A program made the translations under genes and the position numbers. Below the pieces are notes generated by a model. It had not been told where the DNA came from. It was given only the letters and a program-made list of their open reading frames with translations, and ran no database searches. This document shows, one piece after another, positions 1 to 50,438 of a DNA stretch of 50,438 bases. Within the stretch, counting starts at the first letter, position 1. Every line of letters begins with the position of its first letter. This stretch comes from a virus (taxonomy: Duplodnaviria; Caudoviricetes), in IMG/VR virus record IMGVR_UViG_3300024518_002307, positions 1 to 50,438 of that record; one strand, given 5' to 3'.

Positions 1-116
1 ACTACCAAGCCGTTCCACTCTTCTCTTACTTCCGTGTGGTAATAGTCGAAACCACAACGATCGCAGCAAACCCAATGAAGTCCTGATTTAAACCCTGGAT
101 TAGCCGAATGTGCCAT
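1..116 (-). CDS. Conserved small phage Zn-binding protein, partial (runs off the window start)
   Basis: My translation from ATG at 116: MAHSANPGFKSGLHWVCCDRCGFDYYHTEVREEWNGLVV. The CDRCGF...EWNGL motif is one I recall preceding the adaptor gene in this podovirus type. Confidence 0.7.
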   Translation of the reverse strand, partial: MAHSANPGFKSGLHWVCCDRCGFDYYHTEVREEWNGLV

Positions 117-348
117 TACGCCCTCTATTCCTTCTACGTGGACTGCTCATCTTGTGGTTAGTACATAAATAATATACAGAAGGATCTGAAGGCTTGATGG
201 TAAGAATAACAGCATACAGATGTGCTTTATGTCTTCTGCTTGCTTCAGTGTCTGAATAACTTGGAGGATGTTCAAAGACATGAGCAACCCCCATAGGCAA
301 CGTAGTTCCTATTGCCGAAGCTCTTTTATCTCTTGAGTCTAGCGCCAC
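100..348 (-). CDS. Hypothetical virion-module protein
   Basis: 82-aa ORF overlapping both neighbours in the late operon. Confidence 0.55.
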   Translation of the reverse strand: MALDSRDKRASAIGTTLPMGVAHVFEHPPSYSDTEASRRHKAHLYAVILTIKPSDPSVYYLCTNHKMSSPRRRNRGRNGTFG

Positions 349-628
349 TAAATTTATCTACTATTGCTTGTGCTTCCGTCAATGTCTGAGGAATATAATA
401 TCTTAATTTCATCAATTGATACTGATACTGAAATACTAAGCCCTCTCGTCCTCTTATCATGCTATCAGTTAAATGTTTGTATGCCTTGTAGGGTCTATCG
501 GGTAAGTTGTCTTCGGACATAAGACGCGGATCGGTGATATGTCCCCAATAGCGATCCTTTAATTGCTGCTCCATGCTTATAGGTGCTTTGTCTCGAAAAA
601 TGTTTTTTACGAGAGATACTAAACTCAT
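326..628 (-). CDS. Hypothetical protein
   Basis: 100-aa ORF, TAATG coupling with the upstream gene. Confidence 0.55.
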   Translation of the reverse strand: MSLVSLVKNIFRDKAPISMEQQLKDRYWGHITDPRLMSEDNLPDRPYKAYKHLTDSMIRGREGLVFQYQYQLMKLRYYIPQTLTEAQAIVDKFSGARLKR

Positions 629-1905
629 TATGTAAACTCTTGTCGGATGAAGGTTGTGCCATCATCCGATACTGTACTTGTGCCTACCGTAGTAGATTCG
701 TCGTCAGCTTTAAGCAACGTAGTTGTAGCTGTTTGTGTTATTCTATTTCTAGCAAGCATGTACAAGAATGTTATCTTTTCCTCTAACGTAGCAGTTGCTG
801 CAAAATCACTTGCTGCTGAATGCTCCGCATAATCAGTACCCGCTAAAGCAGTATCTACTTCGGCATTTACTTCAGCTGGGCCAAGTTCAAGATTACTTCC
901 AATAGAACCCGAAAGATTACCAGTAATATTTCCAATGATATTCATAGTCTGATTAGGAAGATTGATCGCAGTTAAATGATCACCGTCCCCGCCCGCCTCA
1001 GTGAGGTTAGTGCCGTCGGCTATATGATCACGAATTGCCATCAAGGAGTCCGTAGTGTTAACATAAGCACTCCAGTCAGCCGTAGCTCCGCTGTTAGCAA
1101 GCTTTGCTATAACAGAATCATCAACAACATCATCAGCATCAGCTACGGCAATCAAGTGATCTAGACTCAATGCCACCAGAGCATCATTAACCTCAGACTG
1201 TACTTCCGCATCCCATGCTGCATTCCAAGGGACAGTGCCATCAGTATTTACATCAAGAGAAGTACCTACAGTAGTACCGTTACCTGTAGCAGTTAGTGCG
1301 GGCATAAAAATAGATACGTTATCTGCCGCTGTTAAGGTGAAAATTCCAGGATCAGCCAATAGATTCACATGAGAGCCTGAGCCTGTATAATCCTCGACGA
1401 TTCCCCACTGCATTTGTACCGCACTGGCAACATCATGAAAGACAATACGACAACCATTATAGGCGTCGTCGTCTATACTAGCAGCAGTCAACGTAAAATC
1501 GTTGATGCTTGTATAAGCAGCAACAGTAGTATTTAGTATGGCACCAGGATAACCAATAGAGAAAGTAGCAGCAGCAAAATTCAACGTTGCACCATCCACC
1601 GTAATCGGACCCACAGTTACATAATAGTTAGATCCTGCAGCATAAAAACCAGCTGTCGCATTACTAGACAAATCAATACTAAATCCGTGAATACCCGTAG
1701 CACCGTCTATGTTAATACCATCTGTATCTAAAAGCACAACACCCGTAGTGCTGCCTCTTTCCGTCATAGAAGTTCCTTTATAAATCCCAATATCCGCTAA
1801 TGCGAAATCTGAAACAATTACGGAAGCGCTAGGGTCATTTGAATCAAACGCATTAAATGGAATTAGAATTGTAGACCCAGGTACAACCATTCCTAAATTA
1901 ATCAT
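628..1905 (-). CDS. Acidic, beta-rich putative virion/baseplate-like protein
   Basis: 425 aa, rich in Asp/Thr/Ala, in the structural operon. Confidence 0.6.
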   Translation of the reverse strand: MINLGMVVPGSTILIPFNAFDSNDPSASVIVSDFALADIGIYKGTSMTERGSTTGVVLLDTDGINIDGATGIHGFSIDLSSNATAGFYAAGSNYYVTVGPITVDGATLNFAAATFSIGYPGAILNTTVAAYTSINDFTLTAASIDDDAYNGCRIVFHDVASAVQMQWGIVEDYTGSGSHVNLLADPGIFTLTAADNVSIFMPALTATGNGTTVGTSLDVNTDGTVPWNAAWDAEVQSEVNDALVALSLDHLIAVADADDVVDDSVIAKLANSGATADWSAYVNTTDSLMAIRDHIADGTNLTEAGGDGDHLTAINLPNQTMNIIGNITGNLSGSIGSNLELGPAEVNAEVDTALAGTDYAEHSAASDFAATATLEEKITFLYMLARNRITQTATTTLLKADDESTTVGTSTVSDDGTTFIRQEFT

Positions 1906-1906
1906 A

Positions 1907-2089
1907 TTATAATCCTATTGGTCCTGCTATCGGTCTAGAGAGGGGCATGCCTAAAGGCCCTTTAGGATTCCCTCCCGCTACAGGCTCGGCAGGCTCTACC
2001 GCCCCTTTCCAGCCCTGAAATTCATTACCGCTTGGGCTTGACTCTGCGGGCTCTACCGCCCCTTTCCACCCTTGGAATTCGTTAGCCAC
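1907..2089 (-). CDS. Small protein with an internal 14-aa duplication
   Basis: NEFQGWKGAVEPAE occurs twice; DNA repeat ggctctaccgcccctttcca at 1992-2011 and 2049-2068. Confidence 0.6.
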   Translation of the reverse strand: MANEFQGWKGAVEPAESSPSGNEFQGWKGAVEPAEPVAGGNPKGPLGMPLSRPIAGPIGL

Positions 2090-2136
2090 TTAGCCTTACC
2101 GCTGGTTCGTCGTAAGTCATTTCCTATTGTCCTCAC

Positions 2137-3174
2137 CTACTGCCCATCACCAAAATCTTCCGGTAATGAGCCTTCTTTAACTGAGCCTGTATCTACAGGT
2201 GAAAAATCCCCATTCGTTGCGTCAGTGAAAGGACTTGCTGAAAGCGTTTCATTCGTATCTGAAGATGCCCAACGATCCACATAATAACTTGGACCTGTAT
2301 AATGTGTAGCATTGTCGTAAGAGGCATTCGCAGTATATACATCTACACTCTGGTTGGTACCATTTAGGTCGTAACCTACCCCACCCGTGCCAGAAAATCC
2401 TTCTATAAGATTATTAGAAATCATTTGAATTTCGACGTTGTTAACTTGCGCAATACCTTGCCCGGTTCCCCCAGCAGACCATACAGAATTATGCATAATC
2501 ACTTGCCGATCAGTTGGATGAATGCCGTTACTAGCGCCATCGATTTTCACAATATTACGATAAACAACACCGGCATTACCCGCCCTAAGAGCTATGTCAC
2601 AATCATTCGTGCCATTCTCGATATAATTGAACATAATATTTCCAGAAAATACTATGCGTATCGCCTCACCTCCAACATTGTGAACATAGTTCCCTATAAC
2701 AAGTCCACGATCCACTTGGATTCCATTGCCCGAGGTATTATCTATCTCGCAGCGAAACACCCCACATTCGTCGTCTGTTCGAATTACAGTAGCCGATCCT
2801 GTATTGTGACAATGCAGATCAATAAAAAAAACATAATCAAATGCAGCATCATCATAAACTGAGACAGAACCCCCGCCAGATATGCCACCCTTGCCTCCAT
2901 CCCCAGCTGCCGTTGTATAGCCTTGAAAAATACAAGGTGTAGTTATTGTCGGTGCCCACGCCACAGTAGTACCAGTATCGGCCATAGCAGCAGATATTTC
3001 GACCGCCACAACTTCGTCCGTTCCAGCCTTAATGTTTACACGAGTACCGTTCGTTGTATCGAAGGTAGTTTGCTCAATTCCATATTCGAGATCCCCAAAG
3101 GGATCACCGACCGTTCCCGTACCACTATCTCCTGCAATCGACGGATCTACATAAATTTCTGATGGCTGTGCCAT
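2137..3174 (-). CDS. Right-handed beta-helix (pectin lyase-like) virion protein, possible tailspike/depolymerase
   Basis: N-terminal IYVDPS...GTGTVGDPF motif and repeated N-x-I/V-x-N ladder; 345 aa. Confidence 0.65.
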   Translation of the reverse strand: MAQPSEIYVDPSIAGDSGTGTVGDPFGDLEYGIEQTTFDTTNGTRVNIKAGTDEVVAVEISAAMADTGTTVAWAPTITTPCIFQGYTTAAGDGGKGGISGGGSVSVYDDAAFDYVFFIDLHCHNTGSATVIRTDDECGVFRCEIDNTSGNGIQVDRGLVIGNYVHNVGGEAIRIVFSGNIMFNYIENGTNDCDIALRAGNAGVVYRNIVKIDGASNGIHPTDRQVIMHNSVWSAGGTGQGIAQVNNVEIQMISNNLIEGFSGTGGVGYDLNGTNQSVDVYTANASYDNATHYTGPSYYVDRWASSDTNETLSASPFTDATNGDFSPVDTGSVKEGSLPEDFGDGQ

Positions 3175-3179
3175 TATTT

Positions 3180-3608
3180 CTAATCTTTAATCGTACACTT
3201 AAGCGTAATATCGTACGTATCATTAGCTGCGACAGTACCAATAGTAGTAAAAATTATATCCCCATCGGCAACTGCCCCCGGAGTACCTGCCATTGTGTAA
3301 CCTCCGACATCTCTGAAATCTTTGTACCCATCGCCCGCACCACAATATGCGATAACTTCATCTGTCGCGTCATCGAATTCTATAAGCACGGCACTAAGAC
3401 CATCTGCTGTAGAATCCGCACTTTGTACACTCCACGTAATCTCATCTATTCTTATCTGAGGAGTAGTCGCAGAAGCAGCCCCTCCTCCCGGAGGTAAAAG
3501 AGTAGAACGATCAATTTTAACTACCGCTGCTTCATCATCCCCTATCATATGAAAAGTAGCAGCGTATTTGTTGCGCCCATTCACATGTACTCGGCTACTA
3601 ATTGCCAT
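3180..3608 (-). CDS. Conserved virion structural protein
   Basis: 142-aa beta-rich ORF ending DGDIIFTT...YDITLKC; AGGA RBS. Confidence 0.6.
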   Translation of the reverse strand: MAISSRVHVNGRNKYAATFHMIGDDEAAVVKIDRSTLLPPGGGAASATTPQIRIDEITWSVQSADSTADGLSAVLIEFDDATDEVIAYCGAGDGYKDFRDVGGYTMAGTPGAVADGDIIFTTIGTVAANDTYDITLKCTIKD

Positions 3609-3620
3609 CTTATTTATTCC

Positions 3621-3839
3621 TCATAATTCCGTCATGTTACTGCCGGGTATTCCCGCCACTAACTCCTCCATCGGCTGTTTAACATCTGGATGCGTTCTGT
3701 TGTGTCGGAAAGGGACAGACGATATCAAACGTCTTCCAACTCCACCACAAGAGCATTTTTCAGGATTGTTCCTTTCTGCCAAAGCGCATTCTCGCACCCA
3801 TAAGTTGGAACAACCGTCGCATTTGTATTCGTATATCAT
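3621..3839 (-). CDS. FmdB-family zinc-ribbon protein
   Basis: MIYEYKCDGC...PEKCSCGG...RRLIS pattern. Confidence 0.75.
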   Translation of the reverse strand: MIYEYKCDGCSNLWVRECALAERNNPEKCSCGGVGRRLISSVPFRHNRTHPDVKQPMEELVAGIPGSNMTEL

Positions 3840-3851
3840 TCCAATTCCAAC

Positions 3852-3873
3852 GAAGGGGGCAAAAGCCCCCTTC
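3852..3873. terminator. GC-rich hairpin, possible terminator
   Basis: gaagggggc-aaaa-gcccccttc perfect stem; the T-tract is on the plus side only. Confidence 0.45.
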
Positions 3874-3876
3874 TTT

Positions 3877-4119
3877 TCAAGGTACTACACTTAAAGTTAC
3901 TACGTTACGTTGTTCAGAGATACGCCATCGAGCCGTATATCCCGAAACAGGTTCTACCCAATCGTCGTCTGCCAAATATACTTCTACCTTTTCAACTTTG
4001 TACTCTGTACCATTAAGATGTACAAACTGGTCAACAACCGGCATGGTATATAAGTTACAAATATGAAAGAGGGTATCCCCTGTACCTTCCGCAACGAATT
4101 CTACGTTATCACCTGGCAT
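3877..4119 (-). CDS. Hypothetical protein
   Basis: 80-aa ORF adjacent to the upstream stop codon. Confidence 0.6.
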   Translation of the reverse strand: MPGDNVEFVAEGTGDTLFHICNLYTMPVVDQFVHLNGTEYKVEKVEVYLADDDWVEPVSGYTARWRISEQRNVVTLSVVP

Positions 4120-4120
4120 C

Positions 4121-5113
4121 TTAGGTCAACGCTATGGAATCACCAGCCGTACCCGCAGTAGCTCGTTCTGGTCCTGCGAAGTGTACGGAATCAGTTGTTC
4201 CCGAACAGAAGTTCGTGTGGTTCACCTGATAGCAGTCTTTCAGAACAACAAAGCCCTGTGTCTGTTCAGCGCCCATCTCAATAGCTTCTACCACTGCGGC
4301 AGATAGCTTGACATTATGGAATAGGCAGTCCTGCGCCCAGCACATACGTTCTATATCAGTTGCCCCTGGTATGCGCCAGTTGGCCGCTGCTGTTTGTGAT
4401 GAATTTAGAAGAAACACACAATTATCAAAGTAAGTATCACGCGCAACCTTGCCCGTGATTGTTTCTCTGGTAAATAACACGTTAGAGTGTGTAGTTGAAG
4501 TGTGCTGTGTTGCTGAAGAACCAATAGCACAATTCTTCATATAAGCTGTATCTCCATTCATCAAAACAGTAGCAGTATTAGCAGTTCCTAGAAGCGTGCT
4601 CTTAAAGAACTCGCAATTAGTGTACTGTGCATACTCTCCACCTTCGGCAACTACATAAAGGCTAGAAGTATTCGTATCAGAACTGTCGAACTTAATGTTA
4701 GTAAAAGTATTACCAACACCCGTGTTCTGTAGAACCGCAATAGCATCTGAATCTTCAGTTGTAGTAACGCCCATCGTCCAGCGAGAACGTTGTCCTTGAT
4801 AACGAGAACCACCACCAAGACCAACAAAATGTACGCGACCCTTAGTCAAAGTAGCTTCTATCTCTTCGTCTGCGGCACCGTTGCCTGTCTTGAGCCCACT
4901 ATTACCATGTAATAGAATTACATCGTGGTTTCCGGACACAGCTTTAGTTATGGCTTGCCCGATAAACTTATAGGGTTTCTTCATAGAAGAACCATTACCA
5001 AACGTCGAAGAGTCTGGATTTACAAAAATATAGTTACCGTAAGTAGTAGGTACTCCACTTGCTCCTACGGGCATACCTCCATTCTGGTAAACTTGATCAC
5101 CAAAAGTAGTCAT
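4121..5113 (-). CDS. Putative beta-helix virion protein
   Basis: 330 aa, YIFVNP...NGSSMKKPYK and repeated NCxF strands; first gene after the capsid gene. Confidence 0.6.
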   Translation of the reverse strand: MTTFGDQVYQNGGMPVGASGVPTTYGNYIFVNPDSSTFGNGSSMKKPYKFIGQAITKAVSGNHDVILLHGNSGLKTGNGAADEEIEATLTKGRVHFVGLGGGSRYQGQRSRWTMGVTTTEDSDAIAVLQNTGVGNTFTNIKFDSSDTNTSSLYVVAEGGEYAQYTNCEFFKSTLLGTANTATVLMNGDTAYMKNCAIGSSATQHTSTTHSNVLFTRETITGKVARDTYFDNCVFLLNSSQTAAANWRIPGATDIERMCWAQDCLFHNVKLSAAVVEAIEMGAEQTQGFVVLKDCYQVNHTNFCSGTTDSVHFAGPERATAGTAGDSIALT

Positions 5114-5199
5114 TTTAGTTTCCTTTTAAAAACTCCCTATCGCAGAGGATACTGCAGCAGCCCCACAACGGACCATAGGGAGTCTAATTTAAGTTGTGA

Positions 5200-6111
5200 T
5201 TACGCTCCCGGTGATCCGAAGATCGCGCGAGGATCGATCCAGCCTGCGCTGTAACGCTCAGTAGCTTTGTACTTCGCGTTCTCCGTATCAAAGTCGTTGT
5301 CCACAGTAAAGGACATCGGACGCCTCTGATAGAAGCACATGCCGTTGTTGGGAAGATTAGAACGAAGGAACCACGCATCCGTATCGGTCAGGTAATGATT
5401 GACCTTAACGCCGTCTGGGAACTTACCCATCTGACGAATCGCGTTAGGATCATTATCTGCCGTGCCTACCCGGAAGGTAGCGTTAAGGATACGATGAGTA
5501 TCGAACTCGATATCAACAGGAATAACAATGCAACGAGGTCGAACCGCAACCTTCAAGCCACGATCATTCGTCCATTTTTCCATGTCGATACAAGCCTGCT
5601 CTAGCGCTGCTTCTGAAATATCAGCAGCGGTAGAAAGCTCATTCGCCCAAGTTCCGCCTGCGTAGTTAACGTGGGCCGCAGAACACATCTCAAGACCATC
5701 CCCACCAAGGTAGGAACCGTCAAATGCTCTGTTGTACACATTAGCTCCAACAGTTTCTTTAGTCTGCCTCATTGAGAAAGCAAGACCTTGGGAACGCCTT
5801 TCACCAACGACATCGTAGAGGTCGTCTTCTACCATTTCTTTGGTTATGATGAATCCAAGACCGTAGACCACATGCTGGAAGCGGGTCAAGAAAGCCTGGC
5901 TCTCGTCGTCATACGGAATGCTTGCGCCTTCCAACTTCTGAGCGGCCTGCCCAAATCCACTAACACCTACGTGCTCTTCGTATGCTCTCTTCGACGTTTT
6001 CACATCGAACAGGTCTGTGTATTCCACTTCGTGCTCGTTATACGCTTTACCGTACCAAGAACTAACTCCGGGGAATAGTGCTTTCGCGAATGATGATGAT
6101 GAAACAACCAT
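5200..6111 (-). CDS. Major capsid protein
   Basis: 303 aa; FAKALFPG, TSKRAYEE, NHYLTDTDAWF, DFDTENAKYKATERYS, DPRAIFGSPGA motifs; position after the scaffold gene. Confidence 0.9.
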   Translation of the reverse strand: MVVSSSSFAKALFPGVSSWYGKAYNEHEVEYTDLFDVKTSKRAYEEHVGVSGFGQAAQKLEGASIPYDDESQAFLTRFQHVVYGLGFIITKEMVEDDLYDVVGERRSQGLAFSMRQTKETVGANVYNRAFDGSYLGGDGLEMCSAAHVNYAGGTWANELSTAADISEAALEQACIDMEKWTNDRGLKVAVRPRCIVIPVDIEFDTHRILNATFRVGTADNDPNAIRQMGKFPDGVKVNHYLTDTDAWFLRSNLPNNGMCFYQRRPMSFTVDNDFDTENAKYKATERYSAGWIDPRAIFGSPGA

Positions 6112-6125
6112 ATTTTATTTCCCCC

Positions 6126-6698
6126 TTATGGTACTGCAGCGAATTCGTGAGTAGTAAACTTAACCCAATAACGACCAAACGCTAAAGTATGATCATTATC
6201 TGGAAGGTTAGGTATTTCTACAATAACTACATCGCCGTCGTTGGTAAGTGCATCGCCGTTTATTTCCATATCAGAAAGGCCCGTAGTAGTACTACCAGAT
6301 CCCACAATAATATCGTAAGCTTCGCCTACAACACCCGTTTCTGCGGTGTCGTCTACTTGCGCTTCAAAAATCATGTCATCTACGGGGTAATACCAAACTC
6401 CCCATTCTGTATGAGTGCTTGCTGAATCGTCGTAATATCGAGTCATTAAAGTGTCCGGGTTATAAGGACCGGAAAAGTTCTGCTCTCCTTTGGAGATCTT
6501 ACCAAAACCAGCCGCAACACCCACACACTCATCTTCCACAGTCAAACGCGCTGCAAGACCACTAGCAAGTTCCAATGCATCACCAACAAAAATATCCGCC
6601 GCGTCAGCTACACCAACGAAACGCAAAGTTGAATTGATTGGCGCACCAGATAATGTCTTGACCGGACGAAATCCGTTCGGCCTATCTACATTTGCCAT
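6126..6698 (-). CDS. Capsid decoration/stabilisation protein
   Basis: MANVDRPNGFRPV start and IFVGD motif; directly upstream of the capsid gene. Confidence 0.7.
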   Translation of the reverse strand: MANVDRPNGFRPVKTLSGAPINSTLRFVGVADAADIFVGDALELASGLAARLTVEDECVGVAAGFGKISKGEQNFSGPYNPDTLMTRYYDDSASTHTEWGVWYYPVDDMIFEAQVDDTAETGVVGEAYDIIVGSGSTTTGLSDMEINGDALTNDGDVVIVEIPNLPDNDHTLAFGRYWVKFTTHEFAAVP

Positions 6699-6714
6699 TT
6701 AAATTTACCTTATG

Positions 6715-7245
6715 TTAAGATTGATTGACGTATTTTAATTCTGTACTTACGTCAGTTTGCCCATATTGTCCCATCCCATCAGGCGACATATCCTTATCGG
6801 CTTTGAACGCCTTCCGTTCTGTTTCTTTAAGGGCTTTTTCCTTAGCACGTTGGTCCTCTTGGTAAAACTTCTTCTTTATTCTCATCAAGTATTGGTACTC
6901 ACCTTTACTTGCCTGGGTCTTACCTGCGGGGACTCTAATAATGCTTCCAACGTTTTCAGACTTATAAATGGCCATTTGCCCAATTTCTAATCCTTGTTCT
7001 GTGGTTGCAAATTCCCATGAGCCTTGCATGAATCGAAAAATACGGTGTCCATTCTCATCTGAGTCTACTACCCATCGATATTCGTAGTCTTTGTCTTTAC
7101 CCTTGACTGTTAGAATATCTCTGTTTCCAGATACGGGAATCCGTGTCGGTTTATTTTCGTCTGCTCTTGAAACTTCTTTACGAGGTCGCCCTCTCTTCTT
7201 TGGCCTTTTAACTACATCTTGTAATGTCAGCGTATTTTCACTCAT
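6715..7245 (-). CDS. Conserved head-module protein
   Basis: YEYRWV and YLMRIKK motifs; lies between scaffold and decoration genes. Confidence 0.65.
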   Translation of the reverse strand: MSENTLTLQDVVKRPKKRGRPRKEVSRADENKPTRIPVSGNRDILTVKGKDKDYEYRWVVDSDENGHRIFRFMQGSWEFATTEQGLEIGQMAIYKSENVGSIIRVPAGKTQASKGEYQYLMRIKKKFYQEDQRAKEKALKETERKAFKADKDMSPDGMGQYGQTDVSTELKYVNQS

Positions 7246-7263
7246 ATCTCTATATACCTTTCT

Positions 7264-8088
7264 TTATTGTTGACTTGACAGATCACCAAGATCTGCTAAT
7301 TGGTTTACGTATTCTTGCAAATCTTTGATTGCACCACTGTCAACAAAACTCTGCCCTATCTGTTTCTGCATATCGTTCAAATCGCCGGCAGTGTACTTAC
7401 TAGATTTGCTCTTCTTGTTAGCACCGCCCGCACCCGCTACCTTGTTAGGGGTATTAGAAGCATTCCCAAACTTGTGTGGGAATGCTTGCCTTATGCGGGA
7501 ATCTACCGTCTTGCACATCTCCGCCGGAGCAACTTTGCTGTTAAAGCATTCTTGTGCTACAGAATCTGCAAACAAGCGCATGTTCTCGTCTTCGTGATAC
7601 CACTTGTTAGAGGTATCTCCCATCCAATCTACGATCTCTGGAGCAAGCTGTGGAGTCTCGTCCACTGTCACCTCGGGAGCTTTCGCTTCCTTCAACTCAC
7701 TCATCTGCTCATCGAGTTCTACGACTTGATCGTGATCCGACTCTTCCAGCGCCTGCTTCTTTTGGCTCTTCAATTCGTCCATCTTGTTCTTTCGGTAAAC
7801 TTCTGCCAACTTGGCGTTGTGTTCACCCATCTCTTTCAGGGCGCGGGTAAGTTCGTCTACTTTGGCACCTTGTACCGTATTCGACTTACCTAGAGCATTT
7901 ATCTTTCCGAAAAGTTCGCTACGTCGATTGAACTCCGGCCAATCGAACCACTCCTGCGAATCCGCCCCTTCGTATTCATCCTGGGGTCTCCAACCATCTC
8001 CCCGAGCTTTCTCTTCTCCCGGCGATAGTTCTACAACCTCCTCCTTCTCTTCCTTTTTTTCTGGCTCTTCTTTTACTTCCTCGACCAT
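7264..8088 (-). CDS. Scaffolding protein
   Basis: Acidic coiled-coil; ARGDGWRP, NKWY, FPHKF motifs; position in the head module. Confidence 0.75.
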   Translation of the reverse strand: MVEEVKEEPEKKEEKEEVVELSPGEEKARGDGWRPQDEYEGADSQEWFDWPEFNRRSELFGKINALGKSNTVQGAKVDELTRALKEMGEHNAKLAEVYRKNKMDELKSQKKQALEESDHDQVVELDEQMSELKEAKAPEVTVDETPQLAPEIVDWMGDTSNKWYHEDENMRLFADSVAQECFNSKVAPAEMCKTVDSRIRQAFPHKFGNASNTPNKVAGAGGANKKSKSSKYTAGDLNDMQKQIGQSFVDSGAIKDLQEYVNQLADLGDLSSQQ

Positions 8089-8091
8089 TCT

Positions 8092-8430
8092 CTATTCCTC
8101 TTCTTTTATGATCACATTAACGTCTTCATCGTTAATCAACTTGTACTCTTTCTCAGTGTGTGGATCTAAGATAAACTTGCCTGCATACCTTGAATACCAG
8201 ACTCGATCCCCTACTTTAGCCCACGGCTTGCCGTTGCGCTCTTGTCCGTTGTCATCCATCATTCGGAAAGCTTTCCACGCATCGGGACCGATAGCGATTA
8301 TCGTTCCTATCTGCTGTCCTGCTTCCTCTAGCCTCTCGTCAAAAGAAACTAGCTGTAATCCCCAATCTGTTTCCTTCTCTACTTTATCCGGCTCAATAAT
8401 CAGTCGGTGCCCGCACGGTATCAGTGCCAT
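8092..8430 (-). CDS. groES: GroES-like co-chaperonin
   Basis: PCGHRLIIEP, GTIIAIGPDA, KVGDRVWYSRYAG, LINDEDV. Confidence 0.9.
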   Translation of the reverse strand: MALIPCGHRLIIEPDKVEKETDWGLQLVSFDERLEEAGQQIGTIIAIGPDAWKAFRMMDDNGQERNGKPWAKVGDRVWYSRYAGKFILDPHTEKEYKLINDEDVNVIIKEEE

Positions 8431-8725
8431 CTTCTTCCTCTCTTTGTTGCGCCTGTTCTGGTTCTTTTACCAGATCGGCTATGTATTCTATGTAAAGCGC
8501 CCTAGCTACATTCTGTGCTGTTACGTGGCCTACTAATTCCAAACTCATGCCCGCGGCAACGTGATCTACAATCTGTACTACTGAGGCTTGGTACTCATAG
8601 TCCAGTTGTTTAAGTAGCGCCTTCGTTACCGGGCTTTGCTTCCATGCATCTATGTAATCCCTGTCTATGTCATTCCACGCGCTTGAAGCTATACTCTCCA
8701 AACGATCCAAATTTTCCTTAATCAT
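8393..8725 (-). CDS. Hypothetical protein downstream of portal
   Basis: WKQSPVTK motif; position between portal and GroES. Confidence 0.65.
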   Translation of the reverse strand: MIKENLDRLESIASSAWNDIDRDYIDAWKQSPVTKALLKQLDYEYQASVVQIVDHVAAGMSLELVGHVTAQNVARALYIEYIADLVKEPEQAQQREEEDGTDTVRAPTDY

Positions 8726-8727
8726 CT

Positions 8728-10674
8728 TTACTCACTTGTTGGGGCGGCTGGCTTAGTTGCCGTGATCCTCTTTGTTACGGAATCAAACCGCTTGATTAGA
8801 CCTTCCCTTTCCTTGTCTTGCGCATCCACAAACTCCTTGAACTGCTCAAGGGTAATCTGCTGCTGCGCAAGCTCTGCTTCTTTGATTGTCTTATAGGCTG
8901 CGGCACGATCGCGCATAGCCTGCTCTGTCGTCTTTAGTGTTGCCAATTCAAGATTGGCATAGTCCATCTGTTGCTCGTGCTGGAACTTGTCCTGTTCCAT
9001 CTGCATTTCAAACGAAGGTTGGGCTGGAGGAATATCCATCAACTCTTTTATGTTCTCGTGCCCTTCCGCTTCGAGCTTACGGCGGAGGACGACTGCTTTG
9101 TTGAGGGGTGCCCCTGCAGCAGCGGATGCTTCAAGAGCCACTGCACGCATAATCTTTTCGATTTCCGCAACCATATCAGGATCAGCGGCAGGTACCACAT
9201 CAGTATTATCCCGAGTAAAATCCCTGTCAGGGAACGCAGTTGTATCAAGTATTTCCTGATACTCTTCCGCCCCGAGATACTTGTAATCCAAAACATAAAT
9301 CTTCTTATACTCGCGCTTAAGTGAGCGAAATATGCGCTTATAGATTTCATTGAACACCTTTAACCCTTGCTCCAACACCTTCTGTGTGGTTGCATACGGT
9401 TGGTTCTGTCCCGGATTCTTGCCCTGCATCATGTCGGAGACAGAGGTTAAATCACGGGCAGACTCCACCAGGAGTCCAAGCAATTGGAATAACACAGCAC
9501 TAGGTTCTTTCGCAGGGAGAGGTACTATGTTCTTGCGCATATCCTCGCCGGTCGATTGCAAGAGTTTCCACTCTCCCGGCTTAAATCTAAGTACTCCTCC
9601 CTTGTTTACTCTTACGCCTTTGCCTATAAACCCCGACTGAAGGACACTGTTATGTCCCGCATCGAGCAACTGGTTAATAATGGTATTGGCCGCTTCGTTG
9701 GTTGGTCCCAACAACTGACCAAACCCGAGTCCATAAATAGCACTGTCCGGATCAGGAAAGAACTTGAATACCGTGAAGTACTCCTCTGGTCTTATCTTTC
9801 CTACGCCCCCGTCGTCCCTGTAAGAAACGTCTAACGGTGTTTCCCATCGTGCTACTACCCGCAGCACTTCTCGTGACTGGCTATCGACCGTAACGATATA
9901 CGGCTCTTTGTACCCATCCTCGTCGAGGTCGTACCAACAGTGCGCCTCGTAGAGTTCGTGAGGAGCATCTGCATCCCCGACAGGAGACAACCCTTGAGCC
10001 TCATCCCTAGTGCCCTTAAACTCTTGAGGAGAGGGCTTACTCAGCGTTACTTGGCGGTACGTACCATCTGACTGCAGTTCGTAGATCTGATTCGCCGTAC
10101 GGTATATGCGATGAGTCTTAGTGGCTAGTTCAAAATTATCCGCATAGTAGTTAACAATAAGATCACGAGGGTGAACAAGTATCGACTGAATACCATGTGC
10201 AGAATCATAAAAGGTCTTCTTATATGCCATTCCAAGGATAGGTAGAATAAGAAATAGACGATCCATTTCATCTAACCAATCCTCCATCAACTCCGTTACC
10301 TGCACGGACATGAAGCGTGCTACACGATCTCCCCTGTCCGTCTTAGCCGGATCTGACTCGCCTATCTTGCGAGTCTTAACTACATTGGGTTTGCCGAGTA
10401 AGGCGGGAAAGGTTTCTGCGTGGAACTGAATAGCGGCGAGAGAAAGGATAGGGAACTTGACATTAGAAGCATTGGGCCACGGGTAGGACTTACCCTTAGT
10501 CAGCTGCTTCGCAAGCTCTATGTACTCGTCAATATTGGTTTCCCACTCTTGACGAGAACCGAGATCATCCTGGATCTCTTTGAACAGGGTATCTCCCATC
10601 TTCTCCCGAATCTCCTCAGAGATGAGTTCACAGATGTTTATGTGCCCTACTGCTTGTTCTAAATCTAGTGCCAT
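8728..10674 (-). CDS. Portal protein
   Basis: 648 aa; YPWPNASNVKFP, DLDEDGYKEPYIVTV, YGLGFG, INQLLDAG; follows TerL. Confidence 0.92.
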   Translation of the reverse strand: MALDLEQAVGHINICELISEEIREKMGDTLFKEIQDDLGSRQEWETNIDEYIELAKQLTKGKSYPWPNASNVKFPILSLAAIQFHAETFPALLGKPNVVKTRKIGESDPAKTDRGDRVARFMSVQVTELMEDWLDEMDRLFLILPILGMAYKKTFYDSAHGIQSILVHPRDLIVNYYADNFELATKTHRIYRTANQIYELQSDGTYRQVTLSKPSPQEFKGTRDEAQGLSPVGDADAPHELYEAHCWYDLDEDGYKEPYIVTVDSQSREVLRVVARWETPLDVSYRDDGGVGKIRPEEYFTVFKFFPDPDSAIYGLGFGQLLGPTNEAANTIINQLLDAGHNSVLQSGFIGKGVRVNKGGVLRFKPGEWKLLQSTGEDMRKNIVPLPAKEPSAVLFQLLGLLVESARDLTSVSDMMQGKNPGQNQPYATTQKVLEQGLKVFNEIYKRIFRSLKREYKKIYVLDYKYLGAEEYQEILDTTAFPDRDFTRDNTDVVPAADPDMVAEIEKIMRAVALEASAAAGAPLNKAVVLRRKLEAEGHENIKELMDIPPAQPSFEMQMEQDKFQHEQQMDYANLELATLKTTEQAMRDRAAAYKTIKEAELAQQQITLEQFKEFVDAQDKEREGLIKRFDSVTKRITATKPAAPTSE

Positions 10675-12201
10675 CTAATACCCAGTTACTTGACTAATGC
10701 CCCAATCCGTAGTACCGTACGCTTCTTCATATTCGTGATCGTACGCCTGTTCTTCTATTTCTTTGGTTGTCGAAACATCTACCATCTTGTTTATCATAAA
10801 AACCAACCAAGCAAACGCATCCGCTTGATCTAAGAATTTACTCTTGGGAAACTGTGATAGTTCCTCAAGAAGTTTTGGCCACCAAGAAGCATCTTGGTTG
10901 AATCTCACATCCCCTGCCTTAACCTTAGCTTGGGCAGGACGTGCTCTCTTCTCCTTATCCTTGATAGGAGGAAGTTCTTCTATGTTGATGTACGGATGTT
11001 TCTCATCCTTTCCCATCTCTTCTTTGATAATCGGACCCAAAGACTTTGCAATGTTCTCCGATTCAATTCCGAACAGCAAAGGCCCGTACCTGTACTGGAC
11101 GGCAAATAAAGCATTGATAATCTTACGGGAATCACGAGTTCGAAACCGTATGACATCTACGATGTCCAGCTTGCGCCCGTGAATAAGCTTACCTACGACA
11201 ATAACCGTGTAAGCTGCCTTCTCTTTCTCGGAAATTGCCAGATCCGCAGCAGCGTAGTAGTCGCCGTGGGCTTGAACATCTTCCTCCGGAATAGGCAAAA
11301 GATCGTCTACACGATAGAATGCATTTTCCAGATCTATGGGGTAGTTGAGATATTCCTGGGAGTACCCTTCCGGGTCGCCATCCTCTACAAACTCGTTTCG
11401 GATGTCTACCAATCTTTCTTTCGGGAACTTGTCGGGCCACAGCAACTTGGAGTAATCGGGATTGTGCGCTTGGTAGCGCACTGCCGTCCAAATCTTCTTT
11501 CTCGTGGACCAGAACTTAATGCCGTCTGTCTTGGTCTGTTCGTCAGTCCAAGAAGGCATGAATCTTTCAAGAAGGGAATCCATGTGCAGGATAGTTCCTA
11601 CTACACGAACATCGCAGGTATCTCCTCCGCATTGCATCAATGCTTTAAAGAACCACTTTCTAAACTTAGTTCGACGCTCTTCGCTTTCTACGATTTCGTC
11701 ATTCTCAAGATCGTCACCGACAATAAGATCCGGGCGCGTATTGCGCCACTTGATTCCCCTTAACTTCTGCTCACTGCCTTTGGCAATGATACGAAACCTC
11801 GGGATTTCCTTCTCATCTCCGCGTTTATGTAACTCAACTATTATTTGAGTTTCTTTGTCTTTTATTATTTTCTTGACCCCAAAGAGTTCTCGGAGGTCTT
11901 CGTTCTCTATAAGTTCTTTCTTGATGTCCCCTAAAAAGTCTACGCTTTGAGACTCCGTATCGGATATAAGTAGAACGTGCTTCTTTATTCGGAAGAGTAC
12001 ACAGGCAAGGATGAACACCAATGTGATTGCTGTGCTTTTCGCATGGCCGCGTGGCGCAGCGCATGCTACACGGGGACTCTCCGAGCAAGCCAGCTCCCAC
12101 AACTCATGGTGGAAGTCTGGTGTCTCTTTCGGATTATCGAAGTTCTTTAGTAGGAGACTACTGGAGAACCCGTGAATGGTGTCGGCATCTAGTCCTTGCA
12201 C
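10675..12201 (-). CDS. terL: Terminase large subunit
   Basis: Walker A APRGHAKS, Walker B IVGDDLE, coupling motif VGT, nuclease motifs DLA and DQADA. Confidence 0.95.
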   Translation of the reverse strand: MQGLDADTIHGFSSSLLLKNFDNPKETPDFHHELWELACSESPRVACAAPRGHAKSTAITLVFILACVLFRIKKHVLLISDTESQSVDFLGDIKKELIENEDLRELFGVKKIIKDKETQIIVELHKRGDEKEIPRFRIIAKGSEQKLRGIKWRNTRPDLIVGDDLENDEIVESEERRTKFRKWFFKALMQCGGDTCDVRVVGTILHMDSLLERFMPSWTDEQTKTDGIKFWSTRKKIWTAVRYQAHNPDYSKLLWPDKFPKERLVDIRNEFVEDGDPEGYSQEYLNYPIDLENAFYRVDDLLPIPEEDVQAHGDYYAAADLAISEKEKAAYTVIVVGKLIHGRKLDIVDVIRFRTRDSRKIINALFAVQYRYGPLLFGIESENIAKSLGPIIKEEMGKDEKHPYINIEELPPIKDKEKRARPAQAKVKAGDVRFNQDASWWPKLLEELSQFPKSKFLDQADAFAWLVFMINKMVDVSTTKEIEEQAYDHEYEEAYGTTDWGISQVTGY

Positions 12202-12247
12202 TCTTTCTCATTATTGTTATCTCCGCACTTTGTGCGGGATTCGTCTA

Positions 12248-12484
12248 TTATTTACTCCGCAAACGGGGCTTCTCTTCAAATGGTCGACTTATATGATAAA
12301 CAACTTCACAAGACTCGCACACCCAAATTTCAATTGGTGGATACATAAGCTTGATAAACCCTGTATCTGTTCCCGTTAAACCACAATTAGGACAATCTGC
12401 ATCGTTGTCATAATTATCGACATGCATAAAACGAGACATCATATCGTCGTATTTACGAAGTTTTTCTTTAACTTCTTCTTTCAT
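12248..12484 (-). CDS. Zn-ribbon protein (tandem paralog 2)
   Basis: CPNC...CESC; start re-assigned to ATG 12484, giving an ATGA overlap. Confidence 0.65.
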   Translation of the reverse strand: MKEEVKEKLRKYDDMMSRFMHVDNYDNDADCPNCGLTGTDTGFIKLMYPPIEIWVCESCEVVYHISRPFEEKPRLRSK

Positions 12485-12696
12485 AATTTCGATACAACTT
12501 TCCAGTACCTTACCTTGCAATCGTCGCAGATCCAAACCTCAAGGGGAGGAGTCGTCACTTTGGTAAACCCCGTACCCTCCCCCTCTTGGTGGCATCTCGG
12601 ACACTTCGGTCCGTTGCCTCGATTGCGTACCCTTACGTATTCCTTCAGCTTCTTGTCATATTTACGAAGCTTCCGTTTTTGCTCCGGAGTCAGCAT
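12481..12696 (-). CDS. Zn-ribbon protein (tandem paralog 1)
   Basis: CPRC...CDDC; start at MLTPEQ. Confidence 0.65.
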   Translation of the reverse strand: MLTPEQKRKLRKYDKKLKEYVRVRNRGNGPKCPRCHQEGEGTGFTKVTTPPLEVWICDDCKVRYWKVVSKL

Positions 12697-12862
12697 TATT
12701 GGGACTCCTTCCAAAAGTAGATTGGGCTACAACATAATCCCTGATACGTATCTCCAAATCCACCCATGCTCTGGGGGGAATAAGTCCTACTTCAGGATGA
12801 TCCATCTGCCATCGAAGTAGTAAACTCAACGCATCTTTCATATTTGTATATTCCTTATTCAA
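12662..12862 (-). CDS. Hypothetical protein
   Basis: 66-aa ORF coupled to the upstream gene. Confidence 0.5.
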   Translation of the reverse strand: MNKEYTNMKDALSLLLRWQMDHPEVGLIPPRAWVDLEIRIRDYVVAQSTFGRSPNNADSGAKTEAS

Positions 12863-13067
12863 AAGTCCATACCGCCCGTTCTAACTCTCGAATCTGCTGC
12901 TTGTGTTCCTTCAGTATTTCTTCCAACTCACCAATTCTGTAGTGTGCTACAGCAGCATTAGCAATGACGCTAACAACAAACACAATGATAGGCCAAGGTA
13001 CGACCATCCCGGCAATTCTAAATGATCCTGAGTTATTTCTTCCTTCTCGTTCATTTGAATCCGGCAC
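12855..13067 (-). CDS. Single-TM coiled-coil membrane protein
   Basis: TM WPIIVFVVSVIANAAVA followed by a coiled-coil; GTG start with AAGGA RBS avoids overlap with the tRNA. Confidence 0.6.
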   Translation of the reverse strand: MPDSNEREGRNNSGSFRIAGMVVPWPIIVFVVSVIANAAVAHYRIGELEEILKEHKQQIRELERAVWTFE

Positions 13068-13099
13068 ATTCCTTGGTCCTTTTGTTGTTATTCTAAATT

Positions 13100-13185
13100 T
13101 GGAGGAAGACAAAGGAGTCGAACCCTCAGCGGTTACGCTGGCCTAGTGTTCAAAACTAGTTGCTACCCTCGCAGCGCTATCTTCC
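13100..13185 (-). tRNA. tRNA-Ser(UGA), non-canonical (probable 8/4 fold)
   Basis: GGAAGATA/TGTCTTCC acceptor, CTAGT-TTTGAAC-ACTAG anticodon arm, long variable arm, TTCGACT T-loop, encoded CCA. Confidence 0.8.
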
Positions 13186-13378
13186 TTTTTAATAAAAAGC
13201 CGTTATACTAAGGATGTTATTCGTGCTCTACATTGTATCGCGTATAACGGGATCTAAACTATAGTCTAAAAGGCTCTCTATCCGAAAACCCTTTAGACTA
13301 CCCCCAAAGTAATCATCCATGCGCATCTGGGGTAGTCTCCTATCTCTTCTCTCAATCCATATACAAACTTAAACTTGT

Positions 13379-13610
13379 TTAAGTTTTCCCTACACACGGG
13401 GCCCTGTCATATCCTCTTCCGCTGCCAGTATTCCTAGTACCCCGAAGGTACGCACCGCCGACAGCTCGGCATGTATTCTCAAGCCGAACAATCGCTCGGC
13501 ATTTAAAGTTTGCAACACGTTTTAACATCTTCATTCCTTCCGAACTTCTGATAAGAGCATTTATATCAACTACTCTTTCTCCTCCGGAAGTTACTGTAAC
13601 ATATTTACTC
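13379..13610 (-). CDS. Hypothetical protein (start approximate)
   Basis: MSKYVTVTSGG portion of the ORF with a GGAG RBS. Confidence 0.4.
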
Positions 13611-13626
13611 ATCTCCACATAACACC

Positions 13627-14028
13627 TTAGTCCAACGTACGAATGCCTGCTGCTTTCGCACAATCCTTCGATGCTATCATTGACATCGCACGGAACTGCG
13701 AATCGTCAATCATTCCCGTCATAAGATGCTGCCACAGATCATCTGTTATCATCAACCAAGTGTGACAAACCTTAGTTGGTCCCTCATCTTCAAGAAGAAT
13801 CCACCAAGGCTTCATAACCTCTGCTTCTTCAAACGTTCGCTTTACTACTTCATTCTCGTCAGCAGTTGGACCGTACACCCTATGCTTCCACAAATCTTTC
13901 CCCTCAGGCGTAATAAGGTAGTGATCAAAAGTAATTAACGGTTGCGCTTTTGCTTCCGGCCCGAAGGCCAAGTACAGCAAACCTAGTACAACCAAGCCTG
14001 CAAAGATCGTTAATAGCTTATCTCTCAT
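13627..14028 (-). CDS. Secreted or membrane protein
   Basis: N-terminal hydrophobic segment with an AKA-Q cleavage-like site. Confidence 0.65.
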   Translation of the reverse strand: MRDKLLTIFAGLVVLGLLYLAFGPEAKAQPLITFDHYLITPEGKDLWKHRVYGPTADENEVVKRTFEEAEVMKPWWILLEDEGPTKVCHTWLMITDDLWQHLMTGMIDDSQFRAMSMIASKDCAKAAGIRTLD

Positions 14029-14095
14029 ACGATGTAACCTCTTAAATCAGCCTCGGTCATTTGTTGATTCGCGCCGAGGCTCGCGAGAAGTTAAA

Positions 14096-14181
14096 AAGTA
14101 CTTTGAACGGGAGTCGAACCCGCAACTCTACTCTCCCCGAAGGAAGGTTCTCCGTATACCTGTTCCGGCACCAAAGTACTT
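14096..14181 (-). ncRNA. tRNA-like RNA with the anticodon arm replaced by a UUCG hairpin
   Basis: Acceptor ACTTTGG/TCAAAGT, D-arm TGCCGGAACAGGTATACGG, T-arm GCGGG-TTCGACT-CCCGT, central CTTCC-TTCG-GGGAG; no CCA. Confidence 0.65.
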
Positions 14182-14182
14182 C

Positions 14183-14350
14183 CTAGTCAAACTCTATCTT
14201 GAACTCAATTATAGGAGCGTCTCCTTCGTTTGTCAAGCGAGCTTCGATTCCTTCCTTCAACTCAACTTCCGCTCCTTTACGGACATCCAGTTTGAAGTCA
14301 TTGCCGAAGGTTGCTAAACCTACAAATACTCCTATTATGATCCATTCCAT
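14183..14350 (-). CDS. Small membrane protein (55 aa)
   Basis: My translation: MEWIIIGVFVGLATFGNDFKLDV...; below the ORF-track cutoff. Confidence 0.5.
   Translation of the reverse strand: MEWIIIGVFVGLATFGNDFKLDVRKGAEVELKEGIEARLTNEGDAPIIEFKIEFD
14208..14236 (-). promoter_or_regulatory. Perfect sigma70 promoter
   Basis: TTGACA-17 nt-TATAAT, pointing at the tRNA-like RNA. Confidence 0.85.
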
Positions 14351-14358
14351 GCTTTAAA

Positions 14359-14430
14359 GTCATCTCCCAGGACTTGCACCCAGATCTTCAGTCCCAAAAA
14401 CTGACGTACTGCTTGTTGTACTAAAGATGC
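14359..14430 (-). tRNA. tRNA-Gln(UUG)-like, degenerate
   Basis: Complete cloverleaf with TCAGT-TTTTGGG-ACTGA anticodon arm; G1.A72 mismatch, no D-loop GG, TGCAAGT T-loop, no CCA. Confidence 0.6.
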
Positions 14431-14441
14431 ATAAATAAAGT

Positions 14442-14771
14442 TTAAAGGCCGTTGATATAAGACTTCATATCATTGGCACGAGCGTGTGCATTGTCGCCTA
14501 CGGCAACTGCATTCGCATCGAGGATGCCGATACCAAGTATAATCTTGTTGATTAGATCTACAAGGCCGTCCTGTTGATCCTGAGTAATACGATCCGTACA
14601 GTCGTCCAACCGACGATAAATCTCTTCGCACCCTTCGCCTATCGTAACACACGTAAGCATATTATCTTCGGCATAGGCTACTGCGTCATCGCAGACCAAC
14701 TTAGTTTCTGGTTTCAGAGCACACCCTGTAACCAACAGGGTTACAAAGAAGGCTATAAGTAAATTTTTCAT
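14442..14771 (-). CDS. Lipoprotein (o-spanin candidate)
   Basis: Signal peptide MKNLLIAFFVTLLVTG-C with a lipobox; several Cys. Confidence 0.65.
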   Translation of the reverse strand: MKNLLIAFFVTLLVTGCALKPETKLVCDDAVAYAEDNMLTCVTIGEGCEEIYRRLDDCTDRITQDQQDGLVDLINKIILGIGILDANAVAVGDNAHARANDMKSYINGL

Positions 14772-14776
14772 ATTAG

Positions 14777-15031
14777 TTAAAATCCGATTAGATCCTTGAT
14801 CCAATTTAGTATCATCTTGGCACCATCTGTGAGTTTATTCAACAGTATAAGAAATGCACCTACAAGTACGTTATAGATTGCAAAGCCACTATCCACAACA
14901 TCAAACAATGCATTGGATAGGTTCTGTGACAATTCCGTGACTAGGTCAAGGGGCAAACCAAAACCGAACAAAGATAATCCGCCCAATATAGTCACAAACC
15001 AACCTGTCAAAGCTACTCTAGTTAATTTCAT
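14777..15031 (-). CDS. Two-TM membrane protein (holin candidate)
   Basis: 84 aa, two hydrophobic helices and an amphipathic C-terminus. Confidence 0.55.
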   Translation of the reverse strand: MKLTRVALTGWFVTILGGLSLFGFGLPLDLVTELSQNLSNALFDVVDSGFAIYNVLVGAFLILLNKLTDGAKMILNWIKDLIGF

Positions 15032-15150
15032 AATAGATGTTTCCTACTTCTTAAACTTAATGTAATATCCGTAACGGCGCTTTTTCCAATACCAACCGAA
15101 ACCTAGAATTCTATTCTTAAACCAAAGGGAATTCCCTTTGCATACTATTC

Positions 15151-15420
15151 TCACGTTAGCGTGTCATTGTAAGTTACGTGGTAAGAAAACTTGCCCCTAT
15201 CATCAAGATCCCACGTCTTATACCATGTCCAATAGGGTTCAAACTCCAAGGGATAAGAAGGTACTTTTCTCTTACCAAATAACTCATGTAAACCCTCGTA
15301 CAACTCGCGTGCTGCTTCAAGGGGTAGTTCTACTGCTTCGTCTTTCGTCAGCTTAATCTTAATAGATTCTATCGTCATGCTAGGGTCCATGTTCCTGTTC
15401 GTTCTTTGGATGTGCGGCAT
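15151..15420 (-). CDS. Hypothetical protein
   Basis: ORF in an operon run; start uncertain. Confidence 0.5.
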   Translation of the reverse strand: MPHIQRTNRNMDPSMTIESIKIKLTKDEAVELPLEAARELYEGLHELFGKRKVPSYPLEFEPYWTWYKTWDLDDRGKFSYHVTYNDTLT

Positions 15421-15568
15421 CTTTTAAGATTGCCTCTATGATATTGATCACACTTACGTTTCTATTTATCTTGCGGATCTCGTTGTAGTCCTTCGAATTC
15501 TCTATCTTCTCCAAGTGACGACGCTTCACTCGCATCGTTGCAGCAAGCAGCTTATCTATGTTCTCCAT
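15380..15568 (-). CDS. Hypothetical protein
   Basis: 62-aa ORF abutting the upstream stop codon. Confidence 0.55.
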   Translation of the reverse strand: MENIDKLLAATMRVKRRHLEKIENSKDYNEIRKINRNVSVINIIEAILKDAAHPKNEQEHGP

Positions 15569-15868
15569 CTATAACGTTCCTTTAAAACTCAACAACGCTT
15601 GGGCAAGCAATGAACCTCGGAGATCTACTTCTTTCTCGTCGTGTTCGTCATTCCCTATTCCCATTGAACGCTGTACGGCATGCTCTAGCTCGTGACAAAA
15701 CGTCTGGAACTTCCGTGTCGGAGGTAACGTAGAACGTATAAGTATCTCGTTACGTTGTGCCACCCACGCCCCGTGTGCTCCTAGATCATCCAGAGTATCG
15801 TCTTTATCCTGCCTTACCGTTATGGTGTGACATACTATGTTAAACTTCTTTGGTATCTCGAACACCAT
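15569..15868 (-). CDS. Small HExxH zinc metallopeptidase-like protein
   Basis: TFCHELEH...DEKEVD; start re-assigned to ATG 15868, downstream of the promoter. Confidence 0.75.
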   Translation of the reverse strand: MVFEIPKKFNIVCHTITVRQDKDDTLDDLGAHGAWVAQRNEILIRSTLPPTRKFQTFCHELEHAVQRSMGIGNDEHDEKEVDLRGSLLAQALLSFKGTL

Positions 15869-15881
15869 TAACTCTTTTCCT

Positions 15882-15910
15882 CTTATACCACACTCAGATC
15901 TAAATGTCAA
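15882..15910 (-). promoter_or_regulatory. sigma70 promoter with extended -10
   Basis: TTGACA-17 nt-TATAAG, with TG ahead of the -10. Confidence 0.75.
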
Positions 15911-15949
15911 GCGTTATCATAGATAACGTCGTACTTCGATAGAAGTACT

Positions 15950-16066
15950 TTAGGCATTTTTCTTCTTGTACATCTTTGGTTTAGGAATAGTGGGTGCTTT
16001 AGGTTTAGGGGCAGCGGGAGCTGCCTTCTCATACGCTCTATGTGCCCTACTCTTCTTCTTTCCCAT
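15950..16066 (-). CDS. Small basic Lys/Pro-rich peptide
   Basis: My translation: MGKKKSRAHRAYEKAAPAAPKPKAPTIPKPKMYKKKNA. Confidence 0.5.
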   Translation of the reverse strand: MGKKKSRAHRAYEKAAPAAPKPKAPTIPKPKMYKKKNA

Positions 16067-16068
16067 GC

Positions 16069-16290
16069 CTACTTCTTCTCTCTTCGCTTGAGCATTTCCT
16101 CAAGAGTACCGCTATCCTTTGACGAAGATGCGTATTTCTTATTCGCGGCAGCTTTCGCCTTAGAGCCTGTCGAATAAGAGCCTCCCGTACTTTCGCTTTT
16201 TGCGTGATCTCGGACATTATAGGAATCCCGTAACGGACGCATCCGTACTTCCGGTTTGTCAGATTCGAGCTTATTTTTAGTTGTTGGCAT
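16069..16290 (-). CDS. Small basic protein
   Basis: 73-aa Lys/Ser-rich ORF with an AAGGA RBS. Confidence 0.6.
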   Translation of the reverse strand: MPTTKNKLESDKPEVRMRPLRDSYNVRDHAKSESTGGSYSTGSKAKAAANKKYASSSKDSGTLEEMLKRREKK

Positions 16291-16349
16291 TCTAATATAC
16301 TTCCTTTTCGTAGTCGTTTACTTCTTAGCGTGTATTAACAAAACAGCGA

Positions 16350-18917
16350 CTATGGCAAGTACCACCTACCATATAGTGCGCCGGGTTCCTTGGGATTTTG
16401 CTCTATAATGAGCTGTTCCCGGAGCAGCATAGCTGCGGTAAAAATTAGCGACGAATTGGTTTCGTGTATGGTGAATTCACACTGTCCTGTGTTTAATCGG
16501 GGATGTATCATCCACCTACGCCAAAACGGGGGTGTACGCTGAGAAGCGTGGCTAACAAAATCAACCGTACCCCCGAGCGGGTTTGGAGACTCCCAGACGT
16601 CGTTACGAAAGGCCGAATAAATCGGACCACCTGTAATTCCAAAAAGAACAATGCCGGGAACTGGATCATCGATATCATCGATGTCGGAAGGCTTGTGCTG
16701 AATCTCTACAGGATAGGCGTACCCAATCCCTGTTGCCCACGATAAACCCATCGGATTCGCACCCAAGACATAATTAGCATTCGAAATCGCAGCATCACGG
16801 TACTTCGCATCTCCGGTCATCTCGTACGCAATGAAGAGCGAACGGTTGTAGTTCGTTAACACGGTATTACCCCAAGCCGCAAAGAAATCCTGCCGTCTAG
16901 GCCACGTCATGGCATAGGGTGCGTCATCTACATGTGCAACAAGCGCATCTGCGTCATTGATAAACCAAGTCGTCCATGTCGCAGCTAAAGAAGGTAACTC
17001 TTCGGCTGCTTCTATGATGCTGAAGAAAATCCACGGAGACCAGTCCTTATGCGTAAACTTCCACTCGAATGGAAAATGAGATGTGGACTCCAACTCTAGA
17101 ACACTTGGGGCATCGGTTAAGTATGACGTATCCTTGGTCAACAGGTAGAGCCGCAGCTTGGCGTGCATCAGGTACGGCGTGATGTATTCGTCCAATTCTG
17201 TCCACTCGATTGTATATGGAGTACCGGAACCTCGATTCTCGGCCGCGTGAATGATTGTCGCTCCCAGGGAGTTGGCAGGATTGTTCCCGAACGCGTAGGC
17301 GTCTTCTGCCGAGGCTCGATACAGTGCCGCGTCTGCAGCGTCGTAGGGGGCGACTAGCTGCGCGTACTGAGCTGCAGCAGCGGCAAATATAAGTGAAGTC
17401 CATCGAGTGCGCTGTGCGAACGCATAGTCAACTCTACCATTACCAGTTTCCGCATCGATGTCTGGATGCGTCCACGTCTCCAACATCCCTGAGACGCCAC
17501 CGTCTGCCTCCTGACTGAGCCGCCACAACTCCAATCCGTGGCGAACCTCATTCAAGATGTCGGGAATCCCATCTCCCGACTCTGGAATGTTGAGCTGCAT
17601 GTCCTGCAAACTTGGATTAAGGGCGAAGGCATGTAACAAATCGAAGACGATCGTATAATGGCCCTGGTTGGAGTCCCAATCAGCAGCATCGTGCCATCCT
17701 CCAGAAGCCTCAGGGGTGCTCCTCGTATAGTCGATGGAGGCACCGATGACATCGAATCTGTCGTAGCCGGGAGGGTTACCCGAATGCGGAGGAAACTGAA
17801 CGTGCTCTGATTCGTAGAACAAAGGCCCCCTCACCGCTTTACGACGTGGCCAATTCGTTCGCTCCTCCTCAATGGGCACGCCTGCCCGTTGCAGGTAGAG
17901 CCCCCGTGCCATCGTATGAAAAACAGGTGCATATGCCGACGCATCATGCCGAAACGGCCACGACCTTCCGATCCCCGGAACGCTGATAAAAAAGACACCC
18001 TCCTGGGTCATCGAAGTAAAGTCTGCGACGTAGACATCCTCGCCATACATCATATCAGTGTTTGTCGGCGGCTCAAACTGAGGATTGGCTTCAAGTAGTG
18101 ATATGTCACCGGTGAACACCACCTCGTGATTCGTCGCGTCTATCACCTCGAACGTGGTGGCGTGCGAAAGATCCAAGGGTCCAAACTGGTACAAGTATGC
18201 ACCCAGATACGCACGCTTCTGCCCAGCATCGGGCAAATATCCGACCTGGTTTACCTTGATGGCGCGCGACACAGTGTACAGACGGTCGAATAGAAAAGTG
18301 ACGCTCTTGTCTTCGTTCAAGGCAATCGTGTACGTCGCCCCGTCTTGCATTGGGGTTGGAAGTTCCAAATAGGCGTAGACGTTATAGTTCGCGGTAAATG
18401 TCCCACCATATTTCCTGTCATCACCTTCTGAAACATAGAGACGGTCTGCTAAAGTCGGCGCCACTGGCGCCACATAATTGTCGTCATCGACGCTCGTGAC
18501 CGTGTAGTGGCTGGTCTGACTCAACAAAAGCTCACCGACATCGAGACGAGCCTGTGCGATGTGCTCATCCCGCGTCGTCCACCTGCGGTTGTAGGCAGCC
18601 CAATTTGGGCTGGAGGTCTCCCGAGTACTGAGCCACATTTCGATATCCTGCACAAACAATCCATCAGAGGCGTTATCGATTTCGGCAACAAGTTCATCGA
18701 GCTTGTTCACAACAACGATGACCCAGCGCTCGTCTAAGACGAGCAGTTGCTCAACGCCGTTGAGAGTCGGCTCATGGAAATGAGGGACAGGGAACGCTAT
18801 TGGTGGGGGCGTAGGTGGTTGTACTGGTGGACTGATCACAATTAAGGAACAGGCATAAGAAGCAACAACAAGCAGAACAGATACAACTATATACTTGATT
18901 AAATCTCTACATCTCAT
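16350..18917 (-). CDS. Glycoside hydrolase family 9 (endoglucanase-like) with Ig-like domain and N-terminal membrane anchor
   Basis: IKVNQVGYLP (CelD-type Ig domain), GGWHDAAD, IPDILNEVRHGL, YVLGANPMGLSWATG, CEFTI. Confidence 0.9.
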   Translation of the reverse strand: MRCRDLIKYIVVSVLLVVASYACSLIVISPPVQPPTPPPIAFPVPHFHEPTLNGVEQLLVLDERWVIVVVNKLDELVAEIDNASDGLFVQDIEMWLSTRETSSPNWAAYNRRWTTRDEHIAQARLDVGELLLSQTSHYTVTSVDDDNYVAPVAPTLADRLYVSEGDDRKYGGTFTANYNVYAYLELPTPMQDGATYTIALNEDKSVTFLFDRLYTVSRAIKVNQVGYLPDAGQKRAYLGAYLYQFGPLDLSHATTFEVIDATNHEVVFTGDISLLEANPQFEPPTNTDMMYGEDVYVADFTSMTQEGVFFISVPGIGRSWPFRHDASAYAPVFHTMARGLYLQRAGVPIEEERTNWPRRKAVRGPLFYESEHVQFPPHSGNPPGYDRFDVIGASIDYTRSTPEASGGWHDAADWDSNQGHYTIVFDLLHAFALNPSLQDMQLNIPESGDGIPDILNEVRHGLELWRLSQEADGGVSGMLETWTHPDIDAETGNGRVDYAFAQRTRWTSLIFAAAAAQYAQLVAPYDAADAALYRASAEDAYAFGNNPANSLGATIIHAAENRGSGTPYTIEWTELDEYITPYLMHAKLRLYLLTKDTSYLTDAPSVLELESTSHFPFEWKFTHKDWSPWIFFSIIEAAEELPSLAATWTTWFINDADALVAHVDDAPYAMTWPRRQDFFAAWGNTVLTNYNRSLFIAYEMTGDAKYRDAAISNANYVLGANPMGLSWATGIGYAYPVEIQHKPSDIDDIDDPVPGIVLFGITGGPIYSAFRNDVWESPNPLGGTVDFVSHASQRTPPFWRRWMIHPRLNTGQCEFTIHETNSSLIFTAAMLLREQLIIEQNPKEPGALYGRWYLP

Positions 18918-18919
18918 CT

Positions 18920-19528
18920 CTAGTTTCCTTCATCATTCACAACCCCAATTCCATCTACAACCGTTGCCTCGCCTACAATAATAGGTTTCTTAGCCTTGAT
19001 ATCCTTTGACAGTTCCTTGAACGCATCCGTGAGTTCCTTCATCTTGGTCGGAGTATCCGTCTTACCGCTTATGCTCGTCGGATCTCCTCTGATCAGATTA
19101 CGCTTATCATACAGTATTCCGAGTGTTACTGTCAACTCCCTTAGCGACAGCGGCTTGTGAGCAAACCCATCCTCGGTACTCTCATCCGGCATGGGTATGC
19201 CGTCTACGTAGATAATCTCTCCGAGAGCGATTCTATCGCTTACCTTCTCGATAGCTGTGTGAATGATGTTTGTCATCACACCATCCAGCTCTTCCTGCTT
19301 CTCTCGTCGGCAAGCCTCTGCTGCCTCGTCCCACCAATCCGATTGCTTCCAGCAACGGATTTTATCAGCGGATACGCCACAAAGCCTCTCTGCCTGGAAG
19401 GATGTACCCGTTAGTACAAATGCCATCACTGCGGCTATCTTCTGCTCTGGAGTGTACGTACTCCGGGGATGGTGAAGAGAGTCCAAATCCATGTTCTTGA
19501 GCAGATTACTCTGCTTCTTCTTAGGCAT
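18920..19528 (-). CDS. terS: Terminase small subunit
   Basis: N-terminal HTH (YTPEQK...IRCWKQSDWW) and GILYDKRNLIRGDPTSI. Confidence 0.8.
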   Translation of the reverse strand: MPKKKQSNLLKNMDLDSLHHPRSTYTPEQKIAAVMAFVLTGTSFQAERLCGVSADKIRCWKQSDWWDEAAEACRREKQEELDGVMTNIIHTAIEKVSDRIALGEIIYVDGIPMPDESTEDGFAHKPLSLRELTVTLGILYDKRNLIRGDPTSISGKTDTPTKMKELTDAFKELSKDIKAKKPIIVGEATVVDGIGVVNDEGN

Positions 19529-19682
19529 TCGTAGCTTCTGCCCTTTCTTTTAGTCGGGTCAGAATCTGGAGTACAACCTTTGTTGGTATTTCGTCAGTTC
19601 CGCTTTCGCTCACTGCCTTAATCGCTGCTTCTATTGCCTGCTCAGCACTTAGATTAGACCACACACCTTCTCTTATCTTCAT
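19521..19682 (-). CDS. Small hypothetical protein, first gene of the late arm
   Basis: My translation: MKIREGVWSNLSAEQAIEAAIKA...; GAGGA RBS; overlaps the TerS start. Confidence 0.55.
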   Translation of the reverse strand: MKIREGVWSNLSAEQAIEAAIKAVSESGTDEIPTKVVLQILTRLKERAEATNA

Positions 19683-19898
19683 TAGGCTTTTTCCTCTTTC
19701 AATCGGGTACTCTTCTTAAAAACTCTATGTTCTACTGTACCTCCAACACTTATGACCCGTGTGTTGTCGGTACCGAGTACCTTAACAGATTTTACCATAA
19801 AAGTAAAATCACTCTGTTCGAATACTCCTTCGGTCGGTTTCGGCGTTGCCTACTCCCTCAGGAGTATGTACATAGCCACTCTTAAGAGCAGACAGTAC

Positions 19899-19927
19899 CT
19901 TATACTACATTTCTCGTATCAAGTCAA
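19899..19927 (-). promoter_or_regulatory. sigma70 promoter for the TerS/GH9 operon
   Basis: TTGACT-17 nt-TATAAG. Confidence 0.7.
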
Positions 19928-19941
19928 CGACTTTCTTCTCG

Positions 19942-19963
19942 AAATGTGAAGTACCTCACAATA
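19942..19963. promoter_or_regulatory. CRP-type binding site
   Basis: AAA-TGTGA-AGTACC-TCACA-ATA, matching the TGTGA-N6-TCACA core exactly. Confidence 0.7.
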
Positions 19964-21077
19964 ACAAGGCATATCTGTACTCTAAAACCCTTGACACCCT
20001 CTATACCCTAGAGGGTATATTCGGGTATATATGTACTAAATCTAGCCGAAGGCACCTCAGTTTGCCGCGTATATTAGAGTTTGCTAATATACTAAATTAT
20101 GTATATACCTCTGGGGCGGGAGCAAGTAGGTGCTCCGCGCCCGTCCTCCGTGCTCGCCGCCATACAAGCGGCTGCCTGCACGGAGTAGCGCTAGGGCGCT
20201 GTGTTAGGGCCTACGCTGTAGGGTGGGAACTAATATACGGCTTCACTTCGTTCCAGGCGTATGCCGTGCTGCGCACGGGGTTACGATCCCAGATTGGGTA
20301 GGATCATACCCATAATGAGCATTTGAATAAGTGTACTTGTTTTTCAGGATTTTTCAAAAAAATAAAAATTGTGTGCAAGTATGTTCTGGTGGCTTCCCCC
20401 CCAATTCTTCTCTTCTTCTCCACTTTGGGGAAGGGGGCGTAGGGTCTCTAAAAGGAAAGCATTCTTTCTGCGAACCATTATCATCTGTACTTGTGTTGCA
20501 GTGCAGCATCCCCTCTGTCTACATGAGAATGAATCGCATGTACCTACCCCATGCATGCGTGCCTGATTGCAGGCTGTACCAAGGTAGGCAGGGGTAAGTG
20601 TACTTAGTACACTATTAGGTTGATGAGCGTTGAGGAGAGGGGGAGAGACGCACATAGAATAAACTAATGCCTATCATCAATATCATTAATAGACAATAAG
20701 TGTCAGGATGTGACACAACAGCTTGTCACAATGTGACCATTTGTGTCCGTTGCGCATACACAACAGCATACACAACGCACGTTCTGATTACCTTTCCCGA
20801 ACTGGCACGGGGAATGCTTGGATATTAAGTGAGACGAAACAAACACTCTCCATGCTCGCCGCAGAGCGGCTGTGCGTGGAGTCCGCGCTACCGCACGGAA
20901 AGGACAAACATAAATGACCTATGCTCGAGAACGTGACGCACTACTCGATAGCCCGTGCACACACGATAGCCTTAAACAGGCAATCCGACTGCTCGACACT
21001 GTCGATTGCGTAGACGCAGCAATGAATGCCGATATACTGGCTCAACTGATGAAACGTCGAGTAGACGAGGCTTTCGC

Positions 21078-21332
21078 ATGAAGTACCGACACAACAAACC
21101 AATTTACAATCGTCAGGACTGGGTTCTTTGTACTTGCGATGATTGCGGCGAATACAATTATGTAGAGCCGCATGGAACTACTGCCGAGTGTAAATGTGAT
21201 TCTAATCAAGAGACGGAGCATTCAAACATCCCATATAGTTGCCGTGACATAAGCGGTTGCTACCTGGTCAGCCGCGTTGCCATGCCACAAAGAGCGGTTT
21301 GCACGCGGACAAAATGCCCTATACGCTGCTAA
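21078..21332 (+). CDS. Cys-rich early protein
   Basis: ATG 21078; CDDC and CKC motifs. Confidence 0.5.
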   Translation: MKYRHNKPIYNRQDWVLCTCDDCGEYNYVEPHGTTAECKCDSNQETEHSNIPYSCRDISGCYLVSRVAMPQRAVCTRTKCPIRC

Positions 21333-21359
21333 TTGAGCAGTTAATCGAGCGAGACGATA

Positions 21360-21608
21360 ATGCCTATTAAAACATTCGAACTTTCACTGCCAACGCATTG
21401 GGCTTCCTACCTGATCAACGGCGATGCCTCAAGCTTTAGCTTGTATGATGATGGTGATGATGAAATTGCACGCATAGACGCACTAATAAACGATTGCGGA
21501 GGCTATTGCATAGACGTTAGCGAAGAAAGTGAATTTCGGCATGCATCTTACGATGCTCCGGGGGAACTGGCAAACGACTACGCAACCTATACATTTATCG
21601 AGAATTGA
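21360..21608 (+). CDS. Conserved phage early protein
   Basis: LPTHWASYLINGDAS motif, common in phage early regions. Confidence 0.65.
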   Translation: MPIKTFELSLPTHWASYLINGDASSFSLYDDGDDEIARIDALINDCGGYCIDVSEESEFRHASYDAPGELANDYATYTFIEN

Positions 21609-21611
21609 ATT

Positions 21612-21851
21612 ATGAACACACTAAAACGTAAGCTTTTATTGGAAGGTGCCGTGATGAACATTCAACGTGCAAACTACGCAGCGGCACGAGGTAAAGTAAC
21701 CCATGCAAACCAGCACCCTTCCCGGTTGCGTGCCTCCGGTACTAAGCGCGGCGATCTCATGAATGAATGCCGTACAGCTAAGCGGGAGCTTAGGGCACAG
21801 TGTGTGCGCGTACATGTGCTGTTAAGGACAATCCAAGGGGTGCGGACGTGA
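21612..21851 (+). CDS. Hypothetical early protein
   Basis: 79-aa ORF in an operon run. Confidence 0.5.
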   Translation: MNTLKRKLLLEGAVMNIQRANYAAARGKVTHANQHPSRLRASGTKRGDLMNECRTAKRELRAQCVRVHVLLRTIQGVRT

Positions 21852-22105
21852 TCTGCTTCAGCAACCTACCCAAGTTCGAACATGATTGCGATCATTGCAT
21901 CTTTTTAGGTCACGTGTGCGACCATGATCTGTACTACCACGCAGGTACGCGAACGAGTAAAAACACGTATCCAGGCGAAACCGTAATTGCTCGCTGGGGA
22001 AATTCGGGAAGTGAGTATTCCTCAGGTAGAGAATTTGCCAAAGGTATACACGCACATCTAACTATTGCACTCCAGCTTGCACGCATAGGAGGCCATAAAA
22101 CGTGA
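21848..22105 (+). CDS. Conserved phage early protein
   Basis: PKFEHDCDHCIFLG...DLYY...TVIARWG..EYSSG; GTGA overlap. Confidence 0.65.
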   Translation: MICFSNLPKFEHDCDHCIFLGHVCDHDLYYHAGTRTSKNTYPGETVIARWGNSGSEYSSGREFAKGIHAHLTIALQLARIGGHKT

Positions 22106-22374
22106 GTAGGTTATGCGAAGCGTACACACGCGGCGGCGGTACTCAACTTGTAACATTCGACCGTGGTTCACTTGTTGCCAATAAATCAGCGTTACACACA
22201 CTCACAAAGGAATATGGGCTACCGTCCGTTGATCTGTCAACGCTGCGTATGCGGGAATACTATCCGCGCTATATCAAGGACCAAGAAGCGACGAGCGCAG
22301 CACAAAAGGAGCGGGAGCGTACCCCCGCCCTTGAGGGCGGAACACTCGCGCAGCAAAGCGAGCAAGTGTTATGA
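22102..22374 (+). CDS. Hypothetical early protein
   Basis: GGAGG RBS and GTGA overlap. Confidence 0.5.
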   Translation: MSRLCEAYTRGGGTQLVTFDRGSLVANKSALHTLTKEYGLPSVDLSTLRMREYYPRYIKDQEATSAAQKERERTPALEGGTLAQQSEQVL

Positions 22375-22500
22375 TAGTCACAGCTATCACAATCTGCGCC
22401 TTCACCGTCGTAATGCTCAGCGGCGAAATCATTAAATACTATCGGCCGGGATTACTTCGACCTGCCAGCAAGTTATAACCCTTCCTTTCCTCCTCCTTTT

Positions 22501-22529
22501 AGCCCCATTCTGATATGGGGTTTTTCTTT
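22501..22529 (+). terminator. Rho-independent terminator
   Basis: agccccat-tctgat-atggggtt followed by tttcttt. Confidence 0.75.
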
Positions 22530-22649
22530 GCCTATCTTTCCCCAATTCGATCAGATCGTAGCCTTAACACCTAATTCTTGCTCGTCTAAGCTCGCCTGAG
22601 CACTTATCTCGACCTACCCCTACCCTTACCATTGCCCAAATCACAGGCA

Positions 22650-22675
22650 AAAAGAGCCCCGCTCAAGGCGGGGCT
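22650..22675 (-). terminator. Rho-independent terminator, convergent with the 22501 terminator
   Basis: Reverse complement AGCCCCGC-CTTGA-GCGGGGCT-CTTTT. Confidence 0.75.
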
Positions 22676-22880
22676 AAGGTTGGTGCGCTTGTCGAAACTG
22701 TTAACTGTTGTAAGATTCCGCGCAGCTATCTTCGCAGAATCGTTGGCCTTTCTCTTCTGGCTTAAATTTGGAACCACACCATTTACACTCTACGCTGTAA
22801 TCCTGCCAAGCTATCGGACATCCGTGCTCGTGGCAGTAAATGCCGTTTATCATTAAAGCTTCACATTGTGTGCACATCAT

Positions 22881-23087
22881 TTACTCCATTACTGTTCTGC
22901 GACTGGTGTTACAGTACAACGGTTGCTCGTGTACCCGTTCATACCCTTCGAACCATACACCAGGGCACAGAGTATTCGGATGTGAGCAGTGAGCTTGTGC
23001 TTGTTCCAGGGTTAACCCGCGATGCATTACTTTCCGACGCGCCAGACCACCATGCTTGTAAAAGGAATATCTGATTATCTGATACAT
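22881..23087 (-). CDS. Conserved phage early protein
   Basis: GLTLEQAQAHC...WFEGY motif. Confidence 0.6.
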   Translation of the reverse strand: MYQIIRYSFYKHGGLARRKVMHRGLTLEQAQAHCSHPNTLCPGVWFEGYERVHEQPLYCNTSRRTVME

Positions 23088-23377
23088 TATTCTATATCCT
23101 CCAATAGAGCTTGCGCAATCTCATACCAATTTACCTCATGCAGCGCACCATTGAATATATCAGCGAAAAAGGAAGCTTGATCAGGCATCCATTCTTCCGC
23201 TAATTGTTCAAAATACTGCTCTATCTCTTTGCCCAAATCATAAGCATTCGCACCATTGGCCGCTTGATGCTGTGCCATTTCCTGGAAATAGTGATAACTG
23301 CCTTCATCGTTATCCATCCACAGCTTGCAGTTCCACGTTTCGTAATTAGTCCAGCCGTTGTATCTACTCATTTCCAA
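23087..23377 (-). CDS. Conserved phage protein (YNGWTNYETW family)
   Basis: YNGWTNYETW...VNWYEIA. Confidence 0.75.
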   Translation of the reverse strand: MEMSRYNGWTNYETWNCKLWMDNDEGSYHYFQEMAQHQAANGANAYDLGKEIEQYFEQLAEEWMPDQASFFADIFNGALHEVNWYEIAQALLEDIE

Positions 23378-23601
23378 GTGTCCATTGGATAAAACTGCAT
23401 ACGATAGACAACAAACTCCCCTTTCCTTTTCATTAACTTATTTTGTTTGTTCATTACGTCGCGTGCTTTCCACGCGGCCTTTTGTGTTGCGTGTGTTTCG
23501 ACAGCACGAGCAAACAGATCATTGAATTTGATAGCGACGATATAATCATCGTTTGCATTGCAAGCATTCTCGTTTATATCAAGTGGCATGTTTATATTCA
23601 T
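23368..23601 (-). CDS. Hypothetical protein
   Basis: 77-aa ORF with an AAGGA RBS. Confidence 0.5.
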   Translation of the reverse strand: MNINMPLDINENACNANDDYIVAIKFNDLFARAVETHATQKAAWKARDVMNKQNKLMKRKGEFVVYRMQFYPMDTWK

Positions 23602-23633
23602 ACACTGGTATTCCTTTTTAATAGCAGGGTTAC

Positions 23634-24338
23634 TTACAAGCCTAAAGCTCCAAGAACTTTTATTAGCTTTTCGAAATCATTCCAATTACCACCCATATTC
23701 TCAATTTGCTCGCGTGTAAACGCTCGCCATTTTTTTGCGGTATATTGCTTACATCCTATCGATACATACTTATCCCCTACAATTACAGTATAAAAAGGAC
23801 CAGTGATAACAATGGGGGATTTTTTGCAGTTTTCATCCCCAAACACCTCAGCATTCCCAAACACCCGAGCATCCCCAGACACCCGAGCATCCCCATACAC
23901 CCGAGCATTCCCATACACCTCAGCATCCCCAAACACCCAAGCATTCCCAAACACCCGAGCATTCCCATACACCTCAGCATCCCCAAACACCTGAGCATCC
24001 CCAAACACCTCAGCATCCCCAAACACCTGAGCATTCCCAAACACCCGAGCATCCCCATACACCCGAGCATCCCCAAACACCTGAGCATTCCCAAACACCC
24101 GAGCATCCCCATACACCCGAGCATCCCCATACACCCGAGCATTCCCATACACCTCAGCATCCCCAAACACCCAAGCATTCCCACTTTGATTTAAATTGTT
24201 TTCACTTTCGACAAAACCTCCAGTCTCTCCTTTTTTCACTGTACCAAAAGAAATCAAAGCACGAATTCTGTAAAGCGTTTTTGTACCAAAGACAATTTTG
24301 GTTTCACTCGTAAGTTCGTATTTATTAGGTGTATTCAT
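23634..24338 (-). CDS. Hexapeptide-repeat (left-handed beta-helix-like) protein
   Basis: KYELT...LYRIRAL...[10 protein letters not shown] head followed by about 19 G[ND]A[RQEW]V[FYS] repeats. Confidence 0.85.
23834..24181. repeat. 18-bp coding tandem repeat
   Basis: Variants of gcat(c/t)ccc(a/aa)acacc(cga/tca/tga) with 18-nt period. Confidence 0.9.
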
Positions 24339-24628
24339 ATTTTATCCCCTACAAATGTAGATATGAAATGATTAGATGACAGCATTGTTGCCGTGTAGTT
24401 ATCCAGGGAGATAAGGAACGCGGGACAATCCCTTCCGTTAAGTTGTGTGTATTGAGGCAATCGAGCAGTAGCCTGTCTCAGGTTGCTCGGTTCACTTCCG
24501 TATAGATACAAATGAGCAGCGGGATAGACAATACCCGTATAGATCAATGCTCGCGACTGGTTGGTAAGTTGCGGAACATTACTTACCAGAGATAGTGCGA
24601 GTTTTACTTGCTTTTCTAAGTTATCCAT
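24335..24628 (-). CDS. Hypothetical protein
   Basis: 97-aa ORF overlapping both neighbours. Confidence 0.55.
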   Translation of the reverse strand: MDNLEKQVKLALSLVSNVPQLTNQSRALIYTGIVYPAAHLYLYGSEPSNLRQATARLPQYTQLNGRDCPAFLISLDNYTATMLSSNHFISTFVGDKI

Positions 24629-25349
24629 TATGTGTGGCTCTTACCATGCGCACTAGTCGTGCGTTTTGTTTAGACTCCGCAGCAGACTCCGCAGCAAACT
24701 TCGCAGCAGACCCCGCAGCAGACCTCGTAGCAGACCACGCTGCAGACTCCGCAGCAGACTCCGCAGCAGACCTCGTCGCTGCAGACCACGCTGCAGACCA
24801 CGCAGCAAACTCCGCAGCAAACTCCGCAGCAGACTTCGCAGCAAACTTCGCAGCAGACCACGCAGCAAACTCCGCAGCAGACCACGCAGCAGACTCCGCA
24901 GCAAACTTCGCAGCAGACCACGCAGCAAACTCCGCAGCAGACCACGCAGCAGACTCCGCAGCAAACTTCGCAGCAGACCCCGCAGCAGACTCCGCAGCAA
25001 AATCGCCCCTAAGCCATTGAAGCACTATCGATGGACAATCCCAAGCATCTACAACATCCAACGCACATAACCGCGCAAACTTTCGTAACAACTCCTCACC
25101 ACCGACACGCCATAAAATAGTGCGGTAACCACACACTAATTTATCGTTACCCTTTTCCATAATGGTATCGCAATCAACCCGGCAGATTGTAGAACCGGGT
25201 GCGTATTTCAAAGCATCGATTAATCTTATTGACGCATGTAACCCCGATTCACACATCTTGATATTGCCGTTATAGGCAAGCAATTCCCCATCGGCAGGGA
25301 TAGGGCCACCATTGCGAAGTGTGTCGCCAACAAAATGCCAAGCCTTCAT
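24621..25349 (-). CDS. Phage protein with Ala-rich tetrapeptide repeats
   Basis: CESGLHAS...ALKYAPG, LRKFARLCA head followed by AA[EWK][SF] repeats. Confidence 0.8.
   Translation of the reverse strand: MKAWHFVGDTLRNGGPIPADGELLAYNGNIKMCESGLHASIRLIDALKYAPGSTICRVDCDTIMEKGNDKLVCGYRTILWRVGGEELLRKFARLCALDVVDAWDCPSIVLQWLRGDFAAESAAGSAAKFAAESAAWSAAEFAAWSAAKFAAESAAWSAAEFAAWSAAKFAAKSAAEFAAEFAAWSAAWSAATRSAAESAAESAAWSATRSAAGSAAKFAAESAAESKQNARLVRMVRATHNG
24673..25000. repeat. 12-bp coding tandem repeat
   Basis: cgcagcagactc / cgcagcaaactt / cgcagcagacca units. Confidence 0.9.
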
Positions 25350-25452
25350 CCGAATACCTCATCTTGGCAGATCTGACACATTCCCAGCGATTTGTTACTA
25401 GACTCAGCCATTAGAATTCTCCTTCATTTCAATTAGTTACCTCAGCTCGCGA

Positions 25453-25590
25453 ATTATAACACACGCTATTGATTCCCGTCACCTGTTCATTTCACATCCC
25501 CGTTCACAAGTTAAACTTGTTCATTTCTAACAAATCCAAACATTGAACAAAGCTCCAGGGTTGACAAAGCCGCTCGAATCTGAAATTATC
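25453..25590. promoter_or_regulatory. Divergent promoter region
   Basis: Minus strand extended -10 TGTTATAAT (25453-25461); plus strand TTGACA at 25561 with a weak -10. Confidence 0.5.
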
Positions 25591-25660
25591 GCGTTTCGGT
25601 TCCTACCGTTTTTAAGGTTTTTAAGGAAAACGGTAAGAATTCATACCTTTTTAAGGAGCT

Positions 25661-25870
25661 GTGATTATGATACCTAAATATCCCGATGTGGTAGTACAAT
25701 TAACAGGAGAAGATGGCAATGCTTTTAGCATTATGGGAACAGTTTCCCGAGAACTGCAAAAACAAGCCAAAGTAGACCAGTCTGTTGTAGATGATTACAT
25801 GGAGGAATCTATGGCTGGCGATTACTATAGTCTGTTAAAAACTGCTATGAAATGGGTAACAGTACTTTAG
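25661..25870 (+). CDS. Conserved phage protein
   Basis: VQLTGEDGNAFSIMG...GDY motif; AAGGAG RBS. Confidence 0.75.
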   Translation: MIMIPKYPDVVVQLTGEDGNAFSIMGTVSRELQKQAKVDQSVVDDYMEESMAGDYYSLLKTAMKWVTVL

Positions 25871-25873
25871 AAC

Positions 25874-26110
25874 GTGAAAACTTTGTACACTTTCGATGAA
25901 CTGATCGTAGAGTTTGGTAGCGATTGGTTCTCATCTTTAAACCCTCACTTTACCGATTCATATATCCTCCAGCACGCATACGAGCGCTACTGGGGCAGGA
26001 CTATGCCCTACAGTGAACTTATGCGTGTTTGGGAAGTAGGTTTATCTGATGACGTGTGGCCGAGGTACTTGGATCTGTGGTGGGAAAAATGCGGCGTACT
26101 TGTCGCCTAA
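25874..26110 (+). CDS. Hypothetical protein
   Basis: 78-aa ORF in an operon run. Confidence 0.5.
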   Translation: MKTLYTFDELIVEFGSDWFSSLNPHFTDSYILQHAYERYWGRTMPYSELMRVWEVGLSDDVWPRYLDLWWEKCGVLVA

Positions 26111-26131
26111 CTAAAGCAAAGGAGTACTTAT

Positions 26132-26338
26132 ATGTTAACTAAACGAGAAGCGGCAATAATCTCTGCCTATACAGGATTTTTGTTAGGAGATTTCAGTGAT
26201 ATGCATAAGTATATAAAACAGATTATGAAACGATCTGTTTGGACTGTTTGGACTCATGACATGGGCAACAAGAAAGTCTGGGAAGAGATCCAAGCAACAG
26301 CAAAGCCTGACTTTGTAGCCTTGGAGATAGAAACTTAG
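26132..26338 (+). CDS. Conserved phage protein
   Basis: MLTKREAAIISAYTG...WTHD motif; AAGGAG RBS. Confidence 0.7.
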   Translation: MLTKREAAIISAYTGFLLGDFSDMHKYIKQIMKRSVWTVWTHDMGNKKVWEEIQATAKPDFVALEIET

Positions 26339-26341
26339 ATA

Positions 26342-26370
26342 TTGCAATCAGATAGAAGGCGTGCTAAAAT
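26342..26370 (+). promoter_or_regulatory. sigma70 promoter with extended -10
   Basis: TTGCAA-17 nt-TAAAAT, with TG ahead of the -10. Confidence 0.7.
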
Positions 26371-26474
26371 AGCTATTTGCTTCGCTTTCGCTACGCAAGC
26401 GAGCATCATAAAAATGCTCGCACTAGCTTTTTCGACGTGATTCACGGGAGTCTCTTTCTATAGGAGTAGAGATT

Positions 26475-26681
26475 ATGAGTACAATTTGTTATGTTATTTG
26501 CTGTAACGATAGCGTTGAGGCTTGTACTACAAACAAAAGTCTAGCCAAAAATTGGCTAGAGGTACTAGCCACAGAGCATTACTTAAGATACAAAGTGAAT
26601 TTTCCCCCTATGACCTACGAAGAATACAGAAAACGTTTGTACTGGCACATGCACGAGACTCCCTTTAAGGAAAAACTATGA
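26475..26681 (+). CDS. Hypothetical protein
   Basis: AGGAG RBS; 68 aa. Confidence 0.6.
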   Translation: MSTICYVICCNDSVEACTTNKSLAKNWLEVLATEHYLRYKVNFPPMTYEEYRKRLYWHMHETPFKEKL

Positions 26682-26872
26682 CAGAACTAAGAAATCCAAC
26701 AGTTGACGATCTGATAGAGGAACTAGCCTTAGACGAGTTCTCGTTGTGCCCCTACTGTGGTGCTAATCCTGAAGAAGAGGAGTATATGTGTACCCAAGAA
26801 TGCGATGTATTCTCTCTGCGTGATGAGAATACTCCTTTCCCTTTAAACTTTGATGAAGACATTTTCCTGTGA
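26678..26872 (+). CDS. Small acidic Zn-finger protein
   Basis: CPYC...CTQEC; ATGA overlap. Confidence 0.6.
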   Translation: MTELRNPTVDDLIEELALDEFSLCPYCGANPEEEEYMCTQECDVFSLRDENTPFPLNFDEDIFL

Positions 26873-27072
26873 GAAACCAAGGCATCGAAGAGATATTTGT
26901 AGATGTTACACAGGCGCGTATCTTTATTGCTCAAGCAAAAGCAACAGTGGTGTGGCAGGAGTACATAGATAACCTTTCCCGTAAAAGAGTAGGTACTGCT
27001 ACTTACTATCTGCACCATAAGCAGATACAAGAAGAGTTGAAGAGGATTGACAAGGCGTTGGTAAAGGTGTAA
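26869..27072 (+). CDS. Hypothetical protein
   Basis: GTGA overlap with the upstream gene. Confidence 0.5.
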   Translation: MRNQGIEEIFVDVTQARIFIAQAKATVVWQEYIDNLSRKRVGTATYYLHHKQIQEELKRIDKALVKV

Positions 27073-27075
27073 TCT
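27047..27075 (+). promoter_or_regulatory. sigma70 promoter
   Basis: TTGACA-17 nt-TAATCT; predicted +1 near 27082. Confidence 0.65.
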
Positions 27076-27081
27076 GTTTTT

Positions 27082-27172
27082 GGTGTTGTTTGGAACGGCA
27101 ACCGGACACTAGAAGTCACAGGGTCATGCCTACTTGGTGTCACTTCACGTTCGACTCGTGGGCAACACTCCA
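27082..27172 (+). ncRNA. tRNA-like RNA with an expanded anticodon arm
   Basis: GTGTTGT/GCAACAC acceptor plus T-CCA, TCACG-TTCGACT-CGTGG T-arm, D-loop GG, GACAC/GTGTC enclosing 27 nt. Confidence 0.7.
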
Positions 27173-27226
27173 CTTTTACTTAGGATTTTATCGTGACTCG
27201 AAAGAACATCATAAAAGTAGTTTTCC

Positions 27227-28078
27227 ATGAAACGTAACATCATCTCCGAGATCAAACTACTTGCACTCGATCTCGCCATTGCAGACTCCCTTCGGGGAGT
27301 CTGCCCTTTTTGTAACGCACGAGAACATTCCTTTACGATAACTCGCAACGAAGAGGGGTTGTTGTACAACTGCTACCGTGATAGCTGTCCCCCAGAAGAT
27401 TCTTCTGGATTCATAGGTACTATGCCTCAGAATGTTCTGGACGTATCTTCTTTCAAGAAGGAGAAAAAGTTTAGGGCTAAACCTTTCAAATACCCTACTA
27501 CCGGCCTTCCTTTAGATATGGAAGAGATACTTTACTCGTTGTACGGATTCATTCCAGTATGTAAATGGGATACGGGCCACTTCCGTCTGGTTTTCGAAGC
27601 ACGAAACTACGAAGGATATACTTACGGCTATGTAGCTAAAGCATTGTCAGGATACACCAGATGGAAGGGACCGAAGTCCGTTAACTACTTCGATACTCCC
27701 GGACCCCACTTGTATTACCCTCCTTTTTTTAAGTCTCCGACAGTACATCTAGGTCCTGGAGGATATCTAAATACTGAAAGTGTAACGATAGTAGAGGACT
27801 GTATCTCTGCTCAGAAAGTGAATGGAGTAGCGTTGCTTGGTACTCACATGACAGATGAGCAAGCGTTAAGCTTGCGTAAACATTTCAATCGCCTTATAAT
27901 AGCGCTTGATCCCGACGCAGCCGCTGCTGCTCAAAGAATATACCGAAAGTACAACCTGTATTTTGATAATATTAGAATACTGGATTTGGACAAAGACCCC
28001 AAGGACACATCCTACGAAGAATGGAACAAAAAATACTCTCAGCATCAATCGACTCCCGAGAAGCCTACGAAACTCTAG
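27227..28078 (+). CDS. DNA primase (Zn finger + TOPRIM)
   Basis: CPFC...CYRDSC, TIVEDCISA, ALLGT, ALDPDA, DPKD. Confidence 0.9.
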   Translation: MKRNIISEIKLLALDLAIADSLRGVCPFCNAREHSFTITRNEEGLLYNCYRDSCPPEDSSGFIGTMPQNVLDVSSFKKEKKFRAKPFKYPTTGLPLDMEEILYSLYGFIPVCKWDTGHFRLVFEARNYEGYTYGYVAKALSGYTRWKGPKSVNYFDTPGPHLYYPPFFKSPTVHLGPGGYLNTESVTIVEDCISAQKVNGVALLGTHMTDEQALSLRKHFNRLIIALDPDAAAAAQRIYRKYNLYFDNIRILDLDKDPKDTSYEEWNKKYSQHQSTPEKPTKL

Positions 28079-29178
28079 AACACTTCGCCATAGGCGAATA
28101 TCTAAGCGACGCAGGCGGCATAATCTGGGAAGAGATCTCCAAATACTACACACAAGATCAAGCCATACAAACTGCTGATACGGATATACTCAAGGACAGA
28201 CTTGAGAAGAACTATCCGAAACACTTCGAAGCACTCAAAACCTTTGTTTTCAAGGAAGCAGTTTCCCTCCCTAATCTAATCACGCAGATTGAAGATCTGC
28301 AGAGCGAGGTAATCCGCAACAAGATTGCCCTCGCCTGTCGTACCGACGATCCCCAACTAACTACACTCTTTGAAGAGTTTCACCAGATCAAGCAACGATC
28401 GCGCGAGAAGCGTACGCTGCGTGTTGATGATCTGAACGAGCTGTTGACAACCTCTGGCAAAAAGATTAAGGTACTGCCCTCTATTTTGAACAGACAGTTG
28501 GAAGGAGGTGTAAGCCGCAAGCACCATATCATGGTGTTCGGATTAGGAGAAATAGGTAAGTCTCTGTTTATATTGAACATGGCATACGGCTTTGTGAAAC
28601 AAGGATTGAAGGTGGGTTTCCTCGACAACGAGGATAACCCCGAGGATGTACTCAAGCGCTACGTAGTACGAGCAGCGGGTACAACCCTTCAAGATTTTAA
28701 GCTAGGACCAGAGCCTCACATAGAGAAGGCACTTGCATTAAAGGGAGAGTTCATCTTCAAAGAGATAACTCCCGGCACACCCCACGAGATAAGGAAGTGG
28801 GCTAAGGACAATAAGCCGGATGTGTTGATTGTGAACCAGATACGTAATCTAAGGATCACGGGGGTACAATCGCCTGAGCAACAACGAGAACGAGCATCTA
28901 TGTTCATGCGTACGTTAGGTAAGGAGTGTAACCTTGTACCTGTAAGCGTTACGCAAGCCTCTGCTACTGCCCAGGATAAAATGTACATAACTCAGAACGA
29001 TATGGACTATAGTAAAGTAGGATGTCCCGCCCAATCCGATCTTTTGATTGGCATTGGAGGTACAGTGGAGTATATTAATGGGGGTCAGAGGATGTGTAGC
29101 GTGATACGCAACAAGATTTCCGGCATCCACTTACCCTTCCGAACAACGTTCGATACACAAAGAGTTAAGGTTGAATAG
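28021..29178 (+). CDS. DnaB-like (SF4) replicative helicase
   Basis: Walker A GLGEIGKS, DNED, VLIVNQ, SVTQA, DLLIGIG, RNK. Confidence 0.9.
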   Translation: MEQKILSASIDSREAYETLEHFAIGEYLSDAGGIIWEEISKYYTQDQAIQTADTDILKDRLEKNYPKHFEALKTFVFKEAVSLPNLITQIEDLQSEVIRNKIALACRTDDPQLTTLFEEFHQIKQRSREKRTLRVDDLNELLTTSGKKIKVLPSILNRQLEGGVSRKHHIMVFGLGEIGKSLFILNMAYGFVKQGLKVGFLDNEDNPEDVLKRYVVRAAGTTLQDFKLGPEPHIEKALALKGEFIFKEITPGTPHEIRKWAKDNKPDVLIVNQIRNLRITGVQSPEQQRERASMFMRTLGKECNLVPVSVTQASATAQDKMYITQNDMDYSKVGCPAQSDLLIGIGGTVEYINGGQRMCSVIRNKISGIHLPFRTTFDTQRVKVE

Positions 29179-29180
29179 AT

Positions 29181-29291
29181 ATGAAAGAATTTATTATCAA
29201 TGCCCTCTACCATATTGTGATTATCGCAATAGGCATAGTAATAGGACTCCAAGCTAACGGATGGCTTATTCATTGGACAGTAGGAAATTAA
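29181..29291 (+). CDS. Small membrane peptide (36 aa)
   Basis: My translation: MKEFIINALYHIVIIAIGIVIGLQANGWLIHWTVGN; fills the helicase-polymerase gap. Confidence 0.5.
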   Translation: MKEFIINALYHIVIIAIGIVIGLQANGWLIHWTVGN

Positions 29292-29296
29292 CGTGA

Positions 29297-31243
29297 ATGA
29301 ACGGCAGGAAGAAAGACTCTACGAGAAGTTTGCCCAAATTCTTAACGAACTTAGATCCATCAATCTATCTCTCCGAGAACTATGTGATAGTAGATGTGGA
29401 GACAACGAGATTGGAAGGGATGTGGAAGAACCCCGACAATCGCCTTCTGAGCGTCCAGTTCTGTTTAGGTCCGGAGCATCCCCAGAGGAAGAGATTTGGG
29501 GACCGGAACGTCATCATAAAGGGAAATGAATATGAACAGTCTTATTTCATTGATAGCATCCTCAGTACTGCTGATTTCTTTGTGGCACATAACACTAAAT
29601 TTGAACTCGGATGGTTTACACGATGCGGTTGTGTTTTGGATCAAATTCTCTCTTATTGTACTATGCTTGGTGAATATATTATACTTGGCAATCGTAAACA
29701 GCCCATTAACCTTGATGATACTCTCCACAGGTATGGGTTAAATGGTAAGGAGAATCACGTTGCTAATATGCTCAAAGGGGGGATGTGTCTAAGTGAAATA
29801 CCTTTTGAATACTGGCAAGGCTACGCTGCGCAGGATGTGGGTCAGCTTCACAAGCTATTTCTTGAGCAGCGAAGGTACCTTGATGATAGCGGGCTATTGC
29901 CTGTGGCTTTTGTGCGTAATGTTTTTACTCCTTGTTTGGTCGATATCGAGCCGAATGGGATGACCCTTGACCCTGAACGGGTAGGGAAAGTAACAGCTAA
30001 GATATCGAACAGGCTGCGAGAACTTGAAACAGAGTTTTCCGCCATCACAGGAGGGGCGAATCCTAAGTCCGTTCCTCAGATGCGCAAGGTTATGTTCGAG
30101 GATCTCAAATTCAAGCCTGCGTACGATCCGTACAAGCGACCGATCCTTACACCCGCAGGCGTAGAGTTACGTAAGCAGCATGCAACGTTTGATGAGACAG
30201 AGTACTACGCAGTTAATGCTGACGTAGTAAGGGTGTTAGTCTGTCGGAATCAACGGCAACGTAGATTCAAAGAGATAAAGATGGAGATCGGAAAGCTTAA
30301 GGATAAGCGATCGAAGTACCTTAACAACATGCAGGCGTGTATTGACGGAAACGGAGGGACGCTTTATGCGTCCATTCACCAGACACGTACTAAGACTCAC
30401 CGTACTTCCAGTAAGGGAGAAAAGTACAAGCTGCAGTTTCAGAACCAAGACAACGAACTTAAGCCAGTGTACAAGGCAAAGTACGGACACTTTGTAGAAG
30501 TAGACTACTCTCAACTTGAGTTTAAGATGGCAGCAGTACTTACCCAGGACGAACCAACACTAGAATTAATACGGAGCGATTATGATATCCATCGATACAC
30601 TGCGTCAGAAATGTATTCAAAAGATGAAGGAGATATTACCGAAGAAGAAAGAAGGCACGCCAAACGACACACCTTCAAACCACTTTATTATGGTAGATCC
30701 GGAACCCCCGAACAGGTTGCTTATTACCTTGGTTTTAAGTCCAAGTACAGAGGAATCGCAGACACTCAAGATAGATGGTGTGGAGATGTCCTTCGATCAG
30801 CTAAAGATTCTCTCACGATTGCTAGCGGACTTAGGTTTTATTTCCCAGGAACGAGGTTAGGAGGGAATAGTAAGAGTCCGTTCGGACCTTACATAACGAA
30901 CGGTGCGAACATATATAACTTTCCGATACAAAGTATCTGTGGTGCAGATGTGGTGCCGATGGCACTTACGATCTTGTGGCACAAGATGAAGGCACGCGGG
31001 ATGAAATCCCGGATCATAAATACGATCCACGATTCTATCCTAAGCGAAGTTTCGGATGAAGAACTAGAGGAATATCAGACGCTTGTAAAGCAGTGTTTGA
31101 CAAAGCATGTCGTTGCTGCTATGCTCAAACTCTACAAGTTGGACATAAACATCCCACTTGTTGTAGACTTCAATATAGGAAGTCATTGGCACACTTCTAA
31201 AGATTGGGAAGACAAATGGCTTTCTACTACAGCGACGACGTAA
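29297..31243 (+). CDS. polA: Family A DNA polymerase with 3'-5' exonuclease
   Basis: Exo motifs DVETT, HNTKFE, YAAQD; motif A DYSQLE, motif B KRHTFKPLY (Phe at the 762-equivalent position), motif C HDS. Confidence 0.95.
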   Translation: MNGRKKDSTRSLPKFLTNLDPSIYLSENYVIVDVETTRLEGMWKNPDNRLLSVQFCLGPEHPQRKRFGDRNVIIKGNEYEQSYFIDSILSTADFFVAHNTKFELGWFTRCGCVLDQILSYCTMLGEYIILGNRKQPINLDDTLHRYGLNGKENHVANMLKGGMCLSEIPFEYWQGYAAQDVGQLHKLFLEQRRYLDDSGLLPVAFVRNVFTPCLVDIEPNGMTLDPERVGKVTAKISNRLRELETEFSAITGGANPKSVPQMRKVMFEDLKFKPAYDPYKRPILTPAGVELRKQHATFDETEYYAVNADVVRVLVCRNQRQRRFKEIKMEIGKLKDKRSKYLNNMQACIDGNGGTLYASIHQTRTKTHRTSSKGEKYKLQFQNQDNELKPVYKAKYGHFVEVDYSQLEFKMAAVLTQDEPTLELIRSDYDIHRYTASEMYSKDEGDITEEERRHAKRHTFKPLYYGRSGTPEQVAYYLGFKSKYRGIADTQDRWCGDVLRSAKDSLTIASGLRFYFPGTRLGGNSKSPFGPYITNGANIYNFPIQSICGADVVPMALTILWHKMKARGMKSRIINTIHDSILSEVSDEELEEYQTLVKQCLTKHVVAAMLKLYKLDINIPLVVDFNIGSHWHTSKDWEDKWLSTTATT

Positions 31244-31308
31244 ACGACAACTATCTTGGAAAAGATAGTACATATACATATGACTATTTAAAGAGGAATA
31301 GAAAGACG

Positions 31309-31878
31309 ATGACACAACATTCTGGCCGAGTAAGCCACGTACAAAAGAACGACCACGGGTGGTTCTGGTTCATCCTCGATGGTGAAGAGAAACTCTACTA
31401 TAGGATGAAAAAGAAATCCGAAGGTTTGCAAAAAGGAGATAATGTTCAGTTCAACTATGAACTGACTAAGAGAGAGGCTAACGGAACGATCTACGACAAT
31501 TTGGACGTAGACGTTGATACGATTAAGAAGGTAGAAGCTCCTGCCCCTTCTACCAAGAGCAACGGCAAAGCATCACAGAGTAGCAGCGGATGGGATGTCA
31601 AAGACATGCGTATCCGTTATGCCGGCGCTCTTAACACAGCTACTTCTCTTGTGTTGTTTCTTGTGGAGCACGGGCATATTAAGGTAGGTGCTAAGGCCAA
31701 GAACGTGAAAGATATGGGTGTCTTGGAAGCAACAAAGAGTCTTATCCACAAAGTAGCGGACGACTATTACCAGGCTATTACGGTAATCCCGGAACGGGAT
31801 TGGGAAGAAGAGGAAGCGCCTCCGGTAGTCCTTGAAGCTGTGGATGCAGAAGACGATGATGGTTTCGATGATGACTAA
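31309..31878 (+). CDS. SSB-like OB-fold protein
   Basis: Beta-rich N-terminus with KGDNVQF; acidic tail DAEDDDGFDDD; follows the polymerase. Confidence 0.65.
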   Translation: MTQHSGRVSHVQKNDHGWFWFILDGEEKLYYRMKKKSEGLQKGDNVQFNYELTKREANGTIYDNLDVDVDTIKKVEAPAPSTKSNGKASQSSSGWDVKDMRIRYAGALNTATSLVLFLVEHGHIKVGAKAKNVKDMGVLEATKSLIHKVADDYYQAITVIPERDWEEEEAPPVVLEAVDAEDDDGFDDD

Positions 31879-32392
31879 CGAGCAATCTCGTCCGTGGATC
31901 ACTACGAATAGTGGTATTCAATTCTTCTTCCCCCGCTATGTGGGGGAGGAAATTGATCCCGATACGTTGGATATCTACGATATTGCCCATTCTTTGGCAC
32001 AACTTACCCGTTTCAACGGGCACTTGTACCAGCCTTACAGCGTTGCACAGCACTGCTGTCTGGTGTCGGACCTGGTAAGTGATTATCCCTTAGAAGGCCT
32101 CTTGCACGACGCATCAGAGGCGTATACGGGAGACTTTCCTACTCCTATCAAACACCTTATTCCTCAAATCTTCGATTTGGAAGAGAGTATAGACAAGGCA
32201 GTGGCTAAGAAGTACAATCTTGAGTATCCTATGCCTCCTACTATACGCAAAGCGGATAAGGAAATACAAGCTATAGAGGCTAAGATGTTTGACCCTCCCG
32301 TACACGGAGGGATAGTCCCTTGGGATTGGAGGAAAGCAAAGGCCGAGTTTTTACAGCGTTACCACACTTTGATTATGGAAGGTGTCTTTTGA
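31871..32392 (+). CDS. HD-family 5'-deoxynucleotidase (YfbR/YfdR-like)
   Basis: DIAHSLA, RFNGH, YSVAQH, LLHDASEAYTGD. Confidence 0.9.
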   Translation: MTNEQSRPWITTNSGIQFFFPRYVGEEIDPDTLDIYDIAHSLAQLTRFNGHLYQPYSVAQHCCLVSDLVSDYPLEGLLHDASEAYTGDFPTPIKHLIPQIFDLEESIDKAVAKKYNLEYPMPPTIRKADKEIQAIEAKMFDPPVHGGIVPWDWRKAKAEFLQRYHTLIMEGVF

Positions 32393-33225
32393 CAACAGCA
32401 CTAATAGACCTTGATCCTATTGTGTACTCTTCCGGCTTTGTCGGAGAGCATCACATGTACTACATCACAATCAAAGGAGAGGAGTCTCCACGTACTTCTT
32501 TCGAGACTAGGACAGAAGCCCACCGATGGGCGGAAGATGTAGGCTTGGAAAAAGACTCTTACGAACTTGTCGATGAAATGTGGACAGAGCCTTTGGCTAA
32601 CGTACTACATACGGTCAAGAAAAGAATAGAGTCTATCCTTGAGAATACCCGTGCAACTTCCTTCCGGGGATTTCTTACCGGAGGGGATCAGTTTCGAAAG
32701 GAAATCTATCCTGCGTACAAGGCTAATCGTAAATCTCCTCGTCCCGTATACTACGATGAGATACGTGAGTATATGATTACCCAACACGGTGCGGAAGTGA
32801 TAGATGTGTACGAGGCAGATGATGCCCTCGCTACGTGCCAGAAGGATACTACGGTTATTTGCACTATCGACAAGGATCTGTTGCAAGTGCCGGGTACCCA
32901 CTACAACTATGATACAGGAGAGCACATAGAGGTAGAGGGTTTCGGAACTCTTGCTCTATCGAAGGATAAGAAAACATTGAAGGGGACGGGATTGAAGTTT
33001 TATCACGCTCAGATGTTGATGGGAGATGGTACGGATAACATCAAGGGAGTTCCTAAGATGGGACCGAAGGGTACCTACGATCTCCTTAATCGTGTTACTG
33101 ACAAGAAAGAGTCTTCCAAAATCGTGCGTAAGCAATATGAGAAAGCCTTCGATATCGAATGGAAGACACAACTAGATCTACATCGTAAACTCTTATGGAT
33201 GCACCGCGACGTGCCGGGATTATGA
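32389..33225 (+). CDS. 5'-3' exonuclease (T7 gp6/FEN-like)
   Basis: ALIDLD, FR..IYPAYKANR, EADD, IDKDLLQVPG, GDGTDNIKG; TTG start at 32389. Confidence 0.92.
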   Translation: MTTALIDLDPIVYSSGFVGEHHMYYITIKGEESPRTSFETRTEAHRWAEDVGLEKDSYELVDEMWTEPLANVLHTVKKRIESILENTRATSFRGFLTGGDQFRKEIYPAYKANRKSPRPVYYDEIREYMITQHGAEVIDVYEADDALATCQKDTTVICTIDKDLLQVPGTHYNYDTGEHIEVEGFGTLALSKDKKTLKGTGLKFYHAQMLMGDGTDNIKGVPKMGPKGTYDLLNRVTDKKESSKIVRKQYEKAFDIEWKTQLDLHRKLLWMHRDVPGL

Positions 33226-33488
33226 AAATGGATGTTGAAACAATCTGGAATCTAGAACTTGATCCTGTTTATAAAGAAAGTGATACTTCGTGGAGGCACG
33301 GAGAATACCGAACAGAAGTGTATTACGAAGAAAATACACGAACTTATTGGATGACTACCTATCAGCTTTCAAACGATGGCGAAACCAATGACCTCCGAGA
33401 AGGTAGTGCAGTATTTGATCAGTGCTGGCCTGTGGAAACAAAAACAATAGAATTTACATTATGCGATCCAAATTCGAAGCAAGAATAG
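33222..33488 (+). CDS. Unknown protein, paralog A
   Basis: LELDP...SDTSWRHGEYRTEVY...YQLSNDGETN shared with 35934-36182. Confidence 0.75.
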   Translation: MKMDVETIWNLELDPVYKESDTSWRHGEYRTEVYYEENTRTYWMTTYQLSNDGETNDLREGSAVFDQCWPVETKTIEFTLCDPNSKQE

Positions 33489-33868
33489 CAAGACAGCTCA
33501 CGGCTAACAAAATAGAGTACAGGTACGAACCTTTCTCTCTTGCCTACTACGTAGCGGTACCTAACTACAAGTGCTTACAATGTGATAGCTCTCTTATCAT
33601 AAAGCCTCGTAAGTATATACCGGACTTCGTAATAGGTAATATGATAATAGAAGCTAAAGGAATCTTTGATTCCGCAGAGAGAACGAAGGCACGCTCACTT
33701 AACATCCAGTTGGTAGAGTGGGACTTTAGAATGGTATTCATGTATGACAACTGGATAACAAAGAAGCACAAATCAAAGTATAGCGATTGGTGCGAGAAGA
33801 ATGGAATCACGTATGCAATAGGGAAAATACCTAAAGCTTGGTTTAAAGACTTAAGGACTAACCAATGA
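33461..33868 (+). CDS. T7 endonuclease I-like Holliday junction resolvase
   Basis: RSKFE, YIPDF, IIEAKG, YSDWC. Confidence 0.9.
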   Translation: MRSKFEARIARQLTANKIEYRYEPFSLAYYVAVPNYKCLQCDSSLIIKPRKYIPDFVIGNMIIEAKGIFDSAERTKARSLNIQLVEWDFRMVFMYDNWITKKHKSKYSDWCEKNGITYAIGKIPKAWFKDLRTNQ

Positions 33869-34080
33869 AAAGTAAAGGAGACTTGGGTAAGATTACCGCA
33901 TGCTTTAGATGCGGTACGATCAAGCCGGAAACAGAAGAGTTAGAACGAGGGATAAAGTGTAATTCCTGTGGAGAGATAAGTACCGTAGTCACTTTGTACG
34001 AATTGATGGATCTCATCAACTTCGTCTACCTTCACTTGGATAAAGTAGACCTGTTGAAAGAGATGGAAGAATGGAAATGA
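33865..34080 (+). CDS. Zn-ribbon protein
   Basis: CFRC...CNSC. Confidence 0.65.
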   Translation: MKSKGDLGKITACFRCGTIKPETEELERGIKCNSCGEISTVVTLYELMDLINFVYLHLDKVDLLKEMEEWK

Positions 34081-34271
34081 AGTATCATCATGCGCCAGCT
34101 TACAAGGGCCAAATAAGAAGATGTATAACTAAACGTAATTGGTTAGGAGGTTGTACATATTGGTTAGAACAAGCAGATTTGCATGAAGATGGCTTTAATC
34201 TGAATTGGTATGTAATTCCTGTTCTACAAAACGTACCAAAAGAAAGGTATTATAAGGCAAAAAGAAAATGA
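34071..34271 (+). CDS. Hypothetical protein
   Basis: Overlap-coupled ORF. Confidence 0.5.
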   Translation: MEMKYHHAPAYKGQIRRCITKRNWLGGCTYWLEQADLHEDGFNLNWYVIPVLQNVPKERYYKAKRK

Positions 34272-35005
34272 GAGAACCCAAGATCTTAATGCTCGATACG
34301 GAATTCATGCACCCTAAAGCATGGCGAGGATTCTCCACTGACGTAGGTTTAATCTACTGCATGTGCTCCAAGTGGTACGGTAACACAAAAGTTACCACGC
34401 AAAGAGTAGACGATTACGGATCTAACTTCTTCACAGCAGAGAAGCGTATGCTTAAAGATATGAAAGCAACGCTCATAGATGCCGACATATGGGTATCTTG
34501 GTACGGCATAAAATGCGATATTCCGGGAATTAATACACGTCTGATGCACCACGGGTTAGGCATCCTGCCTAACATAAAACACATCGACCTTTGGAGAACG
34601 TGCAAGAATAAGCTCGCTCTCGGGTCCAATTCGATGAAGAATGTATCGGAGTGGTTAGGCTTCGCGGAGCGTAAGACTCCGCTCAAATTGCAGGAGTGGT
34701 ACCTCGCTCTCCACGGCAACAAGAAAGCGATGAACTCTATAGTACGACACTGCGTAGCAGATATTAAAGTATTGGAAGAAGGGTACGATGCCTTACTCCC
34801 CTTAGTATCTTCTCGTATTTCGTTGAATTCCATAACAGGTAATGAAAGTGCTTGCCCCAAGTGTGGGACAAGTGGTAAGATACAAAAGAGAGGTTGGAAC
34901 TACGCACAAGTGATGCGTACCCGACGATTACAATGTACCAGTTGCGGAAGCTGGTTAACAGGCGAAAGAGAACGGGTGTTACCCGTAGGAAGTGTGAAAG
35001 CATGA
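34268..35005 (+). CDS. RNase H-like/DEDD exonuclease with C-terminal Zn ribbon
   Basis: ILMLDTE, WYGIKCDIP, HIDL, HCVADI, CPKC...CTSC. Confidence 0.85.
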   Translation: MREPKILMLDTEFMHPKAWRGFSTDVGLIYCMCSKWYGNTKVTTQRVDDYGSNFFTAEKRMLKDMKATLIDADIWVSWYGIKCDIPGINTRLMHHGLGILPNIKHIDLWRTCKNKLALGSNSMKNVSEWLGFAERKTPLKLQEWYLALHGNKKAMNSIVRHCVADIKVLEEGYDALLPLVSSRISLNSITGNESACPKCGTSGKIQKRGWNYAQVMRTRRLQCTSCGSWLTGERERVLPVGSVKA

Positions 35006-35081
35006 AAATGGTAGCAGTTTTACTTTTGGGTATAGTAGGAAACGTAATTTTGTGGTGTGGTTCTCAAGGATGTACATCAAT

Positions 35082-35366
35082 ATGAACTGGCAAGAGAAAG
35101 CCGCAGCACTAAATGCATTGGCTCCTATTCAAATTCTCATGAGAGGTATTGAGAATTGGTACGTGCAACAATCCGCAGAAGTAAAAGAAGGTGCTATGCT
35201 TAAGGGTAAATACGGAAACGGAACTACTCCAGAATTGGCAATAGAAGATCACTGGAATCAATTAACAGACTTAGTTGGACGTGAAAAATATATTGTGATA
35301 GGTGCCATGAGTAACCGCAGAAGGCAAGTCAAGTGGAATGGTTATATGTGGAAGGATGTGATATGA
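35082..35366 (+). CDS. Hypothetical protein
   Basis: Start re-assigned to MNWQEK. Confidence 0.6.
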   Translation: MNWQEKAAALNALAPIQILMRGIENWYVQQSAEVKEGAMLKGKYGNGTTPELAIEDHWNQLTDLVGREKYIVIGAMSNRRRQVKWNGYMWKDVI

Positions 35367-35560
35367 GCAAAGAACTGGCACAAGTAGAAGCACTTAAGAC
35401 GCTTATGATTATATATGCACAAGATGGTATGCAGCTTCGAGGCGGAGGAGGTATCCTTACTCGCGAGAAACAGGACGAGCTGGATGTACTTGAGGGCAAA
35501 CTCGATGAGATAATGAAGAAGATAGAAGAGTTGGCAGGCATAGGATATACGTTACAATGA
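35363..35560 (+). CDS. Hypothetical protein
   Basis: ATGA-coupled ORF. Confidence 0.55.
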   Translation: MSKELAQVEALKTLMIIYAQDGMQLRGGGGILTREKQDELDVLEGKLDEIMKKIEELAGIGYTLQ

Positions 35561-35931
35561 AATGTATAATAGCTGGTTCCAGATCCATAAGTGATATGCA
35601 TCATGTAGAGAAGGCAATACGCTTATCAGGATTCGATATAACCCAAGTAGTATGTGGAAATGCACGAGGAGTAGATACTCTCGGTGCTTCTTGGGCAAAA
35701 ACACAAGGGGAATATATAGAAAATCCTCGTAACGTTTCGGTTAAGTACTTCAAACCCGATTGGGAACAAGGTAAGCACGCAGGCTTGTTGCGTAATGCAG
35801 TGATGGCAGAATATGCTGATGCTCTTATAGCAGTATGGGATGGTACTTCCCGAGGTACGAAGCATATGATAAAGGAAGCGAAGGATAAAGGCTTAAAGGT
35901 ATTCGTATATAAACCATTCAAAAGGAACTAA
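35557..35931 (+). CDS. SLOG-superfamily protein (YspA/DUF2493-like)
   Basis: IIAGSR, GNARGVD, HAGLLRN, WDGTSRGTKHMI. Confidence 0.88.
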   Translation: MKCIIAGSRSISDMHHVEKAIRLSGFDITQVVCGNARGVDTLGASWAKTQGEYIENPRNVSVKYFKPDWEQGKHAGLLRNAVMAEYADALIAVWDGTSRGTKHMIKEAKDKGLKVFVYKPFKRN

Positions 35932-35933
35932 AC

Positions 35934-36182
35934 ATGTTTAAACCTTCTTGTGAAGAACTTCTTGAATTAGATCCTATTTATACAGAATCTGATACGTCAT
36001 GGCGCCATGGAGAATACCGTACAGAAGTTTATAAGGTAGACGATAAATTTTGGATGGCTCAATATCAACTGAGCAATGATGGAGAAACAAATGCTTTAAG
36101 GGAGGGTTGGGCAGATATTCAACAGTGCTGGCCTGTGTCAGTGACAAAAATCCAATATACAACAGTTAAGCCAGGGAACTAA
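35934..36182 (+). CDS. Unknown protein, paralog B
   Basis: Same motifs as 33222-33488; AAGGA RBS. Confidence 0.75.
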   Translation: MFKPSCEELLELDPIYTESDTSWRHGEYRTEVYKVDDKFWMAQYQLSNDGETNALREGWADIQQCWPVSVTKIQYTTVKPGN

Positions 36183-36184
36183 TT

Positions 36185-38092
36185 GTGATGGGTGAACTAC
36201 CTACCCAATACCAACACTACATTCACTTGTCCCGCTACGCTCGCTTCCTTACAGAAGAAGGACGTAGGGAAACGTGGGACGAGACAGTAGACAGATACAT
36301 AACCTTCTTCCGTAATATATACGGAAAGAAGCTAGACAATAAACTATGGACAGACTTACGTAACGGAATACTTGACTTAGAAGTGATGCCTTCGATGCGC
36401 TGCCTGATGACAGCAGGCAAGGCGCTCGAACGCGACAACGTTGCCGGATACAACTGCGCATATGTCGCAGTAGACCATCAACGAATTTTCGATGAGATCC
36501 TCTACGTGCTCATGTGCGGTACGGGAGTAGGCTTCTCTGTAGAAAGACAGCATATCCAGAAACTCCCCGTTGTAGCTGATAAGCTATATCCGACAGACAC
36601 AACCATTGTCGTATCCGATTCTAAGATCGGATGGGCAAAGGCAGTACGGGAACTTATCTCTATGCTTTACAGCGGACAGATACCGAAGGTAGATGTCTCG
36701 CGTGTACGTCCTCAAGGGTCCGTACTTAAAGTTTTTGGTGGAAGGGCTTCGGGAAGTGCCCCTCTCCTTGATCTGTTCGAGTTCGCAACTGTTACCTTTC
36801 GTAACGCTGAAGGAAGAAAGCTCCAATCGATAGAGGTTCACGACCTCGTTTGCAAAATAGCAGACATCGTTGTGGTCGGAGGCGTCCGGAGAAGCGCTCT
36901 CATCTCTCTTTCCAACTTATCGGACCTACGTATGCAGTCTGCTAAAAGTGGTATGTGGTGGGAGACAGAGCCTCACAGGGCATTAGCCAATAATAGCACC
37001 TGTTACACCGAGAATCCGGACATAGGTGTGTTCATGCAGGAATGGCAACGCTTGTACCAGAGTAAGTCCGGAGAGCGGGGCATCTTCAATCGGAATGCAG
37101 TTAATCAGCATGTACAACACTTAGATAGAAGGGAGTGGGAGAGTCAAGAATTTGGCACCAATCCCTGCTCTGAGATAATACTTAGATCCCGTCAATTCTG
37201 TAACCTCTCTGAAGTAGTGATACGTCCTGATGATACCCTAAATGATATTCATCGTAAGGTTAAGCTGGCAACAGTACTCGGTACGCTGCAGTCCTCGTTA
37301 ACGGACTTCCGCTACCTGCACTCCTCATGGCAGAAGAATACAGAAGAGGAGCGATTGCTTGGTGTAAGCTTGACGGGGATAATGGACCATCCGGAGATGT
37401 CCGGCAGGCAGTGGCACAAAGAACTAGGGCACAGGCTGGAACAGCTACGCGATGATGCTGTTACGACGAACAAGACAACGGCGGCTAAGTTAGGCATTGA
37501 TCCTTCCGTAGCCGTTACGTGCGTTAAGCCTTCCGGTACGGTGTCTCAACTGGTAGACAGTGCCTCCGGCATACATCCCCGGTACAGCCCTTACTATATA
37601 CGAACTGTTCGCAGTGACAAAAAAGACCCTCTTACAATGTTCCTCCAAGCTGAAGGTGTACCTAACGAACCGGATGTTACCAAGCCGGATAGTACGGTAG
37701 TGTTTTCATTCCCGGTAGAGGCTCCGAAAGACTCTGTTATGCGAGATGCGATGACTGCAATCGAGCAGTTGGAACTATGGAAGATATACCAGGAGCATTA
37801 TTGTGAACATAAACCGTCTATAACGGTGTATGTGAAGGAACACGAATGGATGGAAGTAGGAGCGTGGGTATACAAACACTTCGACATTTTAAGTGGTGTA
37901 TCCTTCTTACCCCATACAGATCATGTGTATAAGCAGGCTCCTTACCAGGAAATAACGAAAGAAAAGTATAAAGAAGCAGTGAAAGCATTCCCCGAAAACT
38001 TGAAATGGGAAATGCTACAACAGTACGAACAAACGGATACAACTATAGGATCACAGGAGTATGCCTGTGTATCGGGGACTTGTGAAATATGA
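36185..38092 (+). CDS. nrdJ: Class II (adenosylcobalamin) ribonucleotide reductase
   Basis: RETWDETVDR, GYNC, GGVRRSA, TNPCSE, VKPSGT, C-terminal CVSGTC; no beta subunit gene present. Confidence 0.93.
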   Translation: MMGELPTQYQHYIHLSRYARFLTEEGRRETWDETVDRYITFFRNIYGKKLDNKLWTDLRNGILDLEVMPSMRCLMTAGKALERDNVAGYNCAYVAVDHQRIFDEILYVLMCGTGVGFSVERQHIQKLPVVADKLYPTDTTIVVSDSKIGWAKAVRELISMLYSGQIPKVDVSRVRPQGSVLKVFGGRASGSAPLLDLFEFATVTFRNAEGRKLQSIEVHDLVCKIADIVVVGGVRRSALISLSNLSDLRMQSAKSGMWWETEPHRALANNSTCYTENPDIGVFMQEWQRLYQSKSGERGIFNRNAVNQHVQHLDRREWESQEFGTNPCSEIILRSRQFCNLSEVVIRPDDTLNDIHRKVKLATVLGTLQSSLTDFRYLHSSWQKNTEEERLLGVSLTGIMDHPEMSGRQWHKELGHRLEQLRDDAVTTNKTTAAKLGIDPSVAVTCVKPSGTVSQLVDSASGIHPRYSPYYIRTVRSDKKDPLTMFLQAEGVPNEPDVTKPDSTVVFSFPVEAPKDSVMRDAMTAIEQLELWKIYQEHYCEHKPSITVYVKEHEWMEVGAWVYKHFDILSGVSFLPHTDHVYKQAPYQEITKEKYKEAVKAFPENLKWEMLQQYEQTDTTIGSQEYACVSGTCEI

Positions 38093-38313
38093 AATGTTAT
38101 ATGCTACGACTTAAAGAACCCTATCGTTGGGATACTCGCGCAGAGTATAGTGCGGGTGATGCTAATGCTGTTATATCGGTTATGGCAGTATCGGAACAAC
38201 AGGCCCGCGACTTGGCTAGCGAGTTTACTAGAGGCTTTCCCGAACGTTGGGAAAAAAATAGTAATGCGTCATGTAAAGTGATAGATAAGCCTGGAGTCGT
38301 TGGAGTGTTTTAA
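38089..38313 (+). CDS. Hypothetical protein
   Basis: ATGA overlap with nrdJ. Confidence 0.6.
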   Translation: MKCYMLRLKEPYRWDTRAEYSAGDANAVISVMAVSEQQARDLASEFTRGFPERWEKNSNASCKVIDKPGVVGVF

Positions 38314-38479
38314 TGATAACCTGCACGTCAAAGAAGTTGACAACGGAAGAGATACGACGTAAGCTCTTACACTGTGAAAAGTTACTTGTACTACATCCTA
38401 GAACTAACTACGCGGAACAGTACGTTCCGCTGTTCTCGGTGAAAGCTACTATGTTGTATGGAAAGAAAAGAGTGCAAAT

Positions 38480-38677
38480 ATGATAATCAGAATTCCTTAC
38501 TCTGCTCTTGCTGGTATTACTACCTTGCTTGAACGCAACGAAGTATTGCGAGAATATCGAATAGATCCTAATCGTAAGTTTAAGTGTGTCGAGACTGCGA
38601 CGATAAAAGAATATTTTATTTTCGAACAGGCAGACCACGATATACTGCCAATACAAAAGGAAGAAGAGGATGACTAA
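38480..38677 (+). CDS. Hypothetical protein
   Basis: 65-aa ORF. Confidence 0.5.
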   Translation: MIIRIPYSALAGITTLLERNEVLREYRIDPNRKFKCVETATIKEYFIFEQADHDILPIQKEEEDD

Positions 38678-39281
38678 TACCAATCGGAGCAAAGCGACGA
38701 CTGGCGAACTGGCGCAGTGGTTGGGCGATGAAAACATTTTCCGTGGCGAGGGCAAAGGTATTCGTGAAGAAGCCGCCGCCCGCCTGCTTGATCTTGAGGA
38801 AAAAGTCATAATCCGCGCAGACTTCTTAATAAGCAACAATGAAAAATTCAGCGCCATCGAAAAGGAACGCGACCAACTCAAAGCCGAGAACGAGCGCAAG
38901 GATTCTGACTTGGTGGATCTGAATGCGGAACTGGAGCGGTTTCAGGTGCGTAACGGGCGACTCAAAGCCGAGAACGAGCGGCTGCAACACGAACTGAATC
39001 AGTGGACTGAGGTAGGGCATGATTTGACGCGCACCGTCGAGCGGCTGCGGGGCAAACTAACTGCCGCGCGTGGCCAGATGACAGACATGGCGCTCTACAT
39101 CGAGGCGAAAGAAGTTAAGCGGCTGCGGGTTGCGCTGGTGGAGCGCGATCAATGGTGGCTGGATAATGTGATATTTGAGGCAATAGGCAATTGGGGTGGG
39201 CCAGAACATGAATTATTCAACGACGCTATCACCCGGATAGCCGATCAATTCAAAGCCCTGGAGTACCCCGATGACAATTAA
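38670..39281 (+). CDS. Coiled-coil protein
   Basis: LKAENER occurs twice; heptad pattern. Confidence 0.65.
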   Translation: MTNTNRSKATTGELAQWLGDENIFRGEGKGIREEAAARLLDLEEKVIIRADFLISNNEKFSAIEKERDQLKAENERKDSDLVDLNAELERFQVRNGRLKAENERLQHELNQWTEVGHDLTRTVERLRGKLTAARGQMTDMALYIEAKEVKRLRVALVERDQWWLDNVIFEAIGNWGGPEHELFNDAITRIADQFKALEYPDDN

Positions 39282-39453
39282 ATATACCTTGGACAGCAAA
39301 AGCATCAATCCAATAGTCGAAGTGACGCTGGACAAATTGATTACGATGGCCAAGCAATCGCACATCGCGGATGTGGTGCTGCGTTTCAACGGCAAAGATC
39401 ATCGTGTAGAGGCTGACTGGATCAAATATCTGGAGAAGGTCGATGAAAGTTAA
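39271..39453 (+). CDS. Hypothetical protein
   Basis: GGAG RBS; overlap-coupled. Confidence 0.55.
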   Translation: MTIKYTLDSKSINPIVEVTLDKLITMAKQSHIADVVLRFNGKDHRVEADWIKYLEKVDES

Positions 39454-39649
39454 AGAGTTTGTTTTCCGGGCGGTTGGCTATCGACGCTATGAGCGTGTGC
39501 GGTTGCCGGGATTCGGTGGCTACGTTGACACTCCACAGCGTGTTGCCCAGCACATGGCAGACGATGAAGCTCCCGACGAGTATGAGGTAGAAACCGTTTG
39601 GTTAACGCAGGCACAGTTCAACGCCTTGCCAGAATTTCAAGGATGGTGA
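39443..39649 (+). CDS. Hypothetical protein
   Basis: C-terminal FNALPEFQGW motif; GGAG RBS. Confidence 0.6.
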   Translation: MKVKEFVFRAVGYRRYERVRLPGFGGYVDTPQRVAQHMADDEAPDEYEVETVWLTQAQFNALPEFQGW

Positions 39650-39654
39650 TTCCG

Positions 39655-39897
39655 ATGAAAGTTATTGACGCGGTGGCGTGGAACGTCACACAAGCGAACG
39701 ATATTCGATCAAACTGTAGCGGCGATGAAGATGAGTGGCAGGATGTGGCCAACACTCACATGGCAATCGCTTTACTGCTCGAAGCCCAGCAGACTGCGTT
39801 GGAGAAGTATGGGCGGCATGACTTAAAATGTCCGCACGCACAAGTTCGTTCGCAGTTGTTTTCTTGCACCTGCGGCTACGCGGAGAATTTGAAATGA
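39655..39897 (+). CDS. Hypothetical protein with C-terminal HxxxC...CTCG
   Basis: Start re-assigned to MKVID. Confidence 0.5.
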   Translation: MKVIDAVAWNVTQANDIRSNCSGDEDEWQDVANTHMAIALLLEAQQTALEKYGRHDLKCPHAQVRSQLFSCTCGYAENLK

Positions 39898-39955
39898 ATA
39901 GTATTCGCTACCCGCGAAGCGGAAACCGCCCGCACGCCGAAGACGGAGGACGGTT

Positions 39956-40276
39956 ATGAAACAATCTACACAGATAAACTTGATATTCGTAGTTGCTCTT
40001 GTAATACTACTTGGGACAGCTTCCGTCGCATATGCCGGTAACTTCTACGCTTCTGCGGGCGTAGGACGTACTCGGGGAGATACTACAAGTATCTACGATC
40101 ACAACGGTAATTCGTTACAGGATGATTGGATAGGTAAACTAGCAGCAGGCTACGAACATTACTATCTGGGCAGTAACGTAGAAATGCACATAGGTATTGA
40201 GCACTTCTCTTCTGCGGAAAGGGAAGATCCGGGGTTTAATTGGGGTGGTGTAGAATTAAGGGTGAAGTTTTGGTGA
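39956..40276 (+). CDS. Small outer-membrane beta-strand protein
   Basis: Signal peptide ending AYA, amphipathic strands, C-terminal aromatic VKFW; GGAGG RBS. Confidence 0.7.
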   Translation: MKQSTQINLIFVVALVILLGTASVAYAGNFYASAGVGRTRGDTTSIYDHNGNSLQDDWIGKLAAGYEHYYLGSNVEMHIGIEHFSSAEREDPGFNWGGVELRVKFW

Positions 40277-40296
40277 TAAGAGGAACGAAGCGAGTC

Positions 40297-40497
40297 ATGA
40301 ATGAGAAGTTAGCAAAAGGAATACGCAGGTTAGCGAGACACCAAGTGAAAGAACGTAATCTGCAGGAACGTACTACGTACCGTCCTGTAGATCGTCCTCA
40401 TACACATAGACCTTACAAGATACGTCAACTGATAGTAGAACCCCTGTGCTTTAGAGGGGTGTACCGAGAGATGAAGAAACATGAGTATACAAACTGA
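40297..40497 (+). CDS. Small basic protein
   Basis: MNEKLAKGIRR...CFRGVYREMKK. Confidence 0.6.
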   Translation: MNEKLAKGIRRLARHQVKERNLQERTTYRPVDRPHTHRPYKIRQLIVEPLCFRGVYREMKKHEYTN

Positions 40498-40792
40498 ACT
40501 AACCCAAGAGATCGTCGATCTCGAAACTGCCCTTGAGAGGGAAAGAAAGCATAAGGATCACTACCAACTCCTATCTCTTGTATATTACCAAGAAATAAGG
40601 AATGCTCACAAGGGTATAAGGAGATTGAAGAACGGGAATGCTAACTTAAGAAAGCAGTTAGCTTTGCAAGAACCTCTTGCTCCTGTAGAAGTAGGAGACG
40701 GGCATGGTACTGAAGAAGATCCTTGGGGAGACGATCAAAAAACGTATAACAAATACTTCAATAACAGCTTCTCTGACTTCGCCTCTGGTTGA
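40481..40792 (+). CDS. Coiled-coil hypothetical protein, last gene of the plus arm
   Basis: 103 aa; ends 13 nt from the convergent structural gene. Confidence 0.6.
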   Translation: MSIQTELTQEIVDLETALERERKHKDHYQLLSLVYYQEIRNAHKGIRRLKNGNANLRKQLALQEPLAPVEVGDGHGTEEDPWGDDQKTYNKYFNNSFSDFASG

Positions 40793-40805
40793 AGAGTGGG
40801 AATAA

Positions 40806-43800
40806 CTACCGGTTACCCCGCCGCAATCCCGAACTTTTCTTCTTCTTAGACTTGTACATAGCTTCCAACTCTTCAAGCAATTGCTGCTTGCCGGGATAGC
40901 CTCCACCAAGGGAACGAACAACGGCACGGGACAACGGTCCCGCTGCCTCTTTTGAGAACACAGAGTGTTCAATTGCCTTCTTCGAAGACATGCGCATACC
41001 TTGTATCAGATTAAATATATCTCCACCGACTGGTCCTGCAATAGTACCTAATACACGACCGCCATAAGGGCTTGTCAATCCGAGTGCTGCATCGAGAGCG
41101 ATTCCCATTCCGCCGATAGATCCCCACGCACGTAATAGTTGCTCCGTCTTCGTAAACTCTCTGTCATCCATTGCTACCCACCTGCGCAGCTGATCGGCAC
41201 TCCAACCAAGGGGAGAGCCTACCGCAACGAAAGTAGCAAGTGGTTTGAAGTTACCACGGCGCATGGGCTTTACTACATTATCCACCATAAAACCCCCAAA
41301 GTGGTAGCTAAAAGACTTGAACTTAAATCCTAATCGAAGATAGGGATTAGATCTCCACCACAACGGTAGTTTAGTTACATCATTAACGAAGTTAACCTTA
41401 TCAGAAAATATAAGTCCGGCGTGCTCCGCATCCAATTCGTTGTAGTACTTGCCTAGTTCTTCTTCGGGTATGGGTTTCTTTTCGTACCTTCCTCCTGCAG
41501 AGAAAGTATCTTCCTGCCACACCTTCTTACTAGTGGGCAGTCCCATCTCTTCCATTGCTTCGTTGAATTTACGAAGCTCGATTGCTTCTTTGCGAGGAGA
41601 GAACCCTCCCGCCTCTATCTTTACTTTCTTGGCTAGCAAAGATTCGAAGTGTGCCTTGCCCATATTAGCACCGACAATACGGTTCATTTTCTCTGTATTT
41701 ACAAACTGAATGACACGAAGAAACTTAGCCGGATCGTTGAGCCAATCCAATGCCTTCCACGCGCCTTGCAATTCCTTCCCTGTCATAGCACCCCATACCG
41801 TGTGGGTAATAGCACTCTCCCCAAGTACTTGCATCAAGGAAGTCTCGAAAACTGCCGCTGTACGCATAGCATAATCCTGCCCTTCCTTTGTCATAGAGGA
41901 AGCAATACCTTTATGCCAGTTGCGTGCAACCGTATGCAAAGGCAAGGACTTAGCCATATAGGAAGGACCAAGAATGTGTACTTGGGTAACGTTGAGGATA
42001 GGAGCAAGCGTAAGCTTCCACGTAGCTACAGCATTGAGTGCTCCGGTAATCCTTTTATGTGTATCGGAAAACCCTGCCTGATTACGTAACACTGCGGATT
42101 TGGAAGTATCTCCTGCTGCCGTATAGTATGTCTGATAGGCATGATCTCCCGCACCCCATGTAGGATGTAAGGCATCAACTTCTTCTCTTATAGTTTTGAT
42201 GGCCGCTTCGGCGAACTCGTCTTTGATTCCGAACTTCTCTACAAACGCAAAACGTTTGGACACATCATAGGAATATTCTGTAATTACTTTCTTAGGATCT
42301 TTGATAAGAAAAGGTTCTAATACTTCATATGGAAAATTGAGCGTTCGAGGACGTTCAAGATGATGAGAACGTTTCATATCCGTAGCTTTCCTACGTGATA
42401 CCAACAGACGTTCCGCCGCTTCGCGGCTCAGAAGATACTTATCCCCTCGTCGGGTAACGAAGTCACGCAGCTCATCCATGAGATCCTTTTGACCATACAG
42501 GATATGACCGAGAGCAGATTCCAACTCTTTCATATCGTCCCATCCATGTTCCGATAGCTGTTTGATCCACAATTCTTTACCTGCGTTGGTTTGCAAGAAC
42601 TGCTCATCATAGATGCGGGGCCAATATCCTTTGGCCTTTAATGTCTTACCTTGCTCTAGCGTGTAGATACCTTTACGTACAGCCATATCTACAACTTGAT
42701 CCATCTCCGTCTTAAGGAACTTCGCTACCTTTGCGACGCGAGGATTCATAGCCTTAACGGTACCTTCCATCACTTGTGCAATGTTCTTCCACTCTCCTGT
42801 TTTTTCTAAGAGTCTGGGTTTGCTGTCTTTACCAAATGCTTTAAGGCTTTTTTCGAGTTTGTTATAACGATAAAGAAAACCGTTTGCCATCTTACGGGTA
42901 TTTACTTCTGCTTCTTGGATTGCAGCAGAAAATCTACGAGAAGTTTCACCTAACGCATCCATTCTTACTGAAGGTCTTGGTGCGATACTTCCCCACTGAC
43001 GATCCCGCAATAGGGCATCGTTGGCGCGTCCCGGTGCGTCGGCTATTGTCGTACCTAGTTCCCGCGCTCCGTGACTTATACGTGTGCCCATTCCAATGGG
43101 TTGTACTGCCATTGCTTGTGCAGCACCTACACTACCTCCAGCTTCCGTTACACCCTCCCCAAACTTGCCTACAGGCTTGTACAAGAATCTAGCACCTACA
43201 GGCAGCATACCCCCGATACCGGCACCTATGATTGCACCCATTACAGGATCTTCCGGATCTAAGGCACCGCCAATCAATGCGCCTGCACTCGCTCCTCCCA
43301 TGTGCATCAACAGTTGGCGGTTAATATTCCCTATTTCTCTTACCAATGCTCGCTGGATAATAGGATCTTCTTTAATAGAAGCTTCTGCTATTTCATTTTG
43401 TAGGAAATCCCTTTTTTCCTGCATCTGTTTGCGGGCTTCTATTTTTTCATACGCTGCCTCTCTCCCTGCTGCCGCTTCACGGGCAGCGGCGGGACGGGAT
43501 ACACCTTCCTGTTCTGCGAAGGCTTCTGCAATCTCTCGCGCACGAGTACCCTCATCTACTCGTGCGGCACCTGTAAGCTTGCCTTGCTTTCCCATTGCTT
43601 CAAGGCGCTTCTGTAGTTTAGTTGCCCATTGGATATCGTACTCAGCTTGCCCTACGGGCATCCCGTACAGGTCATAAGGATTAATGGGATGTTCTATGGT
43701 ACTGGTAACAGGTACGGGAGTACCTTCTACTTGCTCGTTCAGCTTCGTTGCAAGCGCTTCCGGATTGTCAATATCTACGTTATGCTGTCTTCCCTGCTCC

Positions 43801-44567
43801 AGCAGTTCGTCCGGAGTAACCTTGGAACGATTAGCTATCTTGCCCTTGAACCACGTAAGGAATGTACCCCCGCCGGCTACAAACAAAGGCAGTGCCGCAC
43901 CAGCGGTGATCATCACTGCGGCATCAGTGCCGCTGATCTCTCCCTTAGAAACCATTTGACGCAAGCCAATATCAAATCCTGTAATACTACCGCCTATCAT
44001 TGCGTTACCGAGCATACGCAAGCCGTTCGTAGTCTTCCAAAAAGGAACAATCGTAAGAGGGTCAGTTAAGTACTTGCCGAAGCTACCGGCAATAGCGGGA
44101 CCACTCGTTGCCCACTCCGTACCGTAGATATCCCTATACTCTTTCTGCAGATAGTCCTCACGCGCCGCCATGCGGCTTTGCTGCAACTTCTCCTGCTCTG
44201 CTACAACCTGCTGCTCTCTCTGCGCACGCTTCTGTTCGACCATTTTCATGGCACGCTCGTAGGTGAAGTCCTTGAGCGTACCATCTTCCATCATCTTGAA
44301 GATTTCCTGTCGCATCTCCCCTTGAACTTCGTCCATAGACTTGGTACGTAGTTCTTGTTCGTCCATGCGATTCAGCATCTCTTCTATGCCGTAGGCAATA
44401 CGATCATACCCGAATTTAAAGCGACGACCCTTTGAAGGGTTGTAGAAGTCCGGACCCATCTCCATATCTCTCTTCTCCTTCTCGTCTTGGATCTGAGTGT
44501 ACAACAACTCCCGCTGCTGCGGAGACATCCTCCCGATGAATTCTTTTTGTTGGTCAGTTATGGCCAT
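40806..44567 (-). CDS. Large internal virion (DNA ejection) protein
   Basis: 1253 aa, helical, Gly-zipper hydrophobic segments, GFKFKSFSY motif; last structural gene. Confidence 0.75.
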   Translation of the reverse strand: MAITDQQKEFIGRMSPQQRELLYTQIQDEKEKRDMEMGPDFYNPSKGRRFKFGYDRIAYGIEEMLNRMDEQELRTKSMDEVQGEMRQEIFKMMEDGTLKDFTYERAMKMVEQKRAQREQQVVAEQEKLQQSRMAAREDYLQKEYRDIYGTEWATSGPAIAGSFGKYLTDPLTIVPFWKTTNGLRMLGNAMIGGSITGFDIGLRQMVSKGEISGTDAAVMITAGAALPLFVAGGGTFLTWFKGKIANRSKVTPDELLEQGRQHNVDIDNPEALATKLNEQVEGTPVPVTSTIEHPINPYDLYGMPVGQAEYDIQWATKLQKRLEAMGKQGKLTGAARVDEGTRAREIAEAFAEQEGVSRPAAAREAAAGREAAYEKIEARKQMQEKRDFLQNEIAEASIKEDPIIQRALVREIGNINRQLLMHMGGASAGALIGGALDPEDPVMGAIIGAGIGGMLPVGARFLYKPVGKFGEGVTEAGGSVGAAQAMAVQPIGMGTRISHGARELGTTIADAPGRANDALLRDRQWGSIAPRPSVRMDALGETSRRFSAAIQEAEVNTRKMANGFLYRYNKLEKSLKAFGKDSKPRLLEKTGEWKNIAQVMEGTVKAMNPRVAKVAKFLKTEMDQVVDMAVRKGIYTLEQGKTLKAKGYWPRIYDEQFLQTNAGKELWIKQLSEHGWDDMKELESALGHILYGQKDLMDELRDFVTRRGDKYLLSREAAERLLVSRRKATDMKRSHHLERPRTLNFPYEVLEPFLIKDPKKVITEYSYDVSKRFAFVEKFGIKDEFAEAAIKTIREEVDALHPTWGAGDHAYQTYYTAAGDTSKSAVLRNQAGFSDTHKRITGALNAVATWKLTLAPILNVTQVHILGPSYMAKSLPLHTVARNWHKGIASSMTKEGQDYAMRTAAVFETSLMQVLGESAITHTVWGAMTGKELQGAWKALDWLNDPAKFLRVIQFVNTEKMNRIVGANMGKAHFESLLAKKVKIEAGGFSPRKEAIELRKFNEAMEEMGLPTSKKVWQEDTFSAGGRYEKKPIPEEELGKYYNELDAEHAGLIFSDKVNFVNDVTKLPLWWRSNPYLRLGFKFKSFSYHFGGFMVDNVVKPMRRGNFKPLATFVAVGSPLGWSADQLRRWVAMDDREFTKTEQLLRAWGSIGGMGIALDAALGLTSPYGGRVLGTIAGPVGGDIFNLIQGMRMSSKKAIEHSVFSKEAAGPLSRAVVRSLGGGYPGKQQLLEELEAMYKSKKKKSSGLRRGNR

Positions 44568-44570
44568 ACG

Positions 44571-45779
44571 TTAGGGATTAGGGGTCTGTTGTCCCGAAGA
44601 TAAATTAAGAGCCGTTTGTGTTCTTAGTTGTTCAGCGCGTTCTTGTTCTTCCTCATATACAAGATACTGTTCGAGACTTAAAATGTTTTCGTTTGTAGTA
44701 CTTGCTAGCTGAAAGCCTACGTTAAGATTGTGCTTGTTGTCGAAGGCTATCTGCTCTTCTAATGTCGTAGGTATATACTTAATTGTATCAGGTTTAAAGG
44801 GATTTAAACTTCCTTGTCCAATGATTTCAAATCCTTCAACATGCACTTCTTTCCAATTGCGTTCGATTCTTTGTGCTGTTTTCTTATGATCTCTAAACGT
44901 ATCTGATTTAGGATCTTTAAGTAACGTTCTATAATTCAATTTCATACTATTATAACTATCCCAATCAATATCACTTGTATCAGGATCGAAGTTAGGGGAT
45001 TCTATTTTCCGTACTCCAGGAAAAATGTCTACAAGAGTAGTCTTCATTTCCTTTTCGTCGCCTTCGCGTTCTTCCAAAGCTACCCGTTGTCTGAATTTCA
45101 TCAGACCTTCTTCGGCTATCCCGTAAGCTAATTGATCTCTATTTGCTGCGGCCTTGTTCATATCAGAAACAAATTGAGTTTCTGTTCTTTGGTATTTAGG
45201 ATTTCCAGATACGCCCGCTGCTTTGGTTCTTGCTTTTGCAGCCTCCATCTGTAAGGCTTGTTGATGCTCACGCAGATCGCGTATTCGCTCCTGTTGTTCC
45301 CCTACAGTATTTAATACTTTGCTGCTGAGGGCCGCAATAGACTCCTTATTGTACTCCGGCCCTATCCCATTAGGTTTAAGCCAATCGCGTTCGAATTCCT
45401 TCGGCGTCAAGCCGGGAGCGAACTGCTGCTTAAGTGCGGCTAGCCTCTGGTCGTAGTCCTGCTGTCCTGCGGAATCGCGCAAGGCCATGAACACTCGTTC
45501 CTGTCGTTCCAGATTAGTCTTGATCTCAACATTTTCTAACGCGGCTTTGTCGAGCTTCTTTTGTACGCTGCGTTTCCTTAAAGTTTCGGGACGATCTTCC
45601 AGCAAGTGATCCAATAGTGTACGGGCACGTTCGTTCCCCAGAACTGCAGACTCCATCTGTAGATTAACTGCTTGCTGCCGCTGTACTTCTGCTGCTCGTG
45701 CCTGTCGCTGCTGTAACCCTTGGTAATAGTTACCAATGTTTACTTGCTTAGGATTTGCTATTTGATCTAGGATACCCAT
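44571..45779 (-). CDS. Internal virion (ejection) protein
   Basis: 402-aa Gln-rich helical protein between ejection genes. Confidence 0.65.
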   Translation of the reverse strand: MGILDQIANPKQVNIGNYYQGLQQRQARAAEVQRQQAVNLQMESAVLGNERARTLLDHLLEDRPETLRKRSVQKKLDKAALENVEIKTNLERQERVFMALRDSAGQQDYDQRLAALKQQFAPGLTPKEFERDWLKPNGIGPEYNKESIAALSSKVLNTVGEQQERIRDLREHQQALQMEAAKARTKAAGVSGNPKYQRTETQFVSDMNKAAANRDQLAYGIAEEGLMKFRQRVALEEREGDEKEMKTTLVDIFPGVRKIESPNFDPDTSDIDWDSYNSMKLNYRTLLKDPKSDTFRDHKKTAQRIERNWKEVHVEGFEIIGQGSLNPFKPDTIKYIPTTLEEQIAFDNKHNLNVGFQLASTTNENILSLEQYLVYEEEQERAEQLRTQTALNLSSGQQTPNP

Positions 45780-45785
45780 TATGAT

Positions 45786-46577
45786 TTACCCGTAAACACT
45801 TCCCATTCCGGGACCATACCCTGGACCTCCCCCGCCTGTCGGAAAATAAGGAGGCGTGCCTACTCCGCCGGGAGTTTGACTCCCGTCGAACCATCCCGCA
45901 TTCCCTGCAACATTCAAAGCACTGTTTATACCACCAGCCCAAGCATTGTTTTGTCCCATTATGCCTGCAGCACTATAGCCTGCCATGCTCTGGCCTACGT
46001 TAGCTGCTGTCACTGCTCCTTGGTTTGCGGAGGTTTGTCCCATCCCTGCTGCCGCTGCGTACCGATTAGCATTATCGGATTGGAATCCGTAGTTAGCCAT
46101 AGAGCTTTGCAGTTGCCGTTGGTACTCATTCTGGTATTCTTGTGAGGCGTAGTTCTGCCCGTACTGCATCATATCTACCGCCATGCCTCCGGATTGGCGC
46201 ATGCCCGAAGCACGCATACCTCTCATCATATTTTCGCTACCTTGCTCCAATCGGAACTGATAGCCGGGAGTATTCTCTACTTGACTCGGATCAAAGTCAA
46301 AAGAATAATCCTCCAATCCCCTGATAGCATTTCCGTAATTACCCAAGTTCCCTGCTGAGAACTCACGCCAAGGCGCGGTGTCTTCTCTTCCCTGCTGGTA
46401 CATCTTCCACTGCTGCTCATTTGCCGCCTCTGATGCGCGCCCAGAAGCGCGTCCTGCATCCATTCCGCCACCAAGAGACATTCCGATACCAGCTCCTACC
46501 GGCCCGCCAAGCATAAAGCCTCCGACTCCCCCGGCAATCGTACCTATGTTGTCTGTAACAAAATCAAACATTCCCAT
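45786..46577 (-). CDS. DNA transfer/pilot protein (P22 gp7-like)
   Basis: Gly-rich hydrophobic N-terminus, PGYQFRLEQG, YGQNYASQEY. Confidence 0.8.
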   Translation of the reverse strand: MGMFDFVTDNIGTIAGGVGGFMLGGPVGAGIGMSLGGGMDAGRASGRASEAANEQQWKMYQQGREDTAPWREFSAGNLGNYGNAIRGLEDYSFDFDPSQVENTPGYQFRLEQGSENMMRGMRASGMRQSGGMAVDMMQYGQNYASQEYQNEYQRQLQSSMANYGFQSDNANRYAAAAGMGQTSANQGAVTAANVGQSMAGYSAAGIMGQNNAWAGGINSALNVAGNAGWFDGSQTPGGVGTPPYFPTGGGGPGYGPGMGSVYG

Positions 46578-46595
46578 ATTATTTTTTCCTATCCA

Positions 46596-47387
46596 TTACC
46601 CACAATAACCTAAGTAAGTAAGAGTAGCCGTGACCGTTGCTGCAGCCGAAGTCCAAGTTACATCAAACTGCTGACTACTATTCAAAGGTACTATGATAAA
46701 ACCTATATGACTGGTGTCATCGGTTCCCGCATCAGCACTGGTTACAAACTCAATTTGGGAGGATTGTGCCTCGGACCACGAAGTTCCTGTTGGTCTGAAT
46801 GATACCTGATTAAGAAAGTTTCCCGCTTCGTTGGTATTTCCTATTTCAACATTGAGCATAACCGCAGTTGCGGTAGAACTAATACTGTCTAGCGCGGTCC
46901 ATATATTAGTTGCTCCACTTCCTGTTTTACCTACTGATTCAAAAGTACTCTCGGTAACGTCAGTAGCAATATCCAATTGCCCGACAGCAACAGGTGCCGT
47001 TGTACCTGCATATATATGGATACTGGGTGCCCAAGGATTAAGCAATCTAAAATTGGTACCATTGTAAAGAAATAAAGCCGTTTGTCCGTCTACTAACTCT
47101 CCCCCTACAAGCGCATCTCCCGCGACAGTCTGTACTGCTGTTGCAGCAAGCCCGTCGATGGCAAGAGTAACCGCACCTGTATTCGTACCTCCTATCTGAT
47201 ACTCGTATACGTGATTCGTTTCGTACGCTCCCTCTGTGGGATCATCCGACACTGTAACCGTATTGGTTCCACTTGTAGTGGCGGGTACGGATGCGAACTT
47301 GCCTATGTTGAGGTTATTGATATTGGCATCCATCTCCCCGTGAGTAAGGGCAGATCCTTTACCTGCTCGTGTTACAACTGTTACCAT
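46596..47387 (-). CDS. Tail fibre/appendage-like protein
   Basis: TRAGKGSALTHGEMDAN, NTGAVTLAIDG, YNGTNF. Confidence 0.65.
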   Translation of the reverse strand: MVTVVTRAGKGSALTHGEMDANINNLNIGKFASVPATTSGTNTVTVSDDPTEGAYETNHVYEYQIGGTNTGAVTLAIDGLAATAVQTVAGDALVGGELVDGQTALFLYNGTNFRLLNPWAPSIHIYAGTTAPVAVGQLDIATDVTESTFESVGKTGSGATNIWTALDSISSTATAVMLNVEIGNTNEAGNFLNQVSFRPTGTSWSEAQSSQIEFVTSADAGTDDTSHIGFIIVPLNSSQQFDVTWTSAAATVTATLTYLGYCG

Positions 47388-47400
47388 TCTCTGTTATCTC

Positions 47401-47799
47401 TTAATTTACTGATCTGCTTACTTCATACCAACTGGTGTTATCAAATACTAGTTGAAGTACTGTATCATCTGCTGATGTAAATGCAGCAGACAGATCAATT
47501 GTATTTGTCGTGTGTCCTGCTGTATCTGTAATTGTTACATTTCCATCTACGAATATGAGAGTAAGGAATTGTCCGTTATCCCCTTCGGTGATAGTAGCTA
47601 TGGTATTACCCCCACCATCTCCCGTTATTGTCATTAGATTAGAAGCGGCTTTAAAAGTTGTAGCGCTTGCTGCTAAGGTGTGTGCTGTATTTTCGTTTTG
47701 TGAATTTAGCCATTCACCTAAGTCGCCTAACCATCTACGCCAGCGCTCCGACCATGCCTCATCGTCGGAAGGTGCTCCACCTGGAAACTTAAGTGCCAT
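47401..47799 (-). CDS. Tail-associated protein
   Basis: WRRWL N-terminal motif and beta-rich C-terminus; follows the nozzle gene. Confidence 0.6.
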   Translation of the reverse strand: MALKFPGGAPSDDEAWSERWRRWLGDLGEWLNSQNENTAHTLAASATTFKAASNLMTITGDGGGNTIATITEGDNGQFLTLIFVDGNVTITDTAGHTTNTIDLSAAFTSADDTVLQLVFDNTSWYEVSRSVN

Positions 47800-47854
47800 T
47801 AAAAGAAGACCCCGTCTCTTTTAAAAATATGGGACGTAGTTTCCATATTAAAAG

Positions 47855-49426
47855 TTAACTTCTGCCTTCGCGTACAAACAGCTCCACAGCTTCTGGTCGG
47901 ATAATATCTGCATTGGAATACAGCAATTCCCAACTACGTCTGTTGAACGAACCGTTCATCTTGATACTAGCCTGTCTCCCAAGGTTGATGCTTCTTGAGT
48001 ACGTAGAGTACGTACTGTGATCTCCATCCGACCATCGTATGGTCGCGTTGTTGGAGTCTGTGTCCGTGAAGTCTCCAATAACCCTAAGCTCCGATACAAA
48101 CTTGCGATTGGATGTACCTCCGTCCTGATGCCCTGTTCTTATCTTGAACTCGATGTTGGTATCCGTACCTGCCGTATCCGAGAAGTAATCCGTAGCTATG
48201 TACGCATCACTGTCTATAAGATATGCCAACTCTCCGTAAGTATCCGTAGGGGTAAGATCATTACTGACAGTAAACAACGCCCCATTAGCCATAAGACCTT
48301 CACCAATTCTTGGTGCGGTTCCTGTGTACAGCGCCCAATCAACCATCGGAAACTCCCCGTTGGCATCTAGCACTGTCATGTTCTCCGTACCCCACGTCAT
48401 CCAGACATTACGGGTAACATCGTATACAAACGACTGTGTAGAATTTATGTCATCTGGAGTAGTGTGTATCGTGAGTATGTAGAACATACGACCATAGGCA
48501 CTAAAGCCACTACCTACCGCGCTATACAAAGTACTGTCTATAAGAACATCTGTAAGAAATGCATCCATGCCATACGGTGATACTTTAGACAGCTTAAAGT
48601 TCTCAAGCTTGTATACTGCCATACCCCCGGAACCATCGGTTCCGACGAACATAGTACGATCTCCACTAGTCCACACACTTTCACTGGACGCACACCCTAT
48701 GGTGTAATAGAGATCTGAGCGACGTTGCAGAGGAGATGCAGGAGAGGCAATAGCTGCGTCGTAGAAAAACTCAAGAGAGTAAGCGCCGAGAAAAGCAATG
48801 TGATCATGGTGCTTAAGTATGTGGGTACCACCATCTACATTCCGCTCTGCGGAAACAAACCCCGTAGATCTCCAGGCAGTAGCATCTCCATTGTCTGAGT
48901 TATAGATCCTACCGTTGGTTGTCCCTACAAACATATACCCGTTAAGAGTAACATTCCCACCACACAACGTTAAAGAAGCTGTAGCTTTCGGAGGAAAGTC
49001 TACATCTGTAATCTCGGTGGGTGTCCCTGTACCACTTATAGTCCACCCTTGATTATTCTCTGAATCCACAAGAGTAACATTTGTGTCCAGCTCTTGTAGA
49101 TGGACTTTCTTAGTACCTCCTCCTATCGTACCCAAGGAAGTATCATAACCAGGGCTATATACCTCGTTACTGTTTACAATGTAACGAGTGTTGCTCGATC
49201 CTTTGTAATACAGTCCACGCCCTTTGGTATTCCCTACAGAAGAATCTGCAGGGTCCATGAACTGATAAACGGAAGGACGTTGTGTTACAAACGTCTTCTT
49301 ATCCGGCTCGGCGTCGTCATCTGCTATGACTCCGTTGTGTACAAACGAAGAAAAGCGAGAGACAGAGCCACTGGCGTGCTCATCGATGTTCATCGCTACC
49401 GCAAGAGGTATGCGTGTCTTAGCCAT
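47855..49426 (-). CDS. Tail nozzle / packaged-DNA stabilisation protein (P22 gp10-like)
   Basis: 523-aa beta-propeller-like protein; LNGYMF, SLEFFYDA, IGCAS, FVYDV..W. Confidence 0.8.
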   Translation of the reverse strand: MAKTRIPLAVAMNIDEHASGSVSRFSSFVHNGVIADDDAEPDKKTFVTQRPSVYQFMDPADSSVGNTKGRGLYYKGSSNTRYIVNSNEVYSPGYDTSLGTIGGGTKKVHLQELDTNVTLVDSENNQGWTISGTGTPTEITDVDFPPKATASLTLCGGNVTLNGYMFVGTTNGRIYNSDNGDATAWRSTGFVSAERNVDGGTHILKHHDHIAFLGAYSLEFFYDAAIASPASPLQRRSDLYYTIGCASSESVWTSGDRTMFVGTDGSGGMAVYKLENFKLSKVSPYGMDAFLTDVLIDSTLYSAVGSGFSAYGRMFYILTIHTTPDDINSTQSFVYDVTRNVWMTWGTENMTVLDANGEFPMVDWALYTGTAPRIGEGLMANGALFTVSNDLTPTDTYGELAYLIDSDAYIATDYFSDTAGTDTNIEFKIRTGHQDGGTSNRKFVSELRVIGDFTDTDSNNATIRWSDGDHSTYSTYSRSINLGRQASIKMNGSFNRRSWELLYSNADIIRPEAVELFVREGRS

Positions 49427-49428
49427 AA

Positions 49429-49572
49429 TTACTTCTTAGTTATAAGTAAATCTAAAAGATTTTTTTGCTTTTTGGCTTCTGCTAATGCTTTCTTGATCCT
49501 TTTAGAATCTCTTTGTATTTCTGCAGCTCGCTGAAGCGTTCTAACATCCTCTTCTATTTCCCATTTATTCAT
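49429..49572 (-). CDS. Small basic protein (47 aa)
   Basis: My translation: MNKWEIEEDVRTLQRAAEIQRDSKRIKKA... Confidence 0.6.
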   Translation of the reverse strand: MNKWEIEEDVRTLQRAAEIQRDSKRIKKALAEAKKQKNLLDLLITKK

Positions 49573-49582
49573 ATTCGTACTA

Positions 49583-50438
49583 TTATCCACTTACATCTCG
49601 GTGATTAGGTTGAAAGTATATTGTCTCTCCCCTGTCAAAGCCTTCTGCTTCCTCCAAGGCATCCGTCGCCTGCATCGTGATCTCACGAGCAGTGGTATAC
49701 GGTACCCCGTACTTGGGTATAAGAGCCTTGGCTAGTCCAAGAGACAGTGCCCAATACCACTCTTGGGGATAGTCGGCATCATCCGTACCTGAGTCAAAAT
49801 CATCTACTTGATTTTGTACGTACAAGATATGTGCAGAATCTACTACGCTCTCCTGTGGCCACACATGCCAGACAGGAGCCGCCTGCTGCCTGTCAAACCA
49901 CCCCTGTAGGGCGATACCATCACTGGTCTTGTTAGGCAGGGAAACGTACTCGTAGGACTCCCAGACGTGCCCCGGAGTCTCCGTCCCTCCTGAGTTACGA
50001 TGCAGCATGTGGATTACCCTCATCGGCAACTCCGTAGTAGCCGTGTAGAAGTACACGACAGCGTTATCCAACGCTGCACTTGCCAATCCTGTGGTAAGGG
50101 TCACTGTCGTGCCCGTCGGAGAACCACTGATCACATCCCAATGCATCGTACCATCGGCGAGCTTGATGCCTATCTTGTCCGAAGCAACCATGCCCGTGAT
50201 GGAGTCTACCGTCATCGCGGTAGCGGAAGCTGCCTGTGCTCCGTTAAGGGCAGTAAATCCGTAGTTATATCCCCATCGGTCGCTGGACGATCCCCCTAGT
50301 ATGTAATCGTTCTTATCCTTAGATAAGAACAATGCTGACGCCTTCAAACGGAAGATATTAAGTCCCCTTCCCTGCCACGCCTTTACTAACATGTTCAATG
50401 TTCGTGTGCAAGAAGTAAGATCGTTAGCTGTGGGAGAT
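49583..50438 (-). CDS. Head-tail adaptor / tail tubular protein, 5'-partial
   Basis: Frame open to the window end (SPTANDLTSCTRTLNMLVKAW); DYPQEWYWAL..GLA motif. Confidence 0.8.
   Translation of the reverse strand, partial: SPTANDLTSCTRTLNMLVKAWQGRGLNIFRLKASALFLSKDKNDYILGGSSSDRWGYNYGFTALNGAQAASATAMTVDSITGMVASDKIGIKLADGTMHWDVISGSPTGTTVTLTTGLASAALDNAVVYFYTATTELPMRVIHMLHRNSGGTETPGHVWESYEYVSLPNKTSDGIALQGWFDRQQAAPVWHVWPQESVVDSAHILYVQNQVDDFDSGTDDADYPQEWYWALSLGLAKALIPKYGVPYTTAREITMQATDALEEAEGFDRGETIYFQPNHRDVSG

What the first reader, a model, noticed from the sequence alone, without database searches (positions are those of the whole stretch)
16350..18917. Intact membrane-anchored GH9 (cellulase family) enzyme coupled to terS
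Seen: an 855-aa ORF starting 2 nt after the terS stop. It has an N-terminal hydrophobic anchor, a Pro-rich linker, an extra domain of about 170 aa, an Ig-like domain and a catalytic domain with DAAD (canonical DAGD) and the C-terminal Glu. The body looks more GC-rich than its surroundings (spot count 38/60 at 17281 versus 17/60 at 15001), while the anchor-coding part is AT-rich. Inference: a captured bacterial enzyme, exported late in infection to cut beta-glucan matrix or sheath for progeny release, to feed the host, or to act in lysis. It takes up about 5% of the genome.
Basis: partly seen in the sequence, partly recalled or inferred. Interest (0 to 1): 0.78.

Follow-up and report, generated by a model that had tools for sequence, protein, structure and literature searches.

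The report
Phage-borne GH9 glycan hydrolase, exported
A complete marine phage genome carries an intact bacterial-type family-9 glycoside hydrolase with an export signal, and its closest bacterial relatives sit in slime (exopolysaccharide) synthesis gene clusters, so it most likely cuts the host's own slime layer rather than plant cellulose.

Summary
Window 16350..18917 (-) is an intact 855-aa ORF starting 2 nt after the preceding gene. It has a hydrophobic N-terminus, a Pro-rich linker, a ~170-aa extra domain, a CelD_N Ig-like domain and a GH9 catalytic domain. DAAD is the norm for this subfamily; both Asp and Glu814 are invariant in 85 of 85 relatives.

The gene is not an assembly chimera: contigs from three seawater runs bridge both junctions at flat depth.

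It is a lineage-specific cargo gene. A homologue of the upstream gene lies just before TerL in 47 of 81 related phage loci (median gap 512 nt), none has GH9, and here the gap is 6.7 kb.

The phage copy nests (SH-aLRT 97) among two gammaproteobacterial MAG copies and unnamed metagenome proteins. Both named neighbours lie in exosortase/glycosyltransferase exopolysaccharide loci.

Best reading (about 0.5): a Sec-exported, probably tethered, EPS-backbone hydrolase made late in infection to clear host matrix.

Phage-like IMG/VR contigs captured the same subfamily independently. Viral GH9 genes are already reported, so this is a new member of a known kind. Substrate, anchoring, expression and host are untested.

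The parts
16350..18917 (-). Intact 855-aa GH9 gene (stop codon included)
   Evidence: ORF list. Pfam PF00759 and PF02927. AF2 model with pLDDT 84.8 and pTM 0.86. Foldseek match to GH9 structures, E 4e-27.
18831..18917 (-). Residues 1-29: basic N-terminus plus hydrophobic segment (export signal, lipoprotein signal or signal anchor), with Cys23
   Evidence: Uncharged hydrophobic run over residues 9-33, 25 aa long against a family median of 16. A loose lipobox-type pattern ends at C23; the strict pattern is not met. Helix 2-24 in the model. GC of residues 1-49 is 0.429.
18783..18830 (-). Residues 30-45: Pro-rich linker (9 Pro in 16)
   Evidence: Sequence and count. pLDDT is below 50 for residues 24-43.
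18273..18770 (-). Residues ~50-215: subfamily-specific N-terminal domain (helical part plus beta-sandwich part), no solved homologue
   Evidence: Folded alone it gives pLDDT 93.2. Foldseek against PDB gives 0 matches at E <= 0.001, best TM 0.34-0.35. No Pfam hit. The full-length domain is found almost only at the front of ~800-1240-aa proteins or in fragments: 32 representative clusters at E <= 1e-30.
17967..18269 (-). Residues 217-317: CelD_N Ig-like domain
   Evidence: Pfam PF02927, E 2.7e-13, 50.9 bits against a cutoff of 24.6.
16353..17933 (-). Residues 329-855: GH9 (alpha/alpha)6 catalytic domain
   Evidence: Pfam PF00759 over residues 329-765. PDB profile hit to 3x17, E 8.9e-55. Foldseek TM (target-normalised) 0.74-0.80 to 3x17, 1clc, 6dht and 3gzk.
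17679..17690 (-). Asp410-Ala-Ala-Asp413 (DAAD; the canonical GH9 motif is DAGD)
   Evidence: Aligned to DAGD of 3x17. D410 and D413 are invariant in 85 of 85 rows; position 412 is A in 78 and G in 7.
16476..16478 (-). Glu814, the presumed catalytic acid
   Evidence: Invariant in 85 of 85 rows. The preceding residue is N in 30, S in 31 and C in 20, giving an NE[FY][TS][VI]-type motif. It was not mapped residue by residue onto a solved GH9: sequence alignments stop near residue 770.
18926..18930 (-). AAGGA Shine-Dalgarno-like motif, 9-13 nt before the GH9 ATG, inside the upstream gene
   Evidence: Sequence read.
18920..19528 (-). 202-aa upstream gene; small terminase subunit by position only
   Evidence: No Pfam, PHROG or NCBIfam hit. 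The Atlas gives viral hypothetical-protein clusters, some neighbouring clusters with HTH_23/HTH_Tnp_1. A homologue lies on the same strand upstream of TerL in 47 of 81 related phage loci, median gap 512 nt.
12202..18919 (-). Expanded variable interval between the upstream gene and TerL. It holds GH9, small ORFs (an HExxH protein, a lipobox protein, TM-rich ORFs) and three tRNA genes
   Evidence: Interval length against 5-3416 nt in relatives. tRNAs. Small ORFs. Cargo in relatives.
10675..12201 (-). Large terminase subunit, the lower boundary of the interval
   Evidence: phrog_38, E 1.1e-75.

Best explanation
The gene encodes a catalytically competent GH9 endo-beta-1,4-glycanase. It belongs to an uncharacterised ~860-aa subfamily built as: signal, subfamily-specific N-domain, Ig-like domain, GH9 domain.

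This ~50-kb marine phage took it from a bacterium, probably a gammaproteobacterium, into the variable interval between its small-terminase-like gene and TerL. In bacteria the subfamily often lies inside exopolysaccharide or capsule biosynthesis loci, where an exported hydrolase would trim or clear the polymer.

In the phage, the gene is read with the late packaging and structural genes. The N-terminal signal sends the protein through Sec. It probably stays tethered to the envelope, by a lipid on Cys23 or by an uncleaved helix, on a Pro-rich stalk. There it cleaves the beta-1,4-linked backbone of the host's own exopolysaccharide. This would free progeny from capsule, floc or biofilm matrix and reduce their trapping on it.

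Shown: gene integrity, GH9 membership, conservation of catalytic residues, a real phage location, bacterial origin, and the EPS-locus context of relatives.

Inferred: substrate, export and tethering, timing, benefit and host.
For: Identity and integrity:
- Pfam GH9 at 103 bits and CelD_N.
- Foldseek E 4e-27 to GH9 structures.
- D410, D413 and E814 are invariant in 85 of 85 rows.
- The phage copy keeps 104 of the 111 columns that are invariant in 35 homologues, and 208 of 225 columns conserved at 90% or more (0.924). The 11 lowest leave-one-out values printed for the other rows were 0.886-0.96. This argues for purifying selection.

Real phage gene:
- The record is rated 100% complete.
- It carries TerL, portal, major head protein, DNA polymerase and RNR.
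- Contigs X2 16068-19120, X3 15455-19305, and X4 14462-18188 plus 18168-19507 bridge both junctions. Depth is flat: 6.2 against 6-7, 27.4 against 28, and 14.8 against 14.5-15.8. X4 is not flagged as a possible source of the record.
- The identical protein is on 3 contigs.

Capture:
- The phage copy sits in a clade of 13 rows (SH-aLRT 97) with the two Pseudomonadota MAG copies.
- Its terminal branch is 0.7, against 0.12-0.41 for its clade mates.
- GH9 is absent from 81 related phage loci. In 47 of these the whole interval between the upstream gene and TerL is present (5-3416 nt, against 6.7 kb here).

EPS link:
- In L006, GH9 follows a Tyr autokinase, a WecB/TagA glycosyltransferase, exosortase XrtD (590 bits), a PrsT-like TPR protein, a PEP-CTERM-associated ATPase and ManC.
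- In L005 it lies among GT4 and GT2 glycosyltransferases and a phosphodiesterase.
- EPS-type neighbours (ManC, GT4, GT2, Wza, Wzx, pyruvyl transferase, phosphodiesterase) occur in 29 of 80 bacterial loci, with two or more kinds in 23 of 80.
- GH9 enzymes that cut an EPS backbone are known (xanthanases). 6fhj matches the model at E 1.5e-18 (PMC10881899 passages).

Export and timing:
- Hydrophobic N-terminus and Pro-rich disordered linker.
- Same strand as the packaging genes, an SD-like motif, a 2-nt gap, and no terminator-like site at the junctions.
- Neighbouring small ORFs look like envelope or lysis proteins, as does the cargo of this interval in related phages.
Against: - No activity, substrate, expression or localisation data exist. 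No RNA run held the stretch.
- The host is unknown, so it is not known whether it makes a matching polymer.
- Among the 25 closest bacterial loci, only 7 show EPS-type neighbours. The one complete cultured genome (L026, Poriferisphaera) has GNAT and LacI-type neighbours instead.
- Many loci are short, and the neighbour clusters were defined only by recurrence.
- The subfamily was not found in 99 of 100 other sampled genomes of the order of the closest MAG: 1 of 100 gave a weak 32% match.
- The phage copy has lost 7 columns that are otherwise invariant in the 35 homologues: H342L, D715N, G264H, G330A, M725L and a 2-residue deletion near 834.
- Glu814 was not mapped onto a solved GH9 residue by residue.
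- Tethering is uncertain. The strict lipobox is not met, and residues 20-22 (S-Y-A) would also fit signal peptidase I cleavage (the cleavage rule is recalled).
Confidence: 0.5

Rival explanations
1. Receptor-destroying or superinfection-exclusion enzyme. The exported GH9 strips the infected cell's EPS or capsule, which is the phage's primary receptor. Further phages then do not adsorb to an already infected or lysed cell, and progeny are not wasted on debris.
For: This rests on the same facts as the best explanation: an export signal and relatives in EPS loci. The enzyme is not in the tail module and has no PHROG tail match, so it acts from inside the infected cell rather than from the virion.
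Against: Nothing shows that EPS is the receptor. A late-operon position would give exclusion only late in infection. This reading cannot be told apart from matrix clearing with these data.
Confidence: 0.15
2. Classical carbon-turnover auxiliary gene. A secreted cellulase or beta-glucanase degrades environmental glucans (algal cellulose, xyloglucan-like polymers) and feeds the host during infection.
For: The best solved matches are endoglucanases and a xyloglucanase: 3x17, CelD, BoGH9A and AaCel9A. Viral GH9 genes have been read this way. One rumen viral GH9 was cloned and digested CMC (PMC10465536, passages). Mariana Trench sediment viral contigs also carried GH9 (PMC8725595, passages).
Against: - Recurrent neighbours of the subfamily are biosynthetic: glycosyltransferases, ManC, Wza, Wzx and exosortase. 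No uptake or catabolic genes stood out among the neighbour clusters annotated.
- No Pfam carbohydrate-binding module was found.
- A tethered enzyme made at the end of infection would return little sugar to a cell about to lyse.
- Identity to characterised cellulases is only 18-24%.
Confidence: 0.15
3. Lysis enzyme. The exported GH9 takes the part of, or assists, an endolysin by cutting a beta-1,4-linked wall or sheath polymer.
For: - No lysozyme, amidase or other endolysin family was recognised among the 42 window ORFs scanned with Pfam and/or PHROGs.
- The gene lies next to small membrane and lipobox ORFs, one with a weak Rz-like spanin hit at E 0.003.
- The same interval in related phages holds TM and lipobox ORFs.
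- Signal-bearing lysis enzymes exist (recalled).
Against: No GH9 is known to cleave peptidoglycan (recalled from CAZy-type knowledge). The bacterial homologues are housekeeping members of EPS loci. Not all ORFs were scanned, and an HExxH protein (15569..15910) could be the muralytic enzyme.
Confidence: 0.08
4. Artefact or decaying passenger: a chimeric assembly, or a recently acquired gene with no function in the phage.
For: It is the GC-richest 2.6-kb block of the genome. It has a long terminal branch. It has lost 7 of 111 otherwise invariant columns.
Against: Both junctions are bridged by contigs from three runs at flat depth. The frame is intact over 855 codons, and catalytic residues and 92% of highly conserved columns are kept. 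The second cluster member differs by only 2 residues.
Confidence: 0.04

Closest known systems
Ig-like-domain GH9 endoglucanases: metagenomic 3x17, C. thermocellum CelD (1clc), A. acidocaldarius Cel9A (3gzk), B. ovatus BoGH9A xyloglucanase (6dht)
   Same: CelD_N Ig-like domain followed by a GH9 (alpha/alpha)6 barrel. DAxD with both Asp present. Foldseek E 4e-27 to 2.7e-24, TM (target-normalised) 0.74-0.80. Profile E 8.9e-55 to 3x17.
   Different: Identity is only 20-24%. This protein has an extra ~170-aa N-domain with no solved homologue. It has DAAD instead of DAGD. Its C-terminal region is diverged and has insertions, so sequence alignments stop near residue 770. Its relatives sit in EPS loci rather than in cellulolytic systems.
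GH9 endo-xanthanases (Paenibacillus PspXan9, PDB 6fhj/6fhn; Microbacterium MiXen)
   Same: GH9 enzymes that cut the beta-1,4-glucan backbone of a bacterial exopolysaccharide bearing mannose-containing, pyruvylated side chains (PMC10881899 passages). 6fhj matches the model at E 1.5e-18. The subfamily's neighbours include ManC and pyruvyl transferases.
   Different: 17% identity and a different modular make-up. The xanthanases are catabolic enzymes of xanthan-eating bacteria, not members of biosynthetic loci. No activity is known for the present subfamily.
Virus-encoded GH9 'cellulase' auxiliary genes from metagenomes (rumen virome database; Mariana Trench sediment viruses)
   Same: A host-derived GH9 gene flanked by viral genes. 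The rumen one was cloned and digested CMC (PMC10465536 passages). GH9 is listed among high-confidence viral AMGs (PMC8725595 passages).
   Different: Those were on incomplete contigs, and the rumen gene is 79.5% identical to a Ruminococcus GH9. Here the genome is rated complete and comes from seawater. The gene belongs to an EPS-locus subfamily, carries an export signal, and sits in the interval between the upstream gene and TerL. I did not compare sequences with those genes because they were not available to me.
Hydrolases and lyases encoded inside EPS loci (BcsZ, PslG, PelA, AlgL: recalled; Pantoea WceF: PMC7949094, search listing only)
   Same: An exported glycan-cleaving enzyme encoded among the synthesis and export genes of the polymer it acts on. 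This is the proposed role of the bacterial homologues.
   Different: Those enzymes belong to other families or folds (GH8, GH39, GH166, PL5, tailspike-like; recalled). No GH9 member of such loci turned up in my searches.
Phage tailspike or tail-fibre EPS/capsule depolymerases
   Same: A phage-encoded enzyme that degrades host surface polysaccharide.
   Different: Those are virion parts, typically beta-helix trimers (recalled). This protein has an (alpha/alpha)6 fold, an N-terminal export signal, no PHROG tail match, and lies outside the tail gene block.

Membership tests
Glycoside hydrolase family 9 | Match to the family profile above the curated threshold | tested here: met
   PF00759: 103 bits against a cutoff of 27.7, E 3.1e-29, residues 329-765, profile positions 1-414 of 444.
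Glycoside hydrolase family 9 | (alpha/alpha)6 barrel superposable on solved GH9 enzymes | tested here: met
   AF2 model with pLDDT 84.8. Foldseek gives 63 PDB matches at E <= 0.001, and the top ~45 are GH9. Best is 3x17_A, E 4.2e-27, TM 0.77.
Glycoside hydrolase family 9 | Two catalytic-base Asp in the DAGD-type motif | tested here: met
   GGWHDAADWD aligns to GGWHDAGDYG of 3x17. D410 and D413 are present in 85 of 85 rows. The Gly is replaced by Ala in 78 of 85.
Glycoside hydrolase family 9 | Catalytic-acid Glu near the C-terminus (NE-type motif) | tested here: inconclusive
   E814 is invariant in 85 of 85 rows, preceded by N in 30. No residue-level alignment to a characterised GH9 Glu was obtained: alignments end near residue 770, and the C-terminal fragment search failed.
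Glycoside hydrolase family 9 | Inverting hydrolysis of beta-1,4-glycosidic bonds | not testable with these tools
   This needs an enzyme assay.
GH9 with N-terminal Ig-like domain (CelD type) | CelD_N domain directly before the catalytic domain | tested here: met
   PF02927: 50.9 bits against a cutoff of 24.6, residues 217-317.
Virus-encoded auxiliary glycoside hydrolase | Cell-derived enzyme gene with viral genes on both sides of one contiguous viral genome | tested here: met
   TerL, portal and major head protein lie downstream; DNA polymerase, primase, helicase and RNR are elsewhere on the record. Completeness is 100. Junctions are bridged in 3 runs. It nests in a bacterial clade.
Phage tailspike-type depolymerase | Virion-attached protein of the tail module, beta-helix fold | tested here: not met
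   (alpha/alpha)6 fold, 0 PHROG hits and an N-terminal hydrophobic signal. The gene lies between the upstream gene and TerL, away from the tail-like ORFs at 46596-49426.
EPS-locus hydrolase (role of the bacterial homologues) | Encoded within a polysaccharide synthesis and export locus | tested here: inconclusive
   Met for the two closest named homologues, L005 and L006. EPS-type neighbours occur in 29 of 80 bacterial loci (7 of the 25 close ones). Not met in L026. The phage copy itself has no such neighbours.
Bacterial lipoprotein | Lipobox ending in Cys after a short hydrophobic region | tested here: inconclusive
   A loose pattern (recalled, PROSITE-type) matches at C23. The strict [LVI][ASTVI][GAS]C does not. 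9 of 121 family members match the loose pattern and 4 the strict one.
Small terminase subunit (the upstream gene) | Profile match to a terS family | tested here: not met
   0 hits in Pfam (E <= 0.1), PHROGs (E <= 0.01) and NCBIfam.
Small terminase subunit (the upstream gene) | Small gene directly upstream of terL on the same strand | tested here: met
   Homologues are in that position in 47 of 81 related loci, median gap 512 nt. In the window itself the gap is 6.7 kb.

The most novel reading that the evidence does not exclude
This ~860-aa GH9 subfamily, with its own N-terminal domain, would be the dedicated backbone-cleaving hydrolase of a widespread, uncharacterised class of exosortase- or Wzx/Wzy-type exopolysaccharides in PVC bacteria and some Gammaproteobacteria.

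Phages have captured it repeatedly as a non-virion matrix-clearing enzyme. This marine ~50-kb phage carries it with a new export and tether signal. Phage-like IMG/VR contigs (one of 245 kb) carry it without any signal.

That would be a mode of phage depolymerase use distinct from tailspikes. It would also mean that some viral 'cellulase' auxiliary genes counted in carbon-cycling surveys are really anti-matrix weapons.
Probability: 0.3. Interest if true: 0.7.

Novelty: new member of a known kind. Interest (0 to 1): 0.5.

Why it matters
Viral glycoside hydrolases found in metagenomes are usually counted as carbon-degrading auxiliary genes. Here the genomic homes of the bacterial relatives point instead to the host's own slime layer as the target.

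If that is right, it changes how such genes should be tallied in ocean carbon budgets. It would add an exported, non-virion depolymerase to the phage toolkit. It would also flag an uncharacterised GH9 subfamily, with a fold-novel N-domain, as a candidate EPS-specific enzyme that could be useful for dispersing biofilms or flocs.

The complete genome and the clean insertion site make the case directly testable.

Tried and rejected
- **Chimeric assembly:** rejected.
- **GC as proof of recent capture:** rejected as weak. Per-gene z is only 1.9. The gene is GC-richer than its locus in L005, L006, L007, L002 and L003 too.
- **No RNA holder listed** for the stretch, so nothing can be said on expression.
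- **Run X5** covers the gene only in pieces. Nothing was concluded from that.
- **Single-protein locus searches:** GH9 and the upstream gene found nothing in viral contigs. TerL alone found one locus. Alignments were needed.
- **tblastn and megablast** against 50,697 phage records found no match. Records of the window's own genome may be left out there.
- **Homologue search for the upstream gene** gave only 3 proteins.
- **Mapping Glu814 by sequence:** a phmmer search with the last 63 residues against PDB gave only a chance zinc-finger hit.
- **N-domain fold search:** no PDB match at E <= 0.001.
- **Promoter-like sites:** not above shuffles (20 against 21.3), so the 11/12 match at 19135..19106 is not used as evidence.
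- **AU test on the 65-row tree:** did not finish in three calls. It was run on a 27-row subset with LG+G4 instead. The group tested was named after seeing the tree.
- **First tree script:** failed on a row-name slip and was rerun.
- **The genome search with a locus id as centre:** It was redone through handles.
- **Literature:** the Pontiella paper mentions GH9 only in a CAZyme count. Searches found no paper describing a GH9 in an EPS-synthesis locus or a signal-bearing phage GH9.


Full report
**1. What is there**

The ORF at window 16350..18917 on the minus strand is 855 aa long and intact. The preceding 202-aa ORF (18920..19528, minus strand) ends in TAG at 18922-18920. Two bases then separate it from the ATG at 18917. 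An AAGGA motif lies 9-13 nt upstream of that ATG.

Pfam finds Glyco_hydro_9 at residues 329-765 (103 bits against a cutoff of 27.7). It finds the CelD_N Ig-like domain at residues 217-317 (50.9 bits against 24.6).

An AlphaFold2 model built on a 36-sequence alignment has mean pLDDT 84.8 and pTM 0.86. It shows:
- a helix at residues 2-24;
- a disordered stretch at residues 24-43, which contains the 9-Pro-in-16 linker;
- a well-defined extra domain at residues ~50-215;
- the Ig-like domain;
- the (alpha/alpha)6 barrel.

Foldseek against PDB returns GH9 enzymes as the top ~45 hits. Examples are 3x17_A (E 4.2e-27, TM 0.77), CelD, BoGH9A, AaCel9A and CbhA. The GH9 xanthanase 6fhj matches at E 1.5e-18.

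**2. Catalytic residues**

GGWHDAADWD (residues 406-415) aligns with GGWHDAGDYG of 3x17. I examined 85 family rows: the window copy plus 84 ORFs from fetched loci.
- D410 and D413 are invariant in all 85.
- Position 412 is Ala in 78 and Gly in 7.
- Glu814 is invariant in all 85. It is preceded by Asn in 30, Ser in 31 and Cys in 20.

So DAAD is the norm for this subfamily, not a lesion of the phage copy.

Glu814 is the presumed catalytic acid, judged by motif and invariance. I could not align it residue by residue to a solved GH9, because sequence alignments end near residue 770.

The phage protein keeps 104 of the 111 columns that are invariant in 35 homologues. It keeps 208 of the 225 columns conserved at 90% or more (0.924). 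The 11 lowest leave-one-out values printed for the other rows were 0.886-0.96.

**3. It is a real phage gene**

The window is a whole IMG/VR virus record of 50,438 bp, rated 100% complete. It encodes:
- TerL (phrog_38, E 1e-75), portal and major head protein, and head-closure, DNA-ejection and tail-like proteins on the minus strand;
- primase, DnaB-like helicase, DNA polymerase, exonucleases and ribonucleotide reductase on the plus strand.

The stretch 15500-19800 is held by five seawater-metagenome runs at 0.65 or more of the sampled words. Their contigs bridge both ends of the gene:
- X2 16068-19120, with 0 differences;
- X3 15455-19305;
- X4 14462-18188 plus 18168-19507.

Depth is flat across the junctions, and X4 is not flagged as a possible source of the record. 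The identical protein is on record from 3 contigs, the longest 57,913 bp. A second cluster member differs by 2 residues.

Chimerism is therefore excluded as far as contigs can show it.

**4. Where it sits**

The upstream gene has no Pfam, PHROG or NCBIfam match. The protein Atlas places it among viral hypothetical-protein clusters, with HTH families in neighbouring clusters.

I fetched 81 IMG/VR loci around TerL relatives (37-54% identity) and found the following.
- A homologue of the upstream gene lies on the same strand just before TerL in 47 of the 81. The median gap is 512 nt, with a range of 5-3416 nt. That position is what supports calling it a small terminase subunit.
- In the window the same interval is 6.7 kb, the largest seen.
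- None of the 81 loci has a GH9 match.

In relatives the interval carries varied small cargo, including HNH-like proteins and TM-plus-lipobox ORFs.

In the window, besides GH9, it carries:
- three tRNA genes;
- an HExxH protein at 15569..15910 (phrog_1233 and phrog_87);
- a lipobox protein at 14442..14804 with a weak Rz-like spanin hit (E 0.003);
- TM-rich small ORFs.

GH9 is thus a lineage-specific insertion in a plastic region that tends to hold envelope-acting genes.

**5. Where it came from**

A word-indexed search found 357 relatives at E <= 0.001 among 8000 scored candidates. The best 120 are mostly ~850-880 aa (a minority about 1,000-1,260 aa), 43-60% identical, and most align over nearly the full length.

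The best 80 come mostly from Verrucomicrobiota, Lentisphaerota, Planctomycetota, Kiritimatiellia, Chlamydiota (Waddliaceae) and Hydrogenedentota. The two best hits, at 60% identity, are in MAGs labelled Gammaproteobacteria and Sedimenticola.

In a 65-row tree (IQ-TREE quick search, LG+C20+F+G4 by PMSF, SH-aLRT support only), the phage copy falls in a clade of 13 rows with support 97. That clade holds the two MAG copies and 10 unnamed metagenome proteins. The phage terminal branch is 0.7, against 0.12-0.41 for its clade mates. The clade is nested in a PVC-dominated family.

Only GH9 is shared between the window and loci L002-L007, so those are not related phages.

Within the order of the closest MAG, 1 of 100 other sampled genomes gave a match, and only a weak one at 32% identity. 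The subfamily is therefore sporadic there.

One TerL relative (52% identity) is named from a Zhongshania record. That is a weak pointer to marine Gammaproteobacteria as hosts.

**6. The GC argument**

The gene is the GC-richest 2.6-kb block of the genome, at 0.521 against 0.459. Per gene it is not a clear outlier: z is 1.9 for GC and 1.6 for GC3, and four smaller ORFs reach 0.519 or more.

The homologous gene is also GC-richer than its surroundings in all five other loci checked. Composition may therefore reflect the protein itself. I do not rest the capture claim on GC.

**7. What the relatives do for a living**

In L006 the gene order is: Tyr autokinase, WecB/TagA glycosyltransferase, exosortase XrtD (TIGR04152, 590 bits), PrsT-like TPR protein, PEP-CTERM-associated ATPase, GDP-mannose pyrophosphorylase, GH9, arylsulfotransferase-like protein. 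In L005, GH9 lies between a phosphodiesterase-family protein, GT4 and GT2 glycosyltransferases and a giant Ig/cadherin-repeat protein.

I clustered all neighbours of the 83 fetched loci L002-L084 (80 of them bacterial). The recurrent clusters, by number of loci, are:
- ManC: 20
- phosphodiesterase: 18
- GT4: 17 and 11 (two clusters)
- GT2: 14
- Wza-type exporter: 13
- Wzx-type flippase: 9
- pyruvyl transferase: 7

At least one of these occurs in 29 of 80 bacterial loci. That breaks down as 7 of the 25 close relatives and 22 of the 55 distant ones. Two or more kinds occur in 23 of 80.

This count is a lower bound, because many loci are short. It is not universal either: the complete Poriferisphaera genome has GNAT and LacI-type neighbours instead.

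GH9 enzymes that cut the beta-1,4-glucan backbone of a mannose-bearing, pyruvylated EPS (xanthan) are known (PMC10881899, passages).

My inference is that the subfamily is an EPS-processing hydrolase, comparable in role to BcsZ, PslG or WceF in other pathways (the first two recalled; WceF from a search listing). I found no paper describing such a GH9.

**8. The N-terminus**

Bacterial relatives mostly start with a short signal peptide followed by a GLGG-type motif.

The phage copy has a basic start and an uncharged hydrophobic run of 25 residues, against a family median of 16. Cys23 ends a loose lipobox-type pattern but not the strict one. The Pro-rich stretch follows. The patterns, and the signal peptidase -3/-1 rule that residues 20-22 (S-Y-A) would also satisfy, are recalled.

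Export is therefore likely. Whether the protein ends up as a lipoprotein, a signal-anchored protein or a soluble protein is open. I put tethering at roughly two in three.

**9. The extra domain**

Folded alone with 34 sequences, residues 44-216 give pLDDT 93.2. They have no PDB match at E <= 0.001.

An exhaustive profile search of 1.84 billion representatives found 335 hits at E <= 0.001. Only 32 reach E <= 1e-30, and those are ~800-1240-aa proteins or fragments. Weaker hits match only the beta-sandwich half, in proteins of many lengths.

The domain's function is unknown. A substrate-binding role is a guess.

**10. Other phages**

A pattern scan of IMG/VR found relatives on three contigs.

L002 (245 kb) and L003 (46 kb, two tandem copies) have phage-like neighbours: Volactin, a RecA-like ATPase, DnaB-like helicase and a 5'-3' exonuclease. 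Their copies start directly at the N-domain, with no signal. They group with a Hydrogenedentota MAG copy and a metagenome chromosome copy at support 99.

On a 27-row subset (LG+G4), forcing all phage copies into one clade costs 193.7 log-likelihood units, with p-AU 2.9e-10. The group was named after seeing the tree. This indicates at least two independent captures.

No GH9 relative was found by tblastn in 50,697 deposited phage genomes.

Viral GH9 genes have been reported from the rumen, where one was cloned and was CMC-active, and from trench sediments (passages only). The kind is therefore known.

**11. Verdict**

Of the three proposed roles, matrix or capsule cleavage is the best supported. 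It rests on the genomic company of the relatives, not on any assay. Host feeding and lysis are weaker. No endolysin family was recognised among the 42 window ORFs scanned, which keeps the lysis idea alive at low odds.

Supplementary files of papers were not available.

Noticed in passing
window 13100-14430 (-): Three tRNA genes (Ser-TGA, Arg-TCG, Gln-TTG) lie inside the same variable interval as GH9.
   Followed up: no
window 15569-15910 (-): A 113-aa protein with an HELEH (HExxH) motif. It hits phrog_1233 (E 6e-9) and the 'metallo-protease' phrog_87 (E 1e-4). It could be the unrecognised muralytic or regulatory enzyme.
   Followed up: partly
window 12855-15031 (-): A run of small membrane-type ORFs. 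14777..15031 is TM-rich. 14442..14804 has an LLVTGC lipobox and a weak Rz-like spanin hit (E 0.003). 14183..14350 and 12855..13112 each have one hydrophobic segment. This is a possible lysis cassette.
   Followed up: partly
whole window: No lysozyme, amidase or other endolysin family was recognised among the 42 ORFs scanned with Pfam and/or PHROGs. Several small ORFs were not scanned.
   Followed up: partly
window 19522-19561: Contigs of two runs (X4, X5) skip 38 nt just upstream of the start of the 202-aa gene. This is a strain variant in the intergenic or start region (table 5).
   Followed up: no
window 14048-14092: Contigs of three runs (X2, X3, X5) end or diverge at 14048 and 14092, next to tRNA-Arg. 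The same loose-end sequence appears in each, which suggests an alternative form of this spot in the population (table 7).
   Followed up: no
window 23634-24338 (-): A 234-aa protein with YdcK beta-solenoid repeats (Pfam E 1e-23) and strong hits to unannotated PHROGs (phrog_7964, E 4e-73).
   Followed up: no
L003 9944-14959; L015 6967-12541; L024 6172-12562: Tandem paralogous copies of the GH9 subfamily occur in one phage-like contig and in two bacterial loci.
   Followed up: no
L002 7969-9045; L003 8732-9871: A Volactin-family actin-like gene (Pfam E 4e-52 and 4e-60) lies directly upstream of GH9 in two phage-like IMG/VR contigs.
   Followed up: no
L016, L018, L024: The subfamily is present in Chlamydiota MAGs (Waddliaceae and others), in L016 next to glycosyltransferase, ManC and Wzx-type genes. 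That is unexpected for obligate intracellular bacteria, if the bins are clean.
   Followed up: no
L006 12793-14178: An arylsulfotransferase-family gene lies directly after GH9 in the exosortase locus. This hints at a sulfated polymer.
   Followed up: no

What the first reader, a model, noticed from the sequence alone, without database searches (positions are those of the whole stretch)
27047..27172. Promoter-driven tRNA-like RNA with a 27-nt structured insert in place of the anticodon loop, directly upstream of primase
Seen: 7-bp acceptor plus a possible G-1:U73 pair, encoded CCA, canonical T-arm, and a minimal D-arm with GG. GACAC/GTGTC closes 27 nt that can extend the helix (AAGT/ACTT, AGG/CCT, loop GTCATG). 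The predicted +1 of the promoter falls at about the first nucleotide, so no 5' processing would be needed. It is not tmRNA (no G3:U70, no tag ORF) and has no U33-type loop. Inference: a chargeable or CCA-bearing tRNA mimic, or a processing element for the primase-helicase-polymerase mRNA.
Basis: partly seen in the sequence, partly recalled or inferred. Interest (0 to 1): 0.76.

Follow-up and report, generated by a model that had tools for sequence, protein, structure and literature searches.

The report
Orphan tRNA-like element before phage primase
A marine phage carries, between a likely promoter and its primase gene, a 90-base sequence built like the upper half of a tRNA that cannot read codons; it is real and tRNA-derived, but nothing yet shows whether it still works.

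Summary
At 27083-27172 (+) there is a 7-bp acceptor stem, a canonical T arm, U73 and an encoded CCA. A descriptor of these features hit 0 of 300 shuffles. The D stem has only 2 bp, and a 5-bp stem closes a 27-nt loop with no usable anticodon loop.

No standard detector accepts it. Default ARAGORN does not call it, and Rfam gives no family even at E<=10.

The promoter reading is supported. TTGACA-N16-18-TAnnnT occurs 6 times against 1.6 expected, always co-oriented with the genes. The 29-nt block is 27/29 identical in the nearest relative.

That relative (primase 79% identical) lacks the element. Its primase ATG follows the block after 9 nt. All 9 related loci pack primase against an upstream ORF. 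So the element sits in a lineage-specific 154-nt insertion.

The "structured insert" is no more stable than shuffles. No homologue was found in any collection searched, so there is no covariation evidence. No RNA data were available.

Best reading (0.45): a tRNA-derived, non-decoding tRNA-like RNA co-transcribed with primase and cut out by tRNA-processing enzymes. Main rival (0.33): a recently disabled tRNA pseudogene.

The parts
27047..27075 (+). Promoter-like block: -35 TTGACA (27047-27052), 17-nt spacer, -10 TAATCT (27070-27075). It overlaps the last 9 codons and the stop codon of ORF 26869-27072.
   Evidence: Sequence. 27/29 identical in L010, although the ORFs that carry it are otherwise unalike. 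One of 6 TTGACA-N16-18-TAnnnT sites against 1.6 expected; 0 of 100 shuffles reach 6; all 6 are co-oriented with local genes.
27082..27082 (+). G-1, the predicted transcription start (seventh base after the -10). It could pair with base 73.
   Evidence: Sequence; the start site is inferred from promoter geometry only. A variant contig has C at 27169, which would give G-1:C73.
27083..27172 (+). tRNA-like element, 90 nt. Acceptor 27083-27089 / 27162-27168. U8 U9 27090-27091. D-like region 27092-27103. Stem 27105-27109 / 27137-27141 closing a 27-nt loop 27110-27136. Variable ACT 27142-27144. T arm 27145-27161. U73 27169. CCA 27170-27172.
   Evidence: Not called by default ARAGORN. No Rfam family at E<=10.
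27173..27226 (+). 54-nt A+T-rich spacer up to the primase ATG. It holds AGGA (27182-27185), 7 nt before GTG 27193 of a 14-codon mini-ORF (27193-27237) that ends 8 nt inside primase.
   Evidence: Sequence and translation. Any role in primase translation is inference. Primase itself has no clear Shine-Dalgarno sequence.
27227..28078 (+). DNA primase gene (283 aa). Helicase (28021-29178) and DNA polymerase (29297-31243) follow.
   Evidence: PHROG hits phrog_47, phrog_19, phrog_17.
27281..27313 (+). Terminator-like hairpin (10 bp, UUCG loop, then CCTTTTTGT) inside the primase 5' coding region. It is a possible attenuator of the same transcription unit.
   Evidence: The 60-nt window 27254-27313 is 95% identical to L010, against 77% for the whole gene, and is the highest of 27 windows.

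Best explanation
A tRNA-derived gene for a non-decoding tRNA-like RNA was inserted, in this phage lineage only, between a conserved sigma-70-type promoter and the primase start codon.

Inferred mechanism:
1. Host RNA polymerase starts at about G27082 and transcribes the element together with primase-helicase-polymerase.
2. The first 90 nt fold co-transcriptionally into the acceptor/T-arm half of a tRNA, plus a 5-bp stem with a large loop.
3. Host tRNA 3'-end processing then cuts behind the encoded CCA. For read-through transcripts from upstream, RNase P cuts at the 5' side.
4. This releases a stable CCA-ended RNA of about 90 nt and a primase mRNA that begins near 27173.
5. The released mRNA's own leader (AGGA, mini-ORF 27193-27237) takes over the job of the translational coupling that relatives use.

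The RNA cannot read codons. Its most likely use is in cis, as a processing and 5'-protecting 'punctuation' module for the replication-gene mRNA.

Shown: the anatomy, the insertion, the promoter statistics, and the non-coding character of the region. Inferred: transcription start, folding, cleavage and any benefit.
For: - The tRNA half is intact: 17 of 17 pairs in the acceptor, T and anticodon-type stems, a consensus T loop, and an encoded CCA. This occurred in 0 of 300 shuffles.
- Only the D stem and the anticodon loop are non-canonical. That selective pattern also describes the tRNA-like domain of tmRNA (recalled).
- The promoter is credible: 6 sites against 1.6 expected, 6 of 6 co-oriented with genes. 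One of them (14208-14236) lies 31 nt before the phage's tRNA-Arg. The block is 27/29 conserved in L010.
- No strong terminator lies between the CCA and the primase ATG; there is only a 5-bp hairpin. Co-transcription is therefore expected.
- The region is non-coding by codon usage. ORF 27090-27230 scores below 99.8% of same-length in-frame windows of this phage's genes, while the neighbouring ORFs 26869 and 26678 score as coding.
- The element is present in at least two further strain variants in seawater contigs. The only change inside it is at base 73 (T>C), which keeps or improves a -1:73 pair.
- The phage's own tRNA-Ser shares the style: U7.G66, TTCGACT loop, U73, encoded CCA.
Against: - The nearest relative (L010, primase 79% identical) lacks the element, so it is dispensable for this kind of phage.
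- All 9 related loci have primase abutting an upstream ORF.
- No homologue was found in the searches of IMG/VR, GenBank phages or 185,579 species genomes. None was found in the five relatives' records or the held loci. So there is no covariation evidence at all.
- Fold energies are not better than shuffles.
- The Rfam tRNA model gives nothing, whereas the phage's three real tRNAs score 29-35 bits.
- No RNA data were available.
Confidence: 0.45

Rival explanations
1. Young tRNA pseudogene. A phage tRNA gene landed behind the promoter and was then disabled by an insertion of about 20 nt in the anticodon loop and by decay of the D stem. It is neutral baggage, perhaps still transcribed and trimmed, with no function.
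For: - Absent from the nearest relative.
- A singleton in every collection searched.
- Fails the Rfam tRNA model and default ARAGORN.
- No canonical anticodon loop can be recovered by removing any single block. ARAGORN's best attempt gives the loop TTACTTG, with A34 and U37.
- The insert's pairing is at chance level.
Against: - Decay long enough to reduce the D stem to 2 bp should also have hit the other 17 pairs, the T loop or the CCA. All of these are intact.
- Compact phage genomes rarely keep 154 nt of useless DNA.
- The element persists in several strain variants. However, these are about 99% identical across it, so the time elapsed may be short.
Confidence: 0.33
2. Trans-acting tRNA mimic. 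The released CCA-ended RNA is used for its acceptor end. It could be aminoacylated, with a histidine-type G-1:N73 acceptor the most concrete guess. Or it could serve as a decoy or sponge for host factors that act on tRNA acceptor ends.
For: - G at -1 sits exactly at the predicted start, opposite base 73. Base 73 is U in the window and C in a variant contig.
- The acceptor/T minihelix and the GG / T-loop elbow elements are intact.
- That G-1:C73 is the main bacterial HisRS determinant is recalled knowledge, not tested here.
Against: - No anticodon GUG.
- U73 rather than C73 in the window.
- No partner gene nearby suggests such a use.
- The single substitution carries no statistical weight.
- No homologues.
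Confidence: 0.12
3. A small protein gene. The frame open from 27051 to 27230 (TTG 27090 or ATG 27126) ends in an ATGA overlap with the primase start, like the 43-aa ORF before primase in L004. On this reading the tRNA likeness is incidental.
For: - A 60-codon open frame ending in ATGA.
- Relatives couple primase to a preceding ORF.
Against: - Codon-usage score -0.05, below 99.8% of in-frame windows of real genes, with no frame standing out.
- Poor start context.
- No PHROG family at E<=1.
- Both variant substitutions would be non-synonymous (Leu>Pro, Phe>Ser) in this frame (read).
- The tRNA descriptor hit 0 of 300 shuffles.
Confidence: 0.05
4. Pure chance resemblance in ordinary intergenic DNA.
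For: - Fold energies are at chance level.
- No Rfam hit.
- Relaxed ARAGORN gives 0.075 hits per shuffled window.
Against: - Descriptor with CCA: 0 of 300 shuffles, with roughly 0.001 expected.
- Exact tRNA geometry: the T stem adjoins the acceptor, with one discriminator base and then CCA.
- Placement at +1 of a promoter, inside an insertion.
Confidence: 0.03

Closest known systems
Phage-encoded tRNAs and pseudo-tRNAs
   Same: Acceptor stem, T arm, discriminator base and encoded CCA. Same style as this phage's own tRNA-Ser. Promoter-driven, like the phage's tRNA-Arg.
   Different: 2-bp D stem. A 27-nt loop instead of a 7-nt anticodon loop. Fails RF00005 and default ARAGORN. Isolated in the replication module rather than in the tRNA cluster at 13.1-14.4 kb.
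tRNA-like domain of tmRNA
   Same: Acceptor plus T arm plus CCA, a degenerate D region without a real stem, and a long helix in place of the anticodon arm.
   Different: G3:C70 instead of G3:U70. No tag reading frame and no pseudoknots. 90 nt. No ARAGORN or Rfam tmRNA call.
T4 small RNAs RNAC and RNAD
   Same: Small phage RNAs transcribed from the tRNA region, with unknown roles (PMC3014915, one passage read).
   Different: They lie within a tRNA cluster. I did not compare their sequence or structure here. That they are tRNA-like in fold is my recollection only.
Bacillus cereus tRNA-Other (pseudo-tRNA)
   Same: A predicted pseudo-tRNA that does not function in translation, yet whose deletion has effects (PMC3399842, abstract in the search listing only).
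   Different: Chromosomal and bacterial, next to a genomic island. No evidence here of any phenotype.
tRNA-mRNA co-transcripts such as the E. coli tufB operon (recalled)
   Same: A tRNA-type RNA at the 5' end of a protein-coding transcript, released by tRNA processing.
   Different: Those are working tRNAs. Here the RNA cannot decode, and co-transcription is inferred.
Candidate tRNA-like structured RNAs in IMG/VR (PMC10690425)
   Same: [quoted passage not shown]
   Different: Those were found by covariation across many copies. This element is a singleton, so such a screen could not have found it. Supplementary tables were not available to check.

Membership tests
tRNA (Rfam RF00005 / canonical cloverleaf) | 7-bp acceptor stem adjoining a 5-bp T stem with a TTCRA-type 7-nt loop | tested here: met
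tRNA (Rfam RF00005 / canonical cloverleaf) | D stem of 3-4 bp | tested here: not met
   Only GG/CC, 2 bp, around the loop AACGGCAA.
tRNA (Rfam RF00005 / canonical cloverleaf) | 7-nt anticodon loop with U33 and a purine at position 37 | tested here: not met
   27-nt loop. ARAGORN's best spliced loop is TTACTTG, with U at position 37.
tRNA (Rfam RF00005 / canonical cloverleaf) | Covariance-model score at or above gathering (29 bits) | tested here: not met
   No hit even at E<=10 on 351 nt and on 116 nt. Under the same relaxed settings RF00005 scores the phage's tRNA-Gln at 34.9 bits and tRNA-Arg at 29.2 bits. Its tRNA-Ser appears as a 34.3-bit hit to the related tRNA-Sec model RF01852.
Intron-containing tRNA (archaeal bulge-helix-bulge type) | Two 3-nt bulges on opposite strands, separated by a 4-bp helix, at the exon-intron borders | tested here: not met
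   In the predicted fold, both bulges (2 nt and 3 nt) lie on the 5' side.
Intron-containing tRNA (bacterial/phage group I type) | A self-splicing intron of a few hundred nt with a group I core | tested here: not met
   The insert is 20-27 nt. No group I Rfam hit.
tmRNA | G3:U70 alanine identity pair | tested here: not met
   G27085 pairs with C27166.
tmRNA | Tag reading frame and pseudoknots; detection by ARAGORN or Rfam tmRNA models | tested here: not met
   ARAGORN -m finds 0 genes even at a lowered threshold. No Rfam hit.
Bacterial histidine-type acceptor (recalled definition) | G-1 paired with C73 | tested here: inconclusive
   G27082 is present. Base 73 is U in the window and C in one 192-nt variant contig of run X7. 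Whether the RNA keeps G-1 cannot be told.
Bacterial histidine-type acceptor (recalled definition) | Aminoacylation by HisRS | not testable with these tools
   Needs a charging assay.
Sigma-70-type promoter | -35 and -10 hexamers with a 16-18 nt spacer | tested here: inconclusive
   -35 matches 6/6, spacer 17, -10 TAATCT matches 3/6 (keeping T1, A2, T6). Not listed by the consensus scan. The pattern class is enriched, 6 against 1.6, and is co-oriented with genes. The block is conserved in L010. No transcript data.

The most novel reading that the evidence does not exclude
The promoter starts the RNA exactly at G-1. This yields, without RNase P, a CCA-ended tRNA mimic with an 8-bp histidine-type acceptor (G-1:U/C73) and no anticodon. 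The phage would use it in trans. It could serve as an amino-acid acceptor or donor outside translation, or as a decoy for host defence enzymes that attack tRNA acceptor ends. At the same time, its excision would activate the primase mRNA.
Probability: 0.12. Interest if true: 0.8.

Novelty: new variant of a known kind. Interest (0 to 1): 0.42.

Why it matters
Phage tRNA genes are usually explained by codon supply. If this non-decoding tRNA-like RNA at the head of a replication operon is functional, it would be a DNA-phage case of tRNA mimicry. Such mimicry is known from tmRNA, bacterial Y RNAs and plant RNA viruses. It would also show that a tRNA fold can be reused as a processing signal or a decoy.

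The locus also gives a clean natural comparison. The same promoter block and the same conserved hairpin in the primase 5' region occur with the element (this window) and without it (L010).

If it is only a young pseudogene, it is ordinary. In that case it still marks the kind of site that standard tRNA finders miss.

Tried and rejected
- RNA evidence: no RNA holder was listed for 26600-27700. Only DNA contigs could be laid, so there is no evidence on expression.
- Run X6 has no contig over 26859-27228. Nothing follows from that gap.
- X5 record 8 carries a 36-nt look-alike of 27035-27070 (6 differences) with unlike flanks on both sides. It may be a chance or foreign match. I did not search with its loose end.
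- attP / integration-site reading: no integrase among the 28 ORFs scanned against PHROGs (8 + 10 + 10). The element also holds both acceptor strands, not only a 3' half.
- Copy of a host or phage tRNA:
  - An acceptor + U8 + T-loop pattern found 0 matches in genome contigs.
  - A looser T-loop + 3' acceptor + CCA pattern found 8 matches in genome contigs, of which 0 are tRNA-like by relaxed ARAGORN.
  - The looser pattern found 0 matches in viral contigs.
  - An exact 23-mer found 0 matches.
  - The promoter block found 0 matches in viral contigs.
  - blastn of the 105-nt region against GenBank phages gave only E=4 chance hits.
  - These patterns need exact matches, so diverged homologues would be missed.
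- Covariance model R1, built from the single sequence, found only the element itself in the window plus 13 loci (156 kb). It found nothing in the five relatives' records.
- No internal repeat of the region in the window.
- Class II tRNA or '8/4' cloverleaf reading (PMC5389517, abstract and outline read): an 8-bp acceptor / 4-bp T stem is possible by eye (U8.G65). However, there is no long variable arm and no anticodon loop, so I rejected it.
- Anti-start-codon pairing: the 3' half of the element can pair with the primase start region (duplex -15.9 kcal/mol, z -3.7, 0.35% of shuffles). I chose those segments after seeing the fold. Unbiased folds of 27082-27240 and 27145-27240 give z -0.40 and -1.01. 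I make no claim from this.
- Descriptor hit at 23445-23519 without CCA: no D or anticodon arm, and 0.08 such hits are expected per window. Treated as chance.
- Relatives cannot be drawn for a virus record.
- The 40-sequence primase alignment was too diverse for a locus scan, so a 9-sequence alignment was used instead.

Full report
**What is there**

The window is a complete 50,438-bp virus record. It is a marine tailed phage.
- Its DNA polymerase is at best 35% identical to those of Vibrio phages of the family Zobellviridae and VpV262.
- Genes run on the minus strand up to about 25.3 kb and after 40.8 kb. They run on the plus strand from about 25.5 to 40.8 kb.
- The plus-strand block holds primase (27227-28078), a DnaB-type helicase, DNA polymerase, exonucleases and ribonucleotide reductase.
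- ARAGORN finds three tRNA genes (Ser-UGA, Arg-UCG, Gln-UUG), all on the minus strand at 13.1-14.4 kb.

**The element**

- G27082 is followed by GTGTTGT (27083-27089), which pairs with GCAACAC (27162-27168). The seventh pair is U.G.
- TT follows at positions 8-9.
- The D-like region GG-AACGGCAA-CC can form only two pairs but keeps a GG.
- GACAC / GTGTC (27105-27109 / 27137-27141) closes 27 nt.
- A 3-nt variable stretch comes next.
- The T arm is TCACG-TTCGACT-CGTGG, adjoining the acceptor.
- T27169 is the discriminator, and CCA lies at 27170-27172.

Detector results:
- Default ARAGORN does not call the element.
- With a lowered threshold and introns allowed, ARAGORN draws this cloverleaf. It labels it "tRNA-Ser(act)" with a 20-nt intron at a non-canonical place, leaving the loop TTACTTG with U at position 37.
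- Rfam gives no family at gathering scores. It gives none at E<=10 on 351 nt or on 116 nt around the element.
- Under the same relaxed settings, the tRNA model RF00005 scores the phage's tRNA-Gln at 34.9 bits and its tRNA-Arg at 29.2 bits. The tRNA-Ser appears as a 34.3-bit hit to the related tRNA-Sec model RF01852.

**Is it more than chance?**

Thermodynamics says nothing either way.
- The 90-mer has z = -0.46.
- The cloverleaf costs -24.3 kcal/mol against an MFE of -26.5.
- The helix extension inside the 27-nt insert is matched by 29% of 2000 shuffled inserts (z -0.47). The "structured insert" is therefore not supported as a feature.

Geometry does speak.
- I used a descriptor requiring a 7-bp acceptor, an adjoining 5-bp T stem, a TTCRANN loop and NCCA.
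- In the window it found only this site and the tRNA-Ser.
- It found nothing in 300 shuffles of the window. Without the CCA requirement it gave 0.08 hits per shuffle.
- I wrote the descriptor after seeing the site, which inflates the figure somewhat.
- Relaxed ARAGORN gave 3 hits in 40 shuffles.

I conclude that the element descends from a tRNA gene.

**The promoter**

- TTGACA (27047-27052), 17 nt, then TAATCT (27070-27075) puts the usual start, the seventh base after the -10, on G27082.
- The -10 matches only 3 of 6, so the consensus scan did not list it.
- The pattern TTGACA-N16-18-TAnnnT occurs 6 times in the window against 1.6 expected. None of 100 shuffles reaches 6.
- All six sites point the same way as the local genes.
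- One site (14208-14236, a perfect TATAAT) lies 31 nt before the phage's tRNA-Arg.
- The block overlaps the last nine codons of ORF 26869-27072, which scores as coding.

**Relatives**

- No DNA match in GenBank phages.
- No close relative of primase or polymerase in IMG/VR.
- A protein search found one 79%-identical primase and many at 38% or less.
- The 79% relative was fetched as a 2445-nt metagenome contig, L010.

In L010:
- The gene two upstream of primase is homologous to the window's.
- The gene immediately upstream is unlike the window's except for its last nine codons.
- Those codons are the same 29-nt block, 27/29 identical.
- The primase ATG follows the block after only 9 nt. L010 therefore has the promoter block but no tRNA-like element.

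In the window, 154 nt separate the stop codon from the ATG.

In all 9 related loci (L002-L010), the ORF holding the primase match overlaps, or starts within 12 nt of, an upstream ORF. This uses longest ORFs. For L004 the upstream ORF is a 43-aa ORF. L002 and L003 look like the same phage. None of the 9 loci gave a relaxed ARAGORN hit or a descriptor hit.

The element thus lies in an insertion specific to this lineage.

**Variants in seawater contigs**

- One 192-nt contig (run X7) covers 27072-27263 with two differences: T>C at 27169 (the discriminator, giving G-1:C73) and T>C at 27223. The same strain differs by 13 of 68 bases further into primase, so it is a mosaic.
- A second form in run X4 replaces 26971-27046 with 97 other letters. 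It has 4 differences in 27047-27095 and rejoins the same sequence.
- The element therefore exists in at least three strain backgrounds. It is almost unchanged in all, so nothing can be said about covariation.

**Homologue searches**

Every homologue search came back empty. Details are under Tried and rejected.

**Coding rival**

- A frame is open from 27051 to 27230 and ends in an ATGA overlap with primase.
- Its codon-usage score (-0.05) is below 99.8% of in-frame windows of the phage's genes, and no frame stands out.
- The neighbouring small ORFs score 0.32-0.33, like real genes.
- No PHROG family matches.

**Downstream context**

- After the CCA there are 54 A+T-rich bases.
- These hold AGGA seven bases before a GTG, which opens a 14-codon mini-ORF ending 8 nt inside primase.
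- Primase itself lacks a clear Shine-Dalgarno sequence.
- A 10-bp UUCG hairpin followed by a T run lies at 27281-27313, inside the primase coding region.
- The 60-nt window around it is 95% identical to L010 against 77% for the gene. This is the highest of 27 windows.
- The promoter block and this hairpin look like a conserved control unit. The element has been inserted into that unit.

**Interpretation**

- The intact 17 of 17 stem pairs, the consensus T loop and the retained CCA stand beside a collapsed D stem and a destroyed anticodon loop. This fits an RNA kept for its acceptor/T-arm half better than uniform decay.
- The strains are so alike that little time may have passed, and the nearest relative does without the element.
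- I put 0.45 on an expressed, non-decoding tRNA-like module that host tRNA enzymes process out of the primase transcript.
- I put 0.33 on a young pseudogene, 0.12 on a trans-acting mimic, and the remainder on a small ORF or chance.
- All steps after "the DNA looks like this" are inference. No RNA run was listed.

**Literature seen**

- PMC10690425 (passages) reports tRNA-like candidate RNAs in IMG/VR found by covariation.
- PMC3014915 (one passage) notes that the T4 RNAs RNAC and RNAD, from the tRNA region, have unknown roles.
- PMC3399842 (abstract in the listing) describes a non-translating pseudo-tRNA with a phenotype.
- PMC5389517 (abstract and outline) describes 8/4 and 9/3 cloverleaf tRNAs.
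- My four searches showed no paper describing a tRNA-like element with a replaced anticodon loop upstream of a phage primase. Supplements were closed and could hold such cases.

Noticed in passing
window 27254-27313 (hairpin 27281-27304 plus T run): A perfect 10-bp hairpin with a UUCG loop, followed by CCTTTTTGT, lies inside the primase coding region (Cys-Pro-Phe-Cys zinc-finger codons). This 60-nt window is 95% identical to L010 against 77% for the gene, so synonymous sites are frozen. It may be a transcription attenuator, or another RNA or DNA signal shared by both phages.
   Followed up: partly
window 14098-14177 (-): The ARAGORN 'tRNA-Arg(tcg)' is 80 nt long. The Rfam tRNA model aligns it only by skipping a 23-nt anticodon arm (29.2 bits). 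That arm can also fold as a cUUCGg tetraloop hairpin. It may be a second tRNA with a non-standard anticodon arm. A consensus promoter (TTGACA-17-TATAAT, 14208-14236) lies 31 nt upstream.
   Followed up: partly
window 13100-13185 (-): The tRNA-Ser(tga) has U73 and an encoded CCA. It scores best against the Rfam tRNA-Sec model (34.3 bits, below the gathering score of 47) rather than the general tRNA model.
   Followed up: no
window 14208, 19106 (-); 27047, 28444, 31097, 38337 (+): There are six TTGACA-N16-18-TAnnnT sites against 1.6 expected. All are co-oriented with the local genes, and five begin TTGACAA. The phage seems to rely on host sigma-70-type promoters.
   Followed up: partly
window 26956-26995 (+): Weak match to the Rfam DUF805b RNA motif (17.9 bits, gathering score 35.6, E 0.012 in a 351-nt search) inside ORF 26869-27072. 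Probably chance.
   Followed up: no
window 26339-26474 (+): A second non-coding gap in the small-ORF run. It holds a promoter-like site (TTGCAA-17-TAAAAT with TG, 26342-26370) and a terminator-like hairpin (26399-26421).
   Followed up: no
window 26869-27072 versus L010 248-538: The ORF just upstream of the promoter block has been swapped for an unrelated one between the two phages. Run X4 holds a third form. The 29-nt block marks the right-hand edge of the swapped cassette.
   Followed up: partly
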